Positions 1-64,000 of a DNA stretch of 64,000 nucleotides are shown here, in pieces; positions within the stretch are counted from its first letter, which is position 1; the number at the start of each line of letters is the position of its first letter. Origin of the DNA: an uncultured bacterium. Lineage in GTDB: Bacteria; Patescibacteriota; Minisyncoccia; Phycocordibacterales; Phycocordibacteraceae. The translations under genes and the position numbers were made by a program. The notes below the pieces were generated by a model. It did no database searches, was not told the origin of the DNA, and saw only the letters and a program-made list of their open reading frames with translations. The stretch spans positions 7,319 to 71,318 of the forward strand of contig CAMTWI010000003.1 in NCBI GenBank assembly GCA_947085505.1, given 5' to 3'.

Positions 1-76
1 GCGGACTAAGTCTCTTCCTAATAGCTTGGCAAACGTATATGTCCAAGAAAGTCCGAGGGGTGAAGCTTTAGAAAGT

Positions 77-1045
77 TTAGTTAAAGAATCTCATTGCCTT
101 CACAAAGACAGAGTCGATAAGCAGACGAAGCTCCATCGTCCAGCTCATGCCAAGCGGAACTGGCAGTGTCTGTGCTTCTAACCGGGAAACACCAGCAAGT
201 TCGATTGGTACAGATGTATCTAGAAAGAATGCGGGTGGTTCAAACGAGGTAGTAGTCGCAACTGTCGACGTAGAGGTCGATGCATTTTGTATCGAGGAAA
301 CTATTGGTGATATCAATCGCGATACTTCCTTCTCAAGCGCGTCTGATGGACGAGTGGAAGTTGCCGCGAGTGTGGTTGTCGCCAGCGAAGTAGACTTCTG
401 TGGAACCGGGGTCGTCGTGACCGGAGTCGACACCACCGGAGCCTTTGCTACCGTTGATACTGGTTTCACTGCAACCTTCGGCACGTCCTTCGTCGGTGTT
501 GCCTGCTGCGGGTAGGGCGCCGCAAAAATCTGTACCGTAAAGGTAGCGTTCTTTCCCTTGTAGGTTCCGTTAGCAACACCAATACCCACTTCGGTGAAAT
601 CAGTGCGAAGAATATTCGCTCGGTGTCCGGGAGATCCCATGAACGCATCAACAACCTGTTCGGCATCCGTACGATTCACGACGAGGTTCTCGCCGATGAT
701 GAGATATTTGTACCCTGCCTTCCCTACCCAGTGCATGGGCGTAATGCCGTCAGGCGACACGTGCGCATAGTAGCCATTTGCGGCCATATCCTGTGCTTTC
801 ATTTGAGCGGCCTCGTCGAGAAGACTGTTGCGCTGAAGCACAGGAATATCCTTCTCACTGCGTTCTTTGTTCGTAAGTATCGCAACGTCTGCTGCACTCA
901 CCGCAGCCGGATTGTGTGGAGACTCAAGAAGCGGCGCCGATATAACAGCAAGTGTAACAACACCTCCAACGAGCACGAAAAGTCCCGCAAACGGAATGAG
1001 ATTCTTCCCTAGATCAGGCTGGTGCATGATAGTTGTATAATACAA
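77..1045 (-). CDS. CAP/SCP (PR-1-like, YkwD-type) domain protein with N-terminal membrane anchor and S/T/P-rich C-terminal tail
   Basis: CAP motifs GHRANIL and HW..Y..GEN are present. An N-terminal hydrophobic segment follows an alternative start MHQPDLGK. A long T/S/P-rich low-complexity tail follows the CAP domain. Confidence 0.6.
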   Translation of the reverse strand: MYYTTIMHQPDLGKNLIPFAGLFVLVGGVVTLAVISAPLLESPHNPAAVSAADVAILTNKERSEKDIPVLQRNSLLDEAAQMKAQDMAANGYYAHVSPDGITPMHWVGKAGYKYLIIGENLVVNRTDAEQVVDAFMGSPGHRANILRTDFTEVGIGVANGTYKGKNATFTVQIFAAPYPQQATPTKDVPKVAVKPVSTVAKAPVVSTPVTTTPVPQKSTSLATTTLAATSTRPSDALEKEVSRLISPIVSSIQNASTSTSTVATTTSFEPPAFFLDTSVPIELAGVSRLEAQTLPVPLGMSWTMELRLLIDSVFVKAMRFFN

Positions 1046-1069
1046 CAGAATATATAAATTGCAACACGT

Positions 1070-2365
1070 TTAGTGCACTACTCCCAGGTGCGGAATATCG
1101 AGCGATTTCTTTCCGTCTTTGCTTGCAGGAACAAATCCACGTACAACCTTCGTTCGATATTTTGCACCAGAACCTGCAAGGGCTTCCATACTCGAACCAA
1201 GATATATGGTATTACGTCCATACCTTTGATTAACCAAGTCCTGTGCACGAAACACTCCCTCCTTCTCCTGACTCTGTGCGTACGCACCAAAGAGATCAGG
1301 AGTAACTGCATCCTCCACTCGAAGACACCGAAGTGTCACCCCGGACGCACGATACAAAATTCCTTCTGCGTACACTTCATCGAAGCGTTTACGAATAGCC
1401 CTTAGCATTTCCGGCGGCGCGTCATACGCTGCAGGTAAATCGAGCTGTACGCCGTGATACGTAAACTCCTGCGTCTTCAGATAAAAACTAAGGGCACTTG
1501 CTTTCATGCCCGCACGCCGTACCTTCGCACATGCGCCTTCAACATTCTTCGAAAGCTGCGAGAAAATAAAATCCTTATCTGTAGAAGGCGGCGTAAAGGT
1601 GCGTGTCACCATAACCGACTGTGGTTTCGCATGCGCACCTGTAGAAAGAGTAATTGCAGGATACCCCTGAAGCTCGAGCCACGTATCGCGTACGGGTTTT
1701 GCAAACCCGTGTTCCTTGAGCCAAGCATCTGACTTCTGTATATAGTCGAGTGCGGTTATAACGCCGAGCCCTCGCAAGCGCGTGGAGAGCGCACCGCCAA
1801 GTCCCCAGATATCGTAAATCTCAGTGTCGGCGAGCACTCGTTCGATGTCTTTTTTCGGAAGCGCCGTAAAGCCGGCGGGCTTGTTCCTTTTCGATGCGAC
1901 CTTAGCAAGCGTCTTTGACGGCGCGAGTCCCACACCAAACGTAATCCCGAGACTTAGCTCGAGCTTCGCTTTTATCGCTTCCGCGATCTCTTCGTAGGAT
2001 TGTCCGCGACTCTCGTTCAATCCTGTGATGTCTGCGAAACATTCGTCGATACTGTACTCCTCAACCTTCGTCGTGAAGGTCTTCGCGATTGCATACATCC
2101 GCTTCGCATAGATTGAGTACGCGGTATAGTCTCCGACGAGCACGATGACACTCGGACACACTCTCCGTATCTCTTGCATGGGCATACCGCGATGCGCACC
2201 GAGCATCTTCGCTTCCTTTGAAAGCGACGTAACCGCCCCACGCTCTCCTCCCGTGACGACCGGCTTCCCACGAAGTCTATAATCCTTCGCCTGCTCAACC
2301 GACGCGAAGAACGAATCACCATCGAAATGCACAATCGCCCGAGGATACGAGCCCGACTGGTCCAT
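1070..2365 (-). CDS. Y-family translesion DNA polymerase (DinB/UmuC/ImuB-like)
   Basis: HFDGDSFFASVE matches the Y-family palm motif. The start is trimmed to ATG 2363-2365 (MDQSG...) because the ORF-track N-extension overlaps lexA. This start abuts the lexA stop at 2367-2369, giving an operon arrangement. Confidence 0.8.
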   Translation of the reverse strand: MDQSGSYPRAIVHFDGDSFFASVEQAKDYRLRGKPVVTGGERGAVTSLSKEAKMLGAHRGMPMQEIRRVCPSVIVLVGDYTAYSIYAKRMYAIAKTFTTKVEEYSIDECFADITGLNESRGQSYEEIAEAIKAKLELSLGITFGVGLAPSKTLAKVASKRNKPAGFTALPKKDIERVLADTEIYDIWGLGGALSTRLRGLGVITALDYIQKSDAWLKEHGFAKPVRDTWLELQGYPAITLSTGAHAKPQSVMVTRTFTPPSTDKDFIFSQLSKNVEGACAKVRRAGMKASALSFYLKTQEFTYHGVQLDLPAAYDAPPEMLRAIRKRFDEVYAEGILYRASGVTLRCLRVEDAVTPDLFGAYAQSQEKEGVFRAQDLVNQRYGRNTIYLGSSMEALAGSGAKYRTKVVRGFVPASKDGKKSLDIPHLGVVH

Positions 2366-2366
2366 A

Positions 2367-2972
2367 TTATTTATAGGTACGGAACGTGGACGAAACCTTC
2401 CCCACAATCTCTCCTTCCTTGGGATAGATATCGGGATACCGATCGTTCGCTGCTTCAAGATAAAACGCTTTCCCTTTCTTCCGAAGATACTTCAACGTGT
2501 AGCCATCCTCCGTGAGCGCAACAACGATGTCGCCTGGCCTGTAGTCCTGGGTGCGCTCGAAGATAACCATGTCTCCACTCTGGATCCCAGCATCCTCCAT
2601 AGAGTCTCCTTCTACCGTTAACAGATAGCTCGCGTTCGGGTTCCCGACCAAATACTCCCCAATCGAAACAGTGTCAGCTAGCTCTTCCTCCGCAGGCGCG
2701 GCGAACCCTGCGCGCACATGCCCGAGCAAAGGAATCGAGAAGAGGCCTGCTGCGGGTATGAGCTTTCCGGTCTTATCCTTTGTTACATATCCCTCTTCAA
2801 TCAACCGACTCGAGACATAGAACGCAGAGCTGCGACTTGAAAGCTTAAAAAGCGTAAGCATCTCGGTAATGCTCGGCATGCGCCGGTTCTTCCTATAAAA
2901 GGAGAGGAGTTTCTCACGTCTCTGAAGGAGTGATTCCCTACCGTTATTCATCCCTGCAGTGTATTCGAACAA
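2367..2972 (-). CDS. lexA: LexA SOS repressor (N-terminal wHTH plus C-terminal S24 peptidase)
   Basis: S24 catalytic signatures GDSM and a downstream K are present. The 201 aa length is typical. The ORF track uses TTG at 2972. An ATG at 2949-2951 is an alternative start. The SOS box overlaps this 5' region. Confidence 0.8.
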   Translation of the reverse strand: MFEYTAGMNNGRESLLQRREKLLSFYRKNRRMPSITEMLTLFKLSSRSSAFYVSSRLIEEGYVTKDKTGKLIPAAGLFSIPLLGHVRAGFAAPAEEELADTVSIGEYLVGNPNASYLLTVEGDSMEDAGIQSGDMVIFERTQDYRPGDIVVALTEDGYTLKYLRKKGKAFYLEAANDRYPDIYPKEGEIVGKVSSTFRTYK

Positions 2973-2983
2973 ACGTTCGAATA
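2962..2983. promoter_or_regulatory. LexA operator, Cheo/Gram-positive-type SOS box TATTCGAAC-AAAC-GTTCGAATA
   Basis: Perfect 9+4+9 inverted repeat with a CGAAC-N4-GTTCG core. It sits at the lexA 5' end, consistent with autoregulation. Confidence 0.7.
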
Positions 2984-2995
2984 CAAGAGAATCCC

Positions 2996-3640
2996 CTATG
3001 TAAATATCTCCCGCATCATCTCCTCGCCCAGTACTTCAAGAAGAGCTATGGCCTCTGGCTGATCGCTCCCGTATCCGTTTGCGACCTTCTCGTGCTGGTG
3101 CTTGAGGAACTCATTTGCACTCGCAACATCGTGCCCTTGCTTCAAGAACGTCGCTCCTTTATTGAGTGCATTCGTTATCTTCGGAAGCGCCTTGTCCACA
3201 ACTTTAACGAATCTAGCTTCGGGCGTATCTCGCCGCTCATACGCGTCGATTGTCTCGCCAAGCCAGGGCAACTCTGCATCGAACTCTGTACGGAGGCGCA
3301 AGAGTGCTTCTGCTTCACGCTCTTCCTTGCTCGTGTGATCTGCGTCAGAAAGAATGCGCGCCGTGGGCGTATCTCCCGCGTACACTTCCACGAAATCATG
3401 GACGAGTGCGAACTCGGCTATCCGTCCACGATCGAGTGTGGGTGCGAAGCGCTCCGCAAACGCACACGCAACGAGCCCAAGCATAACGGTGTGGTCCGTG
3501 TCAGACTCAGGAGTCACTCCATCCGGGTGGCACGTGATCCGGTTCACTCTCCCAAACGCGAGCGAAAGTTCTCCCAAATCAACGATTGCCTGAATGGCTT
3601 CTTTGGTGAGCTCAGGCTTCTGCATAAAACTAAATACCAA
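2996..3640 (-). CDS. HD-domain phosphohydrolase (YfbR-like 5'-deoxynucleotidase family)
   Basis: HD-domain signatures appear as H...HD...D in ESDTDHTVML and LVHDFVEVYAGD. Length is about 210 aa. Confidence 0.6.
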   Translation of the reverse strand: MVFSFMQKPELTKEAIQAIVDLGELSLAFGRVNRITCHPDGVTPESDTDHTVMLGLVACAFAERFAPTLDRGRIAEFALVHDFVEVYAGDTPTARILSDADHTSKEEREAEALLRLRTEFDAELPWLGETIDAYERRDTPEARFVKVVDKALPKITNALNKGATFLKQGHDVASANEFLKHQHEKVANGYGSDQPEAIALLEVLGEEMMREIFT

Positions 3641-4259
3641 CCAAGAATCTAAACACTGAACGGATCAACATACCGAATGGCGCTGCCAGGAAGTACGCGA
3701 AGAACAAGAGAATCAAGACGAGCGAAAGAATACCACCAGCCTGTATACGATCCTCTATCTCACGCATCTTCATCGACGCCTTAAACGGCAGGATGCCGCG
3801 AAGAACCGTAAAGCCATCGAGCGGCGGGATCGGAAGAAGATTGAAAATACCCAGAAAAAGATTCACGAGCGTCACCAATGACGCGAGCGTTCCAAACTCA
3901 ACCATGCCCGCACCAAACGCGAACCGCGCAATAAGTGCAAAGAGCACGGCGATGAAGAGATTCACCGCAACGCCAGCAACCCCCACAATCGCCTCGCCCC
4001 ATCGCTGATTCTTTAGGTTGTATGGGTTATATGGTACCGGCTTCGCCCAACCAAAGAGAAAGCTGGAATTTGTGAGCACAAGGATCGCAGGAACCAGGAC
4101 AGAACCCAACGGATCAATGTGTCGAAGAGGATTCAAGGACAAACGACCCTGCAATTTGGCTGTAGGGTCGCCAAGCGCGTTCGCCGCCCATCCATGAGCC
4201 ACCTCGTGAATAACCACGGAAATAACAAGGACAATAACGGTAAAAATAATGGTTTCCAT
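3630..4259 (-). CDS. site-2 protease family (M50) zinc metallopeptidase
   Basis: HEVAHG HExxH motif inside a TM helix, an LLPIPPLDG motif, and a polytopic membrane protein. Confidence 0.7.
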   Translation of the reverse strand: METIIFTVIVLVISVVIHEVAHGWAANALGDPTAKLQGRLSLNPLRHIDPLGSVLVPAILVLTNSSFLFGWAKPVPYNPYNLKNQRWGEAIVGVAGVAVNLFIAVLFALIARFAFGAGMVEFGTLASLVTLVNLFLGIFNLLPIPPLDGFTVLRGILPFKASMKMREIEDRIQAGGILSLVLILLFFAYFLAAPFGMLIRSVFRFLVGI

Positions 4260-4305
4260 GCAGGCGTTGCCTAACTACGTGCCCGTATGCTAGCATGCGG
4301 GGACT

Positions 4306-4557
4306 ATGGCACGCGAATGCGCAGTAACCGGAAAGACAACCCAGATTGGTGGGCGGTACTCTAACCGTACCCGTGCAACCCAGTTCAACCCAACTGGAAA
4401 GGTACGCCGCCAGGCAAACCTCCATAAGCGCCGCATCTTCGTAGCGGAACTCGGCAAAATGCTCCTCGTCGACATCAGCGTCAAGGGCATGCGCCACATC
4501 AAGAAGAACGGCGCCTTCGCCACTCTGAAGAAAGCAGGCATCATCAAGATTAAGTAG
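4306..4557 (+). CDS. rpmB: 50S ribosomal protein L28
   Basis: MARECAVTGK...NRTRA... matches L28. Size is 83 aa. A hairpin terminator follows. Confidence 0.85.
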   Translation: MARECAVTGKTTQIGGRYSNRTRATQFNPTGKVRRQANLHKRRIFVAELGKMLLVDISVKGMRHIKKNGAFATLKKAGIIKIK

Positions 4558-4561
4558 GAAC

Positions 4562-4588
4562 GAGCCGGAAATACCGGCTTTTTTCTTT
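4562..4588 (+). terminator. rho-independent terminator after rpmB
   Basis: GCCGG-AAATA-CCGGC hairpin followed by a T-run. Confidence 0.6.
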
Positions 4589-4634
4589 TATATAAAGTAG
4601 AACCCGCCCTTTTTAGGGGGCGGGGCTCCTTTGT

Positions 4635-4883
4635 TCAGGCGTTCGCGTTTGGTGGCGGGAAGACCTGACGGTCTTCGCACATAATACGTTCGCCATCTAT
4701 GCTCCGGAACGACTCGAGTGTAATTTGAGCAATTCCGAAATGTTCAGCAAAGCGTGCAAGCGCTTCACTGTCGGTAGACTCGTAGAGGGTGAGTATCGAA
4801 CGGCCAAAGAATTGGTATTGGTTTTTTAGTTCGATAGTAGAACTCAACTCCTCCTTACCTAAGGTACTGCTACACTGGGGCAC
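4635..4883 (-). CDS. hypothetical small protein
   Basis: ORF only. A GC-hairpin lies downstream at 4603-4624. No recognisable motif. Confidence 0.3.
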   Translation of the reverse strand: MPQCSSTLGKEELSSTIELKNQYQFFGRSILTLYESTDSEALARFAEHFGIAQITLESFRSIDGERIMCEDRQVFPPPNANA

Positions 4884-4962
4884 CGCCCACTCCTCTTCTG
4901 GTTACTGGTTGGCACGCCCCACAGCAAGTAAACGCCTCTTCATCTAACTGGTCAACCTATGG

Positions 4963-5826
4963 CTATTTCTGCACGACAGCCTTCCCGTCGCTCACAAACG
5001 TAATTGTCCCGAATTCTATAGTCGAAACTAGCATTGCACCTGACTCACGTATACGCGCAACCACGTCTTCGTGCGGATGCCCATACGAGTTATCTCTTCC
5101 GGCTGACACCACCACAATCGATGGATCGACCGCCGCAAGAAACGTCGGGCTGGTTGAGGTCTTCGAACCGTGATGCCCGGCCTTGAGCACATCACTGGCG
5201 ATCACGCCTCCATACCTAGCAACAATCCGGTCCTCCACCCACGCAGACGCATCTCCGGTGAGCATAAATTCAGTATCTCCATACACCACCCGCATCACAA
5301 TTGATGCGTCATTGGTCTCGCGTAATTGAGCGACGTTATCTTCAGGATGCAGGATATCTGCATACGCACCTCCACCAAGATGTATGCGCATACCGTTACG
5401 CAGCACTCCTTTCTGAATTCCCAGCTCTCTATCAACTGAGACTTCGAGGCTTTCATACAGACTGGTGTCCCCTTCCCTACCAGGCTCAAAGAATCGCGTG
5501 ACTCTGTAGCGATCAAATACTCCCGGCAATCCGCCAATATGATCGGCATCAGGATGCGTTGCCACAACAATGTCGATGCTTCTATCAAGCGGACCCATGA
5601 GGCGCGGAAGCTCCCGCAATACCGAACGATCCTTTCCGCCGTCAATAAGCATCTCGATGCCAGTTGGTCCTTCAATGAGAATCGCATCTCCCTGTCCCAC
5701 ATCGAGGAATGAGACCGTGAGCTCATGCGACACTGGTCTTGTGAGATACCCAAATACAGCAATGTTAGAGAGTACGAGCACAAGAAGCGTGAGGATAAGC
5801 GCGGGATTCGGGATCCTGGTCTTCAT
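4963..5826 (-). CDS. ComEC/Rec2-type metallo-beta-lactamase domain protein (C-terminal module of ComEC encoded separately, own TM anchor)
   Basis: The MBL motif HPDADHIGG (HxHxDH) and later GHHGS are present. An N-terminal TM follows MKTRIPNP. Start trimmed to ATG at 5826. Confidence 0.7.
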   Translation of the reverse strand: MKTRIPNPALILTLLVLVLSNIAVFGYLTRPVSHELTVSFLDVGQGDAILIEGPTGIEMLIDGGKDRSVLRELPRLMGPLDRSIDIVVATHPDADHIGGLPGVFDRYRVTRFFEPGREGDTSLYESLEVSVDRELGIQKGVLRNGMRIHLGGGAYADILHPEDNVAQLRETNDASIVMRVVYGDTEFMLTGDASAWVEDRIVARYGGVIASDVLKAGHHGSKTSTSPTFLAAVDPSIVVVSAGRDNSYGHPHEDVVARIRESGAMLVSTIEFGTITFVSDGKAVVQK

Positions 5827-5881
5827 ATCCTCATAATGGCACGTACGCGATATACTGCTCGCACATCTAACCCGCAATCCT

Positions 5882-6463
5882 ATGTCCTACACCGCCCGCA
5901 CGTTTGCACTTCCTGAACTGAAAGGTCTCTCGCCTGATCAGATAGCCGTACACCTCGCACTCTATGAGGGCTACGTAAAACACACGAATCTTATTCTCGA
6001 CACGATACAAAAACTGCGTACAGAAGATGCGGACGGGAATGCATTCGTTATAAACGAACTGAGGCGTCGCCTTGGCTTTGAGTTCGACGGTATGCGCATG
6101 CATGAGTACTACTTCGAACAGTTCGAAGGCGGGGCGCAACCATCAGGTACAGCGCTACAGAAAATGGCGAGCGAGAAATATAGAAGTTGGGACGGATTCA
6201 TTACACACATAAAAGAAGTAGCTGGTACCCGCGGCATCGGCTGGGTGGTGGTGTATCACGACCCGAAAGCAGCAACACTTCACACCGCATTCGTGAACGA
6301 TCATGAGCTTGGACAGCTCGCGGGACTTCCTATCCTTCTTGCTGTTGATCTCTGGGAGCATGCCTACATGGTTGATTACAAGCCGGCGGAAAAGAAGACC
6401 TATGTCGAGGCGTTCCTTGAGAACGTAAACTGGAGCGTTGTTGAAGGAAGACTCTCTACCTAG
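5882..6463 (+). CDS. sodA: Fe/Mn superoxide dismutase
   Basis: The SOD signature DLWEHAYM is present, the N-terminal alpha-hairpin residues are conserved, and the protein is 193 aa. Confidence 0.85.
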   Translation: MSYTARTFALPELKGLSPDQIAVHLALYEGYVKHTNLILDTIQKLRTEDADGNAFVINELRRRLGFEFDGMRMHEYYFEQFEGGAQPSGTALQKMASEKYRSWDGFITHIKEVAGTRGIGWVVVYHDPKAATLHTAFVNDHELGQLAGLPILLAVDLWEHAYMVDYKPAEKKTYVEAFLENVNWSVVEGRLST

Positions 6464-6466
6464 CAG

Positions 6467-7948
6467 TTAGTGCCGAAATGCCCGTGAAGTCTCTGAGTTT
6501 GCGGGCATTTTTGCTATAACGTACCCCAACCCGACATATGAAAGCACCGTCACAAAGAACGGGAATTGTGGAATCGATACTGAAGCAAGCGAAAGACTGC
6601 TTACAAATTCCGCTAGATAAATAATGAACGAGAGAACGAAGTGAGCAGGGAGCCCCAAAAGCGGCGCAGCCCCCGGGAGAATGACGCCCATAACACCGGC
6701 AAGTGCTGAAAGTAGCATTGCAAGTGGAACGAGCGGGAGCACAAGAAGATTCGCAGGTAATGACACGAACGAAAAAAGACCCGTCTGATACAGAAGGAGC
6801 GGGAGTACCGCAATCTGTGCAGCGAGAGTAGCAGCAATCAGGTCTCGCCAGAACGGGCTTTGAACTATTGTTAAGCGTAACTCTATAATCGGTGCAAGCA
6901 GAATGAGCCCAAGCGTTGCGATAAAGGACAATTGGAATCCGGGGTCGAACGCAAGCAGAAGTGGATTCATAAGAAGCATAATCACCGCCACAACAAAGAG
7001 CGCGCGCACTACCGCATACGTTCTCCCGGTAGCGCGTGCAATGAGTCCAAGTCCTGCCATAAGCCCAGCACGAATACTTGCCGCTCCCGCTCCCGCTGCA
7101 AGCACAAAGAGTGCGATAACCACGCCCGCAAGGATTGCACTCGATCGGCGCGGCAAGAATGCGAACGTGCGCAGGACACCCTCTGCAACAATCATGACGT
7201 TATAGCCTGACAGAACAACAATGTGCACGAGTCCAGCAACAATGAATGCATCGAGAAGCGTTGTTCCGAGCCCCTGTTTCCCGCCCGTTATGAGCCCGCT
7301 TGCAAGTGATGCTCCTGGCTCTGGTATTGCTTGCGCAAGTCCTTCCTGGAATACGTGCTTTCCGTTAAGCAGGACTCTCATCACATAGGTCTCGAGATCT
7401 TCTCCGGGTCCGATTGTCTCAAGCGATGCGGACTTAACGAGCGCGAATATCGTATCCTTTGCCAAGAACTGATCGTACCTGAACGTGCGACCAGTATCCG
7501 TTTCAAATGGTTCAGGATGCTCGAGCTTCCCTCGCACTATCACCTCTGCGCCATAGGAAATCTCTGGATAGAGCGGTGCGACAGCGAGAACCCTGGCAGA
7601 ACTCCCGTCCTTCGTCACCTCAAGTCTTATACGCTGTGTAGTTTCCCGAATGTCCGGTTCCGCAATGACGGTCCCTTGAAGTTCTATCTCGCTTCCGATA
7701 AGCGGTAAGAACTCTGGCGACAAGGACGCCGGAGCAAGCATGACGCGCCCAGCACCAAGTATTGATCCGATAACGAACACAGCGCAGACGATGTAAAGAG
7801 TTCGCTGCTTTAAGAACCACGCGAGACAAAGAATGCTCACAACAACGAACATGAAAAGCAAAAATGATAGCGGCAAAAAGAAAAACGAGCGACACAAAAT
7901 GCCGCTCGCGAATCCCAACAGTCCCGCAACTAAGAGGGAGTCGCGCAT
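6467..7948 (-). CDS. comEC: ComEC/Rec2 competence protein, N-terminal part (OB-fold/DUF4131 plus competence channel domain)
   Basis: Polytopic membrane protein. The OB-like soluble insert follows the first TMs. The competence-domain motif GLVHIVVLSGYNVM is present. No MBL domain is present in this ORF. Confidence 0.7.
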   Translation of the reverse strand: MRDSLLVAGLLGFASGILCRSFFFLPLSFLLFMFVVVSILCLAWFLKQRTLYIVCAVFVIGSILGAGRVMLAPASLSPEFLPLIGSEIELQGTVIAEPDIRETTQRIRLEVTKDGSSARVLAVAPLYPEISYGAEVIVRGKLEHPEPFETDTGRTFRYDQFLAKDTIFALVKSASLETIGPGEDLETYVMRVLLNGKHVFQEGLAQAIPEPGASLASGLITGGKQGLGTTLLDAFIVAGLVHIVVLSGYNVMIVAEGVLRTFAFLPRRSSAILAGVVIALFVLAAGAGAASIRAGLMAGLGLIARATGRTYAVVRALFVVAVIMLLMNPLLLAFDPGFQLSFIATLGLILLAPIIELRLTIVQSPFWRDLIAATLAAQIAVLPLLLYQTGLFSFVSLPANLLVLPLVPLAMLLSALAGVMGVILPGAAPLLGLPAHFVLSFIIYLAEFVSSLSLASVSIPQFPFFVTVLSYVGLGYVIAKMPANSETSRAFRH

Positions 7949-7951
7949 AGG

Positions 7952-8368
7952 CTACATCTCTCTATCCATCGCCTCATTCGCAAGACGGTCCGCATCCTTA
8001 TTGAAATCCCGATATACGTGCTCAAACGAAACAGACTTGAAAAGACGAACGAGTTCGCCAACTCGTTGAGCTAATGGCTTGAGGCCCGGATGCTTCAGCT
8101 TCCACTCTCCAGTCATCTGCTTCACTACAAGCATACTGTCCATACAGACCCGAACTTCCGCCTCAGATGCTTTTGACTCAAGCATCGCTGCGAGCTTCTC
8201 GAGTGCCCGGAGAACGGCGGTATACTCAGCGACGTTATTCGTTGCAACACCCAAAAACTCAGACACGGTGGCTACCGTCTCACCGGCCTCGTTTCTGATG
8301 ATTGCCCCGCTGCCAGCCGGACCGGGATTTCCACGAGACCCGCCGTCGCCATAGATAGTGAAACGCAT
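7952..8368 (-). CDS. rnhA: ribonuclease HI
   Basis: YGDGGSRGNPGPAG N-terminal motif, the acidic catalytic residue pattern, and a length of 138 aa. Confidence 0.8.
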   Translation of the reverse strand: MRFTIYGDGGSRGNPGPAGSGAIIRNEAGETVATVSEFLGVATNNVAEYTAVLRALEKLAAMLESKASEAEVRVCMDSMLVVKQMTGEWKLKHPGLKPLAQRVGELVRLFKSVSFEHVYRDFNKDADRLANEAMDREM

Positions 8369-8445
8369 CGGTTGAGTATACCAATTGCAAAAGCGAAAGC
8401 CGGGGTCCCTGTTCTAGGGATTCCCGGCTCTTCTGGCTGCCCCGC

Positions 8446-8826
8446 TCAGAGCAGTTTTATTGGTCGGCTCCAGAGTCGACCATCGTTGCGCAGATGCGGA
8501 CAGGTAATGCCCTTTCGAATATCTGGATACTGCTTCGAAATACCATCCAGCACGAAAGCCTTGAGCGAAACAACGAAGGCGAGGAGAAGGGCTCGTGAAT
8601 GCCGCTCCTGCTTCGACAGTCCTTTTGCGTGCCCGACATCGTTGAGAAGTCGGGCGAGCACCATGCACTCAAGGAGTAGCCGCGGTGCCTTTTCAAGACT
8701 GAACTCATGAGGACGGGGCTCTGGAAACCCTTCCAGCATCAAATTGATCTGCTCATCCATGTCGCCAACCCACTCAGGGATTAGCTTATCTAGTGAAACC
8801 ATTCTTTCCTCCCACAATAAGAACAA
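8446..8826 (-). CDS. hypothetical protein
   Basis: ORF between recJ and rnhA. No recognisable motif. Confidence 0.3.
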   Translation of the reverse strand: MFLLWEERMVSLDKLIPEWVGDMDEQINLMLEGFPEPRPHEFSLEKAPRLLLECMVLARLLNDVGHAKGLSKQERHSRALLLAFVVSLKAFVLDGISKQYPDIRKGITCPHLRNDGRLWSRPIKLL

Positions 8827-8847
8827 GTAATAACCCTAGCAGAACCC

Positions 8848-10584
8848 CTACCCTATAGCAATGATACGTAATCGTATCGGTTGTCCTCGTGAAAAAGTAT
8901 CTTCCTCCAAATGCGCGAGAAGAGAGATGCATTGTCCCTTCTCAAGTCGCGCACATGCGTCGCCAAGCTGACGCTTTGCGTAGAACGTCATAGCCTCTAT
9001 AGGAGCCTCCGGAAACTCCTCGTGTCCACGCCCTATCGTTAAACGAAGATGTTCCTCTGCTTTTCCAAACCAGGACACCTGCTCAAGACGCACCTCATGA
9101 AACGCAATAGAGGGTTTTGCATTACCCATACCAAACGGCGCGAGTGTCTGCAGTCGCTTCAAGACTTCTTTTGATACTGCTTCGGGTGTCATAACTGCGT
9201 CAGCACGCACCGCTTCGCGCCCGTCTTCTTTCGGGAGTGAGGCGAGTGTCCTTGCAAGTCGCTCCTCAAGATCAAATACTGCATCGGGCGCAACCGAAAA
9301 CCCTCCCGATGCCTTGTGCCCGCCAAATCCAAGAAACGTGTCACCCGCCGCGCGCATAAGCTCTACAACGTTGGTGTTCCCGGGTCCCGAACGGCATGAT
9401 CCTTTCATAGTGTCGTTGCCTTCGCGCCCCCACAAAAACACCGGGCGTCCGTATTCTTCAGCGATACCATTCGCAACAAGGCCCAAGAGTCCTGGTCTCC
9501 AATCCGGGTCCCCCATAGCAATAACAGAAGACAGTTCCTTCCCTTCCATCTTTCGCTCGAGCAGACGCTCATGCACGGCACGCGTAATCGCACCTGCTGA
9601 TGCACGCCTGGAACGATTCAAGGCCTCAAGCTTTTTCGATAACTGATCCGCTTCAGACTCACTTGTTGTTGAAAGAAGCAGGAACGCATCACGAGGATCG
9701 CCCATGCGGGACGCCGCATTGATACGTGGCGCAATCATGAAACCGACGTCTCCTTCTTCAATCTTTCCCTGATTCACCCTCGCAGCTTTGCAGAGCTTTA
9801 TAAATCCGATGCGCGGAGACTTTCGCATAACAAGAAGCCCATACGAAGCGATGACACGGTTCTCACCTGTGAGCGGCACCATATCCGCAATTGTTGAGAG
9901 ACCAGCCATATCAAGAAGCCACTTCTCCCAGCCTTCTGGAATCAAGTCGCGTCCGGGAAACCCTACCGCAAGCGTTGCACACACAAGTTTCCATGCAACG
10001 CCAGCACCACAGAGACTCTTATACGGATAGGTCTCTTCTGATCGTGCATTTGGGTTAAGAATTGCAAACGCAGGCGGCAATTCTTCCGCGGGAAGATGGT
10101 GATCGGTCACAATCACTTCCATACCAAGCTCGTTCGCTCGTGCAACGGCTTCCACGTCCGTAATACCGGAGTCAACCGTCACCACAAGCGTCACACCCTC
10201 CCCAGCAAGCTTCTCGAGTCCCGGAATATTTACCCCGTATCCTTCGTTGTGGCGATGCGGTATATAGTTCACGAAATTCGCACCGGCCTTCTTAAGAAAG
10301 TCGTGGAGCAGAACCCCGCCCGGAATACCGTCGCAATCGTAGTCGCTCCATACGGCAATCTTTTCACTGTCCCCTATCGCCGCCGCCACTCGTGCAGCTG
10401 CCTTTGGCATATCAAGCATGAGCATCGGGTCGTGGATATGTGCGTCATACGAAGGCGAGAGGAATGCTTCTGCGTCTTCCGCAGTTGTAATGCCGCGACG
10501 TGCAAGTAAGGCAGCCGTTATATCGTCATATGCCTTAAGGGCTTCGCGGACTGAATCGTCTATCGGATCATGGAGTAGGAACAT
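8848..10584 (-). CDS. recJ: single-stranded-DNA-specific exonuclease RecJ (DHH/DHHA1)
   Basis: The DHH motif VIVTDHH is present, the domain order is typical of RecJ, and the protein is 578 aa. Confidence 0.85.
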   Translation of the reverse strand: MFLLHDPIDDSVREALKAYDDITAALLARRGITTAEDAEAFLSPSYDAHIHDPMLMLDMPKAAARVAAAIGDSEKIAVWSDYDCDGIPGGVLLHDFLKKAGANFVNYIPHRHNEGYGVNIPGLEKLAGEGVTLVVTVDSGITDVEAVARANELGMEVIVTDHHLPAEELPPAFAILNPNARSEETYPYKSLCGAGVAWKLVCATLAVGFPGRDLIPEGWEKWLLDMAGLSTIADMVPLTGENRVIASYGLLVMRKSPRIGFIKLCKAARVNQGKIEEGDVGFMIAPRINAASRMGDPRDAFLLLSTTSESEADQLSKKLEALNRSRRASAGAITRAVHERLLERKMEGKELSSVIAMGDPDWRPGLLGLVANGIAEEYGRPVFLWGREGNDTMKGSCRSGPGNTNVVELMRAAGDTFLGFGGHKASGGFSVAPDAVFDLEERLARTLASLPKEDGREAVRADAVMTPEAVSKEVLKRLQTLAPFGMGNAKPSIAFHEVRLEQVSWFGKAEEHLRLTIGRGHEEFPEAPIEAMTFYAKRQLGDACARLEKGQCISLLAHLEEDTFSRGQPIRLRIIAIG

Positions 10585-10659
10585 GTCGGGTCATTGTATC
10601 AAAGTCATCGCTCGGGGTATCCTTCTGATATGGAAATTGAAGGCCAAAACGGTGTATTC

Positions 10660-11052
10660 ATGAAAATACTGCGGCGTGAACTTCCTGCACAAATCGTGTA
10701 TGAAGACGAGAAGACCCTCGCCTTTCTTTCAACAGGACCCGTGACTCCAGGACACACGCTCGTTATACCGAAAGCCCCGTATCGAAATATTTTTGATATA
10801 GACCAGGATGCATTTGCTGCTGTAATGGAAACGGTCCGGAAAATGTCTCCCGCAATACGCGATGCTGTTGGAGCAAAAGGAGTGCAGATCAATTCAAACC
10901 ATGAGCATGAGGCTGGGCAGGAAGTGTTCCATCTTCACATGCACATAATTCCTCGACACGATCGGAAGGAATTCGAGTTCTGGCCGCACAAGGAGTACGC
11001 GGAAGGTGAAGCGGCGAGCGTCGCTCAAAAGATTAAGGAACAGATCGGCTAG
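10660..11052 (+). CDS. HIT (histidine triad) family protein
   Basis: Histidine triad HLHMHIIPR is present. Start trimmed to MKIL, which aligns with HIT N-termini. The ORF-track start at 10594 lies 9 bp from the recJ start. Its 3' end overlaps the pgk stop convergently (CTAG). Confidence 0.75.
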   Translation: MKILRRELPAQIVYEDEKTLAFLSTGPVTPGHTLVIPKAPYRNIFDIDQDAFAAVMETVRKMSPAIRDAVGAKGVQINSNHEHEAGQEVFHLHMHIIPRHDRKEFEFWPHKEYAEGEAASVAQKIKEQIG

Positions 11053-12182
11053 CGAAGCGCATCGAGACCTGGAAGCGTTCCCTTCGCAAGAAAGTCGAGC
11101 ATTGCACCGCCGCCGGTTGAAATAAAAGAGAATTGGTCAGAGATACCGAGCTTCTCTATGGCCGCTACCGTGTCTCCTCCACCAACAATAGAGCGTGCAT
11201 TAGACGAAGCGATCACGTGCGCAATGGCTTCTGTTCCTTGCACAAACCCGTTCTCATAATTTCCGAGTGGACCATTCCAAAGAATCGTCTTCGCCTTCTC
11301 AGCGTGTGCCGCAATGAGTGCGATAGTCTTGGGACCGTTATCAAGAATAGATTCAATTTGATCCACGTCTTGTATCTCCACCACCCTTCCACCAGTAACA
11401 GTTGTCCCAGCCTGTGCAACAACATAATCCACGGGCAACAACAACTTTCTGTTACCCATCAAGGTCTTTAGTTCTGTCTTATCAGCACCCGACACCAAAG
11501 ACTTTCCAATCGGCCTTCCGCTTGCCTGCATAAAATCATTCGCAAGCGCACCACCAACAAACACACGTTCATATGAAACGAGAAGCTTTTTAAGTACGGG
11601 CTCCTTTGTACCGAACTTGGCACCACCAATTATCGCAAGTGATGGCTTGCCGGGCTTCAGTGCCTTTGAAAGTTCTCGCACTTCTTCCTCAACAAGAAAG
11701 CCCACATAGGAAGGCAAGAATTCTGGGACCCCAACAACAGAAGCGTGCGGACGATGGCATACATCAAACGAGTCCTCGACATATATATCCGCGAGGTCGG
11801 CGAGCGCTGCGGCGAAATCGCGTCGGTTCTCTTGCTCCCCTTTATCCCGTCTAAGGTTCTCGAGCATGAGCACTCCCCCGGGAGGAAGCTGGCGTACCGC
11901 GTCGCGGGCCTTGGGGCCTGTTGTAACCGGACAAAATCTAAGCTCCGGAATGAATTCCTTCATAGCACGAAACACTGGCTCGAGGGTTTCCGTTCCTTTG
12001 TCACCAATGTGGCCGATGAGCACAACGCGTGCATGGTGCTTTCGTAAGTACTCAATAGTCGGAAGTGCGCGTCGCAGTCTAAAGCTGCCCGCAACTTCTC
12101 CTCCCTGAACCGGCACATTCAGTGCACATCGCACCAGCACCGGGATATTCTCAAGAACCTTAATGCTACGGACGCTTCGCAT
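11049..12182 (-). CDS. pgk: phosphoglycerate kinase
   Basis: PGK motifs are present throughout, for example the GGGAMLDFL-type C-terminus and ALKPGKPSLAIIGGAKFGTK. Start trimmed to ATG at 12182. Confidence 0.9.
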   Translation of the reverse strand: MRSVRSIKVLENIPVLVRCALNVPVQGGEVAGSFRLRRALPTIEYLRKHHARVVLIGHIGDKGTETLEPVFRAMKEFIPELRFCPVTTGPKARDAVRQLPPGGVLMLENLRRDKGEQENRRDFAAALADLADIYVEDSFDVCHRPHASVVGVPEFLPSYVGFLVEEEVRELSKALKPGKPSLAIIGGAKFGTKEPVLKKLLVSYERVFVGGALANDFMQASGRPIGKSLVSGADKTELKTLMGNRKLLLPVDYVVAQAGTTVTGGRVVEIQDVDQIESILDNGPKTIALIAAHAEKAKTILWNGPLGNYENGFVQGTEAIAHVIASSNARSIVGGGDTVAAIEKLGISDQFSFISTGGGAMLDFLAKGTLPGLDALR

Positions 12183-12205
12183 GTCTTTAGTATAGAGGAG
12201 AAGCG

Positions 12206-12907
12206 CTACAGACTCGACTGAATCTCTTCGAACCACAATCGATATCCTTCTGAAGATGGATGGAGGCCGTCTGCTGCAAGATATATCTCCGGCTTCTCAT
12301 TGATCTGCTTGGTTGCAGGGGAATTGCCAAAATTCACGTAGGTTACGCCTTCTTCCTTGGCAACCTTCGCAAAGATTTCGTGATATGTGTTATTCAAACG
12401 TGTATGGAATGGGCGCACTGGCCACGGGAACAACGTAGCGCCCCCGACATCGCCCGCTGAGATAATCACAACCTTCTCAGCGTCCGGAAGATTTCGTATC
12501 GTTCTACGCAGCTCCTCACCTACACCTTCTGCTGGCTTGAAACGGATGATGTCATTGCCCCCTATCTGAATAAGAATTAAGCGGTACTGTTCGAGCTTGG
12601 CGCTCTCTCTCTGTTTGTTTAGGTCACTCGTAACGGCACCTGAGACTGCATAGTTTTCTAGACTATCTGCCTGAAGGAAGCCACTCACCCGCCCTGCAAC
12701 ACTTTCTTCGGGCCGCTCCGCTCCGATACCAACGGCAGTGCTGTCTCCGAGCACGAGAACCGTGTTCTCTCCTTCCCCAGCTTTCTGATACGCAACTGTT
12801 GCGTTAATTATCTTCTTCGAAACTTGCACGGTCATGAAAAACTTTACGCCCCAATACACAACAAGAAGCAGGACAAGCCCGCCGAGTACGAAAAATGTAG
12901 TGCGCAT
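12206..12907 (-). CDS. SGNH/GDSL-type hydrolase, membrane anchored
   Basis: GDS(T) block I (VLGDSTAVG), block III GGND, and block V DGLHP are present, with an N-terminal TM. Confidence 0.6.
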   Translation of the reverse strand: MRTTFFVLGGLVLLLVVYWGVKFFMTVQVSKKIINATVAYQKAGEGENTVLVLGDSTAVGIGAERPEESVAGRVSGFLQADSLENYAVSGAVTSDLNKQRESAKLEQYRLILIQIGGNDIIRFKPAEGVGEELRRTIRNLPDAEKVVIISAGDVGGATLFPWPVRPFHTRLNNTYHEIFAKVAKEEGVTYVNFGNSPATKQINEKPEIYLAADGLHPSSEGYRLWFEEIQSSL

Positions 12908-12944
12908 AAAAACTTAGTGTATCTACTTTCGAGTGAAGGGCAGG

Positions 12945-13718
12945 TTAGGAGACTGCTTTCACGAGTGCTGTGAACCCCGCTACGTCTGTTGAAGCACGTC
13001 CTATAAGAAATCCGTCAATGCCGGTTCCGGAAGCAAGCGAGCGAACGTTACTCACATCAACCGATCCTCCATACAAAATGCGTACCTTCTGGTTTGCGCG
13101 TCCAGGCATGAAGTCGGCAAGCACCTTGCGTATATACAGAATCATTTCAGAAAGGTCGTTTGGGGTGATAGCTTCAAGTTCTGATTTGCCAATAGCCCAA
13201 ACGGGTTCGTACGCGATAACAATAGAGAGACGCTCCTTCGTTGAGAGTGATGCCATAACCGCACTCAGCTGCGCACGCACACGCTTCAAGTAGTGGGCTT
13301 CGGTATCTCGATCAATCTCCCCAATACAAATAATTGGCGTCATGCCGTGCGCAAGTACGTGACGGGCCTTTTCGGTAACTATCTCGTCTGATTCTCCGCG
13401 AGCGCGACGTTCCGAATGCCCCACAATTACATACGAGACCCCAAGGTCCTTTAAAAGTCCTGCGGTCACTTCCCCAGTCTCAGCTCCCCCCACCGTTATA
13501 GACACATCCTGAGCACCAAGCTTAAGGGCTTCTTGAGCATCCGGCTTCGCTGGAGCAATAAAGCCAATATGCGGGGCCGCCGGAGCGATAACAATCTCGT
13601 TATCCCCCTTACTAGCGAGGCGTTTGGCGCTTATACACAATGCCTTTGCCTTTGCCTTTGATTCTACGTAGGCCTTCCAGTTTCCAACGATAAGCATGGC
13701 TAAATCGTAGCATGCCAA
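12945..13718 (-). CDS. tpiA: triosephosphate isomerase
   Basis: TIM motifs GNWK, GHSERR and ICIGE are present. Confidence 0.9.
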   Translation of the reverse strand: MACYDLAMLIVGNWKAYVESKAKAKALCISAKRLASKGDNEIVIAPAAPHIGFIAPAKPDAQEALKLGAQDVSITVGGAETGEVTAGLLKDLGVSYVIVGHSERRARGESDEIVTEKARHVLAHGMTPIICIGEIDRDTEAHYLKRVRAQLSAVMASLSTKERLSIVIAYEPVWAIGKSELEAITPNDLSEMILYIRKVLADFMPGRANQKVRILYGGSVDVSNVRSLASGTGIDGFLIGRASTDVAGFTALVKAVS

Positions 13719-13806
13719 TGATGTCTCGATTTTGGCCCTGCCTCTAGTCGTTTATATACCGCACGGTAGCTGGATTAAGGTTTTAACCTTTGTCCTTGAT
13801 CATTTC

Positions 13807-15228
13807 TTACTCCTCTCGCCAGTCTACAAATTGATAGTCGCTTGAGGTCTGTGGCGTGAATGGCGGAGGGTCAGTTGCGAGATTGCGATCGTACGCGTCG
13901 ATACGAGTTTGATACCCAGCCGAGTTCGTGCAACTTGTATTGAGGCACCATTTTGTGCCAGTACGGAGATTCGATACCGTTGTACCGAGAATGGTAAGCG
14001 TGCCGCGCGCATCATACGATGAGTTTCCATAGTAGTTGCGACCGAACGCACCTCCCTGTGCCACAAAAATACCGTTGAGTGTCATATTGTACGGAGAGTC
14101 GGGAGTGATAAGGATATTATTCTGTGCAATAACTGTGAGACCATCACTTCCGTCTGTCTGTGCATACGTTAGATTTCCTGGAAGCATTACGTTTGGTTTG
14201 ATACCAGTTGTTGTGACGTTCGCCGCCACAACCGTTACTTTTGTATCCACCACTCCCTCAATCCAGACGTTATCCTCAACAAAAATGAGTCCGCAATTTT
14301 CAGGGACGGTAATCGTCGAATAGAAGGTTTCGTTGCCAACAAGCTGGCGATCCGGTAGATCGTCGTCACTCGGATTAATGTGTGTCGAAGGAACTGATGA
14401 GGCAGTGGTAATACGCGTAACCGTCACCGTCCCACCTGCATTAAACCGAAGACGATACCCACGCCAGTAACTCGTAGCATTCGTGACGTTGGTCTCACTA
14501 AAGCGCGGCAAATAGTATCCATCGGCAAGAGCCTTCGTTTTAAGGCTCGCGAAATCAGCGGATATCGCACCGAAGTCTACCTGCGGCACTGGGTAATCCC
14601 AGAGATTTGTATTTGTTCCTGCACCCCACACCCCTGCCTTCGTCTGGTTTGGCGAGCACCCAAACGCTGAGGTACATAGCCAGGTCGAAAGCGAACTTGT
14701 TACCGGAGAGTTAATTGTGCCGTCCATGCGGATTCCCCCATTCGAATGGTAGGGGCCAAGGATCACACGATCTGAACCTGCCCACACACTGTCGTTGAGC
14801 ACATACGAGAATCGCGCGACCGTTGGACGCGCATATCGCGTCGTTATAGTGCGTGAGATTGTTGAATGTTCTACGGGCGTACCTGTAGAACTAATATCAA
14901 TAGAGGTGAGCGTGTCACATGAAGTGTTCCCCGTTATTGAAAGCTCGATGGTTCCAATCTCCCCACCCTCCGGGTCCATGTACGGAATAATATACGGACC
15001 CGGTTGTCCCGTACCGTTCGTGAGATCGTTCGGATAGTGTGCAAGAAACCACCGATAGTACTCGATACCCGCCTCAGCGATCGCAATCGCGCGAGCTGAA
15101 GCTGTCGCGTTTGTTTGAAACCGATTCTCTGAAAGCACGAAACCTGAAAGAGCGCCGAGCACAGTAACAAACACCGCACCAAAGACAATCGCCAGGAGCA
15201 TGAGGTATCCACGAGGGGGAGAGTGTTT
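13807..15228 (-). CDS. PilX-like type IV pilus minor pilin/assembly protein
   Basis: An N-terminal TM is followed by an A..AEAG PilX_N-like motif (SARAIAIAEAGIEYY). The rest is a large serine/threonine-rich ectodomain. It is the last gene of the minor-pilin operon. Confidence 0.5.
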   Translation of the reverse strand, partial: KHSPPRGYLMLLAIVFGAVFVTVLGALSGFVLSENRFQTNATASARAIAIAEAGIEYYRWFLAHYPNDLTNGTGQPGPYIIPYMDPEGGEIGTIELSITGNTSCDTLTSIDISSTGTPVEHSTISRTITTRYARPTVARFSYVLNDSVWAGSDRVILGPYHSNGGIRMDGTINSPVTSSLSTWLCTSAFGCSPNQTKAGVWGAGTNTNLWDYPVPQVDFGAISADFASLKTKALADGYYLPRFSETNVTNATSYWRGYRLRFNAGGTVTVTRITTASSVPSTHINPSDDDLPDRQLVGNETFYSTITVPENCGLIFVEDNVWIEGVVDTKVTVVAANVTTTGIKPNVMLPGNLTYAQTDGSDGLTVIAQNNILITPDSPYNMTLNGIFVAQGGAFGRNYYGNSSYDARGTLTILGTTVSNLRTGTKWCLNTSCTNSAGYQTRIDAYDRNLATDPPPFTPQTSSDYQFVDWREE

Positions 15229-15235
15229 CATAAAA

Positions 15236-15847
15236 TTATTCGCTACGAAGATTACGCAGCGTTGCACCACCTTCTATAGTGAGAATGTTTGGGGCGCGCT
15301 GCGGATTGATATCGACATCGAGTCGTGCACGAATAGTACGCACAGCGGCAATGTTAATGCTACCAGTAAGTTCAACGCCGTCGCTATCGAAATAGCGGAA
15401 CGCGGGTGTTGCCGCATCGTTCTTCACCCACGTCGCAATAATAGACGTCGATTCAGTCTGTCCCGTATAGGATGGCGGGTTTCCCCCAGCATTCGTTACT
15501 CCCTGGTACAGGACGCCACCTGAGAGGTATAACCGGATACGCTCTATCGAATGGTCTGCATCTCCATTTGCGTAGAACGTCACCGACGAAGTCGCTGCTG
15601 CCATAAGCGGGTACGACCCGTCTTCTCCATATGAGGCAGCTCGCAAAAGCGCTAGTGATTCATTGACTCCACGACTCGCACTATCCACCGCACTCGTAGC
15701 CTCAAGTAGGTACGCATTTGAGCGGTAGAAATACGAAATCATTGAGAGGAGACCGACACCGACCAGGCCCGTAAGTCCAATAACCACAACCATCTCCATA
15801 AGGGTAAATCCTCTAGAAGTGAGTGCGACGGAAGATGTGCGGTGCAT
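15236..15847 (-). CDS. type IV pilin-like protein with canonical prepilin leader
   Basis: Leader MHRTSSVALTSRG|FTLMEMVVVIGL follows the class III signal G-F-T-L-x-E plus a hydrophobic helix. Confidence 0.7.
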   Translation of the reverse strand: MHRTSSVALTSRGFTLMEMVVVIGLTGLVGVGLLSMISYFYRSNAYLLEATSAVDSASRGVNESLALLRAASYGEDGSYPLMAAATSSVTFYANGDADHSIERIRLYLSGGVLYQGVTNAGGNPPSYTGQTESTSIIATWVKNDAATPAFRYFDSDGVELTGSINIAAVRTIRARLDVDINPQRAPNILTIEGGATLRNLRSE

Positions 15848-15850
15848 AGA

Positions 15851-17329
15851 TTATTGAATGATATAAATGGCCTCGGTCGTCATCCCCGGCTCAAGAGTAT
15901 GTGGTGGTGTCGACGTTGGACTTACGAGGCTGTATCCCGGAATGGTAAGCGTATACACATCCCACTCAAGCGTGAGTGCTCGGTTCCCCGTCACGTCCGT
16001 AGTGCTTTCTATAATTGTCTTATAGAGAGGATCACCCGCTCCCGTCGTCCCCTTTCTCTTAGCACCAGTGAAAGTAAAAGGAACGTTTGGTAACGGTAAC
16101 GGCCCCTCTTCAAACGTAATCTGCCAACTCTCAACCGAAGGGGTGCTGAGTCCGTCCGCACTCGCAAGAGATGCGCGCAACGCAAGTCCCGGATAGGTTG
16201 AGGTAGAAACACCTGTCAGGTCTATGGGAAACGTAGTGAACCCGATACTGTTTCCAGGAATCACCGCGTCCGGAATGAGTCCGCCCGCGCTATCAGTAAC
16301 AGAGACCGTATAGCTGGTAGCAGCAGGAGTAGTTACTGAAGCCTGAATTGAAGTCCACTCGGCCAAGTACACAGGTGCAGTGGTTATCGACCGAGCGCTT
16401 CCAGAGAATGCGTAACTACCCGGAGCACCTGCGAGCATAAGCGCGCCAGCACTCACCTGCACTGACAGCATCTCCTCAAGATTAGAAGCGTCAGTAAACG
16501 TGTCGCTTGACACTGCCTGCCGGATTGGTTCAAACGTGCGGAGCGTAAACGAGGAGAGTACATCAATAGCGAACGTGCTCGTGGTCGTTTGGCCCAAGGA
16601 AACCGTGAGGTATCCTGGTGTCGGATTCTGATTCGTTACATCGCGTGCATACGTCTGCGCAGTCGAGTACCCATCTTTGGTAACAGTAATACGGTAGTCG
16701 GTTGATGTTGGTGCACCCGGGAGCGATACGCTGCCAGCGCTATCAGAAAACGTGATGAGGTCGATTGCAGGAGAGACGCTTGAATTTTCGATATGTACCG
16801 AAGCACCAGCAACCGCACCCCCGACCGCATTCACGACATTCACACGCAGGGTGCCTCCCCCTGCCGTTGTTTCAATCGAGGGTGGTACGACATTCGAGAC
16901 AATAACAATCTCTCGCTCCTCTCCACGGAACTGATACGTCGCTGCAATACGAACACGCTTGTAGTCTGTCGTAATACCGTTAGAATCTGCCGCTCCAAAC
17001 CCGTCCTTGGGATCATCCACATACTGAATGAGTGTGCGGACACCGTACGGAATACCGTTCATAGTTGTGGTCGCATACTGCTCGATAGGTCCCGCAGGAA
17101 TACCCCCAAGCGTACCAACATTGTCATAGGACAGGGAGCGAATATATTCCATCTGCGTTGTTGCCACCGCAGTGCCCCCGGCCTTTGCCTTCGAGGAAGA
17201 AGAGATGAGGAGTGATGCACGCAAGAGTCCGAGGAGTGCAAGAAACACAATAAGAATGAGTGCGATGCCAACAATGACATCTACCAAGGACATGCCGCGC
17301 GGTGCATTCATACACGTATGATAACGCAC
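15851..17329 (-). CDS. large type IV pilin-like minor pilin (PilV/FimU-like)
   Basis: APRG|MSLVDVIVGIALILIVF is prepilin-like, but carries D rather than E at +5. Large T/S-rich ectodomain. Confidence 0.5.
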   Translation of the reverse strand: MRYHTCMNAPRGMSLVDVIVGIALILIVFLALLGLLRASLLISSSSKAKAGGTAVATTQMEYIRSLSYDNVGTLGGIPAGPIEQYATTTMNGIPYGVRTLIQYVDDPKDGFGAADSNGITTDYKRVRIAATYQFRGEEREIVIVSNVVPPSIETTAGGGTLRVNVVNAVGGAVAGASVHIENSSVSPAIDLITFSDSAGSVSLPGAPTSTDYRITVTKDGYSTAQTYARDVTNQNPTPGYLTVSLGQTTTSTFAIDVLSSFTLRTFEPIRQAVSSDTFTDASNLEEMLSVQVSAGALMLAGAPGSYAFSGSARSITTAPVYLAEWTSIQASVTTPAATSYTVSVTDSAGGLIPDAVIPGNSIGFTTFPIDLTGVSTSTYPGLALRASLASADGLSTPSVESWQITFEEGPLPLPNVPFTFTGAKRKGTTGAGDPLYKTIIESTTDVTGNRALTLEWDVYTLTIPGYSLVSPTSTPPHTLEPGMTTEAIYIIQ

Positions 17330-17342
17330 CGATACATGCTCT

Positions 17343-17588
17343 CTAGCGGTTCTGGCGACCCGGCTTCAATAGTTTCGATAAGAGCGCAAAGAGTTCAATC
17401 CCCTCCTGCCTCGTAATCTGCATTTCAGAGTCCTCGTCCGGACCAGTCACAAACAACACGACACCGGGAATCCCTTGTACGGGCTCCTCGCTTACGCGTA
17501 CATATACATCGTTCCCTTTCTCGTTCCGGAAACGAGTTGATACCACCTTACCTATAGCCATATGCAGGCAGTGTAGCTCAGTTAACAA
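17343..17588 (-). CDS. hypothetical small cytoplasmic protein, first gene of the minor pilin operon
   Basis: ORF only. It ends 14 nt upstream of the pilV-like gene. A terminator lies upstream of it. Confidence 0.3.
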   Translation of the reverse strand: MLTELHCLHMAIGKVVSTRFRNEKGNDVYVRVSEEPVQGIPGVVLFVTGPDEDSEMQITRQEGIELFALLSKLLKPGRQNR

Positions 17589-17632
17589 TCTGGGACGATG
17601 TTAGAACTTTTTACATAAATATATAGACCACA

Positions 17633-17668
17633 AGAAAAGACCGGCTTGGTATAAGCCGGTCTTTTCTT
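17633..17668. terminator. bidirectional hairpin terminator
   Basis: AAAAGACCGGCTTGGTATAAGCCGGTCTTTTCTT. Confidence 0.6.
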
Positions 17669-17682
17669 ACGTAGGGTATGTA

Positions 17683-18321
17683 TTACGCCTCAGTCTTCAC
17701 AAATAGCTTTGTGAACCATCCAAACAAGCTGAAACTTTGCTCGTTTTCGGTAACAAAGCCATCAAGCTTAACTAGCTCATCCTTGAGTAAACTAATCTGA
17801 GCTTCAAGATCAGCGCGTACAGACGCATCGGTTGTCTTGCTGAGAGTGTTCTCAAGTCGCTGGATATCAGCGTTACTCTTTGCAATATTGCTTCGTACGG
17901 CTCCTGCGTTCTTCCAATCTGTGCCGAAGAGGAAATCTAGAATATTGCTTCGCTTTTCAACCTTTGTCATAGCCTCAACCGTTGTTGACGCTGAATCATT
18001 CTGTGAGTTCGCAACTGCACGTACCTCTGTGCCTATGGCACGATCACGGTCTGCAACAGAGAGTAGCGACTGAACGAAGGTAGCAACCATACTGCGATGT
18101 GACTCTGCAGTTATTTGTCCACGTGTAGTCGTCGAAGCGTTACCTCCCTTGTTGCCAGCATTCACCTGAGCCTCGCTGTTACCGCGAGTGGATGTCTCCT
18201 GAGAATTTGCTTGTGCGTTTACACTTACATCAACGTCAGCCTGAATGCCAGGTACCTGCGCATGTGCAGCTGTTGCTGAGAATAGAACGGCTAGTGTAAG
18301 AATGGGTATTAGTTTAATCAT
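17683..18321 (-). CDS. secreted alpha-helical protein (signal peptide, AHA|Q cleavage-like site)
   Basis: N-terminal signal peptide MIKLIPILTLAVLFSATAAHAQ, followed by a Ser/Thr/Asn-rich region and a C-terminal coiled-coil-like segment. Confidence 0.45.
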   Translation of the reverse strand: MIKLIPILTLAVLFSATAAHAQVPGIQADVDVSVNAQANSQETSTRGNSEAQVNAGNKGGNASTTTRGQITAESHRSMVATFVQSLLSVADRDRAIGTEVRAVANSQNDSASTTVEAMTKVEKRSNILDFLFGTDWKNAGAVRSNIAKSNADIQRLENTLSKTTDASVRADLEAQISLLKDELVKLDGFVTENEQSFSLFGWFTKLFVKTEA

Positions 18322-18428
18322 AGGTTAGATAATGAAGGTAATGCGTAATCATAGTGTACTACCTTACTCTCCATAGATGACGGCTGGACACCTAGAGTCT
18401 TACTCTAGGTGGGAGACTAGAGATAGAA

Positions 18429-19640
18429 CTAAATCTTATCCGAAAGCGAGTAGATAGGCGTAATCATCGCCATCGCGAACACACCCACTGCGCTTCCGAT
18501 GAAAAGCATAAGTACTGGCTCGATAATAGTGGAGAGGTCCTTGGTACGTTCTTCAACATCGTTCTCATAGTACTGCGCAACTTGCCCGAGCATGTCTGCC
18601 ACCTTTCCTGTCTCTTCGCCAACCGCAATCATGTCGCCGACGAATACTGGATAGAGTTTTGCGTGGTCCGTGAACGAGACTGAAAGTGTTTCACCTTTAC
18701 GAACACGCTCTTCTGCTTCCTTAATCACTTTTCCAAACGGGTTATCGCCAACCACCTCCGCAGCAATACTGAGTGTCGAGAGCATCTCAACGCCTGACGA
18801 CAAAAGCGAGGACATTGCCCGAGCGGCCCTAGCACTCATAGTCTCGCGAACGAGCTCGCCGATAACCGGAACACGGAGCGCAAGGAACAGCGTTATGCGG
18901 CCTCCAATCTTAGATTTTAAGAAGAATATAAAACCTGTAATGAAAACAACGAGCATGACGAACACGAGAATCGCATTCGACGCCATAAAGTCTGATGCGC
19001 CGATAATTATTTTCGTTGCGGTTGGCAGCTCAACGTTAAGCTCCTTAAACGTGTTAGAAAGCGTCGGTACGACGAAAATCATCATGAGGATACCGATAAT
19101 GATGATCGCGACGAGGATAATCGCAGGATAGATCATCGCGCCCTTCACCTTCTTTTGAAGGTTATTCGCCTTCTCCATCTGTCGTGCAACAACCGCAAGT
19201 GCATCAGCTAAGGTTCCTGACTCCTCACCTGCCTTACTCATCGCAATAAAGAGATCGGAGAATACCTTCCGATGCCTGGCGAGGGCCTCATGAAAAGACG
19301 AACCTTTCTTTACCTCCTCCTCGAGATCCATCACGATCTTCTTGAGTGCCTTGTTCTTTGTCTGTCGCTCAATAACGGAGAGTGCGCGGGTAAGTGTGAG
19401 ACCTGCAGCAATCATAGCCGCGAGATTCTTGGTGAATGTAATCTTCTCGTCAGTCTTCACACCGGTCCCAATCGTCATCTGCATCCACGCCGGCATAAGC
19501 GTACCGCTTCCCTCTTGTACAGACACAACGACACCCCCTTCTTTTTCTACTTGCTCATACACCGCGAATCTTGATGCGGCTTCGAGCACACGCTTCGTCT
19601 CTTCTCCTTCAGGACTCTTTGAGGTTACGCGAAATTTCAT
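18429..19640 (-). CDS. pilC: type IV pilus assembly platform protein PilC/GspF
   Basis: Two GspF repeats and three TM segments are present, with conserved motifs AMIYPAIILV and EPVLMLFIGSAVGV. Confidence 0.85.
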   Translation of the reverse strand: MKFRVTSKSPEGEETKRVLEAASRFAVYEQVEKEGGVVVSVQEGSGTLMPAWMQMTIGTGVKTDEKITFTKNLAAMIAAGLTLTRALSVIERQTKNKALKKIVMDLEEEVKKGSSFHEALARHRKVFSDLFIAMSKAGEESGTLADALAVVARQMEKANNLQKKVKGAMIYPAIILVAIIIIGILMMIFVVPTLSNTFKELNVELPTATKIIIGASDFMASNAILVFVMLVVFITGFIFFLKSKIGGRITLFLALRVPVIGELVRETMSARAARAMSSLLSSGVEMLSTLSIAAEVVGDNPFGKVIKEAEERVRKGETLSVSFTDHAKLYPVFVGDMIAVGEETGKVADMLGQVAQYYENDVEERTKDLSTIIEPVLMLFIGSAVGVFAMAMITPIYSLSDKI

Positions 19641-19740
19641 AAAAGAATCGTAGCATGCAAAATGAAACGGGCCGGACTCTCTAAAGGAGAATCCAGCCCG
19701 TGAACTATCGGTTCATGAACGCGAGCCGAGACGTGATGAC

Positions 19741-20088
19741 CTAGTGGCCGCGTCCCTTGGACGCGTGGACATCCGCCAGCGGGTCGGAATGCCGATGGCC
19801 AACGAACGTAATGGCGAGCATGCCGGCCAGGATTCCGAAACCGATGGCGAACGAAAATGCACTGCCAGACCAGCCGGTCGCCATAATACCGACAGCGACG
19901 GCGCCGATACCGATGACCCAGGCGAACCAGTCCGGCTTCCTGGCGATCAGGGCGGTAAAGAAGGCCAGAACTCCAGCCAACAGGTAGAAATGCAGGCTGC
20001 TGGGCATCAGGTTCAGGACCACGGCCCCACCGAAGACTGCGGCCAACGCAAGGCCAATGGCGACAAGAAATTTGGACATGCTATTCAC
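19741..20088 (-). CDS. small polytopic membrane protein of atypical (GC-rich) composition
   Basis: 115 aa with about 4 hydrophobic helices. Local GC is roughly 60% or more by hand count, against a background of about 50-55%. GCC/GCG-biased codons. It is inserted between pilC and pilB. Confidence 0.45.
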   Translation of the reverse strand: MNSMSKFLVAIGLALAAVFGGAVVLNLMPSSLHFYLLAGVLAFFTALIARKPDWFAWVIGIGAVAVGIMATGWSGSAFSFAIGFGILAGMLAITFVGHRHSDPLADVHASKGRGH

Positions 20089-20170
20089 TCCCAGGACGCG
20101 CGTACCTAGTTAATCCAGATACTCTTTCGCGTCTCCTCCCTGGTTATACGCCCGCTGTACTAAAATGCAA

Positions 20171-21925
20171 CTATTCTGAAACCGCTCTCAACACCTCCTC
20201 AACCGAGGTAATTCCACGCGTGGACTTGTAGAGGCCGTCTTCGAGCATTGTTAGCATGCCTTCTTTGCGCGCCTGAGCCTCAATAGCGTCTGGTGCTGCG
20301 TTGTGGAGAATGAGCTCACGAAGTGCAGATGAAAGCATCAAGACCTCATGAATACCGATACGACCTGAGTATCCATCCTCGCACTGTGGAGACGGGACCG
20401 GCCTATAGAATGGAACAGCATCCATTGTTGTTCCCTCCTTCACGAGCTTCTCTTCAATAAGCGCCTTGAGTACATTGTCGAACTTGTCCGCACTCGCGAC
20501 CTTCTCACGTTCGACCGCATCAAGCGCATACTGTTCTTTTCCGTCGCAGAGTCTACGCACAAGACGCTGACCCATAACCATGCGCAGCGTTGAAACCAAG
20601 AGGAATGGTTCCACGCCCATATCCATGAGACGCGGGATGGCACCGGCCGCAGAGTTCGTGTGAATGGTTGAGAGTACGAGGTGTCCGGTGAGTGCGGCGT
20701 TAATCGCTAGGGACGCCGTCTCAGCGTCACGAATCTCTCCCACCATGATGATGTTCGGGTCCTGACGAAGGAGTGCACGGAGTCCATTGGCGAACGTAAA
20801 GCCTATGGCTGGGTTCACCTGTGTCTGATTCACACGCTTCATCTGGTACTCGATCGGATCCTCAACAGTTGAGATATTAACGTCCGGCGTATTCAAAATA
20901 TCGAGGATGGTATAGAGCGTTGTGGTCTTTCCAGAGCCAGTTGGTCCGGAAATCAAAATGATGCCCGTTGTCTGTTTCATAGACTGGTGCACCCGCTCAA
21001 GCCCTGAGCCATGGAACCCGAGCACATCAAGCGTAAATCCTTCGCCGGTCTCCCTAAGGAGACGCATAACAATCTTTTCGCCAAAGTACGTCGGCAGAAG
21101 AGACACACGGAACGACACCTTGTCTGCTTCAGTCTCCATCTTGAAGCGGCCGTCCTGCGGCAAGCGCTTCTCGTCGAGCTTCAGGTTTGCAAGCACTTTA
21201 ATGCGGGCGGTAATGCCGGACGCTGCGGTGCGTGGAAGCGTCATCGCGTCATGCAACACGCCGTCAATGCGGTAGCGGACGAGCACTTCCTGTTCCATTG
21301 GCTCAATATGGATATCTGATGCCTTCTGGATAATTGCGTGGCGTAAGAGCGTATCAACGATGCGTACAATTGGTAGGTCCTCGGCCATCTTCTTCAGATC
21401 CTCGCCAGACGCATCATCTCCTAGCTGCCCGTCCTTTATAAGGTTGATGCGGCCGGCTTCGGTTGTGATGAGGTCGCCGAACTCTTCCTTAAGAGACTTC
21501 TGGTACTGCAGGAGCACGTTCTTGAGTGACTCGTCGTCGGTGAGGCGTGGAAGAATCTTGAGACCTGTTGTCTTACGCACCGAGTCGATAGCCGGAAGGT
21601 CCTCAGTATCAAGCATCGCTACTTCGAGCGAGCTCCCATCCTTCTTGAACGCAACGATGGAGTGCGTGCGTGCGATTGGTTCTGGGATTAACGAGAGGAC
21701 GTTCAAGTCGATCTTCTTGTCCTTCAGATTAACGAAGGGAATTCCAAGGACGTATGCTTTTATGCGGCGAAGACTGTCGGTTGAGAGAAGTCCCTGTGCA
21801 ATCAAGATGTCGCCGATAGACTGCTTCTTTCGCTTCGCTTCCTCATCTGCAGCCTCAACATCCTTCCGGGACACGAGTCCGGAGTCGAGAATGAATTCCT
21901 TAAGTTCGCTTTCAGAGACCTGCAT
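20171..21925 (-). CDS. pilB: type IV pilus assembly ATPase PilB/GspE
   Basis: Walker A GPTGSGKTTT, Asp box, His box, Walker B GEIRD, and N-terminal GSPII domain. Length 584 aa. Confidence 0.9.
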   Translation of the reverse strand: MQVSESELKEFILDSGLVSRKDVEAADEEAKRKKQSIGDILIAQGLLSTDSLRRIKAYVLGIPFVNLKDKKIDLNVLSLIPEPIARTHSIVAFKKDGSSLEVAMLDTEDLPAIDSVRKTTGLKILPRLTDDESLKNVLLQYQKSLKEEFGDLITTEAGRINLIKDGQLGDDASGEDLKKMAEDLPIVRIVDTLLRHAIIQKASDIHIEPMEQEVLVRYRIDGVLHDAMTLPRTAASGITARIKVLANLKLDEKRLPQDGRFKMETEADKVSFRVSLLPTYFGEKIVMRLLRETGEGFTLDVLGFHGSGLERVHQSMKQTTGIILISGPTGSGKTTTLYTILDILNTPDVNISTVEDPIEYQMKRVNQTQVNPAIGFTFANGLRALLRQDPNIIMVGEIRDAETASLAINAALTGHLVLSTIHTNSAAGAIPRLMDMGVEPFLLVSTLRMVMGQRLVRRLCDGKEQYALDAVEREKVASADKFDNVLKALIEEKLVKEGTTMDAVPFYRPVPSPQCEDGYSGRIGIHEVLMLSSALRELILHNAAPDAIEAQARKEGMLTMLEDGLYKSTRGITSVEEVLRAVSE

Positions 21926-21996
21926 GCCGTTTGTATATAAAGTATAGCGCGCTCTCGTGTGTTTCTCGCGTACCTATATATGGAGAGAGCGTGGAA

Positions 21997-22035
21997 AAGA
22001 AAAAAGCCGCGCAACGGGTGTCGCGCGGCTTTTTG
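21997..22035. terminator. hairpin terminator between tetR-like gene and pilB
   Basis: AAAAAAGCCGCGC...GCGCGGCTTTTTG. Confidence 0.6.
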
Positions 22036-22047
22036 AAACTGTTCTGC

Positions 22048-22689
22048 TCAGGCCGCGATGGCCGTTGCGGACGCCAAGAGCAGATGGCTGAGCAGCTCCT
22101 TCAGCGAGTGTCGATACGATTCAGTCTTTCGGTTCATAATCGCGTGGTACCGACAGCGATCGAAGTGAATGCTCATGATGCATTCTCCAATTACCTTGGC
22201 TTCAAGCGCGTTCCCGCAGCGGGACTCCTTGAACATCGTCTCGATGGCTCTCCAGAGACGCTCTCGCCGATGGCCCGTGAGCTCGCGGGCTCTGCGATTC
22301 TTCATGTTTGACGCATCTGTCTCGAGGACGGCGAGCGCCTCGAGCAGGTGTAGCCGCTCGTTGAAGAATATGAAGTCGGCCGTACAGATTCTGACGATGC
22401 GATCCAGGACTGCACCTTCTTCTTCCGCATCCTGTTTGAGAAGCAGGCCATGTTCCTCGAACTCCTCTTGCACGATAACAAGCAAGAGATCTTTCTTGTC
22501 CTCGAAATTCGCAAACACGGCGCCGGTCGACATACCAGCCTTCTTCGCGATATCACGAATGGTGGCTTTCTCGTAGCCACCCTTCATGAAGAGCGTCCGG
22601 CCGGCGTCGAGCACCTTTTGGCGAGTCTGCAGCTTGGACTGCTGGCGCCTGTTGAGAGGCTTCGAGCCGGACTGATTTTGGTCACGCAT
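22048..22689 (-). CDS. TetR/AcrR family transcriptional regulator
   Basis: N-terminal HTH TIRDIAKKAGMSTGAVFANFEDKKDLL. The fold is all-alpha. Length 213 aa. Confidence 0.75.
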   Translation of the reverse strand: MRDQNQSGSKPLNRRQQSKLQTRQKVLDAGRTLFMKGGYEKATIRDIAKKAGMSTGAVFANFEDKKDLLLVIVQEEFEEHGLLLKQDAEEEGAVLDRIVRICTADFIFFNERLHLLEALAVLETDASNMKNRRARELTGHRRERLWRAIETMFKESRCGNALEAKVIGECIMSIHFDRCRYHAIMNRKTESYRHSLKELLSHLLLASATAIAA

Positions 22690-22760
22690 TACTTACTCTC
22701 CCTGCTAAGGCGCCTTAGCGCCGTTCATTCCGGTGTTAATAAACCACGAATACACTACCG

Positions 22761-22783
22761 AGTCAACGAATCCAGCGTTGACT
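22761..22783. promoter_or_regulatory. candidate TetR-type palindromic operator AGTCAACG-N7-CGTTGACT in the tetR/nusA divergent region
   Basis: 8-bp perfect inverted-repeat arms. TTGACT -35-like hexamers are present on both strands. Confidence 0.4.
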
Positions 22784-22908
22784 GTATACCTATATATGGT
22801 ATCTTCTCCCTATCTGGAATGTCCGCACTGCGGGCATTTATTTTTAGGAATCCAGAGATACGTGCGAAAATAGAATAATAGAAGTGCGAACAACTAAATA
22901 CAGGACCT

Positions 22909-24303
22909 ATGTTGGATCTCAAGACAATCAATTCAGTGCTCGGAGAGTTCGAGGAGCGCGGTATCACTAAGGAAACCATGGTGGACGCTATCGAACAGGC
23001 CATGGCAACTGCCTATAAAAAGGAATACGGGAAGCGCGGCCAGGTGGTACGCGGCATGCTTGATATGGATTCAGGCACCGTTACCTTCGAGCAGGTAAAG
23101 ACTATCGTGGACGACACGATGGTGCGTTTCCCTGAGGAAGGTGAGGAGGAACACGATCTTCCTGCACATCACCCGCACTTCGACCGCGAGGAGGAGGTTG
23201 CTGAAGGCGAACTCCCCCGCTACGATGCGGAGAAGCACATCCTTCTTGAGGATGCGAAGCGTATTAAGCGCACCGCGGAACTCGGCGAGGAGATCATCTT
23301 CCCGCTCGAACCACAGGACGACTTCGGTCGCATCGCAGCACAGACTGCGAAGCAAGTTGTTATTCAGAAGATCCGCGAGGCCGAGAAGCTTTCTATCCTC
23401 GACGAGTTCGGCCACAAGAAGGGCGAGATTGTCACGGGTGTTGTACAGCGCGCAGAACGCGGTGCAATCTTCGTCGACCTTGGACGCGCAACCGGTATCA
23501 TCCCGTACGAGGAGCAGATCCCAGGAGAGCGCTACCGCCCAGGAGAGCGCATTAGCGCCTACCTCTACGCTGTAGACGAGGGATTCCGTGGCGTATATCT
23601 CCGCCTCTCTCGCAGCCACCCGCGCTTCCTCACCCGTCTCTTTGAGATGGAGGTGCCAGAGCTCGCAGCAGGCGCTATTGAGATTAAGGGTCTCGCTCGC
23701 GAGCCAGGTAGCCGCACGAAGATTGCGATTGCATCGAACGATCCGCACGTTGACCCTGTTGGTTCACTCGTTGGCCAGCGTGGCGTACGCGTCTCAACCG
23801 TTATGGCAGCCCTTGGCGGCGAGCGCATCGATATCATTGAGTGGTCTGAGGACCAGGCAGCCTACATCAAGGAGTCCCTCTCCCCTGCAACCATCCTTGA
23901 GGTTGAACTCGATGAGGAAGGACATCGTGCAAGCGTCACGGTTACCGAGGACCAGCAGTCTTTGGCTATTGGCCGCGGCGGCCAAAACGTTCGTCTTGCT
24001 GCAAAGCTCACCGGCTGGAACATCGACATCATGGCAGTTGGCGGCGCAAGCGTTGCTGAAGGCGAAGCAGCAGTTGAAGCTTCTGAAGGTGCATCCGACG
24101 AATCGGTTGCCGCACTCGAGAACCAAGAGGATATGAACCCTGCAGTTGCCGCAGGTATCGACCCGACCGTAACTGAGTCCGTTATCACGGAAGAGGTTCC
24201 AGCAGACAACACACTCACCGTTGGCGAAGAGACCGCACTCTCAGACGACGGCACTCCAGCAAATCCTGACGATCGCGACAGCCAGGACAAGGACCAGGCC
24301 TAA
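22909..24303 (+). CDS. nusA: transcription termination/antitermination factor NusA
   Basis: N-terminal domain, S1, and two KH domains (GRGGQNVRLAAKLTGW). There is an acidic C-terminal tail. Confidence 0.9.
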   Translation: MLDLKTINSVLGEFEERGITKETMVDAIEQAMATAYKKEYGKRGQVVRGMLDMDSGTVTFEQVKTIVDDTMVRFPEEGEEEHDLPAHHPHFDREEEVAEGELPRYDAEKHILLEDAKRIKRTAELGEEIIFPLEPQDDFGRIAAQTAKQVVIQKIREAEKLSILDEFGHKKGEIVTGVVQRAERGAIFVDLGRATGIIPYEEQIPGERYRPGERISAYLYAVDEGFRGVYLRLSRSHPRFLTRLFEMEVPELAAGAIEIKGLAREPGSRTKIAIASNDPHVDPVGSLVGQRGVRVSTVMAALGGERIDIIEWSEDQAAYIKESLSPATILEVELDEEGHRASVTVTEDQQSLAIGRGGQNVRLAAKLTGWNIDIMAVGGASVAEGEAAVEASEGASDESVAALENQEDMNPAVAAGIDPTVTESVITEEVPADNTLTVGEETALSDDGTPANPDDRDSQDKDQA

Positions 24304-24315
24304 TCTTCTATCTCT

Positions 24316-24834
24316 ATGAACCTTCTTCACGACATCAACCCGGGCTCCCGTGACGAGATGAGTGTGATTATCGAGATTCCTCGTGGATCACAAAACAAGT
24401 ACGAGATCGACAAGAAGACCGGCATGATTGCACTTGATCGTGTGCTTCACACCGCACAGGCGTACCCATTCGACTACGGCTTCGTACCGCAGACCCTCTG
24501 GGACGATGGCGACGCACTCGATGTGGTGCTGCTTACGACCTATCCACTTCTTCCCGGCATTCTCGTACGCGCGCGTCCGGTCGCTATCCTTCCGATGGTT
24601 GATGGCGGCGAGGCTGACGAGAAAGTCATCGCGGTACCTGCAGACGATCCTCGTTTCGCAGATATTCAGGACCTAAGTGATCTCAACAAGCACACGCTTA
24701 AGGAGATTGCCCACTTCTTTGAAACCTACAAGAAACTCCAGAACAAAGAAGTCTCACTTGGGGCGTTCAAGGACAAGGCTGCCGCACAGGATGCATTCGA
24801 TCGTGCGGTAGCGATGTACCTGGAAAAGAAATAG
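24316..24834 (+). CDS. ppa: inorganic pyrophosphatase (family I)
   Basis: DGDALDVVLL and the ...EIPRGS..KYE... signature motifs are present. Length 172 aa. Confidence 0.9.
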   Translation: MNLLHDINPGSRDEMSVIIEIPRGSQNKYEIDKKTGMIALDRVLHTAQAYPFDYGFVPQTLWDDGDALDVVLLTTYPLLPGILVRARPVAILPMVDGGEADEKVIAVPADDPRFADIQDLSDLNKHTLKEIAHFFETYKKLQNKEVSLGAFKDKAAAQDAFDRAVAMYLEKK

Positions 24835-24955
24835 ACACAGTACGTGCCTAAGAAAACCCGGATCTCTACTGAGATTCGGGTTTTCTCGTATCCCCACCAC
24901 ATAGGCCCCCGGCCCAAATGTCCTCTATACTTAGGAAATAGCTAATCAATCATTT

Positions 24956-25249
24956 ATGGAACAAGTACCAGATCAGAACATGAACCAGGATAACGTTACC
25001 CCTCCACCAGCGGCAGCGCCCATGGCAGACGAGCCGTCAAAGCCTGCTGCATACGGCTCAATCCTCGGCATTGTTCTCATTATGGCGATTCTCGTCGTTG
25101 GTGCGTTCTACGTATGGAACGAGCGTCTTGAGACAAACGAGATGCCAGAGAATGGCGTTCGCGGAGAAGTCCTTCCAGACGGCTCTATGCCAACCGTTGA
25201 GGGTGCCGCAGACGTTGAGGAAGGAGAGAACGGTCCGGTTCCTCAGTAG
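24956..25249 (+). CDS. small bitopic membrane protein (MEQ.P.. N-tail, single TM, acidic C-tail)
   Basis: One 22-aa hydrophobic helix. A terminator hairpin follows at about 25268-25298. Confidence 0.4.
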   Translation: MEQVPDQNMNQDNVTPPPAAAPMADEPSKPAAYGSILGIVLIMAILVVGAFYVWNERLETNEMPENGVRGEVLPDGSMPTVEGAADVEEGENGPVPQ

Positions 25250-25391
25250 TTGAATAAGCAAAGGTAACGAAAAGTCCCACACGTGGTGGGGCTTTTCGTT
25301 ATGCAGTAGAACATCTGCTCCTGTATGTGTTAACGGTATACTAGACCCAGCATCACGATGCCCGTGACTGCATTAAGCATTTAAACTACCT

Positions 25392-26207
25392 ATGAGAATA
25401 TCTATTGTAGCTCTGCTCTTCCTTGGCCTTATTGTTACGGCCGGAAGCGCACACGCGCAGGATGCAGTTCGAGAAATAAACACTGAACCATCCGTAGACA
25501 CAGCGACGAGGGTGCAGCAAGAAAATCCAGTCCCCAGAGAACGATTCAGGGGTGCACAGGATCAGTTTCTCCAGCATCAAAATCAAGTAAAGGATCGCGT
25601 GTCGGAGTTTAAAGGCACTGTCCCAACACGGGTAGAGGATATGAGAGCCGGGCTTATGGAGCGCCGCGAGGCTATGAAGGATATGGCTTCCGAACGTCGT
25701 GCGCTACAGAGCATGGGGCCTGAGGAGCGAAAGGAAGCGGTACAGACACACATCGAGGACCGCAAAGCACTCCTTATGGAGAAGCGGGCAGCATTTGCCT
25801 CAAGTACCGAAGAGCGCCGCGAGAAATTCTCTGCGAAGCATGGAGAGCGAGCAATTGCCAGCTTCAATCACGCAGTAAAGCTCTTGAACGCCATGACCCT
25901 ACGGCTTTCAGGCATCGCAGACAGAATTGACGCACGTATAGATGTACTTGCCGCGAGCGGTGTCGATGTCGCCGGCGCAGAAGAGGCGCTTGTGTCAGCA
26001 CGCACAGAGATTGACGAGGCGGAGGCTGCTATTACTACGCTTTCTGAAGCAATAGCTGACGCGCTTGCGAGCGAGGCGCCACGTGAGTCTTTCCAGGCAA
26101 CACGTGCTCTTGCCCAGAGTGCAAAAGCTGCAATTCGTTCTGCACATGAAGCATTGAGGGGCGCTGCCCAAGCACTACCAAGACCGAGTGCAGAAGCAGG
26201 AATCTAA
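25392..26207 (+). CDS. secreted alpha-helical/coiled-coil protein (signal peptide ...SAHA|Q)
   Basis: Signal peptide MRISIVALLFLGLIVTAGSAHAQ. The remainder is charged, helical and repeat-like. Confidence 0.45.
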   Translation: MRISIVALLFLGLIVTAGSAHAQDAVREINTEPSVDTATRVQQENPVPRERFRGAQDQFLQHQNQVKDRVSEFKGTVPTRVEDMRAGLMERREAMKDMASERRALQSMGPEERKEAVQTHIEDRKALLMEKRAAFASSTEERREKFSAKHGERAIASFNHAVKLLNAMTLRLSGIADRIDARIDVLAASGVDVAGAEEALVSARTEIDEAEAAITTLSEAIADALASEAPRESFQATRALAQSAKAAIRSAHEALRGAAQALPRPSAEAGI

Positions 26208-26219
26208 CCGAACACACGT

Positions 26220-26516
26220 ATGGAACAATCACCAGAATCCCCTGTTGTTAAGGTATTAGAGCCACAGAAGACCTCGTGGGTCGCGCTTGGCGGTCTTATT
26301 GTTGTGCTTCTTGTAGTTGCTGGAGGTGCGTACTACCTCTCTAGCACCATGCCTTCAACCGAAAGTATTGAAGCTCAGGTAGAGGCACTTGAGACACAGA
26401 GCGACTCAACAGAACCCGAGGCAATCGAAGCAGACCTCGCAGCACAAAGCCCAGAAAAATTTGAAGAGGACTTTGATGCCGCGTTTGCGGAGCTCGATGC
26501 CTCGCTTGCAGAGTAA
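26220..26516 (+). CDS. small bitopic membrane protein, paralog of 24956-25249
   Basis: Same architecture as 24956-25249. It starts MEQSPESP, has a single TM followed by YY, and an acidic tail. A terminator follows. Confidence 0.4.
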   Translation: MEQSPESPVVKVLEPQKTSWVALGGLIVVLLVVAGGAYYLSSTMPSTESIEAQVEALETQSDSTEPEAIEADLAAQSPEKFEEDFDAAFAELDASLAE

Positions 26517-26595
26517 GGATCAAAAACAGTAGAAAGCGCCCCGCAATATGGGGCGCTTTCTCTTATGTCCTGAGCTTTGGTACTATGACTCTACT

Positions 26596-27204
26596 ATGGA
26601 ACACCGAACTACAAATCCCCGTGCAATGCTTGTGCCAATGGTCGTGGAGAAGACGCAATTCGGTGAGCGTGGCTATGATATCTATTCCCGTCTCCTTAAG
26701 GACCGCATCGTGTTTTTGGGTGGCGGCATTGACGACGACATGGCGAACCTTATCATCGCCCAGCTACTCTTCCTCGAGTCTGAGGACCCGAAGAAGGATA
26801 TCTCGCTCTACGTGAACTCTCCGGGTGGCTCGGTTACTGCAGGTCTCGCTATCCTCGACACCATGAACCACGTGAAGCCAGACGTCTCCACCGTCTGCGT
26901 GGGTATGGCCGCTTCGGCTGCTGCCGTTATTCTCGCTGCGGGCGCCAAGGGCAAGCGCTATGCCCTCCCGAACGCTGAGGTTATGATCCACCAGCCATGG
27001 GGCGGCGCACAAGGACAGGCAACAGATATTGAAATTACCGCGAAGCACATCCTCCTTACGCGCGATCGATTGAACAAGATCCTTGCAAAATCAACCGGGC
27101 AGCCGCTCACGAAGATTGAGAAGGACGTTGATCGCGATTACTTCATGATGGCAGAGGAAGCGAAAAAGTACGGGCTCGTAGACCACGTCTACAAGAGCAA
27201 GTAG
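26596..27204 (+). CDS. clpP: ATP-dependent Clp protease proteolytic subunit
   Basis: [11 protein letters not shown] with the catalytic Ser, plus the His in MIHQP. Start trimmed to [14 protein letters not shown]. Confidence 0.9.
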
Positions 27205-27391
27205 TCTTCGGAATCTTTGCGGGACGGCCGCCCTCGAGGGCGGCCGTTTCATTTGCGAAACTCGTAAAAAGTGTTATTTTATAAGGGTTCTAGGGAATTC
27301 TTATACGCAGAAACGGCTGAAATGCTGCATTCCCGAACCTAATTTGCTTGCAAACCTCTTCGTGTACGCACGAAGAGTCCCATCAACCGGT

Positions 27392-28921
27392 ATGTCCATA
27401 AAGATAGTCTTGAGTCTTCTTGCCCTTTCAGGTCTCGCCGGTATTGTGCTCGGATATGTATTGCGTCTTTTAATTGCACTTGGCCAGCGTGGCTCGTTGG
27501 AGCTCGAAGTAAAGCAGAAGATGCTTGAAGCCAAGGAGCGCGCGAACCGCGTGCTTGAAGACGCTGAAGATAGAGCTAAGAGGCTCGAGGATGAGCGTAT
27601 GCATCCACTCAAGGAACGTGAGGAGAAACTCGCGAAAGCCGCGGACCGTATTAGTAAGCGTGAAGAGTTCCTCGACGAGCGTGAACGGGTGCTTGCAGCG
27701 GAAGCGGAAGATGTAAAGAATCGTGAGAACGAGGCGGCAAATCTAAAGCGCGAAGGAGAGCGTTTGCGTGATGAGCGTCGACAGGAACTTGCACGTGTCT
27801 CACATCTCTCAGAGAAGGATGCGAAGGCGATGCTTCTTAAAGATCTTGAGGACAGCCACGAGGAGAGTGTACTTGCACGTCTTCAGAAGCTCGAGGCACA
27901 CGGCCGCGAGCAACTTGAAAACAAGGCCCGTTCCATACTTCTCTCTGTTATTCACCGCATGGGTGCGGCTGTGAACAGTGAGGTTATGACCTTGTCCGTG
28001 CAAATCCCTTCTGAGGAAGTTAAGGGTAAGATTATCGGCAAGGAAGGTCGCAACATTAAGGCGTTCGAACGTGCGACCGGTGTCGACGTTATCATCGACG
28101 ACGCTCCGGACAAGATTACGCTCTCCTCATTCGACCCACTGCGTCGTCACACTGCCAAGCTCGCGCTCGAGAACCTCATTGCAGACGGCCGTATCCAACC
28201 CGCCAAGATCGAAGAGGCTGTTGAGAAAGCCAAGGCCGAGATTGCGGAAATGGTGAAGCAGAAAGGAGAAGAAGCAGCGTATGAAGTCGGTGTTATCGGC
28301 CTCGATCCGCGTCTGGTAGCACTCCTCGGCCGCCTCAACTTCCGTACCAGTTATGGACAGAATGTGCTCCAGCACTCAATTGAGATGTCGCACATCGCTG
28401 GCATGCTCGCAGCTGAGCTTGGCGCTGACGTAGACGTCGCAAAGACGGGTGCCCTACTCCATGACATCGGGAAAGCTGTGGATCACGAGCTTGAAGGTAC
28501 GCATGTCGAGATCGGACGTCGTATTCTCGAGAAGTTTGGCGTTGATAAGGCGGTTATTCAGGCGATGCAGTCGCATCACGAGGAGTATCCGTACGAAACA
28601 ACGGAGTCTATGATTGTGCAGGTTGCAGACGCAATCTCTGCAGGCAGGCCTGGAGCACGTCGCGACACCGTGGAGCGATATCTTGAGCGTTTAGGCGACC
28701 TAGAGCGCATTGCACGAGGGTACGAGGGCGTTGAAAAGGTATATGCTATCTCCGCCGGACGTGAGATTCGTATCTTCGTGAACCCTGGAAAAGTTTCGGA
28801 CCTCGCCATGCATCGCATGGCACGCGATATTGCAGAGCGCGTGCAGCAGGAGCTGAAATACCCGGGAGAAATTAAGGTGAATGTGATTCGAGAGAATCGC
28901 GTCGTTGAATTTGCACGCTAA
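27392..28921 (+). CDS. rny: ribonuclease Y
   Basis: Domain order is N-terminal TM, coiled coil, KH (IIGKEGRNIKAFE), then HD (LLHDIGKAVDHE). Start trimmed to MSIKIVLS. Confidence 0.85.
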   Translation: MSIKIVLSLLALSGLAGIVLGYVLRLLIALGQRGSLELEVKQKMLEAKERANRVLEDAEDRAKRLEDERMHPLKEREEKLAKAADRISKREEFLDERERVLAAEAEDVKNRENEAANLKREGERLRDERRQELARVSHLSEKDAKAMLLKDLEDSHEESVLARLQKLEAHGREQLENKARSILLSVIHRMGAAVNSEVMTLSVQIPSEEVKGKIIGKEGRNIKAFERATGVDVIIDDAPDKITLSSFDPLRRHTAKLALENLIADGRIQPAKIEEAVEKAKAEIAEMVKQKGEEAAYEVGVIGLDPRLVALLGRLNFRTSYGQNVLQHSIEMSHIAGMLAAELGADVDVAKTGALLHDIGKAVDHELEGTHVEIGRRILEKFGVDKAVIQAMQSHHEEYPYETTESMIVQVADAISAGRPGARRDTVERYLERLGDLERIARGYEGVEKVYAISAGREIRIFVNPGKVSDLAMHRMARDIAERVQQELKYPGEIKVNVIRENRVVEFAR

Positions 28922-29088
28922 CTCTCATCTGAAAATCCCATTATCTCACTCGAGATAATGGGATTTCACCTTATCCCCTTATAAAATCAAGCCCTATTGC
29001 GTTAAGTGGCTCATTTCCTATACTTCTCAGGTAGCCCTCCCGTAGGGCTTTACCAAAGCCCTACCAGGGAATAACCCTAATTACGATC

Positions 29089-29361
29089 ATGAACAAAGCA
29101 GACATCGCAGCAAAGGTGCAGGAGGTACTCGGCGGCACGAAGGCTGATGCAGAGCGCGCAGTTGAATGTGTTATCTCGAGCATCACTGACGGCCTCAAGG
29201 GAGGCGACGAGGTTTCTATCGCTGGCCTCGGTATCTTCAGCGCGAAGGCTCGCCCAGCACGCACCGGCCGCAATCCACGCACTGGCGAGACCATCAAGAT
29301 CGCAGCTACTCGCACTCCTAAGTTCCGCGCTGCTAAGGCGCTCAAGGACGCGGTTAAGTAG
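29089..29361 (+). CDS. hup: DNA-binding protein HU
   Basis: The HU fold signature GFGxF-like arm RNPRTGETI is present. Length 90 aa. Confidence 0.85.
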   Translation: MNKADIAAKVQEVLGGTKADAERAVECVISSITDGLKGGDEVSIAGLGIFSAKARPARTGRNPRTGETIKIAATRTPKFRAAKALKDAVK

Positions 29362-29377
29362 TTAGATTGTTTGTTAC

Positions 29378-29410
29378 GAAAAGCCCCGCAAAAGCGGGGC
29401 TTTTCTTTAA
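29378..29410 (+). terminator. rho-independent terminator after hup
   Basis: AAAAGCCCCGCAAAAGCGGGGCTTTTCTTT. Confidence 0.7.
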
Positions 29411-29549
29411 TCCTATACTCAGGGCTCTTGCGAGTGTGACTCTGTAGGGAAAGACTCTTCACCACCATATATAAATATCCACTGAGCGCTCTTTAAAGGG
29501 CCTCTAGCGGGTCATACAGACTCATCAATAGATGTGGCAAGGAGGAAGC

Positions 29550-29578
29550 AAGAAAGAGCGCCTTGAGCGCTCTTTCTT
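29550..29578 (-). terminator. hairpin terminator at 3' end of minus-strand tRNA array
   Basis: AGAAAGAGCGC-CTTGA-GCGCTCTTTCT. Confidence 0.5.
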
Positions 29579-29580
29579 CT

Positions 29581-29654
29581 TGGTGCGGGATAGGAGAATC
29601 GGACTCCTGCTCTCAGTTTGGAAAACTGATGTTCTACCATTAAACTAATCCCGC
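29581..29654 (-). tRNA. tRNA-Gly (anticodon UCC), CCA encoded
   Basis: Hand-folded cloverleaf. Acceptor GCGGGAT/ATCCCGC. Anticodon stem TCAGT/ACTGA with loop TTTCCAA. The T-loop TCCGATT is slightly atypical. Confidence 0.6.
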
Positions 29655-29701
29655 TTCGGCTCGAGAATACCATATTCTCTTGCCCTCTGTCTTCATCCTA
29701 G

Positions 29702-29772
29702 TCGGGGTGCGGAGAATCGAACTCCGTCAACTACTTCCCAAAAGTAGCGTACTACCGGTATACGACACCCCG
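29702..29772 (-). tRNA. tRNA-Pro (anticodon UGG), no encoded CCA
   Basis: Acceptor CGGGGTG/CACCCCG. Anticodon stem CTACT/AGTAG with loop TTTGGGA. T-arm CGGAG-TTCGATT-CTCCG. Confidence 0.7.
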
Positions 29773-30087
29773 AGCGACTAACGGGATGCGCGTTGGCACA
29801 TCCCTACAGGAATACCTTCTCACGAATCTCCTGTCTTCGCTATCCTAACAGATTAATATGATTTACGGCAGAGAGCCTTATGCGCTCTCGGAGGGTTCAT
29901 GGCGTCTCTTATTTCTGTGGATATGTGTCGAATATCTTCATGTCTCTCAGCACAGAGGTCCTTAAGAGAGACTTATACAAAACCTAATAAGAATAAGGGT
30001 ATTTTTAGGACCGTGAAGATTTCTTCACATTTGTCCTATGTCCTTTATCCCCAGTGTTAACACCTTTATCCCCTGTTGTCCCAAACA

Positions 30088-30116
30088 CAAAAGACAGCCG
30101 ATTGAGCTGTCTTTTG
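30088..30116 (-). terminator. hairpin terminator downstream of tRNA-Gly(GCC)
   Basis: AAAAGACAGC-CGATTGA-GCTGTCTTTT. Confidence 0.5.
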
Positions 30117-30127
30117 CTTTCTCATGC

Positions 30128-30201
30128 TTGGTGCGGATAGGGAGAATCGAACTCCCGACTCGTCCTTGGCAAGGACGCGTTTTACCACTAAACCATATCC
30201 G
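30128..30201 (-). tRNA. tRNA-Gly (anticodon GCC), CCA encoded
   Basis: Acceptor GCGGATA/TATCCGC. Anticodon stem CGTCC/GGACG with loop TTGCCAA. T-arm GGGAG-TTCGATT-CTCCC. Confidence 0.75.
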
Positions 30202-30247
30202 CTACGAGGGGCATCATAGCACACGGAGTGCCGCACGTTCCAGTATT

Positions 30248-31429
30248 TTAGCAGGCGTACTCGGACGGAACGAACGAGATGTCCTTCAATCTTCCGGCAC
30301 TCGAGACCAGAATCTCGCGTGGCAGTGCGTGCATGTTGAAGTTGCTTGCCATAGAGAATCCATATGCTCCAGCGTTCCGTATGGCGAGTACGTCACCTAG
30401 TTCAGGACGTACCATCAGGCGATCGACAGCGAAGATGTCTCCTGACTCGCACACGTTCCCTGCGACTGTTATAGAAGCTTTGTGTCCTCGAGTCCGAGAA
30501 AGGTTCTCTATAGGATGATATGAACCGTACATGGCATGTCGTATCAACTGGTTGAACCCGGAGTTAGCACCAACGAACTGATGCTCGCTTGTATTCTTTT
30601 GATCAACTACAGACACGAGCAAGGAGCCGCTCTCTGCCACAATGAATCGGCCGGGTTCCATCGCAAACGAGACATCGTGTCCGATAGATTTCCTGAAAGC
30701 GCTGGTAAGAATTTTGAACTCCTTCCCTACCCTCTTTAAATCAAGCTGGGTTTCTCCTGGCGCGTACGGTATACCGAGTCCTCCGCCAAAATCGATGTGT
30801 ATAAGATTCGGAAACTTCTTTGCTGTTTGCAGGAGCACTCGCACCGACCTAAGGAAGACACCAGCATCAAGGATGTTTGATCCTATGTGCTGCTGTATAC
30901 CGGTTACCTTAAGGCCGTATGAGTCTGCAATCCGCAGCGCTTCTGGAATGTCTTCAAGTGTTATGCCGAATTTGCTGTGCGGTCCTCCAGTTATCACGTG
31001 CGCGTGGTGCCCTGCCCCAATGCCCTGATTAAGACGTAGAGACACTTCCCTGCCTAAGGCTCGCCTTCCCCACACTTCGAGCTGCGTAAGAGAATCGAGA
31101 TGTGTGCGGGCGCCAGCTGCTGCTGCTGTCGCTAACTCTGCTTCCGTAAGACTCGCACACGTGAAGCTAGTTTCCTTTGCCTTGAATCCAACGTGCTTCG
31201 CAAGTGCGAGTTCCCCAAGACTAACTGCCTCTACCCCTATTCCCTGCTTGCGAATAATCCCAAGAATCGCAGGATTACTATTCGCCTTCATTGCGTAGTG
31301 CAGTGCGACATTCGGGAAGTGTCGCTTAAGTTTTTGGCACTGCGCTTCTATCACCTGCTGCTCGTAGACGTAAACCGGCGTCCCGTATGTCAGTGCTGCC
31401 TTATTCAGTATCTCTCTTCCCTCTTTCAT
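30248..31429 (-). CDS. lysA: PLP-dependent fold-type III decarboxylase, diaminopimelate decarboxylase-like
   Basis: HYAMKAN PLP-lysine motif, CESGD, and C-terminal NAGAYG..M.S.FN are all present. Substrate specificity (DAP, ornithine/arginine or carboxynorspermidine) cannot be decided by eye. Confidence 0.65.
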   Translation of the reverse strand: MKEGREILNKAALTYGTPVYVYEQQVIEAQCQKLKRHFPNVALHYAMKANSNPAILGIIRKQGIGVEAVSLGELALAKHVGFKAKETSFTCASLTEAELATAAAAGARTHLDSLTQLEVWGRRALGREVSLRLNQGIGAGHHAHVITGGPHSKFGITLEDIPEALRIADSYGLKVTGIQQHIGSNILDAGVFLRSVRVLLQTAKKFPNLIHIDFGGGLGIPYAPGETQLDLKRVGKEFKILTSAFRKSIGHDVSFAMEPGRFIVAESGSLLVSVVDQKNTSEHQFVGANSGFNQLIRHAMYGSYHPIENLSRTRGHKASITVAGNVCESGDIFAVDRLMVRPELGDVLAIRNAGAYGFSMASNFNMHALPREILVSSAGRLKDISFVPSEYAC

Positions 31430-31433
31430 AATG

Positions 31434-31505
31434 TGCTCCCGCCAGGACTCGAACCTGGAACGACTGATCCGAAGTCAGTAATGATATCCATTTCACCACA
31501 GGAGC
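31434..31505 (-). tRNA. tRNA-Arg (anticodon UCG), no encoded CCA
   Basis: Acceptor GCTCCTG/CGGGAGC with one G-U pair. Anticodon stem ACTGA/TCAGT with loop CTTCGGA. T-arm CCAGG-TTCGAGT-CCTGG. Confidence 0.7.
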
Positions 31506-31565
31506 GTCCTAGTGATACTACCTGGAAGCTAGGAGAATGGCCATCAGCGTACTAGTATTTTCCTA

Positions 31566-33029
31566 ATGAAGTTCCCTGTTCCACTTGAGGTGTCCGGCGT
31601 CACTAAAGCCCTTCAGGACGCTGGATACGAAGCATATCTCGTGGGTGGATGCGTCCGTGATCTCCTTCTTAACCGGACCCCTAAGGACTGGGACGTAACC
31701 ACCAACGCAAAGCCTGAGCAGATCCAGGCAGTGTTCCCTGATTCGTTTTACGAGAATGATTTTGGAACCGTAGGCGTGAAGACCGGAAGCGAAGACAGTA
31801 CCCTCGCAATCATTGAGGTTACTCCCTATCGCACCGAAACTGGATACTCTGATAAGCGGCGTCCGGACGCCGTATCGTTTGGGGATAACTTAGAAGAAGA
31901 TCTCGCACGCCGAGACTTCACTATTAACGCTATTGCCCTTGATCCATCTAAAGGACAATTAATAGACCCCTATCAAGGACAAAAGGACATTGAGTCTCAG
32001 GTCTTAAGGACAGTTGGCGTACCTACTGACCGATTTGAGGAGGATGCCCTACGTCTTATGCGCGCAGTTCGACTAGTAGCGGAGCTCGAGTTCGCGCTCG
32101 ATACCGACACCGCTGCTGCTATCAAGGAGAAGGGTCCGAATTTGGCACACATTTCACGTGAAAGAATCCGGGACGAGTTTTTACGTATCCTAAACTCCAG
32201 CCAGCCTATGATGGCGCTTGTACTGGCTCAGCAGCTTGAAATACTTAGCTATATCGCCCCTGATCTGACCCGAGGAGTAGGTGTAGATCAGAACCAGGCA
32301 CATAGCTACGACGTGTTTGGGCACCTTATGCGAGCACTCCAGCACGCAGCTGATAAGGGCTGGAGCCAGGACATACGCCTTGCAGCGGTATTCCATGACG
32401 TATCTAAGCCAGAAACTCGACGCTGGTCCGATGAGAAAAAGGATTGGACCTTTCATGGGCACGAGGTAGTTGGTTCACGTGTAACCCGAAAGGCTCTAGA
32501 GGACCTCAAGTTTTCACGTGAAACTATTGAAAGAGTCACTAAATTGGTGCGCTGGCACATGTTCTTCTCCGATCCAGACCAGATTACCCTTTCGGCTGTT
32601 CGCCGAATGATTAGGAATGTTGGGGAGGAAAATATCTACGATCTTCTTGATCTCCGCATCTGTGATCGCATTGGGACAGGCAGACCTAAAGAGCAGCCGT
32701 TCCGTTTCCGCAGGTATAAAGCCATGGTTGAGGAAGCGCTTCGAGATCCGATATCTGTAGGAATGCTTAAAACAGACGGTTCACGGCTAATGGAGAAGTT
32801 CCACGTGCAACCAGGTCCAAAAATTGGTTTTGTCCTCCATGCGCTCCTTGAGGAGGTCCTCGAAGATCCAAAGAGGAATACTGAGGAGTACTTGGACACC
32901 CGGACTCTCGAGCTCCTGGCGCTACCTGAGGCGGACCTTAAGACGCTAGGCGATTCAGGCAAAAAGAGGAGGGAAGACGAGGAGGAACGAGAAATCAAGG
33001 AAATCCTTGAAAAACACCACGTAGGGTAG
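31566..33029 (+). CDS. cca: CCA-adding tRNA nucleotidyltransferase with C-terminal HD domain
   Basis: N-terminal GGCVRD(LLL) Pol-beta nucleotidyltransferase motif, plus the C-terminal HD domain motif VFHDVSKP. Length 487 aa. Confidence 0.85.
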   Translation: MKFPVPLEVSGVTKALQDAGYEAYLVGGCVRDLLLNRTPKDWDVTTNAKPEQIQAVFPDSFYENDFGTVGVKTGSEDSTLAIIEVTPYRTETGYSDKRRPDAVSFGDNLEEDLARRDFTINAIALDPSKGQLIDPYQGQKDIESQVLRTVGVPTDRFEEDALRLMRAVRLVAELEFALDTDTAAAIKEKGPNLAHISRERIRDEFLRILNSSQPMMALVLAQQLEILSYIAPDLTRGVGVDQNQAHSYDVFGHLMRALQHAADKGWSQDIRLAAVFHDVSKPETRRWSDEKKDWTFHGHEVVGSRVTRKALEDLKFSRETIERVTKLVRWHMFFSDPDQITLSAVRRMIRNVGEENIYDLLDLRICDRIGTGRPKEQPFRFRRYKAMVEEALRDPISVGMLKTDGSRLMEKFHVQPGPKIGFVLHALLEEVLEDPKRNTEEYLDTRTLELLALPEADLKTLGDSGKKRREDEEEREIKEILEKHHVG

Positions 33030-33031
33030 GT

Positions 33032-33047
33032 TTTCACGTGGAACTAG
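33032..33047. repeat. 16-nt motif TTTCACGTGGAACTAG, copy 1
   Basis: An exact duplicate lies at 33248-33263. The related 12-mer palindrome TTTCACGTGAAA occurs at 32152-32163 and 32512-32523 inside cca. TTTCATGTGAAA occurs at 33091-33102. Confidence 0.6.
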
Positions 33048-33060
33048 CTGTTTTAGGCAC

Positions 33061-33085
33061 AAAAGCCCGTACATACGGGCTTTTG
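33061..33085 (+). terminator. rho-independent terminator after cca
   Basis: AAAAGCCCGTACATACGGGCTTTTG. Confidence 0.7.
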
Positions 33086-33247
33086 TGGTGTTTCATGTGA
33101 AATATGGCCATATAGCAGAAGACCGCCGGGAAGGCGGTCTCTTCTGTAATGCGTCCAAGGCGGCGGGGAAGGTTGGGGAAGGGGCTGTTTTTGAGACCCC
33201 GCCAAGAGAGTATGGACATAACAGGACAAACGAACTGATGATGTGCC

Positions 33248-33263
33248 TTTCACGTGGAACTAG
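33248..33263. repeat. 16-nt motif TTTCACGTGGAACTAG, copy 2
   Basis: Exact repeat of 33032-33047, 216 bp downstream. Confidence 0.6.
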
Positions 33264-33509
33264 TTTATGCCGGACCCAGTCGGTATAGAGAGGATACGCC
33301 TCGTCGTTGGACAGCTAACATGCCACACGTTACTTGCACCTGATAGGGCACAAAGAGCTCGCAAAGAACATCGCCACCCTTAGGAGGTGGCGTGTCTCTC
33401 TCGAGCTCTGCCCAACCCCCTCAGGTCTGTATAGATAATACTCTTCTAAAGGACAGAGTAAAGGACAACTATGTGGATAGAGTGGATAACATGTCTTTTA
33501 TGATGTCCT

Positions 33510-34304
33510 TTAGAGCGTAATGGACACAGGGCAGTGGTCGGATCCGTAGATGTCCGCATGAATCTCTGCGTCTTTAACTTTAGAAGAAAGCTTCTTCGAA
33601 GTGAAAATGTAGTCAATACGCCAGCCCACATTGCGGTCGCGCGCCATCCGAAACGGACTCCACCAGGAGTAGTGGCCGTTGCCCTCTGTGAACATTCGGA
33701 ACGTATCAACGAATCCGGCTTCCTGGATTTGATCGATGCCCGCTCGCTCTTCCTTGGTATACCCGTGCCCGCCCTCGTTTGCTTTAGGGTTTGCGAGATC
33801 GTCTGGGGTATGTGCGACGTTCAAATCACCGCAGAAAATAACGGGTTTCTCCTCTTCAAGACGCTTCATATAGGTAAGGAAAGCAGGGTCCCATTTATCG
33901 TGGCGAAGACCAAGTCTGGAGAGGTCTTCCTTGGAGTTTGGGGTATAGACTGAGACAACCCAGAACTGACCCATGTCTGCAGCAATGATCCGACCCTCCT
34001 CGTTAGGGTCTCCGTAATCGTCGCCGGAAAGGCCGTATTCCTTGGCTATATCCTCAGGCATACCAAAGAGCACGTCCTCGGGAACCTGCTTAGTGAATAT
34101 GGCGGTGCCACTGTAGCCCTTTCGATTCTTCGCGGAATGCCAGTATTCCTCGTACTCCATGAGATCAACAGGGGATTGATGCTGCTCTGCTTTTGTCTCT
34201 TGAAGACAAATGATGTCTGGCTTCAATTGTTTTACAAAAGGCTCAAATAGGCCCTTTTTGTGTACGGCACGGATACCGTTTACGTTCCAGGAGACGATTT
34301 TCAT
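33510..34304 (-). CDS. xth: exodeoxyribonuclease III (AP endonuclease)
   Basis: N-terminus MKIVSWNVNGIRA, then ICLQETK. Conserved C-terminal SDHCPV. Confidence 0.9.
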   Translation of the reverse strand: MKIVSWNVNGIRAVHKKGLFEPFVKQLKPDIICLQETKAEQHQSPVDLMEYEEYWHSAKNRKGYSGTAIFTKQVPEDVLFGMPEDIAKEYGLSGDDYGDPNEEGRIIAADMGQFWVVSVYTPNSKEDLSRLGLRHDKWDPAFLTYMKRLEEEKPVIFCGDLNVAHTPDDLANPKANEGGHGYTKEERAGIDQIQEAGFVDTFRMFTEGNGHYSWWSPFRMARDRNVGWRIDYIFTSKKLSSKVKDAEIHADIYGSDHCPVSITL

Positions 34305-34349
34305 GCGGGTATTGTATACCGACCAAAGCTTCGATCCCTAGTCTGCCAA

Positions 34350-35258
34350 CTATGCACGCTTGGAATGAAACTTCTTATGCACCTCTCTCAAATGAGAGTC
34401 CGTTACGTGCGTATAGATCTGGGTCGTATTGATAGACGCATGACCAAGCAAGGCCTGCACAGAACGTATATCTGCGCCGTTTGAGAGGAGATCAGTTGCA
34501 AAAGAGTGCCGCATAACGTGGGGCGTTACTTTCTTCGTAATACCAGCCTTCGTGGCATAGGTCTTTATAAGGAGCTCGATGGAGCGGGGAGTAAGGCGGG
34601 TAGGGATTCTCTTCTTGGTCTCGGACTTTCGCGCGGCACTCACGAACAATGCCGGCTCCATATCTGTACGAGCCTTTAGATAGGCCCTGGTAGCGGCTTT
34701 GGCAGCGTCTGAAAGGAACACCACACGCACCTTGTCGCCCTTTCCGCGAATAGGGAAGTCATCTCTGGAGAGATCGAGATCGGAATCGAGGCTGCAAAGC
34801 TCTGAAACACGCAGTCCCGTAGAGAAGAGCATCTCGAGAATTGCCTTGTCGCGAAGCGCTTTCTCGCTCTCGCCATCCGTTGCCTTAAGTAACCGGTCGA
34901 GCTCAAGAGGGGAGATAAGGTCCAAATGGCGCTCGGGCACCTTCGCAAGCTCTATCTTCTCCGGAGAAAGTGAGGGAATGTCACGCTTCCGGAGGAACTT
35001 GAGGTACGCACGGAGCGCTATGAGGTAGTAATTCTGTGTCCGGCGCTTCATTGAGTCCTTATTCGTGCCTGGCTGGCGGTTAAGCCAGAGCCTGAATTCA
35101 CGCACTTTCTCCTCCGTTATGGCGCCAGTATCCTTAATTTGCGCGTATTCAAAGAATCGAGAGAGATAATGATCATAGTTTTCTATGGTTTTAACCGCTC
35201 TACCGCGCTCAATCTCGAGATATTCAAGGAATTGACGCTTCATCTGTACCGCATCCAT
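34350..35258 (-). CDS. tyrosine site-specific recombinase XerC/XerD family
   Basis: Catalytic tetrad R..HxxR..Y is seen in HVMRHSFAT and LGHASINTTQIYTHV. The N-terminal SAM-like domain is present. Start trimmed to MDAVQM. Confidence 0.8.
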   Translation of the reverse strand: MDAVQMKRQFLEYLEIERGRAVKTIENYDHYLSRFFEYAQIKDTGAITEEKVREFRLWLNRQPGTNKDSMKRRTQNYYLIALRAYLKFLRKRDIPSLSPEKIELAKVPERHLDLISPLELDRLLKATDGESEKALRDKAILEMLFSTGLRVSELCSLDSDLDLSRDDFPIRGKGDKVRVVFLSDAAKAATRAYLKARTDMEPALFVSAARKSETKKRIPTRLTPRSIELLIKTYATKAGITKKVTPHVMRHSFATDLLSNGADIRSVQALLGHASINTTQIYTHVTDSHLREVHKKFHSKRA

Positions 35259-35361
35259 ATAAAAAGAGTAGCATGGAGGTTCGCACAATATTCATGAGCG
35301 TCTAGGCCGCCCCACTAGGAAACACTTGCGTTTTTAATCAAGGTGTGGTAAGGTACAAGTA

Positions 35362-35628
35362 ATGCTAACGAAACGAGTAAAGACCGCGGTTATTAAGGAT
35401 ATTGCACGCCACCCTGAGGATACCGGCTCCGCCGACGTCCAGGTTGCGATCCTAAGCCGCAAAATTGACGAGCTTACGACTCATCTTAAGAAGAACAAGA
35501 AGGATTTCCACTCCCGCCGTGGTCTTCTTCAGATGGTTGCTGACCGTCGTACCCACCTTCGCTATCTTGAGAAAAACGACAAGCGTCGCTATAGCGCAGT
35601 CGTGAAGAAACTCGGTTTGAAGAAGTAG
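35362..35628 (+). CDS. rpsO: 30S ribosomal protein S15
   Basis: S15 signature DTGS.EVQ.A.L and C-terminal RRGLL.MV..RR. Length 88 aa. Confidence 0.9.
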   Translation: MLTKRVKTAVIKDIARHPEDTGSADVQVAILSRKIDELTTHLKKNKKDFHSRRGLLQMVADRRTHLRYLEKNDKRRYSAVVKKLGLKK

Positions 35629-35728
35629 GAAACAGCGGGCACCGACCCGCGTTTCTCGTTCTAAGCAGGTGCTAGAATACACTCAGGCTCCTCTGAGCCT
35701 TATTACACCGTTTTAATACTGAACCGTT

Positions 35729-36241
35729 ATGCCTGTTATCAAGCATCCGGCGCAACGAGTAGGAGTTTTCATCGACACGCAGAACCTCTACCACAGCGCT
35801 AAACATCTTTATAAGTCCCGCGTTAACTTCGCCAAGGTCCTCGAAGAGGCCGTGGGGGACCGCATTCTTGTTCGCGCCATCGCCTACGTTATTTCTACCG
35901 AAGGTGGCGACGAGAGTGCCTTCTTCGATGCCCTCACCAAGATCGGCATTGAGACGAAGGTGAAAGGTCTCCAGATCTTCTCAGACGGCGCAAAGAAAGC
36001 CGACTGGGATGTGGGCCTCGCCATAGACGCCGTTAAACTAGCTCCCAAGCTCGACACTGTTATTATCGCGAGCGGGGACGGGGATTTCGTGCCTCTTATT
36101 GAGTACTTGGATATGAACCAAGGCTGCCAAGTGGAAGTTATCTCCTTCGGGAAGTCTTCCTCGCAGAAACTCAAGGAAGCTGCACACGCGTTTACTGACA
36201 TGTGTGAGGACCCCAAGAAGTTCATCATCGGGCACCGATAG
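35729..36241 (+). CDS. NYN/LabA-like (PIN-fold) domain protein
   Basis: N-terminal RVGVFIDTQNL, then later IIASGDGDFVPL, matching the acidic-residue pattern of NYN domains. Confidence 0.6.
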   Translation: MPVIKHPAQRVGVFIDTQNLYHSAKHLYKSRVNFAKVLEEAVGDRILVRAIAYVISTEGGDESAFFDALTKIGIETKVKGLQIFSDGAKKADWDVGLAIDAVKLAPKLDTVIIASGDGDFVPLIEYLDMNQGCQVEVISFGKSSSQKLKEAAHAFTDMCEDPKKFIIGHR

Positions 36242-36273
36242 AGATGTGATTCAGATGAAAAGACCGCGACATA

Positions 36274-37953
36274 GTGTCGCGGTCTTTTCTATACACGCAC
36301 ACACCTCTTCATGCTGCGCGGCCCGGGTATAATCAAAAGAACACCATGCCACCACTCAACGATCCAAAGAAGGAGCCCGCGGCAACTCCCACTCCTGCTG
36401 AAACTGCAGCTAACATCACCGTTGCGCTCGAGGACCGTTCAAAATATATACGCACCATGGCCAAAGACATGGCAACGATTTCTGGAAATCCGTCCGTGCA
36501 GGCTCCAGCAAAGAAAACATCCATAAAAGAAGAGACCGTTGCTGGCGTCACCCTCGCAACTGAAGAGCGTCCATTCTTTGAGAAGCCGCAATCAAGAGAA
36601 GAGCGTGTGGCAGGTGAACCAATTGCACTCCCGACCATGCAGGAGGCGGACACCGTTGTAGAGGCCGCGCCGAATCCAGTTGAAGTGCGTGCTGCAGAGC
36701 GTGCGGCTGTCCTCGAGCGCCTTCGCCAGAAGGTGGGGGAGAGTGCACAGATGTCTATCCAAGATTCTCCTGCACCCGAAGTGCCAGGTCCTGTTGAGGC
36801 ACCAAGAGAGAAGTCGTGGCCAGATATTCCCGCACCTGATTTTTCAGTACCCCCGCCAGCGCCACTTCCTATTCCCGAGACTCCGAAGTCTGAGTGGTCT
36901 AACATCCCGGCACCTGCGCCACAGTTTGCACCGCTTACAGAACCCGTGCCTTCAAGACTTCCTCCGGTAGGGAAGGAGTCGTATCGTGAACCTATTGAAG
37001 AAGCGGTGCCAGCGCGTCCACTTGCACCTAGTGGCCCTGACGTTATGCATACGTACTCGAGCGATTTCTCAGATCGTATCGACACGAAGGACGCTTCCAC
37101 GTTCTCGGTACTTGCCGCAGAGCAGGACTCAGAGACTAAAACCGCCGCGGTGCTCTCTTCACCAAAGAAGAGTCCCGCTAAAGCAATTGTTGCGGTAGCG
37201 ACTGGGATCCTGCTTCTCGCACTCGCGGGCGGCGGCGTCTTCGCTACCTATCAGTTTGTTATGACCATGCGCGACACGCCGATCGCATCGCTTACCGTTC
37301 CATCGATTGTCTTTGCAGACGAATACCGTGAACTCTCTGGCACCGGGAACGCGCTTATGAGTGCGTTTGCGTCTACGGCAAACGGCACGCTTGTTCCCGG
37401 CAACGTTCTTGTCACATATATCCTTACGGACGCAAGCGGGGAAGACGGAACAATTCTTAGAAGTCCGGCTGGTGGCGCTGCGTTTATTCGAGCACTCCAG
37501 GTTCCTGCGCCTGACATACTTCTTCGAAACATCGCAGGAATGAGCACGACCGGGGTAATAAATGCAGGAGGGAATACGACGCCATTCTTCGCGCTCCGAG
37601 TCGATTCGTATGAGCGAACCTACGCTGGCATCCTCACGTGGGAGCCACTCATGCATCGGGACCTCGGACTTTTGTACCCACTCTATAGGATAGAGAGTGC
37701 TCCGACCGAAGAGACTGTGGCGACAAGTACCACAGGCGCAACAACAACGACAGCGATTCCTGTACTTGCAGCCGAAGCAGCCGCCCGTACTCGATTTGAA
37801 GACGCAATTGTTGCCAACCATGATGTGCGCATCCTGAGAGATACCGAAGGGCGTTCCCTAATCCTCTACGGCTACGCAAACAAGCGAACACTCTTAGTTG
37901 TCCGAGACGAAGCTGCTTTTGAAGCACTCCTTGCTCGCCTGAAGACTGAATAG
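36274..37953 (+). CDS. proline-rich membrane protein (N-terminal P/A/E-rich region, single TM near residue 300, C-terminal ectodomain)
   Basis: Low-complexity PAP/PEP repeats. TM helix AIVAVATGILLLALAGGGVFA. No known motif. The start is uncertain. Confidence 0.35.
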   Translation: MSRSFLYTHTPLHAARPGYNQKNTMPPLNDPKKEPAATPTPAETAANITVALEDRSKYIRTMAKDMATISGNPSVQAPAKKTSIKEETVAGVTLATEERPFFEKPQSREERVAGEPIALPTMQEADTVVEAAPNPVEVRAAERAAVLERLRQKVGESAQMSIQDSPAPEVPGPVEAPREKSWPDIPAPDFSVPPPAPLPIPETPKSEWSNIPAPAPQFAPLTEPVPSRLPPVGKESYREPIEEAVPARPLAPSGPDVMHTYSSDFSDRIDTKDASTFSVLAAEQDSETKTAAVLSSPKKSPAKAIVAVATGILLLALAGGGVFATYQFVMTMRDTPIASLTVPSIVFADEYRELSGTGNALMSAFASTANGTLVPGNVLVTYILTDASGEDGTILRSPAGGAAFIRALQVPAPDILLRNIAGMSTTGVINAGGNTTPFFALRVDSYERTYAGILTWEPLMHRDLGLLYPLYRIESAPTEETVATSTTGATTTTAIPVLAAEAAARTRFEDAIVANHDVRILRDTEGRSLILYGYANKRTLLVVRDEAAFEALLARLKTE

Positions 37954-37983
37954 AGTGGAGATTTTCATGGTACAGTAGCGGCC

Positions 37984-38337
37984 ATGAACATCGAACAATT
38001 CCGCGCACGTTTAACCGAAGAGAAAGCAGCACTTGAAGCAGAACTTGCCACCGTTGGCCGAAAGAACCCGAGCAACCCAAACGACTGGGAGGCCACACCT
38101 GAAGAGACCGGTCTTGAAGCAGATCCAAACGATCGTGCAGACCAAATGGAGGAGTTCGGCAACAATGCCGCCATCCTTACAGACCTCGAGCATCGTTATA
38201 ACGACGTAGTCGCAGCGCTCGCTCGCATCGAGGACGGTACATACGGTATTTGCACCGTGTCTGGAGAGCCGATAGAAGAGGACCGTCTTGAGGCAGACCC
38301 GGCCGCTCCCACAAACAAAGCACACATGAACGGCTAA
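37984..38337 (+). CDS. DksA/TraR-family-like protein (general stress protein 16O-like) with degenerate zinc finger
   Basis: Coiled-coil N-terminus (FRARLTEEKAALEAEL). C-terminal YGICTVSGEPIEEDRLEA resembles the TraR/DksA finger but contains only one Cys. Confidence 0.45.
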   Translation: MNIEQFRARLTEEKAALEAELATVGRKNPSNPNDWEATPEETGLEADPNDRADQMEEFGNNAAILTDLEHRYNDVVAALARIEDGTYGICTVSGEPIEEDRLEADPAAPTNKAHMNG

Positions 38338-38339
38338 CT

Positions 38340-39014
38340 ATGAATACTTTTTCTGTTAAGGAGGCGCTTACCCACGGGTGGAATACCTTTAAGTCCCGAC
38401 CATGGATATTCGTACAGGCAGGAATTCTTTTATTCCTTATCAACGTCGCCGTAAATCTCGTGCAAACCCTAGTTGAGGAGGCCGCCAAGTTGAATGGAGA
38501 CATGGCAGCACTCATGCTTGGGCTTGTGTCTATGGCACTTGGTATTGGTGTGTCCTTTCTCATTAGCATGGGAGAGACCGCCTTCTTCCTACGCGCGCAT
38601 GACAAGCCGGAAGACGTATCCCTTAGGGACCTCTGGCATCCACATCCATTCTGGAAGTTCCTCGGCACAAGTCTGCTTGCAGGCCTCATGATCCTTGGAG
38701 GCCTTATCCTGCTTATTGTTCCCGGCATCATCGTTGGCCTCATGCTTGCGTTCGTCGGCTACATTGTCATTGAGGAAAACCTCGGCCCAATTGATGCAAT
38801 CAAGCGCAGTGTGGCGCTCACCAAGGGAAACCGCTGGAAGCTCTTTCAGCTTTCACTCTCGCTCGTTGTTCTAAACATTCTCGGGTTGCTTGCGCTTCTC
38901 GTTGGTCTCTTCGTTACCATTCCTATCTCCTTCATCGCTATGGTATATGCATACCAAGCCCTGAAAGGGCGGGTGATTGAAGACGTAGTTACGGTCGAGT
39001 CAGTAGTAGCGTAA
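38340..39014 (+). CDS. polytopic membrane protein of unknown function (co-operonic with DksA-like gene)
   Basis: 4-6 predicted TM helices. Its start overlaps the upstream stop. A bidirectional terminator follows. Confidence 0.45.
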   Translation: MNTFSVKEALTHGWNTFKSRPWIFVQAGILLFLINVAVNLVQTLVEEAAKLNGDMAALMLGLVSMALGIGVSFLISMGETAFFLRAHDKPEDVSLRDLWHPHPFWKFLGTSLLAGLMILGGLILLIVPGIIVGLMLAFVGYIVIEENLGPIDAIKRSVALTKGNRWKLFQLSLSLVVLNILGLLALLVGLFVTIPISFIAMVYAYQALKGRVIEDVVTVESVVA

Positions 39015-39022
39015 GGAACACA

Positions 39023-39059
39023 AAAAGAAAACCCCGGACAAGTTCCGGGGTTTTCTTTT
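39023..39059. terminator. bidirectional hairpin terminator
   Basis: AAAAGAAAACCCCGGACAAGTTCCGGGGTTTTCTTTT. Confidence 0.7.
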
Positions 39060-39068
39060 ATCTGTAGT

Positions 39069-40094
39069 CTAGGAACCGAATGGATTCTTCGCGCCACGAA
39101 CCTCGAAGTGGAGGTGGTAGCCAGTAGACTGTCCGGTGTTTCCAACCGTACCAATGTTTTGGCCACGGGAGACTGTCTCACCAACCGATACAGCATTTGT
39201 GCTCATGTGCGAGTAAAGGGTCTGTACGCCGTTTCCGTGATCAATAACCACGTAGTTGCCGTATCCGCCGTTCCATCCACCAACACGCGAGACAATGACA
39301 GTACCGCCAGCAGCAGCATTAACCGCGGAGCCCTGCGGCGCTGCAAGGTCAACACCGTTCCAGCCGTGGATACCCTGGGACACGCGACCGGACGGGGCAG
39401 GGTTTGCAAAGCCGCCCGATATCGCGCCTGAGTTGTTTCCGGTACCGAGCACGGAACCAAGACTGCCTCCGGTCTTAATGTTTGACGTGGCCTTTGCAAC
39501 TGACTTCTTTGCAGGAGCCTTAACTTCAGCAATCTCGCCACCAGGGATGATAACGGTGTCGCCGGCAGTAAGGGAGCCCGCACGAGAAAGGCCATTATAG
39601 GAAGCAATCTCGTCAGCGTCAGAGTTGTAGCGCTTTGCGAGGGTCGCGAGAGTGTCGCCCGACACTACTTGGTGACGGATACCGGACACCGGAAGGATAA
39701 CAAGGGTCATGCCTGGGCGTACGGCACCCTTATTGGAGAGGTTATTTGCCCAAAGGATCGTATTCATCGATACGTCGAACATGTCTGCGATCTCCGAGAG
39801 GGAGTCTCCCTCACGAACGGTATACGTAGAGATGCGACCAGAGGAGGTGGTGCGGTCAATGTCTGCAATAGTACCGTCTGGGCCCGTGTAGGCGATAAGC
39901 GCCGACCCGCCAGTTGTTGCGATGCCACCACGGCCCTTGGCAGGATTTGGGTCAGGGTTAACGGCTGCCTGAAGCAGATCAAGGCTGCTGTCATGGACCA
40001 TGGGTACGGTCGAAGTACCGTCCGATGCTCTCGTAACAGAAAAAGGCCAAAACGCGCCGGCGGCACGTGGCGTGAACATGATTCCTATCCCCAA
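39069..40094 (-). CDS. peptidoglycan DD-metalloendopeptidase: 2x LysM plus M23 peptidase domain
   Basis: Two LysM repeats, YTVREGDSLSEIA and HQVVSGDTLATLAKRY. M23 motifs HGWNGVDLAA, GNYVVIDHGNG and GYHLHFEVR are all present. Confidence 0.8.
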   Translation of the reverse strand: MGIGIMFTPRAAGAFWPFSVTRASDGTSTVPMVHDSSLDLLQAAVNPDPNPAKGRGGIATTGGSALIAYTGPDGTIADIDRTTSSGRISTYTVREGDSLSEIADMFDVSMNTILWANNLSNKGAVRPGMTLVILPVSGIRHQVVSGDTLATLAKRYNSDADEIASYNGLSRAGSLTAGDTVIIPGGEIAEVKAPAKKSVAKATSNIKTGGSLGSVLGTGNNSGAISGGFANPAPSGRVSQGIHGWNGVDLAAPQGSAVNAAAGGTVIVSRVGGWNGGYGNYVVIDHGNGVQTLYSHMSTNAVSVGETVSRGQNIGTVGNTGQSTGYHLHFEVRGAKNPFGS

Positions 40095-40363
40095 AAGGAG
40101 GCTTACGGCGATTAGAGCGCCAGGAATCCAGTATGTGTTAAGGTCTGCAGCCTGTGCTGTGGGACCGAAAGGTTTGTTGGGTTCAATTATAGGGGAAACA
40201 GGGGATTTTCAGCGTTTCTTCAGAATACAAAAATGGCTTAGGTAGGCCATCTCTTGCGTATCAGACAATCGTTCGATGAAGGTAGTATAAACGCTCCTGA
40301 GGTGGGGTCAACCCACTAAAAAAGAGGGTGTTGAAAGCCGATTTCGGGTATAGTTGAGGGAGC

Positions 40364-42271
40364 ATGCAGCACCTCGAAGGCTTAAACGACGCGCAACGGG
40401 AAGCCGTCCTAGCCACCGAGGGTCCGGTCTCGGTCTTGGCCGGTGCCGGATCAGGCAAAACCCGGGTTCTGACCACCCGTATCTATCATCTTATAAAGGA
40501 AGGGGTCCCTGCCGAACGCATCCTCGCTGTTACCTTCACCAACAAGGCCGCCCGCGAGATGCGCGAACGCCTCGCACACCGCCTCGGAGACAGCCCGCTC
40601 CCGTTTGTGGCTACGTTCCATGGTCTTGGGCGAGACATTCTCCAGCGATACGGCAATCGCATCGGCATCTCGCGCTATTTCACGATATTTGACCGGGATG
40701 ACTCGAAGTCCGCCATACGAAAGGTCCTGAAGGACATGGATATCGATCCGAAGGAGATGAATCCAAACTTCGTCCTGTCTCGTATCTCAAAAGAGAAGGG
40801 GGAGGGCTCAACGCCTGAAGCATTCCGAGAGAAATACGCACAGAAGAGCTTCCAATCTCGTGTTATCGCTGAAGTGTGGCCCAAGTACGAGTCGATACTC
40901 AAGAAAGAGAAGGCGCTCGACTTCGATGATCTTATTTGTTTACCCGTGCGTCTTCTTCGCGAGCATGAAGACATCCGCAAAGAAGCGGAGCAACTCTATA
41001 GCCATGTGCATGTGGACGAGTTTCAGGACACGAACGAACTGCAAGGGAAGCTCGCAGGATATCTTTCGGCCGTCCACAACAACTTATTTGTTGTGGGGGA
41101 TATCGATCAGACCATTTACACGTGGCGTGGCGCTACTATCGAAAACCTCCTCAAGTTCGAAGAGCAGTATGCAAACGCAAAGACCATCGTGCTTGCGCAT
41201 AACTATCGCTCAACAAAAACAATCGTTGCTGCAGGAAACCAAATAATTGAGAAGAATCAGAACCGTAAGGACAAGCATGCCGTAACGGATAACCCGGACG
41301 GGGAACCGATACGCCTGCATATCGCACGTAACGCGGAGAGTGAGGCTCGGTGGGTAGCGCGCGAGGCGAAGAAAACAATACGTGAAGGTGTTCCTCCTGA
41401 AGAAATCGCTGTCCTGTTTCGTACAAACTTCCAATCCCGTGCTCTTGAAGAAGCATTTCTGTCGGAAGGTCTCCCATACAAGGTCTTGGGTACACGCTTC
41501 CTCGATCGCAAGGAAGTCAAAGACGTGCTCGCATGGGTCAGGCTCGCGCTTGATCCTGAACGAGAAGTTGATCGCGTTCGTGCCGTGCAGGCACCTACCC
41601 GCGGCATAGGGAAGGTAACCCTCGGCAAGCTTATCGACGGGAAGCGTGACACCTTGAAGCCCGCAGAAGTTAAGAAAGTAGCCGCGTTCGAGAGTATTGT
41701 TATGGAATTGAACGAGCTTTCAAAGATTGCGGTGCCGAGCGAGTTCGTAAAGCTCGTGATTGAACGCTCCGGACTTGCGGAGACACTCCGGAAGGGCGGG
41801 GAAGAGGATGCAGAACGTCTTGAGAACGCGAAAGAACTCGCTACCTTAGCCAGCAGGTTTGACGGCATCCCAGGAGAAGAGGGGATTGCATCGTTTCTGG
41901 CTGAGTCTGCGTTAGCGGGAGATCAGGACGAGCTCGACGCGCCGGGGACAACCGGCATCACCCTCATGACGGTTCATGCCGCGAAGGGTCTTGAGTTCGA
42001 TACGGTTTTTGTAACCGGCATGGAACAAGGGCTCTTCCCGCATGAGGCCCGCGAAGGAGAGCAGCGAGATGAGGAAGAGGAGCGCCGGCTATTCTATGTA
42101 GCGGTTACGCGCGCAAAGCGAAAGCTTAACTTAACGCTCGCGACTGTTCGCCGTATCTACGGCACCGATTTCGCGTCGGAACCTTCGATGTTTATCCGCG
42201 ACATCGACGAAGGACTTATCACCTTCTCAGAAGGGGACGAACTCTACGGAGAGCGTACGATATACATCTAG
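40364..42271 (+). CDS. ATP-dependent DNA helicase, UvrD/PcrA family (SF1)
   Basis: Walker A AGAGSGKTRVLT, motif II DEFQDTN, motif VI VAVTRAK, and C-terminal TVHAAKGLEFD. Confidence 0.85.
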   Translation: MQHLEGLNDAQREAVLATEGPVSVLAGAGSGKTRVLTTRIYHLIKEGVPAERILAVTFTNKAAREMRERLAHRLGDSPLPFVATFHGLGRDILQRYGNRIGISRYFTIFDRDDSKSAIRKVLKDMDIDPKEMNPNFVLSRISKEKGEGSTPEAFREKYAQKSFQSRVIAEVWPKYESILKKEKALDFDDLICLPVRLLREHEDIRKEAEQLYSHVHVDEFQDTNELQGKLAGYLSAVHNNLFVVGDIDQTIYTWRGATIENLLKFEEQYANAKTIVLAHNYRSTKTIVAAGNQIIEKNQNRKDKHAVTDNPDGEPIRLHIARNAESEARWVAREAKKTIREGVPPEEIAVLFRTNFQSRALEEAFLSEGLPYKVLGTRFLDRKEVKDVLAWVRLALDPEREVDRVRAVQAPTRGIGKVTLGKLIDGKRDTLKPAEVKKVAAFESIVMELNELSKIAVPSEFVKLVIERSGLAETLRKGGEEDAERLENAKELATLASRFDGIPGEEGIASFLAESALAGDQDELDAPGTTGITLMTVHAAKGLEFDTVFVTGMEQGLFPHEAREGEQRDEEEERRLFYVAVTRAKRKLNLTLATVRRIYGTDFASEPSMFIRDIDEGLITFSEGDELYGERTIYI

Positions 42272-42272
42272 T

Positions 42273-43055
42273 ATGCTCGCCAAGAAATCCCTCGGACAGA
42301 ACTTCCTCATGCATCGGCAGACAGCCGAACGTATCGTTGGTGCCGCACTCCTTCCGGAGGCAGCAAAGGTACTAGAAATTGGTCCCGGGACTGGGATGCT
42401 GACACGCGAGCTACTCAATGCCGGCATGCGTGTTATTGCCATTGAGGCCGACTATTCACTCATCCCAGAGCTCGAATCGACATTCGCGAACGAAGTAGAG
42501 GAGGGAACACTCACGCTTGAGAGCGCGGACATACGAAATTTTGATACCACCACCATCAAAGGTGCATACCATTTGGTTGCGAACATTCCGTACTACATAA
42601 CCGGCGAGATCATCCGGCAGTTCCTCACCGCTCCGAATCAGCCCGCATCTATGACGCTTCTCGTTCAAAAAGAGGTGGCGGTCCGTATCGCCCGCGAGAA
42701 GAAAGAAAGCCTTTTATCGCTGTCCGTAAAGGTATATGGACAGCCAAACTATTGCTTTACTGTGCCTCGTGGCGCCTTCAAGCCAGCGCCGAACGTTGAT
42801 TCGGCCGTCCTGCGCATTGGAAATATTAGTCGCACTGGATTTGCTGATGCTGCCGGGGAAGAGCGGTTCTTCGAGGTTATCCGCGCCGGATTCGCACACA
42901 AGCGAAAGCGTCTTGCGAAGAATCTCGAAGAGAAGTTCTCAAAGGAGATGGTTACGCACGCATTTAGTGTCGCCGCACTCGACGCAAATGTGCGCGCAGA
43001 AGACATCTCGCTTGAGACCTGGAAAGTGCTTACGAGAGAGCTGAAGTCTTCATAA
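42273..43055 (+). CDS. rsmA: 16S rRNA (adenine1518/1519-N6)-dimethyltransferase
   Basis: N-terminus SLGQNFLMH, SAM motif LEIGPGTGMLT, and conserved NIPY. Length 260 aa. Confidence 0.85.
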   Translation: MLAKKSLGQNFLMHRQTAERIVGAALLPEAAKVLEIGPGTGMLTRELLNAGMRVIAIEADYSLIPELESTFANEVEEGTLTLESADIRNFDTTTIKGAYHLVANIPYYITGEIIRQFLTAPNQPASMTLLVQKEVAVRIAREKKESLLSLSVKVYGQPNYCFTVPRGAFKPAPNVDSAVLRIGNISRTGFADAAGEERFFEVIRAGFAHKRKRLAKNLEEKFSKEMVTHAFSVAALDANVRAEDISLETWKVLTRELKSS

Positions 43056-43138
43056 AACCTCGTGTACTAATGCACACATACCTCTATAGGTAGATGAAGG
43101 GGAGATGAGCCTGCGTGCTATTATTTTGGTACTGAATT

Positions 43139-44143
43139 ATGGCTCATTCTACCCGTACACTCCGCATCGCTGCCGCTTCGTTACTAGCCGTTCTCATGGT
43201 GGGAGGTACCTATCTCTCGACCGGACCAAACCCCTTCTTCGGCCTAACACGCATCGTTGGTGCGCAGTCTTCTGAAGAACTCCTGCGCGAATATGCTGCA
43301 AAGGATAGCGACAGTGACGGGCTACCTGATTGGCAGGAAGCGCTGTACGGGACTGATCCCTTTAACCCCGAGTCGTTTAGGGTAGGTATTCTTGATGGGG
43401 AAGCGGTTGCACAGGGACTTATTGAGCCGAGAGTTACCGTGCGCGCCGAAAAAGAACCCACCGACCCAAACTCTATCCCCGGCACTGCAGGTGCTCCATC
43501 CTCTCTCACCGACCGTTTCGCTCAAACACTCCTCAAACAGTATCTTTTGAATCGTACCGGCACCCCTCCGAGCCAGGAGGAGATTGTTGCATTTGTGCAG
43601 AAAGGGGTTGCGGAGCTTTCTGCAAGTGCTGTCGAGAGAGACCGTTACACGCTTAGTGATGTTCGTGTTTCGGGAGACTCGGGAAGCGCAGCTCTTATTG
43701 CATACGCAGCGGAGGCGGAGGCGGCTATTGCAGCAAACACCGTTTCGAGCTCCATAAGTGCGCGCAACGAGCTTTCCTACTTCCAGGATGCAATACGAGG
43801 AGACGATGCTGCGCTAGCGAAGGTTTCTGCCTACAGCAAGGCCTACGCGGCAATGGGTGACGCCCTTATTCGCCTCCCGGTGCCACAAGAAGTACGTCAG
43901 TCGCATCTCACCATCGTTAACGCAACCATGCACCTAAGTAGCATGACCGCTGATATGGCAACACTTAAAGAAGATCCACTTCGAGCACTCATGGGCATCG
44001 GTCTGTATGGGAAACATGCAACGAGTATGAAGTCTGGATTTGCGAACCTAAACGGCGTGTTTAGGGCGAGACAGGTTTCCTTAACTAAAGGACAGCCTGG
44101 ATACGAGATCTTTAACACAAGCGAGTTAGCTGCTGCCCAGTAA
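43139..44143 (+). CDS. membrane-anchored protein of unknown function, first gene of T4SS-like operon
   Basis: N-terminal TM. DSDSDGLPDW is a Ca-binding-like DxDxDG motif. The rest is mostly alpha-helical. Confidence 0.4.
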   Translation: MAHSTRTLRIAAASLLAVLMVGGTYLSTGPNPFFGLTRIVGAQSSEELLREYAAKDSDSDGLPDWQEALYGTDPFNPESFRVGILDGEAVAQGLIEPRVTVRAEKEPTDPNSIPGTAGAPSSLTDRFAQTLLKQYLLNRTGTPPSQEEIVAFVQKGVAELSASAVERDRYTLSDVRVSGDSGSAALIAYAAEAEAAIAANTVSSSISARNELSYFQDAIRGDDAALAKVSAYSKAYAAMGDALIRLPVPQEVRQSHLTIVNATMHLSSMTADMATLKEDPLRALMGIGLYGKHATSMKSGFANLNGVFRARQVSLTKGQPGYEIFNTSELAAAQ

Positions 44144-44144
44144 C

Positions 44145-45599
44145 ATGACAACCTTCCGAAATAAAGCTCCCCTGGCAACCCTGCTTCTCGGAAGCCTGCT
44201 TCTGGTTTCGTGTGTCGTCGCAGCTCCGCAGACGGCACGCGCCGCTGACTACGATAGTCCTCTCCAGGTATTTAACTCGCTCGTAACGTCGCTTAGTACC
44301 GCAGCAGATAGAACGCTCAACTACATACTAAACGGACTTGCATGGGATTTGGCAAACCTTGCCATTGAATCCATGACCAAGAGTACGGTTAACTGGATTA
44401 ATTCTGGATTCCAGGGGTCTCCAGCATTCGTTACGGATCTCAGACAGAATATGCGTGGTGTTGCTGACACGATTGCGGGCCGCTTCTTTGACGAACTTAG
44501 TGAGACAAATTTTGGAAGGTCTCCATTCCAGGATCGCGTACTTGACGCAGTCCGTCTTGGGTATTATCTGCGCACAAGTCCAGAATCGTTTTATGTCCGC
44601 TATCCATATACGTTAAACCAGGTTAGTGCAGACGACCGTGCCTTCCTTCGTGGGGATTTCAGCCAGGGAGGTTTCAATGCATGGTTTGCAACCGTGATGT
44701 ACCCAGAGAACAATCCGTACGGAATGAACATCCTTCTGAACGAACAGCTTGAAAACAGGATTGGAAGCGGTCTTTCCATCCGTAGCCAGGAACTCGACTG
44801 GAGCAGGGGCTTTCTGTCGTGGAGGGGGGACTGCATTGCCACCGCACCGAATTCTGGAGCAAACAACACCCCAGTTAATCTCACGAATGAAGAACCGTGT
44901 ATAGATTACGAAGTCCTCACGCCAGGATCTGTCATACAAGAGGGACTTAACAAAGCACTCGGCGCTGGCCAAGATCGTCTTGTTGTTGCAGATGACTTCA
45001 ATGAGATCATCAGCGCGCTTTTGAATCAGCTTGTGGGCCAGGTGCTCGGAGGGAACAGTTCGGGCGGACTTCGAGGAGTATCTCGTCCAGCAACCGGAGG
45101 AGGATCCTCGTTCCTTGATCGATCCACTGATCCAACACTCAACCCTGGAAACAGCGCGAACACTGGTACCGCGTTCGCTGCAACCATTGCAGAACAGCGT
45201 TCGATTCTTGAGAGACACCAGGCTAGCTGGGAGAGGATTAGGGGTGCAGCACAAGCGGCACTCTCACGCTGCGGACCTGGTGGAGAACCGAACCCGGAGG
45301 TCGTTGTCACCCGTGCACAAGACGCACTTGTTAAGGCAGCGAACGGCATCGCAGCGTACCGCGATCTTGAGGAGCGCATCGCTGCCACTATAGCTGCTGG
45401 TGGGAACCAGACCGCTGCCATAACGCAGATTGTGAACGACTTCACAGCGCTTGGTCGCTCTGCAATGGTTCCAACAAGCGAAGAGATAGCGGAGGCGCAG
45501 ATTCAGGCGCAGGATACAGGGGACATTCGACCGGGATCGCTCTATAGCCAGATGAGTCGCCAGGCTGCAGGCAGTTGCCTTGCCGGCTCGTCTGAATAA
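44145..45599 (+). CDS. secreted protein of unknown function (signal peptide) in T4SS-like operon
   Basis: Signal peptide ...SCVVAAPQTARA. 484 aa. No recognisable catalytic motif. Confidence 0.4.
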   Translation: MTTFRNKAPLATLLLGSLLLVSCVVAAPQTARAADYDSPLQVFNSLVTSLSTAADRTLNYILNGLAWDLANLAIESMTKSTVNWINSGFQGSPAFVTDLRQNMRGVADTIAGRFFDELSETNFGRSPFQDRVLDAVRLGYYLRTSPESFYVRYPYTLNQVSADDRAFLRGDFSQGGFNAWFATVMYPENNPYGMNILLNEQLENRIGSGLSIRSQELDWSRGFLSWRGDCIATAPNSGANNTPVNLTNEEPCIDYEVLTPGSVIQEGLNKALGAGQDRLVVADDFNEIISALLNQLVGQVLGGNSSGGLRGVSRPATGGGSSFLDRSTDPTLNPGNSANTGTAFAATIAEQRSILERHQASWERIRGAAQAALSRCGPGGEPNPEVVVTRAQDALVKAANGIAAYRDLEERIAATIAAGGNQTAAITQIVNDFTALGRSAMVPTSEEIAEAQIQAQDTGDIRPGSLYSQMSRQAAGSCLAGSSE

Positions 45600-45603
45600 T
45601 TAT

Positions 45604-48093
45604 ATGCGAAAGCTCTTCAGAGCATCGCTGTTGATCACCGTACTTTCGGTGTTGCTCTTTATTACTAGCTATTCACCTACCCAGGCCCAAACAACTCTTG
45701 AACAATGTGGCTCCGCAAGCCCACCGGCGGATTGTATTTCGTATGATCCAACAATTAATCCTGTCTTGGTTAGAGAGGGGGCGAGGTATTACCAAGACTG
45801 GGGAACAAGGAGCCCTTACCAAAGCGAAAACGATGGTCTCTGCAAAGTATATGTTTCGGGTCCTGTCTTTTTTGCAGGCTGTGTAAAAGATGGACGTTTT
45901 TCCATTCAAGCTGACTATGTTATAGGGGCCCCCACTGGGGGAGAGCCCGTAACGGGTGTGCAAGTTGATCAGTCTGGGGAAGTTACCTCGCAACCAATCG
46001 AAACCTGTGGGCCAATGAACATCGGTTGTTGGCTAATTAAACTACCCGGCATGCTCTTCACGGGCATTGCATTTGTTTTCTTGCTTCTCTCAGGAATGAT
46101 CCTCGGACTCGCGGGCACAGTGTTCAACTGGGTGGTCATACGTACGGTCTTCCAGTTCGGCACGTATTTCGGCACGAACGAAGGCATGCTTATTGCGTGG
46201 GGCGTGATGCGTGACATTGCAAACATAGGCCTCCTGTTTGGTTTCATATTTATGGGAGTGCTTCTTATACTCAACGTCGATAGTGGGGGACACGGGCACG
46301 GCGGGGGTGTGAGTGCGAAGAAAGCTATACCACGCCTCATCATCTTTGCGGTGCTTTTAAACTTTAGTCTCTTTGCTTCACAGGCGGTTATCGACGTCGC
46401 AAACGCATTTAGCTCAAGCTTTGCAACGCTTGCTGGAGAAAATTGTACTGGCAACACCTCGACAGGGAGCAGTGCCACTGACAGAGCCGCCGGCATGGAC
46501 AATGAGCAATGCTCTAATGTGGGCATATCTGGGCAGATACTAAAAGTGGCTGGTCTCACGTCAATTTGGGATTCAGAAAACAGAGATGTTCAAACTGCAA
46601 TGAAGAATCTTGTCGATCGGCCCTATAGCTATGCGGTGTCCTTGATGCTGCTTTCCATTTTTGTACTCATCACAGCCATGGTGTTACTTGCGGGTTCCAT
46701 CATGCTCATTATCCGTGTGGTTATTTTGTCGCTTCTTATGGTTACGTCGCCCATAGGCTTTGCCGGCATGGCCATACCGAAGCTGCAGGGCATTGCCAGT
46801 ATGTGGTGGAGCAAGCTGATGTCGCAGGCGTTCTTCGCTCCCGTATATCTTCTTCTTATATTTATCAGTATCAAATTAACTGAGGGCCTCATGGAGGGAG
46901 AGGCGACCCTCGCCAATGCACTCATTGCGAATCAAGGAAACTCGGTGGCAGGGAACATGCAGGTGGTTATGGTGTTCATGGTTGTTATCGGATTCATGAT
47001 TGGTTCCTTGCTCGTGGCATCAAAGATGGGGGCGATGGGGGCGAAGTTTGCGACATCGGCAGTCGCAGGAACAACCATTGGTTTTGCTGGTTTTGCCGGT
47101 CGAAGGACGCTCGGAGCAGCATCAGGGAATGTTGCTAAAAGAATTGCATCGTCGAACTACGCTCGTAGCAATGGGTTTGGAAGTAGGTTCGCCTATAACA
47201 TAGCCAACAAGGGTGCTACGGCGAGCTACAGCGCTCGTACTGGTATAAATAACATCACTAAGGGCGCTGGTCTCGACATTGGCAACGCAGGGAAGAATGT
47301 AAGCCATGGAATTCATGGTATTGAGGAGGCAGAGGTGAAAAAACGTAAGGACTTTGCTGAAAAAACCCTTGCGCAGACGCCTGCAGAACAGGCTGCGGAG
47401 AAGAGACTTAAGGATGAGAAGGATCGAATAAAGCTCTATAAAGAGGCGGCCAAGGAAGAGCTCGATCGTGGAAATGAGCCTGAAGAAAGTGCACTCAAGG
47501 CACAGAAGGAGAAGCACACTGAAGCGGCAGCAGCACGTCTAAAAGACCTTAACACCAAAAAGCAGGCTGTAGCAAAGCTTGAGGCTGACGGAGTTTGGGG
47601 TAATGAGCTCGATGAGCAAAAGAAGGCACTTGCTGCCCTAGAGGAGGAGCATGAACAAGCATCTGAGATTGAGGCAGCCGATATTGCGTCTCGTCAAAAG
47701 CGAATATCTGATCGTGGCGCTCGCTTCGATAAGATTCTAAAGGATTACGACAACCGATCGAAAGAAATCGACAGAACTATCAGTGGCTACGAGTCTATCG
47801 ATAGCAGTGGGGGCATTATGTGGAACAAGGGCCTTTCTAAAGAGTCAGCACAACGTGAGTATGGGGAAGCGCTTGGCAAAGACCATGGCATGCCTCTTAC
47901 ACTGGGACACCATATAAACCAAGAGGCTTCCGCAGACATCCTTAAGAAGCTTAAGCGCAGCAAGCGCGACAAGTTGGTTGATGCAATTAAGGAGAATGCC
48001 AAGGAGGACAAAGAGGAGGACGGCGGCGGCAAGAAGGAAGAGAAGTCCAGTGGAGGCGAAAAGAAAAGTGGAGGAGATGGGGGCCATCACTAG
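45604..48093 (+). CDS. VirB6/TrbL-like polytopic T4SS channel protein with Cys-rich N-terminal ectodomain and long K/E-rich C-terminal coiled-coil tail
   Basis: A signal peptide is followed by a Cys-containing domain of about 130 aa. Then 6 or more TM helices. Then about 330 aa of charged coiled coil, ending in a Gly/Lys-rich tail. Start trimmed to MRKLFRAS. Confidence 0.55.
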   Translation: MRKLFRASLLITVLSVLLFITSYSPTQAQTTLEQCGSASPPADCISYDPTINPVLVREGARYYQDWGTRSPYQSENDGLCKVYVSGPVFFAGCVKDGRFSIQADYVIGAPTGGEPVTGVQVDQSGEVTSQPIETCGPMNIGCWLIKLPGMLFTGIAFVFLLLSGMILGLAGTVFNWVVIRTVFQFGTYFGTNEGMLIAWGVMRDIANIGLLFGFIFMGVLLILNVDSGGHGHGGGVSAKKAIPRLIIFAVLLNFSLFASQAVIDVANAFSSSFATLAGENCTGNTSTGSSATDRAAGMDNEQCSNVGISGQILKVAGLTSIWDSENRDVQTAMKNLVDRPYSYAVSLMLLSIFVLITAMVLLAGSIMLIIRVVILSLLMVTSPIGFAGMAIPKLQGIASMWWSKLMSQAFFAPVYLLLIFISIKLTEGLMEGEATLANALIANQGNSVAGNMQVVMVFMVVIGFMIGSLLVASKMGAMGAKFATSAVAGTTIGFAGFAGRRTLGAASGNVAKRIASSNYARSNGFGSRFAYNIANKGATASYSARTGINNITKGAGLDIGNAGKNVSHGIHGIEEAEVKKRKDFAEKTLAQTPAEQAAEKRLKDEKDRIKLYKEAAKEELDRGNEPEESALKAQKEKHTEAAAARLKDLNTKKQAVAKLEADGVWGNELDEQKKALAALEEEHEQASEIEAADIASRQKRISDRGARFDKILKDYDNRSKEIDRTISGYESIDSSGGIMWNKGLSKESAQREYGEALGKDHGMPLTLGHHINQEASADILKKLKRSKRDKLVDAIKENAKEDKEEDGGGKKEEKSSGGEKKSGGDGGHH

Positions 48094-48105
48094 TACAATA
48101 CTGAA

Positions 48106-48909
48106 ATGAATCCCGAAGAAGATCTTGATGACGTTGAAATAAACCAGGCAGTGGGTGCTGCTATGCGTGACTTACCAAGGCCCGTACAGGACTTCCTAAA
48201 GAGCGATGAGCGCGATGCTGTTGCTCGTGAATTGTCTGCAAAATATCAACTCCATGTTGACCAAGCAGGGGAGTTCGAACGATCCTTCATTCTAATGCTC
48301 TTGGGCGTGATGCGTCCCGAGGAATTCGTTACAACCCTGACTCAAGCTGGGCTCTCGCAAGACATTGTTAACGGGCTGGCCGCGGATTTGAACACCCGCG
48401 TATTCATGAAGCTACGTGATGCTGAACGCGAGCAGGTGGCTGCCGTACCCCCAGCACCACAAAAGCCAGCTCCGATTCCGCCACCCGCCCTTGATTACCA
48501 ACCCGCAGCCACACCAACACTCCCTGGTTCCCCTGTACCCGCGCCGATGCCGCCTCCCATAGCTACCCAGGCGCCAGTAGTACTCGAGCCAACGCCTGCA
48601 CCAAGCCCCGTTCCGCAGCAGCACTTTGTACACGCAATGCCTGATGCGCACGCTCAAGCCGGGTGGCACCCAGCTGCGGCAGTACATATATTTGTACCGA
48701 CTCAACCAAACCACCATCCGCAGCCTGCACCTATGCAGACCGTCCCTAGCATCGAGCCCGCTCCTGAAGTAGAGCCCGTAGCTGCGCGAATCGAGACCCC
48801 GCCAGCTACAGTGCGTGAGCCGGAGATACTACCTTCACAGCCGACCCTACCATCTACACCACTTAAAAAGGAATTCAGTTCTGATCCGTATCGCGAACCT
48901 ATCCAGTAG
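48106..48909 (+). CDS. proline-rich protein of unknown function in T4SS-like operon
   Basis: An N-terminal globular domain of about 110 aa is followed by a PAP/PxP-rich tail. Confidence 0.35.
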   Translation: MNPEEDLDDVEINQAVGAAMRDLPRPVQDFLKSDERDAVARELSAKYQLHVDQAGEFERSFILMLLGVMRPEEFVTTLTQAGLSQDIVNGLAADLNTRVFMKLRDAEREQVAAVPPAPQKPAPIPPPALDYQPAATPTLPGSPVPAPMPPPIATQAPVVLEPTPAPSPVPQQHFVHAMPDAHAQAGWHPAAAVHIFVPTQPNHHPQPAPMQTVPSIEPAPEVEPVAARIETPPATVREPEILPSQPTLPSTPLKKEFSSDPYREPIQ

Positions 48910-48954
48910 AAAATAGTGCGAGTGCTCATTCAGTATCGGGTATACTGGATAGCA

Positions 48955-49362
48955 ATGGAGTATCAGGTACCACAGTTCATTGAGGTTGAGGACAAGATAT
49001 TCGGTCCGTTCACACTCAAGCAGTTTATTTATGTTGCAGGGGGCGTGGGTCTCTGCGCAATCGTACTCCTCTATCTTCCGCTCTGGCTCGGTATTATCAT
49101 CGCTCTTCCCGTTGGCGCACTCACCGCAGCGCTCGCATTCTATAAGATAAACAACAAGCCGTTTGTTGAAATCATGGAGGCAGCCTTCAACTATTACATC
49201 GGAGATCGTCTCTATCTTTGGAAGAAGGACAGGAACGCGGTAGTAGATGCACCAGTGGCAGTAAAGCCTGCAGACCCCGCAAAGCTTGGTCTAACACAGA
49301 GCAGACTCAAAGATCTTGCATGGTCGCTTGATATCAAGGACAACCAGAATAACGGCGCATAG
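48955..49362 (+). CDS. PrgI/VirB3-like small membrane protein
   Basis: About 135 aa. Two adjacent TM helices near the N-terminus (FIYVAGGVGLCAIVLLYLPLWLGIIIALPVGALTAALAF). It lies immediately upstream of VirB4, as PrgI does. Confidence 0.5.
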   Translation: MEYQVPQFIEVEDKIFGPFTLKQFIYVAGGVGLCAIVLLYLPLWLGIIIALPVGALTAALAFYKINNKPFVEIMEAAFNYYIGDRLYLWKKDRNAVVDAPVAVKPADPAKLGLTQSRLKDLAWSLDIKDNQNNGA

Positions 49363-49364
49363 AT

Positions 49365-49994
49365 ATGGCATCGACAAAGACAACACAATCGTTTGTGCCC
49401 GTGAAGGAAGTCCGTAACGGCGTGGTCGTACTTAAAAATGATGGGTACCGCGGCATTCTCATGTGCTCATCCATTAACTTCGCTCTTAAAGGGGAAGATG
49501 AGCAGCGTGCGATTATAGGCGGGTTCCAGAGCCTTTTGAATACTCTCGATTTTACGATTCAAATTGTTGTACATTCTCGGAAAACCGACATTCGGCCGTA
49601 CCTTGCCTTGCTTGAGACTCGTATGAAGGATCAAACAAGTGAACTCATGCGGCTACAGTTGCGCGAGTATATTGCGTTCATCAGGAACTTCATCGACTCG
49701 AGCGACATTATGACGAAGATGTTCTATGTGGTGGTGCCGTATTCGGCAGGTGGTGGTGGAGTTGGGAAAAGCACCCCCGCATTTCTTGGTGGAAGACCGG
49801 TACCCAAAGACAATGGCGGAGACGGGTTCGAAGAACACCGTGTGCAGCTCGAGCAGCGCATGTCACTTGTTGTGCAGGGACTCGCCTCAAGTGGTGTACG
49901 TGCGGTTCCGCTCGGGACTGAAGAGATAATTGAACTTCTGTACCGTTCGTTCAACCTTTCTGAGCTTGAGAATCCTATTCATCTTTCTGCATAA
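49365..49994 (+). CDS. VirB4/TrbE/PrgJ-type ATPase, N-terminal segment, terminated by in-frame TAA
   Basis: The sequence (FVPVKEVRNGVVVLKNDGYRGILMCSSINFALKGEDEQ...FTIQIVVHSRK) follows the VirB4 N-terminal pattern. It is in the same frame as the downstream ORF and is separated from it by TAA+TCT only. Confidence 0.6.
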   Translation: MASTKTTQSFVPVKEVRNGVVVLKNDGYRGILMCSSINFALKGEDEQRAIIGGFQSLLNTLDFTIQIVVHSRKTDIRPYLALLETRMKDQTSELMRLQLREYIAFIRNFIDSSDIMTKMFYVVVPYSAGGGGVGKSTPAFLGGRPVPKDNGGDGFEEHRVQLEQRMSLVVQGLASSGVRAVPLGTEEIIELLYRSFNLSELENPIHLSA

Positions 49995-49997
49995 TCT

Positions 49998-51821
49998 ATG
50001 GCACTCCTCGACTTCCTTGGAAAGAATAAGAAAGAAGACGCGCCCGCGATAACGCCGGTGCTGCCAAAGGACATTTATGCAGAAGGGGAGCTAAAGCTTG
50101 CGGATGCTATTGCGCCTGCGGCTCTTAAAGTGGGGGCCCGAGAGCTTGAACTCGGCGAGAAGGTGTCTCGCTCGTTCTATACCATTTCGTATCCACGATT
50201 CTTGGTTGATAGCTGGTTCACGCCAATTATCAATCTCGATAAGGTATTCGATGTATCGATCTTCATTCATCCGGTAGAGACGGGGTCTGCACTCCGCGGA
50301 TTCCAGAAAAAAGTGGCCGAAATTGAGAGTCAGATTTCTGATAGGGAAGAGAAGGGGTTGGTGCGTGACCCAATGCTCGATACCGCGTACCGCGACCTCG
50401 AGCAGCTCCGCGACCAGTTGCAGCAGGCTGAGGAACACATCTTTGAGGTAGGTCTTTACATCACCCTCTACGGAAACTCGAAAGAGGACCTCGACAAGAT
50501 TGAGGGTGATGTGCGCGGCATCCTCGACGCAAAGCTTGTCTACACAAAGCCTGCCTTGTTCCAGCAGGAACAAGGATTCCGTTCTACGTTGCCACTTGCT
50601 ACCGACGAACTCATGGTTACGAGCAAGCTCAACTCGTCACCGCTTTCTTCAATATTCCCATTCGTCTCCTTCGACCTTACGAGCGATCGCGGCATTCTCT
50701 ACGGCATCAATCGCCATAACGCGTCCTTGATCCTCTTTGATCGCTTCTCGCTTGAGAACTACAACTCGGTGGTGTTTGCAAAGTCTGGTTCCGGAAAGTC
50801 CTACGCAGTGAAGCTCGAAATTCTTCGCTCTCTCATGTTTGGGTCGGATGTTATTGTCATCGACCCTGAGCGCGAATACGAGAACCTCGCGTCTGCAACT
50901 GGGGGACGCACCTTTAACATCTCGCTCTCCTCTGAACATCACATCAATCCGTTTGATCTTCCGCCCGTTAAAGAGGACGAGGAGCCGTCCGACATTCTTC
51001 GTTCAAACATCATTAACCTTGTTGGTCTCTTCCGCATCATGCTTGGGGGACTAACCCCTGAGGAGGATGCGATTGTTGATCGCGCTATTACAGAGACCTA
51101 TGCCCTTAAAGACATTACGGGTGATGCGGACTTCACGGGTGTAGAGCCACCACTTCTTTCAGACTTTGAGAACGTCCTTTCAGGGATGGAGGGCTCGGAA
51201 TCCCTTGTTATACGCCTTTCCAAGTACACGCACGGCACCTGGGCGGGATTCATAAATCAACCAACCAACATCGATATCAACAAGCAGTTCATTGTGTTCT
51301 CGGTGCGCGATATGGAGGACGAGTTGAAGCCGGTAGCGATGTACATCATTACGCACTTCATCTGGAACGCGGTGCGACACGAGCTCAAGAAGCGCCTTCT
51401 CGTCATCGACGAGGCCTGGTGGATGATGAAGTCGGAAGATACAGCGTCTTTCCTCTACAGCGTCGCGAAGCGCGGACGTAAGTACTATCTCGGTGTCGCG
51501 ACCATAACCCAGGATGTGGAGGACTTCTTGAAGAGCCCGTATGGTCGACCAATCCTCACAAACTCCTCAATGCAACTTTTGTTGAAGCAGTCTCCAACAA
51601 CAATCAATGTGCTTAAAGAGACTTTCAACCTAACCGATGAGGAGAAGTTCTTGCTCCTTGAGTCAGGTGTGGGGGAGGGACTCTTCTTTGCAGGACTTAA
51701 GCACGTCGCGATTAAGATCGTTGCTTCCTATACTGAAGACCAAATCATAACCTCAGACCCGTCGCAGCTTCTCCAGATCAGGCAGGAAAAGGCAAGGAAC
51801 GACGCAGGGCTCGTAGCCTAG
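49998..51821 (+). CDS. VirB4/TrbE/PrgJ-type T4SS ATPase, ATPase segment
   Basis: Walker A FAKSGSGKSY and Walker B LVIDEAWWMM. Conserved ATITQ near the C-terminus. Confidence 0.85.
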   Translation: MALLDFLGKNKKEDAPAITPVLPKDIYAEGELKLADAIAPAALKVGARELELGEKVSRSFYTISYPRFLVDSWFTPIINLDKVFDVSIFIHPVETGSALRGFQKKVAEIESQISDREEKGLVRDPMLDTAYRDLEQLRDQLQQAEEHIFEVGLYITLYGNSKEDLDKIEGDVRGILDAKLVYTKPALFQQEQGFRSTLPLATDELMVTSKLNSSPLSSIFPFVSFDLTSDRGILYGINRHNASLILFDRFSLENYNSVVFAKSGSGKSYAVKLEILRSLMFGSDVIVIDPEREYENLASATGGRTFNISLSSEHHINPFDLPPVKEDEEPSDILRSNIINLVGLFRIMLGGLTPEEDAIVDRAITETYALKDITGDADFTGVEPPLLSDFENVLSGMEGSESLVIRLSKYTHGTWAGFINQPTNIDINKQFIVFSVRDMEDELKPVAMYIITHFIWNAVRHELKKRLLVIDEAWWMMKSEDTASFLYSVAKRGRKYYLGVATITQDVEDFLKSPYGRPILTNSSMQLLLKQSPTTINVLKETFNLTDEEKFLLLESGVGEGLFFAGLKHVAIKIVASYTEDQIITSDPSQLLQIRQEKARNDAGLVA

Positions 51822-51824
51822 CGT

Positions 51825-52328
51825 ATGGAAAAGAAGCATAAGATAGGAAATGTAACGGCCGGCATGATGATCGTGACGGCACTTATTGTTGATGCGGTCC
51901 AGGCATTGCTTACGTTCTCTGTTTTCCTTCTTCCTCTCTCTGTTCTTATAACGTTTATGGCAGCGACGATGTTCTTTCTCTGGTTTGCACTGTCCGGTGT
52001 GAAGTATGTGGGGAGTGGTGGAGGAAAGAAGCTTCTTATCGCACTTGCCTCAACAGTTGCTGAGCTCGTGCCGGTAGTTAATGTCATCCCCGCAACGACA
52101 GCAGGTGTTATTGGTATCATCGTTCAGACTCGTATTGAGGATGCTCGGGCACAAGCAGGAGGGAAAGTCACACCGCGCACAGCTATGGCTTCGGCGAGAC
52201 TACAAAAAATGAATCAGGCACGGGCTGCACGGGAAGACAGCGCCCGTGAAGGAAGAGAAGGAGCCCAACAGGCACGACACACCCCCGCAAATGACACTTC
52301 TGCCCACAATACTAGCGAAGCCGCATAA
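51825..52328 (+). CDS. small polytopic membrane protein (possible VirB2/TrbC-like or accessory)
   Basis: Three hydrophobic helices, then a charged tail. Confidence 0.35.
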   Translation: MEKKHKIGNVTAGMMIVTALIVDAVQALLTFSVFLLPLSVLITFMAATMFFLWFALSGVKYVGSGGGKKLLIALASTVAELVPVVNVIPATTAGVIGIIVQTRIEDARAQAGGKVTPRTAMASARLQKMNQARAAREDSAREGREGAQQARHTPANDTSAHNTSEAA

Positions 52329-52375
52329 GATACCCCCGCGTAGGCACGCGCTCCCACACCGCTTCGGTATATACT

Positions 52376-53368
52376 ATGTATATGATACGCGTTGTGCTTC
52401 TCGCTTTTGTCTTCGCCGGCTCCTTTCTTGGCGTCTCGCATGCTCAAGGTATTCCAAACAGCACCGAGCCGCTTACGCTATCGGTATCTCCTGAATATCC
52501 TCGTCCTTACCAAACCGTTACTGTCTCCCCCCGAAGTAGTCTTCTTGACCTCTCGGCGAGTACGGTACGGATATCGGTTAATGGAACTACTGTCTATGAA
52601 GGAAGTGGCACCCAGGCTACAAGTGTGCGAGCAGGGGGCCTTGGAGAGCGCACAACCATAACGGTGTCGGTTACGGATCCTTCTGGCCGTGTCTATACCA
52701 AACAGCAAGTCTTGCGACCGGCAGAGGTGTCCTTGGTGCTTGAACCGGCATCAACCATGCACCCGTTCTACCAGGGAGGGGGACTCGTTGCATCAGAGGG
52801 GCGTGTGCGTCTTGTGGCGCTTGCTGATCTGCGCAGTGCACCAGGAACTCGTCTCCCAAGCTCAAGCCTCGTCTATACCTGGCGACTTGGAAGCCGTGTA
52901 CTAACGGACATGTCGGGTATAGGAAAGTCCACGCTCCTCGCAACCGCACCGGTTCGATACCGCAATGCCGATATCTCTGTTACGGTTACGAGCCCGGACA
53001 ACACACTCGTTGGCGAGGCACGCACACTTGTATCAGCGGTCGATCCTGTGGCGCGTATATATAGGAACGACCCGCTCCTTGGCCCTAACTTTGATGTCGC
53101 TCTCACCGATCGCTTCTCGATGCCTGACACTGAGACAACCTTCCGCGCTGTTGGATACTTCTTTGCCGTGCCACCAACATTTTCGTGGACGGTTAACAAA
53201 GCAACCAATGGAACTGACAAAGACATAACTGTGCGCGCAACTGGAAACGGGCAGGGTACCGCACGGATCGGCCTTACAGCGACCGAAGTCGCTGCCAGAC
53301 GCAGTGCGGATACTGCGGTTACTGTAGACTTCGGACGATCTACTGGCTTTGGCTTCTTTGGCCTATAA
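52376..53368 (+). CDS. secreted beta-rich protein of unknown function (signal peptide ...SHA|Q)
   Basis: Signal peptide MYMIRVVLLAFVFAGSFLGVSHAQ. Ser/Thr/Val-rich. Confidence 0.4.
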   Translation: MYMIRVVLLAFVFAGSFLGVSHAQGIPNSTEPLTLSVSPEYPRPYQTVTVSPRSSLLDLSASTVRISVNGTTVYEGSGTQATSVRAGGLGERTTITVSVTDPSGRVYTKQQVLRPAEVSLVLEPASTMHPFYQGGGLVASEGRVRLVALADLRSAPGTRLPSSSLVYTWRLGSRVLTDMSGIGKSTLLATAPVRYRNADISVTVTSPDNTLVGEARTLVSAVDPVARIYRNDPLLGPNFDVALTDRFSMPDTETTFRAVGYFFAVPPTFSWTVNKATNGTDKDITVRATGNGQGTARIGLTATEVAARRSADTAVTVDFGRSTGFGFFGL

Positions 53369-53372
53369 CCCT

Positions 53373-54383
53373 ATGAAATATCTCACTTTTCTCATACTTT
53401 TCCTCGGCCTTCCACTGCTCGCGTTTGCGCAGACGACAACCGGAGCCGTAAACACGGACACCAGTTTTGTTCCACTCACGAACATTCCGTTCCTTACCGA
53501 AACAGGAAACTCCTTCAGTCTTGATTCGTTTTTAAACGGGCTTTATCGCATAAGTATCGGTATCGCTGCTGTTGTTGCGGTCCTTCAGATCATGCGCGCG
53601 GGCATTATGTATATGGGCAGCGATAGTGGATTCGCTGAGAAAAAAGAGGCGAAGAATCTTATAGCACTCTCGATAGGCGGCCTTATTCTTGTGCTTTCAC
53701 CGGTGGTTGTGTTCTCCGTTATTAATCCTGAGATTCTTAATCTTAAGATAGGGAATATCGAGAAACTTAAACCCATTGAGTCTGCTGAACCTCGTAGAGT
53801 AATTGAGGTTGCGTCGGCAAGTGACTGTAGAGAGCAAGGAGGCGTAGTTGAGTCACAGGGACCACCAGTAACCTGTTCTGTACCAGCGGATTCTGATGCG
53901 GGCCGAGAAGCGACTTCCTGTGCCACCTTTAACAATCCTCCTGAGTCTCCAATTATTGTGGGCGGGAATTGTGCACTCGAGCTTAGTGAAAGTTACGTAA
54001 GAATTGATAATGCCTGTTGCGCCGGTATTCAGCAGGGAAATATTTGCTGTGGAAAAAGCGAAAGCTCAGGTGAGCAAGCGCCACGCGTCTTCCTTGATCA
54101 GCCGCTCATCTACTACAGCTATCAAGAGTACGACCGTGTAGAAAATAAAGGTAGGTTTGTTGGTGTGGTTCCGAACCATGCCGCGAGGGTTACTAGTTTT
54201 AGAAATGCTTGCACTGCAGCGGGCAGAGAAGTAGAGACAGATCGTGACGATAACTGGGCTGAGCGTTTTATCCTGGCTCGATGGGGAAGCTGTCCAGGGG
54301 ACACAGGTGTTCCTGCTAGTACAGGAAACACGAACACAGAGTATCAGTGTGAAGATAGAAGAGCTGTCTGTAAGACGAATTAA
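53373..54383 (+). CDS. VirB2/TrbC pilin-like N-terminal module fused to Cys-rich C-terminal domain
   Basis: A signal peptide is followed by two closely spaced hydrophobic helices (LYRISIGIAAVVAVLQIMRAGIMYM / LIALSIGGLILVLSPVVVF), as in T4SS pilins. The last ~200 aa contain about 17 Cys, including CC pairs. Confidence 0.4.
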   Translation: MKYLTFLILFLGLPLLAFAQTTTGAVNTDTSFVPLTNIPFLTETGNSFSLDSFLNGLYRISIGIAAVVAVLQIMRAGIMYMGSDSGFAEKKEAKNLIALSIGGLILVLSPVVVFSVINPEILNLKIGNIEKLKPIESAEPRRVIEVASASDCREQGGVVESQGPPVTCSVPADSDAGREATSCATFNNPPESPIIVGGNCALELSESYVRIDNACCAGIQQGNICCGKSESSGEQAPRVFLDQPLIYYSYQEYDRVENKGRFVGVVPNHAARVTSFRNACTAAGREVETDRDDNWAERFILARWGSCPGDTGVPASTGNTNTEYQCEDRRAVCKTN

Positions 54384-55603
54384 TGCAGCCTATGAACCGC
54401 CGCATCCTCATCATTGTCGCCAGCATCGTAGTTGTACTCGGCCTGCTTGTTGGTGCGTACTTCCTCTTCTTTAACAACCCGACTCTCTCGGTTGGAGTAC
54501 CAAGTAACCCCTTCGGTTCGAGTGGGAATCGCACAGAAACCGAACTTCTCAGTCCAGACGGGCAACCCACTCGAGGGGCTGGGACAGTTGTGGCACCCCG
54601 TCTTATACGTATTAGCGACGCACCTGTCGCCAAGGGCGCTGTAGCACTTTATATCCCGCCAGTACCTGCAGCGACTTCTACAGAGCCTGGTATACCTGCT
54701 GATACTGAGATTCGCTTCATAGAGCGCCAGAGCGGGAACATCTACGCATTCAGGGTCCATGATCGTGTGCTTACCCGTATTTCAAACCGCACACTTCCGG
54801 GTATACAGGAAGCAGCTTGGACCACAGACGGCGGTCGTGCATTCGTTCGCTACCTAACACGATCAACTGATGGTACAGAGCGTGTTGATACCTACATGCT
54901 CCCAGCTGATGGTGGAGAAGGGTACTTCCTTGAGCAGGATCTCGAGCAGGTTGCTGTACGAGCCACAAGCACGGTGTTCTCACTCCTTCCGAGCACGTCT
55001 GGATCCATTGGGTCTTTGTCTTCTCCAGACGGAACAAACGTACGAACACTCTTTACGTCAGCGCTTTCACGACTACGTGCAGGATTCTCTGGTGCAAACA
55101 TTGTTGCAACCACCAAAGCCTCGAGCGGGCTTGATGGATATTCGTTCCTTGTGGACGGCGGGTCATTCACGCGCATCCTGGGGCCCCTCAGGGGACTTGC
55201 AACCCTTCCAAACCAAGAAGGGACATCAGTCCTCTACAGCCATGTAGATGCCAATCGCACCTACCTGCAAGTACTTGACCTCGCAACAAGAAACGCAACG
55301 GCACTTCCGCTCGTTACGCTCGTAGAGAAATGCGTGTGGGAACCAGGAGGCAGGGCAGTGTATTGCGGTGTACCAACCGCACTCGCAGGCAACGTTCCAG
55401 ACGAATGGTATCAAGGCGCTAAAACATTCTCTGACCGCATCTGGCGCATCGATTTAGATACCCGTCTCGCAACACTTGTCGTTGACCCAGGACAAGTGGC
55501 AAATGTGGCCATTGACGCGATTGCGCTCACAATTGATTCGAAGGGTGATGTCCTTGTCTTTACAAACAAGAAAGACGGCACGCTCTGGGTATACGACCTT
55601 TAA
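54383..55603 (+). CDS. N-terminally anchored extracytoplasmic protein of unknown function, last gene of T4SS-like operon
   Basis: Single N-terminal TM. The ectodomain is beta-rich. Its start overlaps the upstream stop (TAATG). Confidence 0.4.
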   Translation: MQPMNRRILIIVASIVVVLGLLVGAYFLFFNNPTLSVGVPSNPFGSSGNRTETELLSPDGQPTRGAGTVVAPRLIRISDAPVAKGAVALYIPPVPAATSTEPGIPADTEIRFIERQSGNIYAFRVHDRVLTRISNRTLPGIQEAAWTTDGGRAFVRYLTRSTDGTERVDTYMLPADGGEGYFLEQDLEQVAVRATSTVFSLLPSTSGSIGSLSSPDGTNVRTLFTSALSRLRAGFSGANIVATTKASSGLDGYSFLVDGGSFTRILGPLRGLATLPNQEGTSVLYSHVDANRTYLQVLDLATRNATALPLVTLVEKCVWEPGGRAVYCGVPTALAGNVPDEWYQGAKTFSDRIWRIDLDTRLATLVVDPGQVANVAIDAIALTIDSKGDVLVFTNKKDGTLWVYDL

Positions 55604-55610
55604 GAAATAG

Positions 55611-55641
55611 CAAAAGGGCCCGTATATACGGGCCCTTTTGC
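55611..55641. terminator. bidirectional hairpin terminator between T4SS-like operon and yidC
   Basis: AAAAGGGCCCGTATATACGGGCCCTTTTG. Confidence 0.7.
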
Positions 55642-56378
55642 TATTTAACTGCGACGAGCTCTATCTTCTTTCGGCGGATAATAAATTCCTGAAGAACACC
55701 TACCAGGTTGCTCGTTATAAAGTAGAGAGCGATGGCAACCGAGGTGTAGTACGCAGCAACACCTATGAACACCGGGAGCATAAATCGCATCTGGAGCGCG
55801 AGCGAGCGTCCAAAGTCTGCCTGCATGTCCGTTCCTGGTTTCTTTGTACTCTTCTCAGGAACAGGTATTGCATACCAACCGTATGCGAACTGAGTGACTG
55901 CAGCGATAAGTGCAAGAATAATGCTCGCTCCCGTAACCGCAAAAACCCCCAAGAAGAGTGGCGCGATAGCGAGTGGAGCCGGAACGAATGAATAAAGAAT
56001 AGAAGCATCAACCGTAAGGAGGGTCTTGTTGTTGAACACCCAGTAGAGCGCAATAACAATCGGGAGCTGGATGATGAGTGTGAGAAGCCCTGCGAATGGA
56101 TTCACCCCATACTTCTTGTAAAGTGCGAACATTTCTTTCGCCTGGTTCTCTTTATCATCCTTGAGCTTCTCACGAATCTCTTTCATCTCTGGCTCAATGG
56201 CCTTGATTGCTCGCTGGGTGCGGAGTGCCGCGAACGAGAGCGGCATAAGGATGACTTTAACGATCAAGGTTGCCACAACCACCGCCAAACCAATATCCTG
56301 CCCAGGCAGGATATCTGTAAGGAACATGAGGAGGTTATAAATCGGCGCGTAGAGAACAGTATGGAAGAAGGACATCAT
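55641..56378 (-). CDS. yidC: membrane protein insertase YidC (short, Gram-positive/CPR-type)
   Basis: Five TM helices, with conserved YidC/Oxa1 core motifs. It sits in rpmH-rnpA-yidC synteny. Confidence 0.85.
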   Translation of the reverse strand: MMSFFHTVLYAPIYNLLMFLTDILPGQDIGLAVVVATLIVKVILMPLSFAALRTQRAIKAIEPEMKEIREKLKDDKENQAKEMFALYKKYGVNPFAGLLTLIIQLPIVIALYWVFNNKTLLTVDASILYSFVPAPLAIAPLFLGVFAVTGASIILALIAAVTQFAYGWYAIPVPEKSTKKPGTDMQADFGRSLALQMRFMLPVFIGVAAYYTSVAIALYFITSNLVGVLQEFIIRRKKIELVAVK

Positions 56379-56389
56379 GGAAGTTCAGT

Positions 56390-56716
56390 CTACCGCACTT
56401 CAGGGAAGGCGCGAGCGAGTAGATCTTCCAGCTCTTCCTTGAGAACAGGGAAGGGAAGGGTCTGGCTTCCTGGGCGAGCATAGATAATGAGCGCGCGAGT
56501 GGGAAGACACCAGGGTTTGAGCACCGAAAGGACCCGACGCTTCAGGAGATGCCGTCCAACGGACAATTTTGAGACCTTTTTAGAGACAACAACTGCACAA
56601 CCGCCTTCGATCTGATTTTCCCGTATGGATAGGGAAAAATGGCTTGAAACAAGCCTTTTTTCAGGTCCAGTAGGCGCAAAGTGCGCCCGAGTGAGGCGCA
56701 ATTTACGTGGAATCAT
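56390..56716 (-). CDS. rnpA: ribonuclease P protein component
   Basis: Small basic protein directly downstream of rpmH. Its ATG overlaps the rpmH stop by 1 nt. Confidence 0.75.
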   Translation of the reverse strand: MIPRKLRLTRAHFAPTGPEKRLVSSHFSLSIRENQIEGGCAVVVSKKVSKLSVGRHLLKRRVLSVLKPWCLPTRALIIYARPGSQTLPFPVLKEELEDLLARAFPEVR

Positions 56717-56853
56717 TAGACAGTGAGCTTCGAGCGACCCTTGCGACGACGGCGAAGGAGAACGGCACGTCCTGTAGGGGTGCTCGTACGAGCACGGAAG
56801 CCGTGCGTACGCGCGCGCTTACGCTTTTTCGGCTGATAGGTGCGCTTTGGCAT
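56716..56853 (-). CDS. rpmH: 50S ribosomal protein L34
   Basis: Hand translation gives [45 protein letters not shown]. At 45 aa it is below the ORF-track length cutoff. Confidence 0.85.
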
Positions 56854-56942
56854 ATGCACAGGATACTAACAGGTTGACGAGAGAGTAGCAAGTAAATGCC
56901 TTATAGGTGCCCTAGTCGCACATTTTTGAAACGTCCGTATAC

Positions 56943-56951
56943 TTATCCACA
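56943..56951 (+). promoter_or_regulatory. consensus DnaA box TTATCCACA, 2 nt upstream of dnaA ATG
   Basis: Exact 9-mer match. Confidence 0.6.
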
Positions 56952-56953
56952 CG

Positions 56954-58303
56954 ATGAATAGACTTGATGCGCGGGAACTCTGGGAATACACCCTCACGCA
57001 GGTGGAGCTCTCCATTTCTCCCGCTAACTTCAACACCTGGTTCCGCGACAGCTCGATAGTAAAGATTGAAGAGGGGATTGTATACATTGGCGTTCCGAGC
57101 CAGTTCTTCCGTGATTGGTACTTAAAGAAGTTCAATATGCTTCTTCTGAAAATCATTCGCGGGGTCTCTCACGAGTACCGAAATATCGAGTACATGATCG
57201 TAAAAGACGATCGCCGACGTCCCAAGGAACCTCGCCATAAGCCACAGCAAACGGTTGAGATGCCGCTCGACGAGTTCTATATAAACAAGAGCGACGGCCT
57301 AAATCCTCGGTATACCTTCGATACGTTCGTCGTTGGTTCCTTCAACGAACTCGCGCACACTGCCGCTCAGGCCGCTCTGAAGCGCCCAGGAATCATGTAT
57401 AACCCTCTGTTTATCTACGGAGACACCGGAAGAGGGAAGACACACTTGATCCAGGCTATCGGGAACCAGTTCAAGAAGCTCTATCCAGGGCGAAAAGTGT
57501 ACTACTTAACAGCAGAAACCTTCGGCCAGGACTATACAAACTCTATCCAAGCTGGAAATACCAACCGTTTCAAAGAAAAGTACCGCCAGTACGATCTGTT
57601 GATCATGGACGACATCCAGTTCTTCTCGAAGAAGGATAAAACACAGGAAGAACTGTTCCATCTCTTCAACGCCCTCTACGACAACAACAAACAGATCCTA
57701 TTCTCCTCTGATAGGGCACCAGCAGCGATCCCTGATATCGCAGACAGGCTCCGCGGCCGCTTTGCTGCCGGTATGTCAATTGATATTGGAGAACCAGACA
57801 CTGAAAGCCGCATGGCTATCGTCCGAAAAAAAGCGGCATCACACGGCGTCTATCTCTCGGACGAGGTTATCGAGCACATTGCGACCTCTATCTCAGGTTC
57901 AATTCGCGAGCTAGAAGGGGTCATCAACAGCGTGGTCTGTCATACCCAAGTGAAAGGTGTTCCACCAGACCTCGCAGAAGTTCGTCATTCGCTCCGCTCC
58001 TTTGCACGTCCGCAGAAAACAGTCTCTGTGAAGCATGTGGTGTCTAAGGTTGCTGAGTTCTACGGCATTGATGAGGAGAGTATCTATGAGAAGACTCGTA
58101 GAAGGGAAGTAGTGCGTCCTCGACAAGTAATCATGTATCTACTCAGAGAGGACTTCAACGCCTCGTACCCAACCATAGGGTCAAAGCTTGGTGGCAGGGA
58201 CCACACAACCGTCATTCATTCATGCGAGAAGGTAAAGCGAGAAATAATAGTTGACCCAGACCTTGCAAAAGAGATCCAAGATATTAGAAGTCTGTTGGTA
58301 TAG
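56954..58303 (+). CDS. dnaA: chromosomal replication initiator DnaA
   Basis: Walker A GDTGRGKTHL, the AAA+ sensor motifs, and the C-terminal DNA-binding domain. Length 449 aa. Confidence 0.95.
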   Translation: MNRLDARELWEYTLTQVELSISPANFNTWFRDSSIVKIEEGIVYIGVPSQFFRDWYLKKFNMLLLKIIRGVSHEYRNIEYMIVKDDRRRPKEPRHKPQQTVEMPLDEFYINKSDGLNPRYTFDTFVVGSFNELAHTAAQAALKRPGIMYNPLFIYGDTGRGKTHLIQAIGNQFKKLYPGRKVYYLTAETFGQDYTNSIQAGNTNRFKEKYRQYDLLIMDDIQFFSKKDKTQEELFHLFNALYDNNKQILFSSDRAPAAIPDIADRLRGRFAAGMSIDIGEPDTESRMAIVRKKAASHGVYLSDEVIEHIATSISGSIRELEGVINSVVCHTQVKGVPPDLAEVRHSLRSFARPQKTVSVKHVVSKVAEFYGIDEESIYEKTRRREVVRPRQVIMYLLREDFNASYPTIGSKLGGRDHTTVIHSCEKVKREIIVDPDLAKEIQDIRSLLV

Positions 58304-58515
58304 TTGGGGAAAACCTATGGATAACCTTCGAAGAAACACGGGGACATGTAGGGGAAAGAAGGGTTTCCGAGAGGACAACAATTTGTTATCCCCAGAACAT
58401 CTCGTCCAGACGAGGCCGCCCTCAACAGGTTGTTTCCGAGTGAAGCGTCTTAATAGAGCCAGTCTATTGAACGGAAGGGGTTGTCCCCCGTGTCCACACC
58501 CCTAATAATAGGACT
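58304..58515. other. candidate oriC / DnaA-box cluster in dnaA-dnaN spacer
   Basis: One-mismatch DnaA boxes: TTATCCATA on the minus strand at about 58313-58321 and TTATCCCCA at about 58385-58393. A 2-mismatch box lies at about 58489-58497. An AT-rich stretch runs into the dnaN start. Confidence 0.45.
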
Positions 58516-59616
58516 ATGATTATTACTTTAGATAAAAAAGAATTCTCAGAGGGAGTGCAGAGCGTTGCACGCTTCGCTGAGAGGAGAAGCGGTACCCTTC
58601 CAGTACTTGCCGGCATTGCAATCATTGCAGGGGACGACGGTATTAAGCTTCGTGCCACTAATCTCGAGACCGGAGTTGATTTGAAAGTCGAAGGCACGAT
58701 CAAGAGTGATGGAGTTGTGGCGCTTCCTGCGTCCACACTTCGTGATATTGCGTCTTCGCTTTCTGGAAGTGGCACTCTAACGCTTGAGCACTCAGGCGAC
58801 ACGGTCCTTGTATCAACCGGAAACGGCCGCTCAACGCTTAAGACCCTTCCGTTCGAGGATTTCCCTACACTTCCGCTCCCTGAGTCTCCACGGGCGAAAT
58901 TCGAGCTTCCTGGAAGTCTTCTTAAGGCGCTTGTTATGTCCGTTGTGTCGTATGCGTCGACTTCAACCGTTCGTCCTGAACTCGCCTCTGTTCTTATTGC
59001 GGGCGAAGGAGCTGCACTTAAGGCGGTTGCGACTGATTCTTTCCGCTTGGCAGAGAAGAAAGTATCCCTCTCAAGCTCTATTGCGGCGTTCTCAATGCTC
59101 ATTCCTGCAAAGAATGCGATTGATATCATGCAGACGTTGCCTGACGAGACGATTGAAATCGCTGTAGATGAGCACCAGTGTGCGTTCTATTGGAAGAAAG
59201 GCGTTCTTACGACTCGTCTCGTTACCGCAAACTACCCTGATTACACGCAGATTATCCCGAAATCCTTTATTTCTGAGGCGACAGTCCTTAAGAAAGATTT
59301 CGAGGCAGCACTTCGCCGTACCGCCATCTTCTCCGACACTTTCCAGAAGGTACGTCTTGGGTTTGATGCAGGATCGAAAGCTGTTGCGCTCTCCGCACAG
59401 AATGCTGATGTGGGGGATTCAGCCGAATCCATCCCTGCAGCTATTTCAGGGGACGCAGTTGAGCTCTCCTTTAACCATCGGTATCTCTCAGCGCCTATCT
59501 CAACGATTGCTGCTGAGAGTATTTCCTTGTCCGCGAGCGGTATTGGAAGGGCAATGGTTATGCGGGGATCAGGAGATACGTCATTTCTGTATCTTGTGAT
59601 GCCAATGAATCAGTAG
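58516..59616 (+). CDS. dnaN: DNA polymerase III beta sliding clamp
   Basis: Three-domain clamp, 366 aa, in the conserved position after dnaA. Confidence 0.9.
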   Translation: MIITLDKKEFSEGVQSVARFAERRSGTLPVLAGIAIIAGDDGIKLRATNLETGVDLKVEGTIKSDGVVALPASTLRDIASSLSGSGTLTLEHSGDTVLVSTGNGRSTLKTLPFEDFPTLPLPESPRAKFELPGSLLKALVMSVVSYASTSTVRPELASVLIAGEGAALKAVATDSFRLAEKKVSLSSSIAAFSMLIPAKNAIDIMQTLPDETIEIAVDEHQCAFYWKKGVLTTRLVTANYPDYTQIIPKSFISEATVLKKDFEAALRRTAIFSDTFQKVRLGFDAGSKAVALSAQNADVGDSAESIPAAISGDAVELSFNHRYLSAPISTIAAESISLSASGIGRAMVMRGSGDTSFLYLVMPMNQ

Positions 59617-59637
59617 GTTTGATTTCTGGTCTCCCAG

Positions 59638-60270
59638 TTAATTAACTTTCCGTGCTTTCAGTCCTATGAAGTCATACGACTCTTCTCCTACAAGAACAGG
59701 ATAGAATCCGTCTTCGCATTCAACAAAGTTTTCATACACTCCAGGTTCAGTTATAAGGCCATACACTTCGTATAGCGTAAGAGGGGACGATTCCCCGGAC
59801 TCGAGAGCATCGAGTACTGAAAGAGAAGTATCGAAACTCTCCTGGGTGTCATACCCAGAAATCTCAACAGCAATACCATCGCGTACGTTTATAAGTGCGC
59901 GGCCTTTCTTTATGTTGTGCGTCATCAAGACCGCATGAGTGAGTCCGGTCCGCTCAGCCAGAGGAAGCATGGCTTTATCCATGAGGATTGCAAAAGGTGG
60001 TCCCTTAGCGGAAGTGGTATGGAAATCTATAACGACGTCTTGAAGCGGGATGAGATCGAGTATCTCTTGAGAACGCTTTGACTCAAGGGTGTCAGTGTAT
60101 ACGCCGTAAGAAGCATTGAGGTCCTGATCTATAAAACGCACATTCTTGTTTCCAGCTTCTGGATTACCAAGAACAAACTCGTATCCACGAGAGATGAGGG
60201 CTCGAACAGGACCTTTTTCGTTTCCGTGCTGGCCAGCAACTATTTGTACTGTTCTCCCATTAAATTCCAT
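59638..60270 (-). CDS. succinylglutamate desuccinylase/aspartoacylase (AstE/AspA) family zinc hydrolase
   Basis: GQHGNE N-terminal metal-binding motif. Length about 210 aa. Confidence 0.6.
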   Translation of the reverse strand: MEFNGRTVQIVAGQHGNEKGPVRALISRGYEFVLGNPEAGNKNVRFIDQDLNASYGVYTDTLESKRSQEILDLIPLQDVVIDFHTTSAKGPPFAILMDKAMLPLAERTGLTHAVLMTHNIKKGRALINVRDGIAVEISGYDTQESFDTSLSVLDALESGESSPLTLYEVYGLITEPGVYENFVECEDGFYPVLVGEESYDFIGLKARKVN

Positions 60271-60364
60271 ACCCCCAGTCTACCTGAGGGTAGTTCTTTC
60301 GAATATCGTCCCAGACGGCCAGCAAAGCAAAACCGTACCAAGTACGGTTTTGCTTTTCTCAAGA

Positions 60365-62572
60365 CTAATTATTCTCCTCCCGTTGCCTTCTGCGCTCCTC
60401 TCGATCTAGATCCCGCTGCTCTCTATCAGTTAGTTCTGGCTCAATATCTGGTGTTGTTGTTGCGGCGTCTTGCTGCATTTGTTGCATTGCGCCCGTCCAT
60501 AGCTGAATTGGTGTTTCCCAGTACGCCAGTTGCGGATCAGCGTACGGATTAACTGGTGGGGGACCTTGAGGATTCTCTTTATTCGTTAAGAGAAGAAGGG
60601 AGTGGTAGATCACGACACCGCGAAGTACCGCCGGAGCGCTCTCAGGGATACCTGGTGGGTCGTTAAAGTATTCCTTCGGCACTTTTGTGAGAGCAACATC
60701 CATAAACGCACGCCACATTGGTGCCACAATGTACCCTGCAATCTCCTTAAACATTGGCGTGTTGTCGTTGTTTCCGGCCCATATCGCAACCGCGAGCGTT
60801 GGAGAGTATCCAACGGTCCACGCATCACGCGACTCGTTCGTGGTACCGGTTTTCGCGGCAACATCGTAGTCAGGAATGGAGAGCGGATTAATAGGGTTAT
60901 AGGAAGGAATACGAGCCTGATTGTCTGACATCATATCCGCAATCTGGCGCGCTACGCTTGGGTCGATAGCTTGCTCTGGTGCTGGAGTGAACTTCTCGAT
61001 AACACGTCCCTTCATGTCGCGGATCTCGAGGATACCGGTTGGGGGATTCCTAACTCCATCGTTTGCGAACACACCCATAGCGCTCGCCATCTGGAGTGGG
61101 GAGACCTCAGCAGCACCAAGCGCAAAGGAAAGACCATAATCCTTGGCGGCACCAAGATTGGTGATACCCATGCGTGTTGAGAGATTGATGACGTTATTGA
61201 TGCCTGCGAGATAGAGCACCTTCACTGCCGGAATGTTGATTGACTGTGCAAGAGCGGAACGAAACGTCATAGGACCTCTGAACTTGAGATCGTAGTTCTG
61301 GGGTGCATAACACGGAGGCGCGCTATTGCTAGTGTCTGAAGGTGAACATGCGGTGGAGAACTGCGTTGGTACATCAAAGATAATGGTCTCTGGTGTGTAC
61401 CCCTTCTCAAGCGCTGCCGCATACACAAATGGCTTGAATGCGGATCCTGGCTGGCGAGGAGCAACGGCGACGTTGTAATTTCCTGGAATGATCTCATCAA
61501 AGTAATCACGTGACCCAACCATGGAGAGAATCTGTCCAGTCTTCGGGTCTATGGCAACCAAGGCGGCGTTCGAAGCATTGAATCTTGCCGCGTTCGCGAG
61601 CGCGTACTCCTTTACGATTGATTGCGCTGCGTTCTGCATTTCTGCATCGAGTGTCGTTATAACGGAGAGGCCTTGGGTAACGACGTCTGGGCCGTATTTT
61701 TTCTCAAGGAGCCCTTCAATATAGAAGACAAAGTGTGGCGCGAGGATTGAGTTGTTCTGTTGACGACTGAACACAACAACCTCACGCTTTGCAGCGGCTG
61801 CCTCTTCTGCACTGAGGTACCCGAGGTACTCCATGCGATCGATTACATAATTCTTACGTATATCAAGTTCGTCTCGGTTGTTGCCGTATGGGGAGTAGTA
61901 GGTTGGAAGTTGTGGAATTGCAGCGAGGTATGCAGCCTCAGCAACAGAGAGATCAATCGCACTTTTTCCATAGAAAGACCGCGCTGCAACCTCAGCGCCA
62001 TACATCGTCCCGCCGTACGGCGTTACGTTGAAATAGAATTCAAGAATCTGGTCCTTCGTGTACTTCTGCTCAAGTTTCCAGGCAAGAACCCACTCCTGGA
62101 ACTTACGAATTGGCGTCTTATTACCCGAGAGAATCGTATTCTTCACCACCTGCTGTGTGATGGTTGATCCGCCCTGCGCAAAGGACAGGGTCTGGATATC
62201 TACCCAAATAGCTCTCGCAATAGCTCTCAAGGACACACCACTGTGGTTGTAGAAATCCGAGTCTTCAATTGCGATGGCTGCTCTCTGGAGGTTTGGTGAG
62301 ATTTCAGAAAGAGGAACAACATTCCGACGCACATCGTGATTGAGATCGTACAAAACGGTCTTTCCGCTGCGGTCGTAAATCTTAGTGGACTGCGCGACTT
62401 TCCGAGAATCAAAGGAGTTTAGGTCCGGGATAGGAGTAAGAGCGGCCCAAAGGATGCCAGCACCTGCAAGGAGCATAAGGCCGCCGATAATAATGAAGAG
62501 CGCACGCAGTATTGGGTGCGGATTCTCAAGATGTCCCCGGACATTTAGCTTTTTACGAGGGCGCTTCGGCAT
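60365..62572 (-). CDS. class A penicillin-binding protein (GT51 transglycosylase plus transpeptidase)
   Basis: N-terminal TM, GT51 motifs EDSDFYNHSG and GGSTITQQVVKN, transpeptidase SAFKP (SxxK), and a low-complexity charged C-tail. Confidence 0.85.
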   Translation of the reverse strand: MPKRPRKKLNVRGHLENPHPILRALFIIIGGLMLLAGAGILWAALTPIPDLNSFDSRKVAQSTKIYDRSGKTVLYDLNHDVRRNVVPLSEISPNLQRAAIAIEDSDFYNHSGVSLRAIARAIWVDIQTLSFAQGGSTITQQVVKNTILSGNKTPIRKFQEWVLAWKLEQKYTKDQILEFYFNVTPYGGTMYGAEVAARSFYGKSAIDLSVAEAAYLAAIPQLPTYYSPYGNNRDELDIRKNYVIDRMEYLGYLSAEEAAAAKREVVVFSRQQNNSILAPHFVFYIEGLLEKKYGPDVVTQGLSVITTLDAEMQNAAQSIVKEYALANAARFNASNAALVAIDPKTGQILSMVGSRDYFDEIIPGNYNVAVAPRQPGSAFKPFVYAAALEKGYTPETIIFDVPTQFSTACSPSDTSNSAPPCYAPQNYDLKFRGPMTFRSALAQSINIPAVKVLYLAGINNVINLSTRMGITNLGAAKDYGLSFALGAAEVSPLQMASAMGVFANDGVRNPPTGILEIRDMKGRVIEKFTPAPEQAIDPSVARQIADMMSDNQARIPSYNPINPLSIPDYDVAAKTGTTNESRDAWTVGYSPTLAVAIWAGNNDNTPMFKEIAGYIVAPMWRAFMDVALTKVPKEYFNDPPGIPESAPAVLRGVVIYHSLLLLTNKENPQGPPPVNPYADPQLAYWETPIQLWTGAMQQMQQDAATTTPDIEPELTDREQRDLDREERRRQREENN

Positions 62573-62618
62573 GATTTGACCATGTTATCACGAAGAACGG
62601 CCCCGTGGGGCCGTTTTC

Positions 62619-62741
62619 TTAGAGGAGATTCTCGTCCTCAACCTCTTCTTCATCCTCTGTAACCTCCTCCTCGTCTACGAGAGGAAAGCCATTCTCGTCG
62701 AGTTCTTCCTCAGGGTCCAAGATCTCATCGTCAAACATCAT
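62619..62741 (-). CDS. candidate 40-aa highly acidic micro-protein
   Basis: Hand translation gives MMFDDEILDPEEELDENGFPLVDEEEVTEDEEEVEDENLL. It lies between ruvC and the PBP gene. A hairpin lies just downstream at about 62590-62616. It is below the ORF-track cutoff. Confidence 0.25.
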   Translation of the reverse strand: MMFDDEILDPEEELDENGFPLVDEEEVTEDEEEVEDENLL

Positions 62742-62827
62742 GGGTACGTAAATTACATTTAGTATGCTCGCGTAATGCAGAGCTCCTCTATTTGAGCAGA
62801 CCGTTCGGAGTTTGCAAACAGGAATTA

Positions 62828-63298
62828 CTAGACGCGTGTGGACAGCGCGCAGATGGCCAGCGCTATCGCATCAAGCTCGTCGTCGAGCCGCTTTTTCTGA
62901 GGTAGCTGTATGAGGCGGGGAAGCATACCTGCTACCGCTTTTTTGTCTGCGTTGCCGTACCCGGTAACAGCAAGCTTCACTTGTTGAGGGGAGTGTTCAG
63001 AAACAGAAAGCCCGGCTTCCGCAGCTGCAGAAAGGGCAGCGCCACGCGCTTCTGCAACACCCAAGGCACTTCGTTTGTTGTTCGTGCTCCAGAAAAGGCT
63101 CTCGATTGCGACACGATCGGGTGCGTGTTCTCTGACCGCAAGTGCTACAGCTTCATGTACAAACGCAAGACGCTCCCCAGTCGCGCCTTTGGGCGGAACG
63201 ATACAGTCGCTCCATATGTGTATTGGGCGTGACGGGTCACCCTCAAGGACAGCCAGGCCCATGCGATCGTATCCAGGGTCGATGGCCAGGATACGCAT
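62828..63298 (-). CDS. ruvC: crossover junction endodeoxyribonuclease RuvC
   Basis: N-terminus ILAIDPGYDRMG plus the catalytic acidic residues. Length 156 aa. Confidence 0.9.
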   Translation of the reverse strand: MRILAIDPGYDRMGLAVLEGDPSRPIHIWSDCIVPPKGATGERLAFVHEAVALAVREHAPDRVAIESLFWSTNNKRSALGVAEARGAALSAAAEAGLSVSEHSPQQVKLAVTGYGNADKKAVAGMLPRLIQLPQKKRLDDELDAIALAICALSTRV

Positions 63299-63300
63299 CG

Positions 63301-63861
63301 TTAGTCGCTCTCGTTACTCTCGTATCCGCGCGCGTTCGTGAACACACGCTGCACATCATCGTTCTCATCGATCAGATCGAAGATCTTTCCGAGCGATTCC
63401 TCGTCGCCCTCAGACAAATCCATCAAAGGATCGTTCGGGGCAAATCTGCCGTCCGAAGACTTTTGGAATGCCCATGCTGCACTTCCCGGTGCACCGAGAT
63501 CGAATCCACTTTTTGAAATAAGATGCTTTATTTCCTGTGTCGTTCGGTTGGTGTTGTCCGTTAGTGCGTCGATGATTATTGCCGTGCCACCCGGTCCGTA
63601 CCACTCGTAGACAACCTGTGTAAGGTCACCAGCCTCTTTTGATCCGCCCTTTGCGATAGCGCGTTCAATATTCTCCTTCGGCATGTTTGCTGCCTTCGCG
63701 CGCTCGATTGCTGACGCAAGACTAGGGGAGGAGAGATTCCCGCCTGCTTTCTTCGCTTCGATAGCAATAAGCTTTGCGAACCTGGCAAATGTCTTTGACC
63801 GTGCAGTATCTGTAACGGCCTTCGCTCGCTTTATCTGAGCCCATTTGCTGTGTCCTGCCAT
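63301..63861 (-). CDS. YebC/PmpR family transcriptional regulator (short form)
   Basis: Hallmark N-terminus MAGHSKWAQIKR. Confidence 0.85.
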   Translation of the reverse strand: MAGHSKWAQIKRAKAVTDTARSKTFARFAKLIAIEAKKAGGNLSSPSLASAIERAKAANMPKENIERAIAKGGSKEAGDLTQVVYEWYGPGGTAIIIDALTDNTNRTTQEIKHLISKSGFDLGAPGSAAWAFQKSSDGRFAPNDPLMDLSEGDEESLGKIFDLIDENDDVQRVFTNARGYESNESD

Positions 63862-63879
63862 AGCTTTACTGTAACAAAA

Positions 63880-64000: not shown

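What the first reader, a model, noticed from the sequence alone, without database searches (positions are those of the whole stretch)
1070..2990. SOS mutagenesis cassette: lexA with Y-family polymerase, with a perfect Cheo-type LexA box
lexA and a DinB/UmuC-like polymerase are translationally adjacent. The lexA TAA stop and the polymerase ATG are separated by 1 nt.

A perfect palindrome TATTCGAAC-AAAC-GTTCGAATA overlaps the lexA 5' end. Its core, CGAAC-N4-GTTCG, matches the Cheo-box-type LexA operator used by Firmicutes and Actinobacteria, not the Gram-negative CTGT-N8-ACAG box.

This indicates an autoregulated, damage-inducible translesion polymerase. It also supports a monoderm-type regulatory repertoire.

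The upstream HD-domain hydrolase and S2P protease lie on the same strand, but upstream of the box.
Basis: partly seen in the sequence, partly recalled or inferred. Interest (0 to 1): 0.55.

Follow-up and report, generated by a model that had tools for sequence, protein, structure and literature searches.

The report
Self-repressed LexA–translesion polymerase operon
A small uncultured bacterium (Paceibacterota, candidate phyla radiation) has a two-gene operon, a LexA repressor followed by an error-prone DNA polymerase, with a perfect Gram-positive-type LexA binding site inside its promoter; this is a familiar kind of DNA-damage switch, and every related genome examined has the same arrangement.

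Summary
On the minus strand, lexA (2951→2367, 194 aa) ends in TAA one base before the ATG of a Y-family polymerase gene (2365→1070, 431 aa). The palindrome TATTCGAAC-AAAC-GTTCGAATA lies at 2962-2983; the full arms are 11 nt, 2960-2985.

The box does not overlap the coding sequence. It fills the 17-nt spacer between a -35 (TTGTAT) and a -10 (TACACT), and the ATG follows the -10 by 6 nt, so the mRNA is probably leaderless.

In 48 Patescibacteria lexA loci:
- All 47 with upstream sequence have a GAAC-N4-GTTC box in the same promoter position.
- All 46 with downstream sequence have the polymerase gene next.
- The flanking genes differ.

A motif scan of about 0.89 Mb found no other credible site. 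A weak site upstream of uvrD is not conserved. The sampled sequence therefore shows only a self-contained cassette.

The protein has LexA architecture (winged HTH, Ala-Gly, Ser/Lys) but is divergent. The polymerase has a UmuC-type C-terminal extension, and no UmuD or YolD gene accompanies it.

Repressor-plus-polymerase cassettes of this kind are known (HdiR-UmuC, UmuDAb, Geobacter lexA-polY). A 2017 study of the Patescibacteria SOS network exists but could not be read here. DNA binding, RecA dependence and damage induction are inferred, not shown.

The parts
2981..2986 (-). -35-like hexamer TTGTAT of the lexA promoter
   Evidence: Sequence verified. The same position holds TTGAC(T) or TTGnn in most of the 48 aligned lexA promoters. 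The simple promoter scanner did not report it, so this is an inferred promoter.
2960..2985 (.). LexA operator. Perfect inverted repeat TGTATTCGAAC-GTTT-GTTCGAATACA as read on the minus strand. Core TCGAAC-N4-GTTCGA at 2965-2980.
   Evidence: The GAAC and GTTC tetramers are invariant in 48 of 48 sites. This site scores 23.6 bits on the family matrix.
2958..2963 (-). -10-like hexamer TACACT, 17 nt after the -35 and 6 nt before the ATG
   Evidence: TATACT or TACACT occupies this position in nearly all 48 loci. The distance from box end to start codon is 14-16 nt in 38 of 47 sites scored.
2367..2951 (-). lexA, 194 aa: winged-HTH N-terminal domain plus S24 self-cleaving domain
   Evidence: Pfam Peptidase_S24, 7.6e-27. 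TIGR00498 lexA matched end to end at 98 bits, below its cut-off of 111. Full-length match to T. maritima LexA 3k2z. AlphaFold2 model and Foldseek search.
2796..2834 (-). Predicted recognition helix of LexA (residues 40-52, RSSAFYVSSRLIE)
   Evidence: Third helix of the model, block pLDDT about 90. The SRSSAFY sequence is nearly invariant across 48 orthologues.
2706..2711 (-). Ala81-Gly82, the predicted self-cleavage bond
   Evidence: Invariant in 25 homologues. Coordinates verified.
2601..2603 (-). Ser117, catalytic serine (GDSM)
   Evidence: Invariant. Verified.
2490..2492 (-). Lys154, general base of the Ser/Lys dyad
   Evidence: Invariant. Verified.
2363..2369 (-). TAA-T-ATG junction: lexA stop, one base, polymerase start. 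No Shine-Dalgarno sequence.
   Evidence: In 42 orthologous loci the gap is +1 (10 loci), -4 (6), -8 (4), +3 (4). It lies within -11 to +30 in 37 loci.
1070..2365 (-). Y-family DNA polymerase, 431 aa. Catalytic Asp15 and Asp107-Glu108 are present.
   Evidence: IMS 5e-40 and IMS_C 2.7e-13. NCBIfam Pol IV models score up to 184 bits and UmuC 150 bits, all below their cut-offs. The closest solved structures are DinB/Dpo4. Conservation is shown.
1286..1303 (-). TPDLFG, probable beta-clamp-binding motif directly after the polymerase core
   Evidence: D, L, F and G are invariant or nearly so in 39 orthologues. The assignment rests on analogy with QL[SD]LF and QLPLWG motifs, so it is inferred.
1187..1246 (-). 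RecA-N-terminus-like motif (N-terminal part of Pfam DUF4113, the UmuC C-terminal extension)
   Evidence: 37 of 39 orthologues match DUF4113, best E 5e-6. The window protein gives E 0.0056 at 17 bits, below the cut-off. Interpretation follows PMC6511836.
1082..1111 (-). Conserved extreme C-terminal tail KKSLDIPHLG (family consensus KK[ST]LxIP[YFH]LG). Partner unknown.

Best explanation
This is a chromosomal, self-repressed two-gene operon of a Paceibacterota (Patescibacteria) bacterium: lexA followed by a Y-family translesion polymerase.

Proposed mechanism, in order:

1. A LexA dimer binds the palindrome TCGAAC-N4-GTTCGA. The palindrome occupies the whole 17-nt spacer between the -35 and -10 hexamers, so bound LexA excludes RNA polymerase.
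2. After DNA damage, RecA-ssDNA filaments stimulate LexA self-cleavage at Ala81-Gly82 by the Ser117/Lys154 dyad.
3. The promoter opens and a leaderless mRNA is made, starting at or next to the lexA ATG.
4. The polymerase is translated by termination-reinitiation at TAA-T-ATG.
5. New LexA shuts the operon off again.

Shown here: the anatomy, the conservation of operator, promoter geometry and gene pair, and the LexA fold and catalytic residues.

Inferred: DNA binding, RecA dependence, damage induction, the transcription start site and translational coupling.

In the sequence available, the operon is the only target of this repressor. It therefore behaves as a self-contained inducible mutagenesis/lesion-bypass cassette. 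Whether LexA controls further genes elsewhere in the genome is open.
For: Anatomy:
- Gene, junction and palindrome coordinates.
- The exact motif is unique in the window, with 0.11 expected by chance.

The repressor:
- S24 domain.
- End-to-end match to the lexA equivalog model and to T. maritima LexA.
- 29% identity over 200 residues to B. subtilis LexA, E 1e-20.
- The model has three helices plus a two-strand wing, and full-length LexA structures are the best fold matches.
- Ala-Gly, Ser and Lys are invariant in 25 homologues.

Conservation across 48 Patescibacteria loci:
- GAAC-N4-GTTC lies upstream of lexA in 47 of 47 loci with upstream sequence, always between a TTGAC-like and a TATACT-like hexamer, with the start codon 6-8 nt after the -10.
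- The polymerase gene is immediately downstream in 46 of 46 loci. The HD, M50 and CAP neighbours are found only in close relatives.
- All 48 lexA sites score 15.7-32 bits on the family matrix. Nothing else in 0.89 Mb exceeds 13.8 bits.

Leaderless reading:
- 39.5% of 344 long ATG-start ORFs in the related loci have TAnnnT ending 5-10 nt upstream, with a peak at 6 nt. Background is 6.6%. Shine-Dalgarno-like motifs are not enriched.

The polymerase:
- Catalytic residues are conserved.

Established knowledge:
- GAAC-N4-GTTC is the LexA motif of B. subtilis, M. tuberculosis and Gram-positive bacteria (PMC3323433).
- S24 repressors that control themselves plus an error-prone polymerase are documented: HdiR, UmuDAb (PMC8565304) and the Geobacter lexA-imuB-C-polY operon (PMC6511836).
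Against: - There is no experimental evidence of any kind.
- recA is not in the window or in any fetched locus, so neither its presence nor its regulation could be checked.
- The protein scores below NCBI's LexA equivalog cut-off (98 against 111 bits), and Pfam's LexA DNA-binding model does not hit it at E<=0.01.
- The generic promoter scanner did not call the TTGTAT-17-TACACT promoter.
- No second operator was found next to repair genes in the window: recJ, uvrD and an exonuclease III-like gene. The weak site upstream of uvrD is not conserved. A classical multi-gene SOS regulon is therefore not demonstrated.
- Only about 20 kb per related genome was sampled, all of it centred on lexA.
Confidence: 0.85

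Rival explanations
1. Dual-role LexA. The protein is also the UmuD-like accessory subunit of the downstream polymerase. After self-cleavage, its C-terminal S24 fragment would bind the polymerase's conserved C-terminal tail, as UmuD' binds UmuC. This would make the operon a fused lexA/umuD-umuC system. It adds to the main explanation and does not exclude it.
For: - The gene pair is locked together, often with overlapping or 1-nt-spaced stop and start codons, in 46 of 46 genomes, as in umuDC.
- The polymerase has the UmuC/YqjW-type architecture: clamp motif, RecA-N-terminus-like DUF4113 motif (37 of 39 members) and a conserved C-terminal tail.
- PMC6511836 associates this architecture with a UmuD or YolD partner that binds the tail.
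- No UmuD or YolD gene accompanies the polymerase in these operons.
- The S24 domain matches the UmuD model at 89 bits.
Against: - Canonical LexA proteins of E. coli and B. subtilis score 85 and 71 bits on the same UmuD model, so that match is not distinctive.
- The conserved tail (xLxIP[YF]L) also resembles a hexapeptide beta-clamp-binding motif.
- No interaction evidence exists.
- Three loci carry an extra small ORF between the two genes, which could be the real accessory factor there.
Confidence: 0.15
2. Global SOS repressor. This LexA controls a wider regulon (recA, uvrA/B, ruvAB, ribonucleotide reductase and others) located outside the sampled regions. The lexA-pol operon would then be only its autoregulated core.
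For: - In Firmicutes and Actinobacteria, which use the same motif, the core regulon includes recA and error-prone polymerases (PMC7739468).
- Only about 64 kb of this genome and about 20 kb of each relative were examined.
- A 2017 paper on the Patescibacteria SOS network exists (cited in PMC8565304). As I recall, without being able to check, it describes more than lexA alone.
Against: - There are no additional sites of 14 bits or more in 0.89 Mb of Paceibacterota sequence. Taking the loci as independent, that gives a rough upper bound of about 3 sites per Mb.
- recJ, uvrD and an exonuclease III-like gene in the window lack conserved boxes.
Confidence: 0.35
3. The palindrome is not a LexA operator. 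It would be an RNA hairpin or terminator of the upstream HD-hydrolase gene, or the site of another regulator.
For: An 11-bp stem with a 4-nt loop could fold in RNA, and it lies 10 nt after the HD gene stop.
Against: - No U-tract follows it.
- In most related loci the upstream gene is different or absent, yet the box keeps its exact register with the -35, the -10 and the lexA start.
- The GAAC/GTTC tetramers are invariant and do not covary.
- The sequence equals the established LexA motif of Gram-positive bacteria (PMC3323433).
- It always travels with a lexA gene.
Confidence: 0.03
4. lexA starts at the upstream TTG (2972), so the box is inside the coding sequence.
For: - The longest ORF begins at TTG 2972.
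- Several database gene models of homologues begin 'MFEY...'.
Against: - 'FEY' is simply the translation of the operator half-site TTCGAATAC.
- Most homologues start at the ATG. Residues before about position 11 are not conserved as protein, while the DNA is conserved as a palindrome.
- The -10-to-ATG spacing of 6-8 nt matches the dominant start context in this lineage.
Confidence: 0.03

Closest known systems
LexA/DinR and the Cheo box (GAAC-N4-GTTC) of Bacillus subtilis, Mycobacterium tuberculosis and other Gram-positive bacteria
   Same: - Same palindromic motif (TCGAAC-N4-GTTCGA).
- Same protein architecture: winged HTH plus S24 domain with Ala-Gly and Ser/Lys.
- Autoregulation through a box in the lexA promoter.
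- Error-prone polymerases belong to the core regulon (PMC3323433, PMC7739468).
   Different: - The protein is divergent: 29% identity to B. subtilis LexA, and it scores below the equivalog cut-off.
- lexA is co-transcribed with the polymerase.
- No recA or other regulon member could be shown.
- The promoter is probably leaderless.
HdiR-UmuC cassettes of Lactococcus lactis and Streptococcus uberis
   Same: An S24 self-cleaving repressor regulates itself and a UmuC-like polymerase. In S. uberis it regulates only the mutagenic cassette (PMC8565304).
   Different: HdiR has a phage-repressor-type N-terminal domain and clusters with phage repressors. The protein here has a LexA-type winged HTH and a LexA motif.
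UmuDAb of Acinetobacter
   Same: An S24 protein with an added DNA-binding domain represses its own and other umuDC operons. Its regulon is restricted to error-prone polymerases (PMC8565304).
   Different: UmuDAb derives from UmuD and occurs in a lineage without LexA. The protein here aligns end to end with LexA.
Geobacter sulfurreducens lexA-imuB-C-polY operons
   Same: lexA is co-transcribed with an active Y-family polymerase. The operon is damage-induced and autoregulated, and LexA does not bind the recA promoter (Jara et al. 2003, as summarised in PMC6511836).
   Different: - Different LexA motif.
- An ImuB-C gene lies between lexA and the polymerase. Here the two genes abut, except for a small unrelated ORF in three loci.
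- Different phylum.
Escherichia coli umuDC (Pol V)
   Same: - An S24 gene lies immediately upstream of, and is translationally coupled to, a Y-family polymerase gene.
- The polymerase has a C-terminal extension with a DUF4113/RecA-N-terminus-like motif and a conserved tail.
- The operon is LexA-controlled.
   Different: - The upstream protein here is a full repressor with a DNA-binding domain.
- The polymerase core scores higher on DinB models than on the UmuC model (184 against 150 bits).
- The operon represses itself.
Patescibacteria SOS network (Sanchez-Osuna, Barbe and Erill, Environ Microbiol 2017; 19:3465; pmid 28618189)
   Same: Same superphylum and same question: the LexA motif and regulon in Patescibacteria.
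   Different: The paper could not be read here. PMC7739468 cites it among cases in which LexA recognises a direct repeat. The clade and the palindromic motif described here may therefore not be what it reports. This remains unresolved.

Membership tests
LexA repressor | N-terminal winged helix-turn-helix DNA-binding domain | tested here: met
   - The AlphaFold2 model has helices 8-22, 28-34 and 40-52 followed by strands 56-58 and 64-66, with block pLDDT about 90.
- Full-length LexA structures 3jso and 3k2z are the best Foldseek matches, with 195-200 aligned columns.
- phmmer aligns residues 12-191 to T. maritima LexA.
- Pfam's LexA_DNA_bind model does not hit at E<=0.01.
LexA repressor | C-terminal S24 peptidase domain with an Ala-Gly cleavage bond and a Ser/Lys dyad | tested here: met
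   Peptidase_S24 at 7.6e-27. A81-G82, S117 and K154 are invariant in 25 homologues.
LexA repressor | Scores above the curated equivalog threshold (TIGR00498) | tested here: not met
   98.2 bits against a cut-off of 110.95, although the alignment runs end to end. E. coli and B. subtilis LexA score about 290 bits. This is a divergent member.
LexA repressor | Binds a palindromic operator in its own promoter | tested here: inconclusive
   A perfect, conserved operator-like palindrome sits in the promoter spacer in 48 of 48 sites.
LexA repressor | RecA-stimulated self-cleavage after DNA damage | not testable with these tools
   recA is absent from the window and from all fetched loci. There are no expression or biochemical data.
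LexA repressor | Controls a regulon of DNA-repair genes | tested here: not met
   Apart from the lexA sites, no site scores 14 bits or more in 0.89 Mb. The uvrD site at 12.4 bits is not conserved. Only a fraction of each genome was sampled.
Gram-positive (Cheo-type) LexA box | GAAC-N4-GTTC palindrome, usually CGAAC-N4-GTTCG | tested here: met
   CGAACAAACGTTCG at 2966-2979. Family consensus is aTCGAACAAtTGTTCGAt. Motif definition from PMC3323433.
Gram-positive (Cheo-type) LexA box | Overlaps the core promoter of the regulated gene | tested here: met
   The box lies between the TTGTAT and TACACT hexamers, and the same register holds in the orthologous loci. The promoter itself is inferred from sequence.
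Y-family DNA polymerase | IMS catalytic core plus little-finger domain with catalytic Asp/Asp-Glu | tested here: met
   IMS 5e-40, IMS_C 2.7e-13, IMS_HHH 3e-4. D15 and D107-E108 are conserved in 43 orthologues.
DinB / Pol IV (equivalog) | Scores above the NCBIfam Pol IV thresholds; no long C-terminal extension | tested here: not met
   The best Pol IV model gives 183.6 bits against a cut-off of 371. The protein has an extension of about 75 residues after the clamp motif.
UmuC (Pol V catalytic subunit) | Scores above the UmuC threshold | tested here: not met
   149.6 bits against a cut-off of 431.
UmuC (Pol V catalytic subunit) | C-terminal extension with the DUF4113 / RecA-N-terminus-like motif and a conserved tail | tested here: met
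   37 of 39 orthologues match DUF4113, best E 5e-6; the window protein gives E 0.0056, below threshold. The conserved tail is KK[ST]LxIP[YFH]LG.
UmuD | S24 protein without a DNA-binding domain, encoded upstream of umuC | tested here: not met
   The upstream protein has a full winged-HTH domain. Its score on the UmuD model (89 bits) equals that of ordinary LexA proteins.

The most novel reading that the evidence does not exclude
In this Paceibacterota lineage, LexA and UmuD may be one protein. The repressor that keeps the operon silent would, once cleaved, release a C-terminal S24 fragment. That fragment would serve as the UmuD'-like subunit of the co-translated polymerase. The polymerase has a UmuC-type extension (clamp motif, RecA-N-terminus-like motif, conserved tail) but no UmuD or YolD partner gene. 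Such a protein would be either a minimal ancestral form or a streamlined fusion of SOS control and Pol V activation.
Probability: 0.15. Interest if true: 0.65.

Novelty: new member of a known kind. Interest (0 to 1): 0.3.

Why it matters
Candidate-phyla-radiation bacteria have tiny genomes and few regulators, so any transcription factor with a confidently assigned operator is useful. This one gives three things:

- a clean, testable repressor/operator pair;
- a defined promoter architecture: -35, operator, -10, then a leaderless start;
- evidence that, after extreme genome reduction, an inducible error-prone polymerase with its own repressor is retained as one unit. This fits the published view that control of translesion synthesis is the core function of SOS-type systems (PMC7739468, PMC8565304).

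It also corrects gene starts in public annotations that translate the operator as 'MFEY'.

None of this changes current understanding. The kind of system and the motif are both known.

Tried and rejected
1. Exact look-up of the window's LexA and UvrD proteins, and of the identical database protein P0001, in the assembly index found nothing. The window's own contig could therefore not be extended.
2. The weak box-like site at 40260-40277, 86 nt upstream of a UvrD/PcrA helicase gene, looked like a second operator. In four related uvrD loci (65-81% protein identity) the flanks are conserved but the box is not. I rejected it as probably chance.
3. The other three weak matrix hits (L025, L043, L006) lie inside coding regions and were rejected.
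recA regulation could not be tested.
5. The 2017 Patescibacteria SOS paper and the Verrucomicrobia LexA paper are not held in the library. Citing papers gave only indirect hints.
7. No clear covariation was seen between the flanking operator base (TCGAAC or TAGAAC) and the recognition helix. Three of seven TAGAAC loci have SRSAA or SRGAA where the others have SRSSA, which is too few to interpret.
8. Rfam found only four tRNAs in the window.
9. The small ORF between lexA and the polymerase gene in three loci has no Pfam match.
Full report
**1. What is in the sequence**

All features of the finding are on the minus strand.

- lexA-like gene: from ATG 2951 to TAA 2369-2367, 194 aa.
- Y-family polymerase gene: from ATG 2365 to the stop at 1072-1070, 431 aa.
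- One base (2366) separates the two genes.
The repeat finder extends it to perfect 11-nt arms, 2960-2970 and 2975-2985, with a 4-nt spacer.
- It is the only exact CGAAC-N4-GTTCG in 64 kb, where 0.11 is expected from shuffles. It is also the only exact GAAC-N4-GTTC.
- It sits in the 44-nt gap between the stop of an HD-domain hydrolase gene (TAG 2998-2996) and the lexA ATG.
- Pfam assigns Peptidase_S24 to the lexA product; IMS, IMS_C and IMS_HHH to the polymerase; HD_3 and Peptidase_M50 to the two upstream genes.

**2. Organism and relatives**

The LexA protein has hundreds of close homologues. Where they are named, they come from Patescibacteria, Parcubacteria or Paceibacterota, and several are annotated as LexA. 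One scan of representative genomes returned 48 Patescibacteria loci with 61-95% protein identity. The window also carries dnaA (56954-58303) and dnaN (58516-59616). This is chromosomal DNA about 55 kb from the probable replication origin, not an obvious mobile element.

**3. The operator is conserved and sits inside the promoter**

- In all 47 related loci that have sequence upstream of lexA there is a GAAC-N4-GTTC box.
- The GAAC and GTTC tetramers are invariant in 48 of 48 sites. The family consensus is aTCGAACAAtTGTTCGAt.
- The box always lies between a TTGAC-like and a TATACT-like hexamer.
- The start codon follows the -10-like hexamer by 6-8 nt. The distance from box end to start codon is 14-16 nt in 38 of 47 sites scored.
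- In the window the arrangement reads TTGTAT (2986-2981), then the 17-nt spacer TCGAACGTTTGTTCGAA, then TACACT (2963-2958), then GCAGGG, then ATG.

A repressor bound here would occlude RNA polymerase. The transcript should start at or next to the ATG, which makes it leaderless.

This start context is not special to lexA:

- In the window, 20 of 43 ATG-start genes have TAnnnT ending 5-10 nt upstream of the start, against 5.3% at random positions. Only 3 of the 43 have a Shine-Dalgarno-like motif.
- In the 48 related loci, 39.5% of 344 long ATG-start ORFs show the same hexamer position, with a sharp peak at 6 nt. Background is 6.6%. Shine-Dalgarno-like motifs occur at 9.6%, against 10.9% background, so they are not enriched.

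- The longest ORF does start at TTG 2972.
- Some database models of homologues begin 'MFEY', but that is the translation of the operator half-site TTCGAATAC.
- The protein alignment shows no conservation before about residue 11, whereas the DNA is conserved as a palindrome.

**4. The repressor is a divergent but genuine LexA**

- It aligns end to end with the NCBI lexA equivalog model at 98 bits, below the cut-off of 111.
- It aligns with T. maritima LexA over residues 12-191.
- It aligns with B. subtilis LexA at 29% identity over 200 residues, E 1e-20.
- An AlphaFold2 model built on 25 homologues has mean pLDDT 76, and about 90 in the N-terminal domain. It shows three helices and a two-strand wing followed by the S24 beta domain.
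- The best structural matches are full-length LexA entries 3jso and 3k2z.
- Ala81-Gly82, Ser117 and Lys154 are invariant.
- The recognition helix sequence SRSSAFY is nearly invariant across the clade, in line with the invariant GAAC half-site.
- The match to the UmuD model (89 bits) is no higher than that of E. coli LexA (85) or B. subtilis LexA (71). It therefore says nothing special.

**5. The gene pair is the conserved unit**

- The polymerase gene follows lexA in all 46 loci with downstream sequence. The other two loci end at a contig edge.
- The stop-to-start distance is +1 in 10 loci, -4 in 6, -8 in 4 and +3 in 4. It lies within -11 to +30 in 37 of 42 loci.
- No Shine-Dalgarno sequence precedes the polymerase ATG in the window. 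Translation by termination-reinitiation is therefore the likely route; this is inferred.
- The HD hydrolase, the M50 protease and the downstream CAP-domain gene accompany the pair only in the closest relatives. They are not part of the system.

**6. The polymerase**

- Catalytic Asp15 and Asp107-Glu108 are conserved.
- All NCBIfam Pol IV and UmuC models match below threshold: best Pol IV 184 bits, UmuC 150 bits.
- The nearest solved structures are DinB/Dpo4.
- After the core come three further elements:
  - a conserved xxDLFG (355-360), which looks like a beta-clamp motif;
  - a segment (374-393) that matches the N-terminal part of Pfam DUF4113 in 37 of 39 orthologues;
  - a conserved extreme C-terminal tail, KK[ST]LxIP[YFH]LG.
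- Timinskas and Venclovas (PMC6511836) identified the DUF4113 segment as a RecA-N-terminus-like motif. It is shared by UmuC, YqjW, UvrX and ImuB. They associate the conserved tail that follows it with binding of UmuD' or YolD.

The enzyme thus has a DinB-leaning core with a UmuC/YqjW-type C-terminal architecture. No UmuD or YolD gene is in the operon.

**7. Extent of the regulon**

- A matrix built from the 48 sites was scanned over the window plus the 48 loci, 0.89 Mb in all.
- All lexA sites score 15.7-32 bits. Only four other hits reach 12-13.8 bits.
- Three of those four lie inside coding regions.
- The fourth, at window 40260-40277, lies 86 nt upstream of a UvrD/PcrA helicase gene. In four related uvrD loci the flanking sequence is conserved but the box is not. 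It is probably chance.
- recJ (8848-10584), uvrD and an exonuclease III-like gene (33510-34304) have no box.
- recA is not in any sequence I could obtain.

On present evidence the operon is the repressor's only demonstrated target. Treating the loci as independent, the rough upper bound is about 3 further sites per Mb.

**8. Comparison with what is known**

- GAAC-N4-GTTC is the LexA motif first described in B. subtilis. It was later confirmed in M. tuberculosis and extended to Gram-positive bacteria (PMC3323433).
- Self-cleaving S24 repressors that control themselves and an error-prone polymerase are documented (PMC8565304):
  - HdiR, which in S. uberis regulates only a mutagenic cassette;
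  - UmuDAb.
- A lexA-imuB-C-polY operon is damage-induced in Geobacter sulfurreducens, and its LexA does not bind the recA promoter (PMC6511836).
- A dedicated paper on the Patescibacteria SOS network exists (pmid 28618189) but is not held in the library. One citing paper lists it among cases of direct-repeat LexA motifs. I cannot tell whether the palindromic motif and the clade studied here are covered.

I therefore class the finding as a new, well-supported member of a known kind.

**9. Most novel reading still open**

LexA may also be the UmuD-like partner of its polymerase.

In favour:
- invariant tight coupling of the two genes;
- a UmuC-type extension on the polymerase;
- no UmuD or YolD gene in the operon.

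Against:
- the conserved tail also resembles a hexapeptide clamp-binding motif;
- three loci have an extra small ORF between the genes;
- nothing could be modelled here.

I put this at about 15%.

**10. Verdict**

- the box is in the promoter spacer, not in the gene;
- the mRNA is probably leaderless;
- no wider regulon is shown.

DNA binding, RecA dependence and damage induction remain inferred. The finding is ordinary in kind and of modest interest. The lineage-wide leaderless start context seen in passing may be the more useful lead.

Noticed in passing
whole window; L001-L048: Gene starts look leaderless and lack Shine-Dalgarno sequences. In the window, 20 of 43 ATG-start genes have a -10-like TAnnnT ending 5-10 nt upstream of the ATG, against 5.3% background. 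In the related loci the figure is 39.5% of 344 long ORFs, with a peak at 6 nt, against 6.6% background. SD-like motifs are at or below background. The searchable library held no paper describing this for Patescibacteria.
   Followed up: partly
L014:10554-10751, L015:10554-10739, L020:10554-10706: A small conserved ORF of 50-65 aa (MAKL..F.PFF..Y.RT...FASFTE.ER.YL.PK...) lies between lexA and the polymerase gene in the C7867-007/-008-like clade. Its ATG overlaps the lexA stop (ATGGCTAA) and its stop overlaps the polymerase start. It has no Pfam match. It could be an accessory factor of the polymerase.
   Followed up: partly
window 40260-40277: A weak LexA-box-like site, ATCAGACAATCGTTCGAT (12.4 bits), lies 86 nt upstream of a UvrD/PcrA helicase gene (40364-42271). 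It is not conserved in four related uvrD loci and is probably chance.
   Followed up: yes
window 40208-40250; also L051-L054 upstream of uvrD: A conserved intergenic block, TTCAGCGTTTCTTCAGAATACAAAAATGGCTTAnnTAnGCCAT, ends in a hairpin (ATGGCTTAGGTAGGCCAT, 40233-40250). It lies between the divergent M23/LysM peptidase gene and uvrD. It is retained in relatives whose UvrD is only 65-81% identical. Rfam has no match. Its function is unknown.
   Followed up: no
window 56954-59616: dnaA and dnaN are adjacent, so the window lies next to the probable replication origin. The dnaN product is the likely clamp partner of the polymerase's DLFG motif.
   Followed up: no
window 43139-55603: A same-strand run of ORFs mostly lacks Pfam matches: 43139-48093 (including an 837-aa protein) and 52376-55603. 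They surround a TraG/VirB4-like P-loop ATPase gene (49998-51821). This may be a secretion, conjugation or pilus-like module. A tyrosine recombinase gene is at 34350-35288.
   Followed up: no
protein models P0008, P0051, P0063, P0120; window ORF starting at TTG 2972: Several public gene models of these LexA proteins start 'MFEY...'. That is the translated operator (TTCGAATAC), so their start codons are probably called too far upstream.
   Followed up: yes
L018 and L020 (both from MAG RYN_396, JAQBRJ01): One metagenome-assembled genome carries two different lexA-polymerase cassettes on two contigs. Each has its own box. This is either a paralogous pair or two strains binned together.
   Followed up: no
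window 1037-1064 (minus strand): A promoter-like TTGCAA-16-TATTAT lies directly after the polymerase stop codon, and an ATG at 1027 follows the -10 by 9 nt. The downstream CAP-domain gene probably has its own leaderless promoter. No terminator-like site lies between it and the polymerase gene.
   Followed up: no
L007, L008, L011, L028, L035, L041, L047: These loci have the operator variant TAGAAC-N4-GTTCTA in place of TCGAAC-N4-GTTCGA. Three of the seven LexA proteins have SRSAA or SRGAA in the recognition helix where the others have SRSSA. This may be protein-operator covariation, but the sample is too small to judge.
   Followed up: partly

Follow-up and report, generated by a model that had tools for sequence, protein, structure and literature searches.

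Separate channel and nuclease genes for ComEC around a superoxide dismutase gene in a Patescibacteriota lineage

The 64,000-nt stretch of DNA analysed here (the window) encodes ComEC not as the single polypeptide expected of ComEC/Rec2 but as two genes that flank a superoxide dismutase (SOD) gene on the opposite strand (Table 1). This split is the norm of the lineage and not an oddity of this genome. On balance, we favour the view that ComEC is here a two-subunit protein whose nuclease is supplied in trans.

Table 1. Features of the split comEC locus (positions in the window)
Feature	Coordinates	Strand	Remarks
ComEC metallo-beta-lactamase (MBL; nuclease) half, 287 aa	4963-5826	-	PF00753 Lactamase_B and TIGR00361 match
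Divergent SOD/MBL spacer, 55 nt	5827-5881		Between facing start codons
Fe/Mn SOD, 193 aa	5882-6463	+	PF02777 Sod_Fe_C
ComEC channel half (ComEC-N), 493 aa	6467-7948	-	PF03772 Competence and PF13567 DUF4131
Hairpin, then U-run	6475-6511	+	12 nt past SOD stop, within last ComEC-N codons
RNase H	7952-8368	-	Pfam RNase_H/RVT_3; stop 3 nt from ComEC-N start
126-aa ORF	8446-8826	-	Between RecJ and RNase H
RecJ	8848-10584	-	Pfam DHH/DHHA1/RecJ_OB

Domain content and tiling of the two halves

The three reading frames lie at the coordinates and on the strands given by an earlier sequence-only reading, which had also put just 3-4 nt between the SOD gene and the stops of both neighbours. That spacing is right for ComEC-N, which meets SOD tail-to-tail with 3 nt separating the stop codons (6463 and 6467), but not for MBL, where the start codons (5882 and 5826) stand head-to-head with 55 nt between them. 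The MBL start was assigned to the ATG at 5826 because homologues are about 287 aa long with an invariant M1; the same two features rule out the TTG at 5877, the start of the mechanically called ORF. Likewise, homologues of ComEC-N are 493 aa long at 100% coverage, with M1, G16 and S21 invariant, and its start was therefore placed at 7948.

The channel half matches PF03772 Competence over residues 219-478 (E 4.6e-47, 161 bits against a cut-off of 23) and PF13567 DUF4131 (E 1.6e-15, 57.6 bits against 31.6), and runs from three N-terminal TM helices through an OB fold (DUF4131) and the competence domain to an end after the helix equivalent to TM10. An MBL domain in this protein would have spoken against a split ComEC; Pfam finds none there, and none occurs in the best 120 homologues listed, most of which are about 480-500 aa long. 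The MBL half has a short N-terminus bearing K/R, one TM helix (about residues 10-28) that is the counterpart of TM11 in full-length ComEC, and then the MBL domain (PF00753 Lactamase_B, E 6.8e-14). That this half carries a membrane anchor of its own, as previously proposed, is borne out by its stand-alone relatives, 236 of 244 of which have an N-terminal hydrophobic anchor preceded by K/R. Its motif reads H91-x-D93-x-D95-H96, and H91, D93, D95, H96, N172, D192, H218, H219 and H250 are each kept in 110-112 of 112 MBL sequences.

The best profile and solved-structure matches of the MBL half are to the C-terminal part of ComEC, confirming its relationship to that protein: it matches positions 421-659 of the 663 in TIGR00361 (E 2.6e-35), residues 514-789 of the 801-residue ComEC chain 30bt (E 2.5e-32) and, at 42% identity, residues 522-783 of a fused Chloroflexota ComEC. 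ComEC-N aligns to residues 10-461 and 83-469 of the latter two proteins, respectively. Together, then, the halves cover full-length ComEC and do not overlap, as had been predicted for a true split, and their unaligned ends (34 + 21 residues) compare with 52 residues in the 792-aa Chloroflexota fusion. Against TIGR00361 itself ComEC-N scores 66.9 bits and the MBL half 121.7 bits, both below the equivalog cut-off of 190.05.

The break falls in the cytoplasmic loop that joins TM10 to TM11, so that the structural elements are all retained. In the cryo-EM structure of ComEC a cytoplasmic helix lies between these two TM helices, which are both peripheral, TM11 being absent from the map of one protomer (PMC13539106). 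An AlphaFold2 (AF2) model of the joined halves, which is an artificial fusion built with an unpaired alignment, had a pLDDT of 87.8 and a pTM of 0.62, with disorder only at the junction (486-500); pLDDT was mostly > 80 across the channel half, where three helices are followed by a beta-barrel at residues 87-180. Modelled without an alignment, the joined halves reached a pLDDT of only 40, and that model was discarded as uninformative. In a library without full-length ComEC, the best Foldseek match of the modelled MBL part was the crystal structure of the ComEC C-terminal domain (CTD), 9ic4, with a TM-score of 0.86 (normalised to the 266-residue 9ic4) and an rmsd of 2.7 A.

How these parts might work together we infer as follows. 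The channel subunit, with its OB fold and competence domain, would probably be transcribed with recJ and rnhA, while the nuclease subunit would be produced separately. A single N-terminal helix would anchor the nuclease with its N-terminus inside and its C-terminus outside, so that the Mn-type MBL domain would lie on the external side of the membrane, dock beside the OB fold in the manner of the C-terminal domain of single-chain ComEC, and degrade the non-transported strand.

Conservation and variants of the split

The same arrangement, with the SOD gene on the strand opposite to ComEC-N and MBL (ComEC-N > < SOD MBL >), occurs in 45 of 80 species-representative genomes and in 45 of 80 metagenome contigs, and most of the sampled relatives share the ComEC split, as the earlier reading had suggested should be looked for in orthologous loci. 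Since about half of these 160 related loci have this layout, the ComEC nuclease has not been lost from the group. The proteins of the locus were found identical on three independent contigs, which, together with a layout recurring in dozens of species, argues that it reflects neither chance nor assembly error. Both ORFs are intact in well over a hundred loci, at identities from 100% down to about 40-50%, and the order RecJ-RNaseH-ComEC-N is kept in most related loci. The sole fusion among the sampled loci is the Chloroflexota ComEC.

The split also occurs without SOD between the halves, in 13 species genomes and seven metagenome contigs, and the SOD gene is therefore not its defining part. In these SOD-less lineages the two ComEC ORFs abut or overlap, sharing an ATGA in L062 and overlapping in L051 and L080. 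Other loci lack one of the halves. L158 has ComEC-N and SOD but no MBL, and L054 has no ComEC-N and an MBL gene in two pieces. In two close relatives, L003 and L006, RecJ-RNaseH-SOD-MBL is kept and ComEC-N is absent at the locus. A bidirectional terminator stands in place of ComEC-N in L003, whose MBL is 80% identical to that of the window, and L006 has at the ComEC-N position a 144-aa ORF with no ComEC-N match and no similarity to the window's 126-aa ORF.

The superoxide dismutase gene and transcription signals

The SOD matches PF02777 Sod_Fe_C (E 5.1e-19) and only weakly PF00081 (E 0.021, 15.7 bits against a cut-off of 27), but archaeal and Aquifex Fe-SOD structures align with it across both domains, over its residues 16-191. 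H24, H74, D156 and H160, which we take from standard SOD motifs and the structure alignment to be the four metal ligands, are kept in 116-117 of 117 orthologues. Among Patescibacteria, SOD presence follows oxygen exposure (PMC8672522), and this pattern accounts for the gain and loss of the gene without invoking ComEC. The gene is most likely a passenger fixed between the ComEC halves: at its 3' end, which often overlaps that of ComEC-N, the two genes would have a terminator region in common, at its 5' end SOD and MBL would use one short region of divergent promoters, and these shared sequences may have locked it in position.

That the two halves are transcribed independently, as first suggested from the intervening gene, is supported indirectly by that opposite-strand gene, by terminator hairpins and by a -10-like motif enriched in the spacer. 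The hairpin that follows the SOD stop has an MFE of -29 kcal/mol (z -4.95), none of 200 shuffled sequences being equally stable, and 30 of 75 related loci have a comparable hairpin at z < -2 after the SOD stop, several of these hairpins being bidirectional. It is likely the SOD terminator and a barrier to read-through. The divergent spacer, judged from its sequence, would act as a promoter. Its palindromic -10-like core, ATATACT (5850-5856), reads TATACT towards SOD, and a Shine-Dalgarno sequence, GAGGA, lies just upstream of the MBL ATG (minus strand, 5832-5828); the spacer is near-identical in L009 and L003. Across relatives SOD-MBL spacers have a median of 71 nt and are <= 120 nt in 65 of 107 loci, and GTATAY/RTATAC occurs in 40% of these 65 short spacers as against 5% in shuffled sequences (maximum 15%). 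Roughly one locus in three has SOD and MBL separated by hundreds of bases or by other genes. A sigma-70 consensus scan of positions 4500-8500 placed no site in the SOD-MBL spacer and found fewer sites overall than in shuffled sequence, and an Rfam search of the window returned only four tRNAs, none near the ComEC/SOD locus. On the other side, RecJ, the 126-aa ORF, RNase H and ComEC-N are probably one transcription unit, to judge from their spacing.

Readings of the separate nuclease and related systems

The main rival to a two-subunit ComEC is that the MBL protein, although descended from the ComEC C-terminal part, works alone at the cell surface, anchored in the membrane, as a nuclease or phosphodiesterase, for instance in nucleotide scavenging, its position beside ComEC-N being merely inherited. 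It ranks as the main rival because some relatives keep SOD and MBL with ComEC-N cleanly missing at the locus, and we regard it as unlikely though worth serious attention. In the two genomes concerned, L003 and L006, no ComEC-N of at least 50% identity was found on their contigs among the best 120 matches; a ComEC-N profile scan of the metagenomes did not return the L003 contig, but it also missed the L009 contig, which does carry the gene. The L003 MBL has not accelerated (19 unique changes versus 18 in that of the window, p 0.87), and ComEC-like MBLs stand free in Lysinibacillus, Ureibacillus and Anaerolineae. A mirror-tree comparison (41 loci, seven proteins; a weak test) found no excess co-evolution of ComEC-N and MBL, their partial r of 0.06 lying below that of several unrelated pairs. 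Against this reading, the isolated MBL domain of ComEC binds DNA very weakly and has low activity, which is raised by tethering a DNA-binding domain to it (PMC12455585), whereas the stand-alone protein at this locus, unlike the Bacillales proteins with their additional domains, has no DNA-binding domain of its own. Moreover, its anchor corresponds to TM11 of ComEC, the large majority of loci keep MBL linked to ComEC-N, the two ORFs overlapping when there is no SOD, and in L054 ComEC-N is missing and the MBL gene is split in two. It is the retention of SOD and MBL after ComEC-N loss at the locus that also suggests a more far-reaching, and in our view rather improbable, possibility, namely that the split freed the nuclease to become a separately regulated surface DNase, switched together with SOD by one bidirectional region and able to work without the channel. 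If so, breakdown of extracellular DNA for nucleotides would be uncoupled from DNA import for transformation in these ultra-small bacteria.

A functional pairing of SOD and MBL, with one bidirectional control region serving, for example, Mn/Fe supply or oxidative stress and the SOD position itself under selection, would account for the short spacers with their enriched palindromic motif and for a head-to-head order that survives ComEC-N loss; it would also suit an Fe/Mn-type SOD beside a relative of the ComEC CTD, which is Mn-dependent (PMC8579336). We hold it to be doubtful, however, given the splits in which no SOD lies between the halves, the SOD without MBL in L158, the third of loci in which the two genes are far apart or interrupted, and an SOD distribution that follows oxygen exposure. 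ComEC is one polypeptide in most bacteria studied, and disrupted versions such as the split comEC of Rickettsia (PMC2635572) are known, so that a decaying gene broken by insertion, or a sequencing or assembly artefact, might be suspected. The conservation data refute this and leave it very little probability: both ORFs remain intact over more than 100 loci with identities as low as about 40-50%, the active-site residues hardly vary, the sequence is identical on independent contigs, and the halves are parted by a whole functional gene and not by a frameshift. A role for the MBL protein in anti-phage defence, of the Avs1a, LmuA or DRT MBL type, was rejected and seems barely credible. Only weak matches to defence MBL models were obtained, in a protein-family profile search (Avs1a 66.7 bits) and with PADLOC (LmuA 86.9 bits, RTasMBL 68.9 bits); they span only parts of the domain, are far under the family cut-offs (420 for Avs1a) and lie below the 121.7 bits of ComEC_Rec2; the neighbours assigned by Pfam (SOD, L28, an M50 protease, an HD phosphohydrolase, RNase H and RecJ) include no partner defence genes.

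The two-subunit ComEC that we favour has the same three modules in the same order as single-chain ComEC/Rec2, represented by Bacillus subtilis, the Neomoorella carbonis cryo-EM structure and TIGR00361: three TM helices plus an OB fold, the competence channel, and TM11 plus an MBL domain with HxDxDH. It differs in that the chain is cut at the TM10-TM11 loop into two genes around a gene on the opposite strand. ComEC-N by itself has the architecture of MBL-less ComECs (DUF4131 and Competence only), including the CPR ComEC family of Meheust et al., but here a separate membrane-anchored protein, whose gene lies 0.6 kb away, carries the 'missing' domain. Free-standing MBLs, in Bacillales (L087 and L091, with SLH/Excalibur) and Anaerolineae (L083, 294 aa), share the Lactamase_B domain and are 38-44% identical to the MBL half, but they carry cell-wall or calcium-binding domains or have unrelated neighbours, and no ComEC channel gene is linked to them. 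In a neighbour-joining tree they cluster apart from the Paceibacteria proteins; such trees are crude and without support, and were used only as hints on the order of events. The division of labour that we propose is the same as that of EndA, which differs in fold and is not known to derive from ComEC, whereas the nuclease here would be the ComEC C-terminal domain itself. In Streptococcus pneumoniae, EndA, a membrane nuclease with a gene of its own, breaks down the non-transforming strand on the external side of the membrane alongside ComEC (PMC8579336).

MBL-less proteins make up about half of sequenced ComECs (Pimentel and Zhang, as cited in PMC8579336), and the fate of the non-transported strand with a ComEC that lacks the CTD has been called an open question (PMC8579336). 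CPR ComEC in particular was reported as essentially never fused to MBL (Meheust et al., PMC6744442), and our literature search found no paper describing a CPR ComEC split with a separate MBL gene. ComEC-dependent transformation has been shown in CPR only in a Saccharibacterium (PMC10633639). For biochemistry, the TM10-TM11 loop offers a natural cut point in a protein that is hard to express whole, and a search for a separate nuclease gene could be applied to other bacteria whose ComEC looks truncated. Within the CPR, the reading of a 'nuclease-less ComEC' (PMC6744442) would be corrected: at least in this Paceibacteria lineage the nuclease domain is present, encoded as a membrane-anchored protein that would act in trans. 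The competence potential of such genomes, in which the MBL half is often labelled merely 'MBL fold metallo-hydrolase', would then have to be read differently.

Two ComEC halves around a superoxide dismutase gene

The sequence-only reading of this locus, that comEC is encoded as two genes with a divergently transcribed sodA between them, is confirmed as an observation except for one error of spacing, and its interpretation is supported. An ORF listing returned all three genes where that reading had placed them, on the same strands (see table), and Pfam found no metallo-beta-lactamase (MBL) domain in the product of the channel gene (ComEC-N). The N-terminal domain of the superoxide dismutase (SOD) was detected weakly by Pfam, while its residues 16–191 can be aligned to solved Fe-SODs. 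We place the MBL start at the ATG at 5826, which is preceded by GAGGA, rather than at the mechanical TTG at 5877, because relatives are about 287 aa long with an invariant M1; likewise, the ComEC-N start is fixed by homologues of 493 aa, at full coverage, with invariant M1, G16 and S21. The ComEC-N and SOD genes are convergent, their stop codons 3 nt apart, as claimed, but the equally tight spacing claimed for the other side does not hold: there the SOD and MBL genes diverge, with 55 nt between facing start codons.

Features of the window at and around the split comEC locus
Feature	Coordinates	Strand	Details
Y-family polymerase	1070–2458		overlaps LexA-like gene
LexA-like S24 peptidase	2367–2972
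HD-domain YfbR-like hydrolase	2996–3640
82-aa ORF	4635–4883	-	no family match
MBL protein	4963–5826	-	287 aa; Lactamase_B E 6.8e-14 (Pfam)
-10-like core ATATACT	5850–5856		SOD–MBL spacer
Fe/Mn superoxide dismutase	5882–6463	+	193 aa; Sod_Fe_C E 5.1e-19 (Pfam)
ComEC-N	6467–7948	-	493 aa; Competence E 4.6e-47, DUF4131 E 1.6e-15 (Pfam)
126-aa ORF	8446–8826		between RecJ and RNase H; no Pfam/PADLOC match
Type IV pilus cluster	13807–21925	-	6–14 kb from ComEC locus
Pilin-like protein	15236–15847	-	pilus cluster; N-methylation motif
PilC-like T2SSF	18429–19640	-	pilus cluster
PilB-like ATPase	20171–21925	-	pilus cluster
tRNA Gly-TCC, Pro-TGG, Gly-GCC, Arg-TCG	29581–31505	-	cluster of four genes

Three independent comparisons showed the two ORFs to tile cleanly as the halves of ComEC. 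On the ComEC_Rec2 model (NCBIfam, 663 positions), ComEC-N covers positions 113–351 and the MBL protein 421–659 (E 2.6e-35); on the solved full-length chain 30bt (801 residues) they cover 10–461 and 514–789; and on the 792-aa fused ComEC of a Chloroflexota locus (L088) they cover residues 83–469 (37% identity, E 4e-51) and 522–783 (42% identity, E 2e-59), the unaligned end residues of the halves (34 + 21) corresponding to 52 residues in the fused chain. When the halves were placed end to end in one chain and modelled by AF2 from an unpaired block alignment, the prediction was confident for both parts (mean pLDDT 87.8), with disorder at the junction (486–500) alone; the best Foldseek match of the model, over its MBL part, was to the Moorella glycerini ComEC nuclease domain as solved by crystallography (TM 0.86 when normalised to this target; rmsd 2.7 Å). 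In the cryo-EM structure of ComEC, a short cytoplasmic helix joins TM10 and TM11, both of them peripheral, and TM11 cannot be seen in one of the protomers (PMC13539106). The break between the halves falls at the site of this helix, which makes the single N-terminal hydrophobic helix of the MBL protein the counterpart of TM11. Preceding it are K and R residues that fit an N-in, C-out insertion, which would place the separate nuclease on the outer side of the membrane, where single-chain ComEC also has it.

With RecJ and RNase H included, the genes around the locus are rich in DNA-processing functions. The DNA-damage and nucleotide genes at 1070–3640 adjoin the locus, in an order kept in relatives, and the pilus cluster also holds two large proteins (487 and 492 aa) for which family matches were slight or lacking. 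Small unassigned ORFs occur at varying positions in the RecJ–RNase H block of relatives, that of L006, a related locus, being unrelated in sequence to the 126-aa ORF of the window. Between the MBL and L28 stops lie about 400 nt (4558–4962) that hold the 82-aa ORF and an upstream stretch that is highly conserved; this region is kept in the related locus L009 with a coding-like substitution pattern, and is lacking in another, L003, where 14 nt separate MBL and L28. Two terminator-like hairpins (4562–4580 and 4603–4624, the second readable on both strands) lie just past L28.

Distribution and integrity of the split

The same split recurs widely. Among the relatives listed, separate forms are kept from 100% down to 58% identity for the MBL protein and down to 50% for ComEC-N, and four relatives, including Parcubacteria bacterium C7867-004, share the order RecJ, RNase H, ComEC-N >, < SOD, MBL >, < L28, M50 protease, HD hydrolase. 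We classified two samples with phmmer. The first took 80 genome loci of species representatives, with the MBL protein as anchor: 45 had the halves with an opposite-strand SOD between them, 13 were split without SOD, one (a Chloroflexota genome) was fused, 12 had SOD and MBL, with ComEC-N missing from such flank as was available (in 10 cases < 2.7 kb of upstream sequence), and nine had MBL only. The complete layout was also found in 45 of 80 metagenome contigs anchored on ComEC-N; 13 others end after reaching SOD, seven were split without SOD, two had SOD and no MBL, three had no MBL within 4 kb, 10 were too short to classify, and none was fused. In lineages that lack SOD, the halves are still encoded by two genuinely separate ORFs, and in several cases these overlap (by ATGA in L062, by more in L051 and L080), as would be expected of a gene split within a single operon. 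We searched 1.84 billion representative proteins exhaustively and obtained 58,157 relatives; the best 150 include about 135 stand-alone proteins (270–310 aa) and eight fused ComECs (approximately 800 aa, 41–46% identity). One protein from this search (P0245, 721 aa) matches the MBL query in two stretches, the best of them lying towards its N-terminus (residues 40–291); this may be a tandem form or one extended in another way.

Decay or artefact can be excluded, as intact halves recur across the sampled loci and functional residues are nearly universal: catalytic residues of MBL are kept in 110–112 of 112 sequences, metal ligands of SOD in 116–117 of 117, and the N-terminal anchor in 236 of 244 stand-alone MBL proteins. 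The split ComEC is ancient and lineage-wide, not peculiar to this genome. The MBL protein changes faster than its neighbours (80% identity between the window and L003, against 90–93% for SOD, RecJ, RNase H and the M50 protease).

Transcription and the place of SOD

Since SOD lies on the opposite strand, no ordinary operon transcript can be common to both halves. The proposal that they are transcribed independently gains support from this arrangement, from the hairpin after the SOD stop and from a -10-like core in the spacer, all of which are sequence-based indications of putatively separate units. The hairpin, a strong one with a U-run (6475–6511; -29 kcal/mol, z -4.95), lies just past the SOD stop within the last ComEC-N codons; comparable hairpins follow SOD in 30 of 75 related loci, several as bidirectional terminators. 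ComEC-N and SOD overlap at their 3' ends in 57 of 93 loci. The SOD–MBL spacer is short, with a median of 71 nt, and 40% of such spacers, versus 5% of shuffles, carry a palindromic -10-like GTATAY core; a simple scan found no sigma-70 sites in that of the window. Only 3 nt separate the RNase H stop from the ComEC-N start, a spacing that suggests ComEC-N may be co-transcribed with recJ and rnhA.

We found no functional link to account for the SOD gene. SOD and MBL could conceivably be co-regulated, by Mn/Fe supply or oxidative stress, an idea that has no support, and overlapping tails with a shared spacer could by themselves suffice to hold SOD in place. In crude trees, adjacent SOD-less splits lie nearest the fused form and other SOD-less cases are scattered among SOD-bearing ones, a placement that hints that the split came first, with SOD inserted later and lost several times. 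Losing SOD more than once would agree with a report that its presence in these bacteria depends on oxygen exposure (PMC8672522).

Two subunits or an independent nuclease

Fusion of ComEC to an MBL domain is reported to be essentially absent from CPR genomes (Meheust et al., PMC6744442). Public annotation of the MBL half is inconsistent ('MBL fold metallo-hydrolase' or 'ComEC/Rec2 family competence protein'), and within an incomplete coverage of the literature we found no mention of a separate nuclease half or of the SOD arrangement in papers on ComEC structure, the paper on its evolution, those on CPR genomics or the 2026 review of the phylum.

The MBL protein might instead act as an independent nuclease, which we regard as rather unlikely. 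Consistent with such a role, and as real evidence against two subunits, ComEC-N is absent at the locus in the close relatives L003 (MBL 80% identical) and L006, where RecJ, RNase H, SOD and MBL are kept: it is cleanly gone between RNase H and SOD in both (L003:5292–5370, with a 59-nt spacer bearing a bidirectional terminator hairpin instead; L006:4709–5354), the MBL gene is intact, no ComEC-N from these large contigs was among the best hits, and the L003 MBL shows no rate acceleration. The reverse case also exists, as L158 keeps ComEC-N and SOD with no MBL gene before L28 (L158:5428–6306). Free extracellular ComEC-like MBL domains, 38–43% identical to that of the window, occur in some Bacillales, namely Lysinibacillus antri (L087:7359–8984; SLH x3 + MBL + Excalibur) and Ureibacillus endophyticus (L091:7992–9011; MBL + Excalibur), and such free domains are also found in Anaerolineae; a mirror-tree test gave no excess co-evolution between the halves. 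Elsewhere, L164 lacks both SOD and MBL (L164:5428–6513), and L054, without ComEC-N at the locus, has MBL as two separate ORF pieces (L054:2487–3302), possibly a pseudogene or a sequencing error.

Against an independent nuclease, the MBL domain of ComEC in isolation shows very weak DNA binding and depends on a DNA-binding domain kept near it (PMC12455585), and the stand-alone protein has no such domain of its own, a combination that fits two subunits. For ComECs that lack the MBL domain, Silale et al. called it an open question what becomes of the strand that is not transported (PMC8579336). A ComEC of two subunits, its nuclease supplied in trans, is the most economical reading, and we consider it reasonably probable.

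Follow-up and report, generated by a model that had tools for sequence, protein, structure and literature searches.

A clustered array of parS-like sites in and beside cca as a probable chromosomal centromere of a Paceibacterota genome

In the 64-kb window analyzed here (the whole stretch of DNA, at its full length), a short palindrome recurs within the cca gene and in the long spacer separating cca from the convergent xth gene, and the question raised by this locus is what such a cluster might be for. The preliminary description had proposed an E-box-like transcription-factor operator set, direct repeats bounding a MITE-like insertion or a small structured RNA gene. The genes framing the cluster are:

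31566-33029, plus strand: cca, CCA-adding tRNA nucleotidyltransferase with HD domain (Pfam PF01743, PF12627, PF01966, PF13735), host gene of parS-like sites 1-4
33510-34304, minus strand: xth, exonuclease III family, convergent neighbor of cca

As had been reported, the spacer between the two genes measures 480 bp (33030-33509), and 75 of the 81 loci fetched preserve the cca/xth pair, separated by a long spacer that mostly measures 300-650 bp. Besides xth, the neighboring genes comprise a xerC/D-like gene, rpsO and an NYN-domain gene.

The 12-mer TTTCACGTGAAA is found at 32152 and 32512, encoding S-R-E in frame in both cases (codons 197-199 and 317-319), TTTCACGTGGAA(CTAG) occurs at 33032 and 33248, and a degenerate copy, TTTCATGTGAAA, lies at 33091. 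All five of these copies had been listed beforehand, but two more, TTCACGTGTAAC at 32474 and AGTTCCACGTGCAAC at 32797, had been overlooked. The TTTCACGTG(A/G)AA repeat is the core of the standard chromosomal parS site, the full consensus of which is TGTTNCACGTGAAACA as quoted in PMC7022226, where the Streptococcus pneumoniae variant AGTTTCACGTGAAACT is also given. Seven sites with up to three mismatches to the 16-bp consensus are found between 32150 and 33261, and no other CACGTG-core site within three mismatches of parS was found across the same 64 kb. Each of the seven sites presents two or three mismatches to the consensus, mostly at positions 1, 2, 15 and 16, and all have CACGTG or CATGTG as their core. 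The earlier assertion that the clustering is beyond chance holds, with six strand-matches to the 12-mer pattern (four loci) against 0.03 expected by chance in the window, and none of 100 shuffled windows reaching the observed count. Of the seven, four are found in cca, within its 3' two-thirds, and the other three between cca and xth:

32150-32165, unstranded: parS-like site 1, CATTTCACGTGAAAGA, at cca nt 585, codons H-I-S-R-E-R; same offset occupied in most relatives
32471-32486, unstranded: parS-like site 2, TGGTTCACGTGTAACC, at cca nt 906; relatives mostly carry TGTTACACGTGAACCA, one mismatch from parS
32510-32525, unstranded: parS-like site 3, GTTTTCACGTGAAACT, at cca nt 945, codons F-S-R-E-T
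32797-32812, unstranded: parS-like site 4, AGTTCCACGTGCAACC, at cca nt 1232, codons K-F-H-V-Q-P
33030-33045, unstranded: parS-like site 5, GTTTTCACGTGGAACT, 1 nt past the cca stop; a post-stop site is seen in nearly all relatives
33089-33104, unstranded: parS-like site 6, TGTTTCATGTGAAATA, degenerate core CATGTG, two mismatches to parS
33246-33261, unstranded: parS-like site 7, CCTTTCACGTGGAACT, within a conserved structured element

The window's own sites depart from the consensus at their outer positions, and a single one of them has the CATGTG core.

Judging from the sequence, this motif cluster very probably serves this Paceibacterota (Parcubacteria, CPR) genome as its chromosomal centromere, a seven-parS array acting via ParB. 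By analogy with established ParABS systems, CTPase ParB dimers would recognize each 16-bp palindrome and then close into sliding clamps, spreading over the neighboring few kb to form one partition complex. This complex would serve to load SMC condensin at the origin region, and a ParA, should there be one, would move the complex; sister origins would thereby be resolved and segregated.

The comparison with related genomes supports this reading. In 79 related Paceibacterota genomes, parS-like 16-mers occupy the same four positions of cca (nt 585, 906, 945 and 1232), usually followed by one to four more sites past the stop codon, the positional comparison covering genomes with 72-95% CCA identity. 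The sites of relatives are often within one mismatch of the consensus, with near-perfect instances such as TGTTTCACGTGAAAGA, TGTTACACGTGAACCA and TGTTCCACGTGGAACA, and their number per genome has a median of 5 (range 2-10). The density of sites with up to three mismatches in relatives amounts to 3.45 per kb in the cluster, as opposed to 0.029 per kb in 1.22 Mb of flanking sequence. To obtain an unbiased logo, every exact CACGTG in the 79 relatives was collected and the flanks inside and outside the cluster were compared: inside, the flank reads T.39, G.60, T.84, T.95, T/C.64/.22, that is, tGTT(T/C)CAC, the canonical parS half-site, whereas outside the flanks are random. At the position of site 6, several relatives present a CACGTG core. 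Site 7 is the most conserved of the sites, appearing as TTCACGTGGAAC in almost all relatives; its conservation could partly stem from the structured element that surrounds it.

That element is one of several features that share the spacer with the parS-like sites:

33058-33087, unstranded: T1, hairpin of a bidirectional intrinsic terminator (CACAAAAGCCCGTA/TACGGGCTTTTGTG), probably serving cca
33116-33146, unstranded: T2, G+C-rich hairpin between an A-run and a T-run, bidirectional-terminator-like, with a putative terminator role
33150-33428, minus strand: conserved structured non-coding element of ~280 nt, a candidate ncRNA with conserved blocks and covariation
33162-33168 with 33197-33203, minus strand: helix H1 of the structured element, closing a conserved loop with a C-rich minus strand
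33268-33277 with 33307-33315, minus strand: helix Hc of the structured element
33290-33293 with 33299-33302, minus strand: helix H2 of the structured element, loop ATACG
33355-33408, minus strand: long nested hairpin of the structured element, GAGCTCG/CGAGCTC outer, CGCCACC/GGTGGCG inner
33435-33462, minus strand: putative sigma-70-like promoter, -35 TTTACT, 16-nt spacer, -10 TATTAT
33445-33514, unstranded: inverted repeat TAAAGGACA / TGTCCTTTA, conserved, with one or two DnaA-box-like 9-mers between its arms

The unusual length of the spacer can thus be ascribed to the two apparent bidirectional terminators and the ~280-nt conserved structured element that also lie there. Relatives retain T1, its stem showing compensatory changes (e.g. 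AAAACGGCCT...AGGCCGTTTT), and a hairpin of variable sequence is found at the T2 position, which probably marks the 3' end of a minus-strand RNA. The nested hairpin singled out in the preliminary description is real (GAGCTCG at 33355-33361 with CGAGCTC at 33402-33408, and CGCCACC at 33372-33378 with GGTGGCG at 33386-33392), and its suggestion of a small structured RNA gene finds support in a feature separate from the parS-like sites, since compensatory changes are seen in three helices across 68 distinct sequences. In the MAFFT alignment, 78% of cells pair, versus 32-49% with partners slid. The covariance model (CM) alignment of the 68 sequences, which is fitted to the structure, gives 82.5% versus 32-44% in the control, and 325 double-change cells, again in this structure-fitted alignment, versus 100 in shuffles. 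The covariance model locates one copy of the element per genome, always in the cca/xth spacer. RNAalifold on MAFFT alignments of all relatives recovers H2 only, owing to alignment noise. A proposed helix, ACGTG/CACGT, is poorly supported, and the closing helix of the single-sequence fold (5'-ACCUG/CAGGU-3') was discarded, as it is not kept in relatives.

No ORF of 40 aa or more crosses 33289-33391, and the Rfam check that had been suggested for the spacer matched no family. At gathering thresholds, Rfam reports only tRNAs in the window and no match in the spacers of six relatives; with E up to 10, a search of 32900-33650 yields nothing relevant, the closest scores being chance hairpin or terminator matches (mir-6644, Thr_leader) far below the gathering thresholds. 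ARAGORN detects no tmRNA, and, by eye, the conserved blocks did not convincingly resemble the signatures of RNase P, SRP, tmRNA or 6S, the Rfam results being likewise negative for these.

The structured element is probably transcribed from the minus strand as an ncRNA, under a promoter of its own. Its assignment to the minus strand follows from the layout of the putative promoter and terminator and from the GU (49) versus AC (17) counts of H1, the sole helix to favor that strand; over all helices, the same comparison is equivocal (47 vs 44, 26 vs 28 and 108 vs 99). The promoter hexamers lie in blocks conserved among relatives, where GTAAAGGACA shows no variation and the -10 follows the pattern TAnnAT. 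Upstream, the DnaA-box-like 9-mers (33472-33480 and 33481-33489) are also conserved in relatives.

The location of the array is in line with a centromeric role, as it lies ~24 kb from dnaA (56954-58303) and dnaN (58516-59616), with rnpA and yidC just upstream of these. The array also falls within the broad minimum, a weak signal, that cumulative GC skew shows at 22-40 kb. The spacer was also considered as a candidate oriC, which is unsupported: it holds only one or two imperfect DnaA boxes, and a perfect box (56943) adjoins dnaA.

A centromere of this kind calls for a cognate ParB. Neither parB nor parA was detected, in the 64 kb of the window or up to 10 kb from cca in 80 relatives, when all ORFs of the window and of 80 loci were searched with motif regular expressions (GERRxRA, KGGxGKT) and, using Spo0J of B. 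subtilis as query, with phmmer. The Spo0J query was confirmed to be authentic, its database matches being Bacillus proteins only. We take COG1475 to be the ParB/Spo0J family. In the supplementary gene table of Nelson & Stegen 2015 (PMC4508563), this COG is entered for 13 of 17 Parcubacteria and SMC (COG1196) for 14 of 17. Among the genomes in that table, C7867-004, whose locus (L010) bears seven sites, has a COG1475 entry alongside one for SMC; C7867-007 and C7867-008 carry the sites, yet have no such entry. Hence, we infer the presence of ParB in this organism from the published table for a relative. ParA (COG1192) is absent from the Parcubacteria core-gene table of the same study, which makes ParA-driven movement doubtful. 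Full-text literature searches found no description of parS or ParABS in Patescibacteria/CPR and, besides the COG table of PMC4508563, nothing specific on ParB/parS in Parcubacteria.

Several rival explanations have to be weighed against a ParB-bound centromere. It is very improbable that the in-gene copies simply result from codon bias and the conservation of S-R-E / S-R-V peptides, with only the spacer copies being meaningful, even if the S-R pair, as part of conserved CCA-enzyme motifs, is encoded by three of the four. Codons with low usage elsewhere in cca are near-fixed in the sites: TCA is used for Ser in 85-98% of cases in sites versus 19% elsewhere, CGT in 69-97% versus 23%, and GTG, the codon of Val414 in site 4, in 100% of sequences versus a background of 26%. 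Among relatives, the codons TCA, CGT and GAA are frozen in site 1, and TCA, CGT and GTA in site 2. Overall, normalized synonymous codon entropy is 0.36 in sites and 0.87 elsewhere (Mann-Whitney p = 2e-9), and third positions beside the sites are fixed too, codon 196 being GTT in 100% of the sequences with Val there and codon 316 TTT in 87% of sequences. As far as codon usage can tell, selection at the in-gene sites is on the DNA and not on the protein.

A DNA-binding role is compatible with proteins other than a partition ParB. The palindromic and clustered nature of the sites, with site 7 inside and site 6 just downstream of the probable RNA gene, would suit an ordinary, non-ParB transcription factor binding TTCACGTGAA as an operator set that controls cca, xth or the spacer RNA. 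We nonetheless find this unlikely, given that four of the seven sites lie deep in a coding region at conserved offsets, that the three remaining sites are downstream of both convergent genes, with none upstream of any protein-coding gene, that the flanks beyond the 12-mer reproduce the parS half-site and that no regulator gene is adjacent. The operator set first proposed thus survives as a class, that of protein-binding DNA sites, but not as an E-box-like transcription-factor operator, the consensus being that of parS and the sites mostly in-gene or post-stop. Chromosomal ParB can itself repress nearby promoters (PMC7022226), and a regulatory side-effect is therefore possible. There is only a slight probability that the sites, while being real, serve a non-canonical ParB-fold or other protein in a non-partition function, such as a nucleoid-occlusion-like or replication-control factor. 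ParB was not seen in the window or near cca, ParA is missing from the published core table of Parcubacteria and DnaA-box-like sequences are conserved in the same spacer, all of which would agree with such a protein; against it stand the parS half-site, the presence of a ParB-family COG and SMC in related genomes and the CACGTG core, which differs from the CCCGGG core of the Noc site. Noc-binding sites proper (ATTTCCCGGGAAAT-type, scattered) were rejected on the same grounds, with CACGTG or CATGTG cores in seven of seven sites and a single cluster. Least probable of all, to the point of being hardly credible, is a MITE-like insertion of 216 bp whose target-site duplications or terminal repeats would be the 16-mers at 33032 and 33248. 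The two do form an exact 16-bp direct repeat around 216 bp with two hairpins, but the spacer proved single-copy in all its parts when blastn and the covariance model were run on the window and 1.3 Mb of relatives' flanking DNA, and the motif recurs four more times inside cca. The comparison of the 216-bp unit in relatives, as suggested beforehand, also speaks against insertion: the three spacer sites and their intervening sequence are kept in the six closest aligned relatives (L003, L004, L005, L008, L009 and L010; 83-95% CCA identity), and one or more spacer sites are still present in 73 of 75 relatives.

The parS array thus remains the preferred explanation, and a broader proposal, which we regard as unlikely in its entirety, can be built upon it. 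The Paceibacterota chromosome might carry a compact, plasmid-like point centromere, formed by a dense parS array in the essential cca gene, in a lineage that may lack ParA. The undescribed adjacent ncRNA gene holding the best-conserved parS, or its transcription, possibly controlled by DnaA via the conserved upstream DnaA-box pair, would then be a functional part of the partition/SMC-loading module.

Patescibacteria/CPR are uncultivated organisms with tiny genomes and poorly understood cell cycles, and parS sites are where the chromosome is grasped for segregation and condensin is loaded. A parS array would provide an independent marker for the origin region and, being positionally fixed lineage-wide, a sequence landmark to orient and check CPR assemblies and bins. 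It would also constitute a clean natural case of a DNA-binding code laid over a protein code and a defined DNA substrate for in vitro work on CPR ParB and SMC. The structured element, in turn, may represent a new RNA family, in organisms with few known non-coding RNAs; its conserved loop, C-rich on the minus strand, only loosely recalls RsaE/RoxS, which are regulatory sRNAs with C-rich loops.

Among known systems, the closest is the chromosomal ParB-parS of Bacillus subtilis, Caulobacter and Corynebacterium, in which the same 16-bp palindrome is origin-proximal, present in several copies, some of them in genes, and rare elsewhere. In model species, parS sites are spread over 5 to several hundred kb, whereas the array described here is much denser, with seven sites in 1.1 kb. 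It further differs in having four sites in one housekeeping gene at positions fixed lineage-wide, in the parB gene adjoining neither the sites nor dnaA, and in the degeneracy of the window copies at the outermost bases. Noc-binding sites of Firmicutes are a related palindrome bound by a ParB paralogue; they have a CCCGGG core and are scattered over the chromosome away from the terminus, whereas the sites here are CACGTG-based and confined to one locus. In S. pneumoniae, ParB, parS and SMC operate without ParA (AGTTTCACGTGAAACT; PMC7022226), and the outer-base variant of its parS (A/G-GTT...AAC-T) is seen in most of the window sites. Since the published Parcubacteria core set has SMC and COG1475 but no ParA, a similar function, with ParB acting mainly as an SMC loader, is a plausible model here, even though S. 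pneumoniae has four dispersed origin-proximal sites instead of an intragenic array. In their compactness, plasmid centromere arrays (F sopC and other iterated ParB-binding repeats) are likewise made up of many close sites forming one centromere; those arrays, however, consist of plasmid-specific, non-coding tandem repeats, whereas the putative centromere reported here is composed of canonical chromosomal parS sites interleaved with coding sequence and an RNA-like element.

The motif TTTCACGTGRAA was located by direct reading and by a pattern scan at positions 32152, 32512, 33032 and 33248 and is confined to these four positions of the 64-kb window, and a degenerate copy, TTTCATGTGAAA, is present at 33091. 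These five copies had been listed in a preliminary description of the region, and the excess over chance claimed there is borne out by an expectation of 0.03 for TTTCACGTGRAA, with none of 100 dinucleotide-preserving shuffles reaching the observed number. The total of five, however, was too low, as repeat finding and a 16-mer scan yielded two extra copies, TTCACGTGTAAC at 32474 and AGTTCCACGTGCAAC at 32797, for seven in all. Since the copies, the gene calls, the convergent spacer (480 bp) and the nested hairpin (33355-33408) could all be verified, the earlier observation is confirmed and slightly extended. The two genes that frame the spacer, identified by ORF listing and Pfam, are:

31566-33029, plus strand, CCA-adding enzyme with HD domain (cca)
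33510-34304, minus strand, exonuclease III family gene (xth), convergent with cca

The repeated 12-mer is, on the strength of sequence comparison, very probably the core of the chromosomal partition site parS, the consensus of which is TGTTNCACGTGAAACA in B. subtilis and C. glutamicum, with AGTTTCACGTGAAACT as the S. pneumoniae variant (PMC7022226). When every 16-mer of the window was scored against TGTTNCACGTGAAACA, leaving position 5 free and allowing up to three mismatches, seven 16-mers were recovered in 32150-33261, with mismatches chiefly at the outermost positions; the one other 16-mer within the cut-off in the 64 kb, at 36606, is devoid of the CACGTG core. In order to avoid circularity, all exact CACGTG occurrences in 79 relatives were taken and their flanks alone examined. 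The bases preceding CAC in the 351 in-cluster occurrences (T.39, G.60, T.84, T.95, T/C.64/.22) reproduce the canonical half-site tGTT(T/C)CAC, and the 130 sites in non-coding spacers display the same pattern as the whole cluster, while the flanks of the 237 sites outside it are random.

A one-genome-per-species scan for relatives of the CCA enzyme returned 569 stretches, the best 80 of which were fetched; these derive from metagenome-assembled genomes (MAGs) filed as Paceibacterota, Parcubacteria, Kaiserbacteria or Patescibacteria, and protein identity ranges from 72 to 100%. In nearly all of these best 80 of 569, parS-like 16-mers occupy identical nucleotide offsets within cca (585, 906, 945 and 1232), and one to four further sites lie directly 3' of the cca stop codon. 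Relatives carry a median of 5 sites per genome (range 2-10), many of them at most one mismatch from the consensus (e.g. TGTTTCACGTGAAAGA, TGTTACACGTGAACCA and TGTTCCACGTGGAACA), and hardly any such sites occur in the 10 kb to either side of the cluster (3.45 sites per kb with up to three mismatches in the cluster versus 0.029 per kb over 1.22 Mb of flanking DNA). Two relatives' loci, L024 (JBLNCF010000007.1, a 'Bacillota bacterium' MAG), with the same xth neighbour, and L061 (DATBQC010000501.1, a 'Methylobacter sp.' MAG), on a contig that stops at the cca stop codon, harbor a cca of Paceibacterota type in which the in-gene parS sites recur. Both are probably mis-binned CPR contigs, and the parS-in-cca signature could mark bin contamination.

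The presence of sites within a coding sequence raises the possibility of a codon artefact. This reading fails, because across 79 codon-aligned cca genes the site codons are near-fixed and yet constitute minority choices elsewhere in the same gene:

Codon choice in parS-like sites and elsewhere in cca
Ser TCA: 85-98% in sites, 19% elsewhere
Arg CGT: 69-97% in sites, 23% elsewhere
Val GTG (codon 414): 100% in site, 26% elsewhere
Val GTT (codon 196): 100% in site, 26% elsewhere

The site cores have a normalised synonymous codon entropy of 0.36, compared with 0.87 for the remaining 410 degenerate columns (Mann-Whitney p = 2e-9). Because of the relatedness of the sequences, binomial p-values for the site codons exaggerate significance, a problem from which the within-gene contrast is free. 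The alignment thus indicates that selection on the in-gene sites acts at the DNA level. The preliminary description put forward a set of transcription-factor operators; a set recognised by a factor other than ParB is unlikely, given that the sites are intragenic or lie 3' of both genes and bear parS flanks. The MITE-like insertion suggested there also fails, since the spacer is single-copy and comparison of orthologous spacers for the supposed 216-bp insertion found the three-site layout kept in close relatives.

The parS reading also agrees with the position of the cluster relative to the following genes, recognised by eye and confirmed by the Pfam annotation of an identical public contig:

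55641-56378, minus strand, yidC
56390-56716, minus strand, rnpA
56954-58303, plus strand, dnaA
58516-59616, plus strand, dnaN

The positions of dnaA, preceded by a perfect DnaA box at 56943, and dnaN place the cluster 24 kb from dnaA; it is therefore origin-proximal, as expected of parS. The cumulative GC skew has a broad, weak and flat minimum at about 22-40 kb, not at dnaA, and the cluster falls inside it. Two imperfect DnaA boxes (58316 and 58386) lie in the dnaA-dnaN spacer. Location of oriC in the cca/xth spacer, which contains one or two imperfect boxes, is unsupported.

Several neighbouring loci were also noted. Four minus-strand tRNA genes (Gly-TCC, Pro-TGG, Gly-GCC and Arg-TCG; 29581-31505) lie just upstream of cca, and opposite-strand tRNA genes were found there in all six relatives scanned. 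A 559-aa ORF (36274-37953), 3 kb from the cluster and without Pfam match, is flanked by an NYN-domain gene and a DksA/TraR-type zinc-finger gene. By eye only, a minus-strand ORF run at 13807-21925 resembles a type IV pilus cluster, in that it includes N-termini like those of pilins (for example FTLMEMVVVIGL) and products about as large as PilB and PilC.

In 75 of the 81 loci fetched, cca and xth remain convergent across a long non-coding spacer, which in most cases measures 300-650 bp. Besides the three parS sites, alignments of the spacer reveal the following elements:

33058-33087, bidirectional terminator T1, stems with compensatory changes in relatives
33116-33146, second terminator-like hairpin T2
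33150-33428, probably minus strand, structured non-coding element of about 280 nt with conserved islands, helices varying in sequence with complementarity kept
33162-33168 with 33197-33203, helix H1 of the element
33268-33277 with 33307-33315, helix Hc of the element
33290-33293 with 33299-33302, helix H2 of the element, conserved ATACG loop
33462-33435, minus strand, promoter-like site (-35 TTTACT, 16-nt spacer, -10 TATTAT), blocks invariant or TAnnAT-conserved
33445-33514, inverted repeat TAAAGGACA / TGTCCTTTA, invariant across relatives

The small structured RNA proposed in the preliminary description gains support from these data. In a plain MAFFT alignment of 23 sequences, 78% of cells in a 25-pair structure are paired versus 32-49% with slid partners, and double changes occupy 75 cells versus 31 ± 5 in shuffles (none of 500 as high). 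A covariance model built from this alignment gives one strong match per genome, always in the cca/xth spacer, in 67 of 78 sources, the lone other match above threshold being a weak one inside the cca of locus L019 (E = 0.002). Among 68 distinct sequences, in an alignment that was fitted to the model and whose pairing numbers hence favour structure, 82.5% of cells are paired (32-44% when slid), with double changes in all 25 pairs and 325 such cells versus 100 ± 8 shuffled. Three helices of the element are covariation-supported. The parS-like site at 33248 sits within the element, and a helix pairing ACGTG with its CACGT has poor support, with many A-C cells. No Rfam family matches the element or the spacer, no tmRNA was found, and no ORF of at least 40 aa spans 33289-33391. 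An STnc70 (enterobacterial sRNA) match in a Parcubacteria MAG (locus L030, 17445-17589; 42 versus a gathering score of 40 bits) is probably spurious.

GU versus AC counts are equivocal over all helices. Nevertheless, the H1 counts (49 versus 17, favouring the minus strand), the promoter-like site and the placement of T1 and T2 on the cca side, which suits a transcript running from xth toward cca, make a minus-strand ncRNA or structured xth 3' UTR probable, despite the GNRA-like apical loops that the relatives' 33355-33408 hairpin shows on the plus strand. On the minus strand, H1 has a conserved, C-rich loop. The element may represent a new Paceibacterota ncRNA family. Adjoining its promoter-like site, just upstream, the inverted repeat encloses one or two curiously conserved, imperfect DnaA-box-like 9-mers (CTATCCACA and TTATCCACT, minus strand) and could be a DnaA-responsive or other operator.

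In the 64-kb window, and up to 10 kb from cca in every relative, signature motifs and phmmer with B. subtilis Spo0J (an authentic query, 100% identical to its database entry) identified no ParB or ParA genes. COG1475, formerly named "predicted transcriptional regulators", is the ParB/Spo0J family. In their table of core genes, Nelson & Stegen 2015 (PMC4508563) list COG1475 in 13 of 17 Parcubacteria genomes and SMC (COG1196) in 14 of 17, and COG1192 (ParA/Soj) is absent from that table. One of the 13, C7867-004, corresponds to a locus with seven sites (L010), and the table as a whole makes it likely that ParB is encoded in the organism studied here. C7867-007 and C7867-008 have parS-like sites but lack a COG1475 entry, perhaps because their genomes are incomplete. 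By analogy with pneumococcus, a ParA-independent, SMC-loading role would be a reasonable model. In most bacteria parB is origin-linked. COG1475 locus tags in the C7867 genomes and RAAC4 fall 2-6 genes from dprA, near dnaX and clpB, and that of C7867-004 lies some 400 locus-tag steps from dnaA (PMC4508563 supplementary table); from these positions, parB appears not to be origin-linked in this lineage.

The canonical parS sequence, its clustering, its lineage-wide positional and synonymous-site conservation and its origin proximity are the observations on which a mechanism can be proposed. Following established ParABS biology, each site would serve as a nucleation point for ParB dimers, which would then close into CTP-dependent clamps and spread; the complex so formed would recruit SMC and, if ParA exists, follow a ParA gradient. 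With seven sites packed into 1.1 kb, local loading from this compact locus would proceed at a very high rate.

The literature searched, of partial coverage and hence leaving absence unproven, yielded no description of parS or ParABS in Patescibacteria/CPR. Noc-type sites were discarded as a candidate, for they have a core different from CACGTG. The parS site is textbook biology, so that the kind of feature is already known; new here are the lineage, the density of the array and its fixed placement inside cca, together with an undescribed structured element that shares the spacer.
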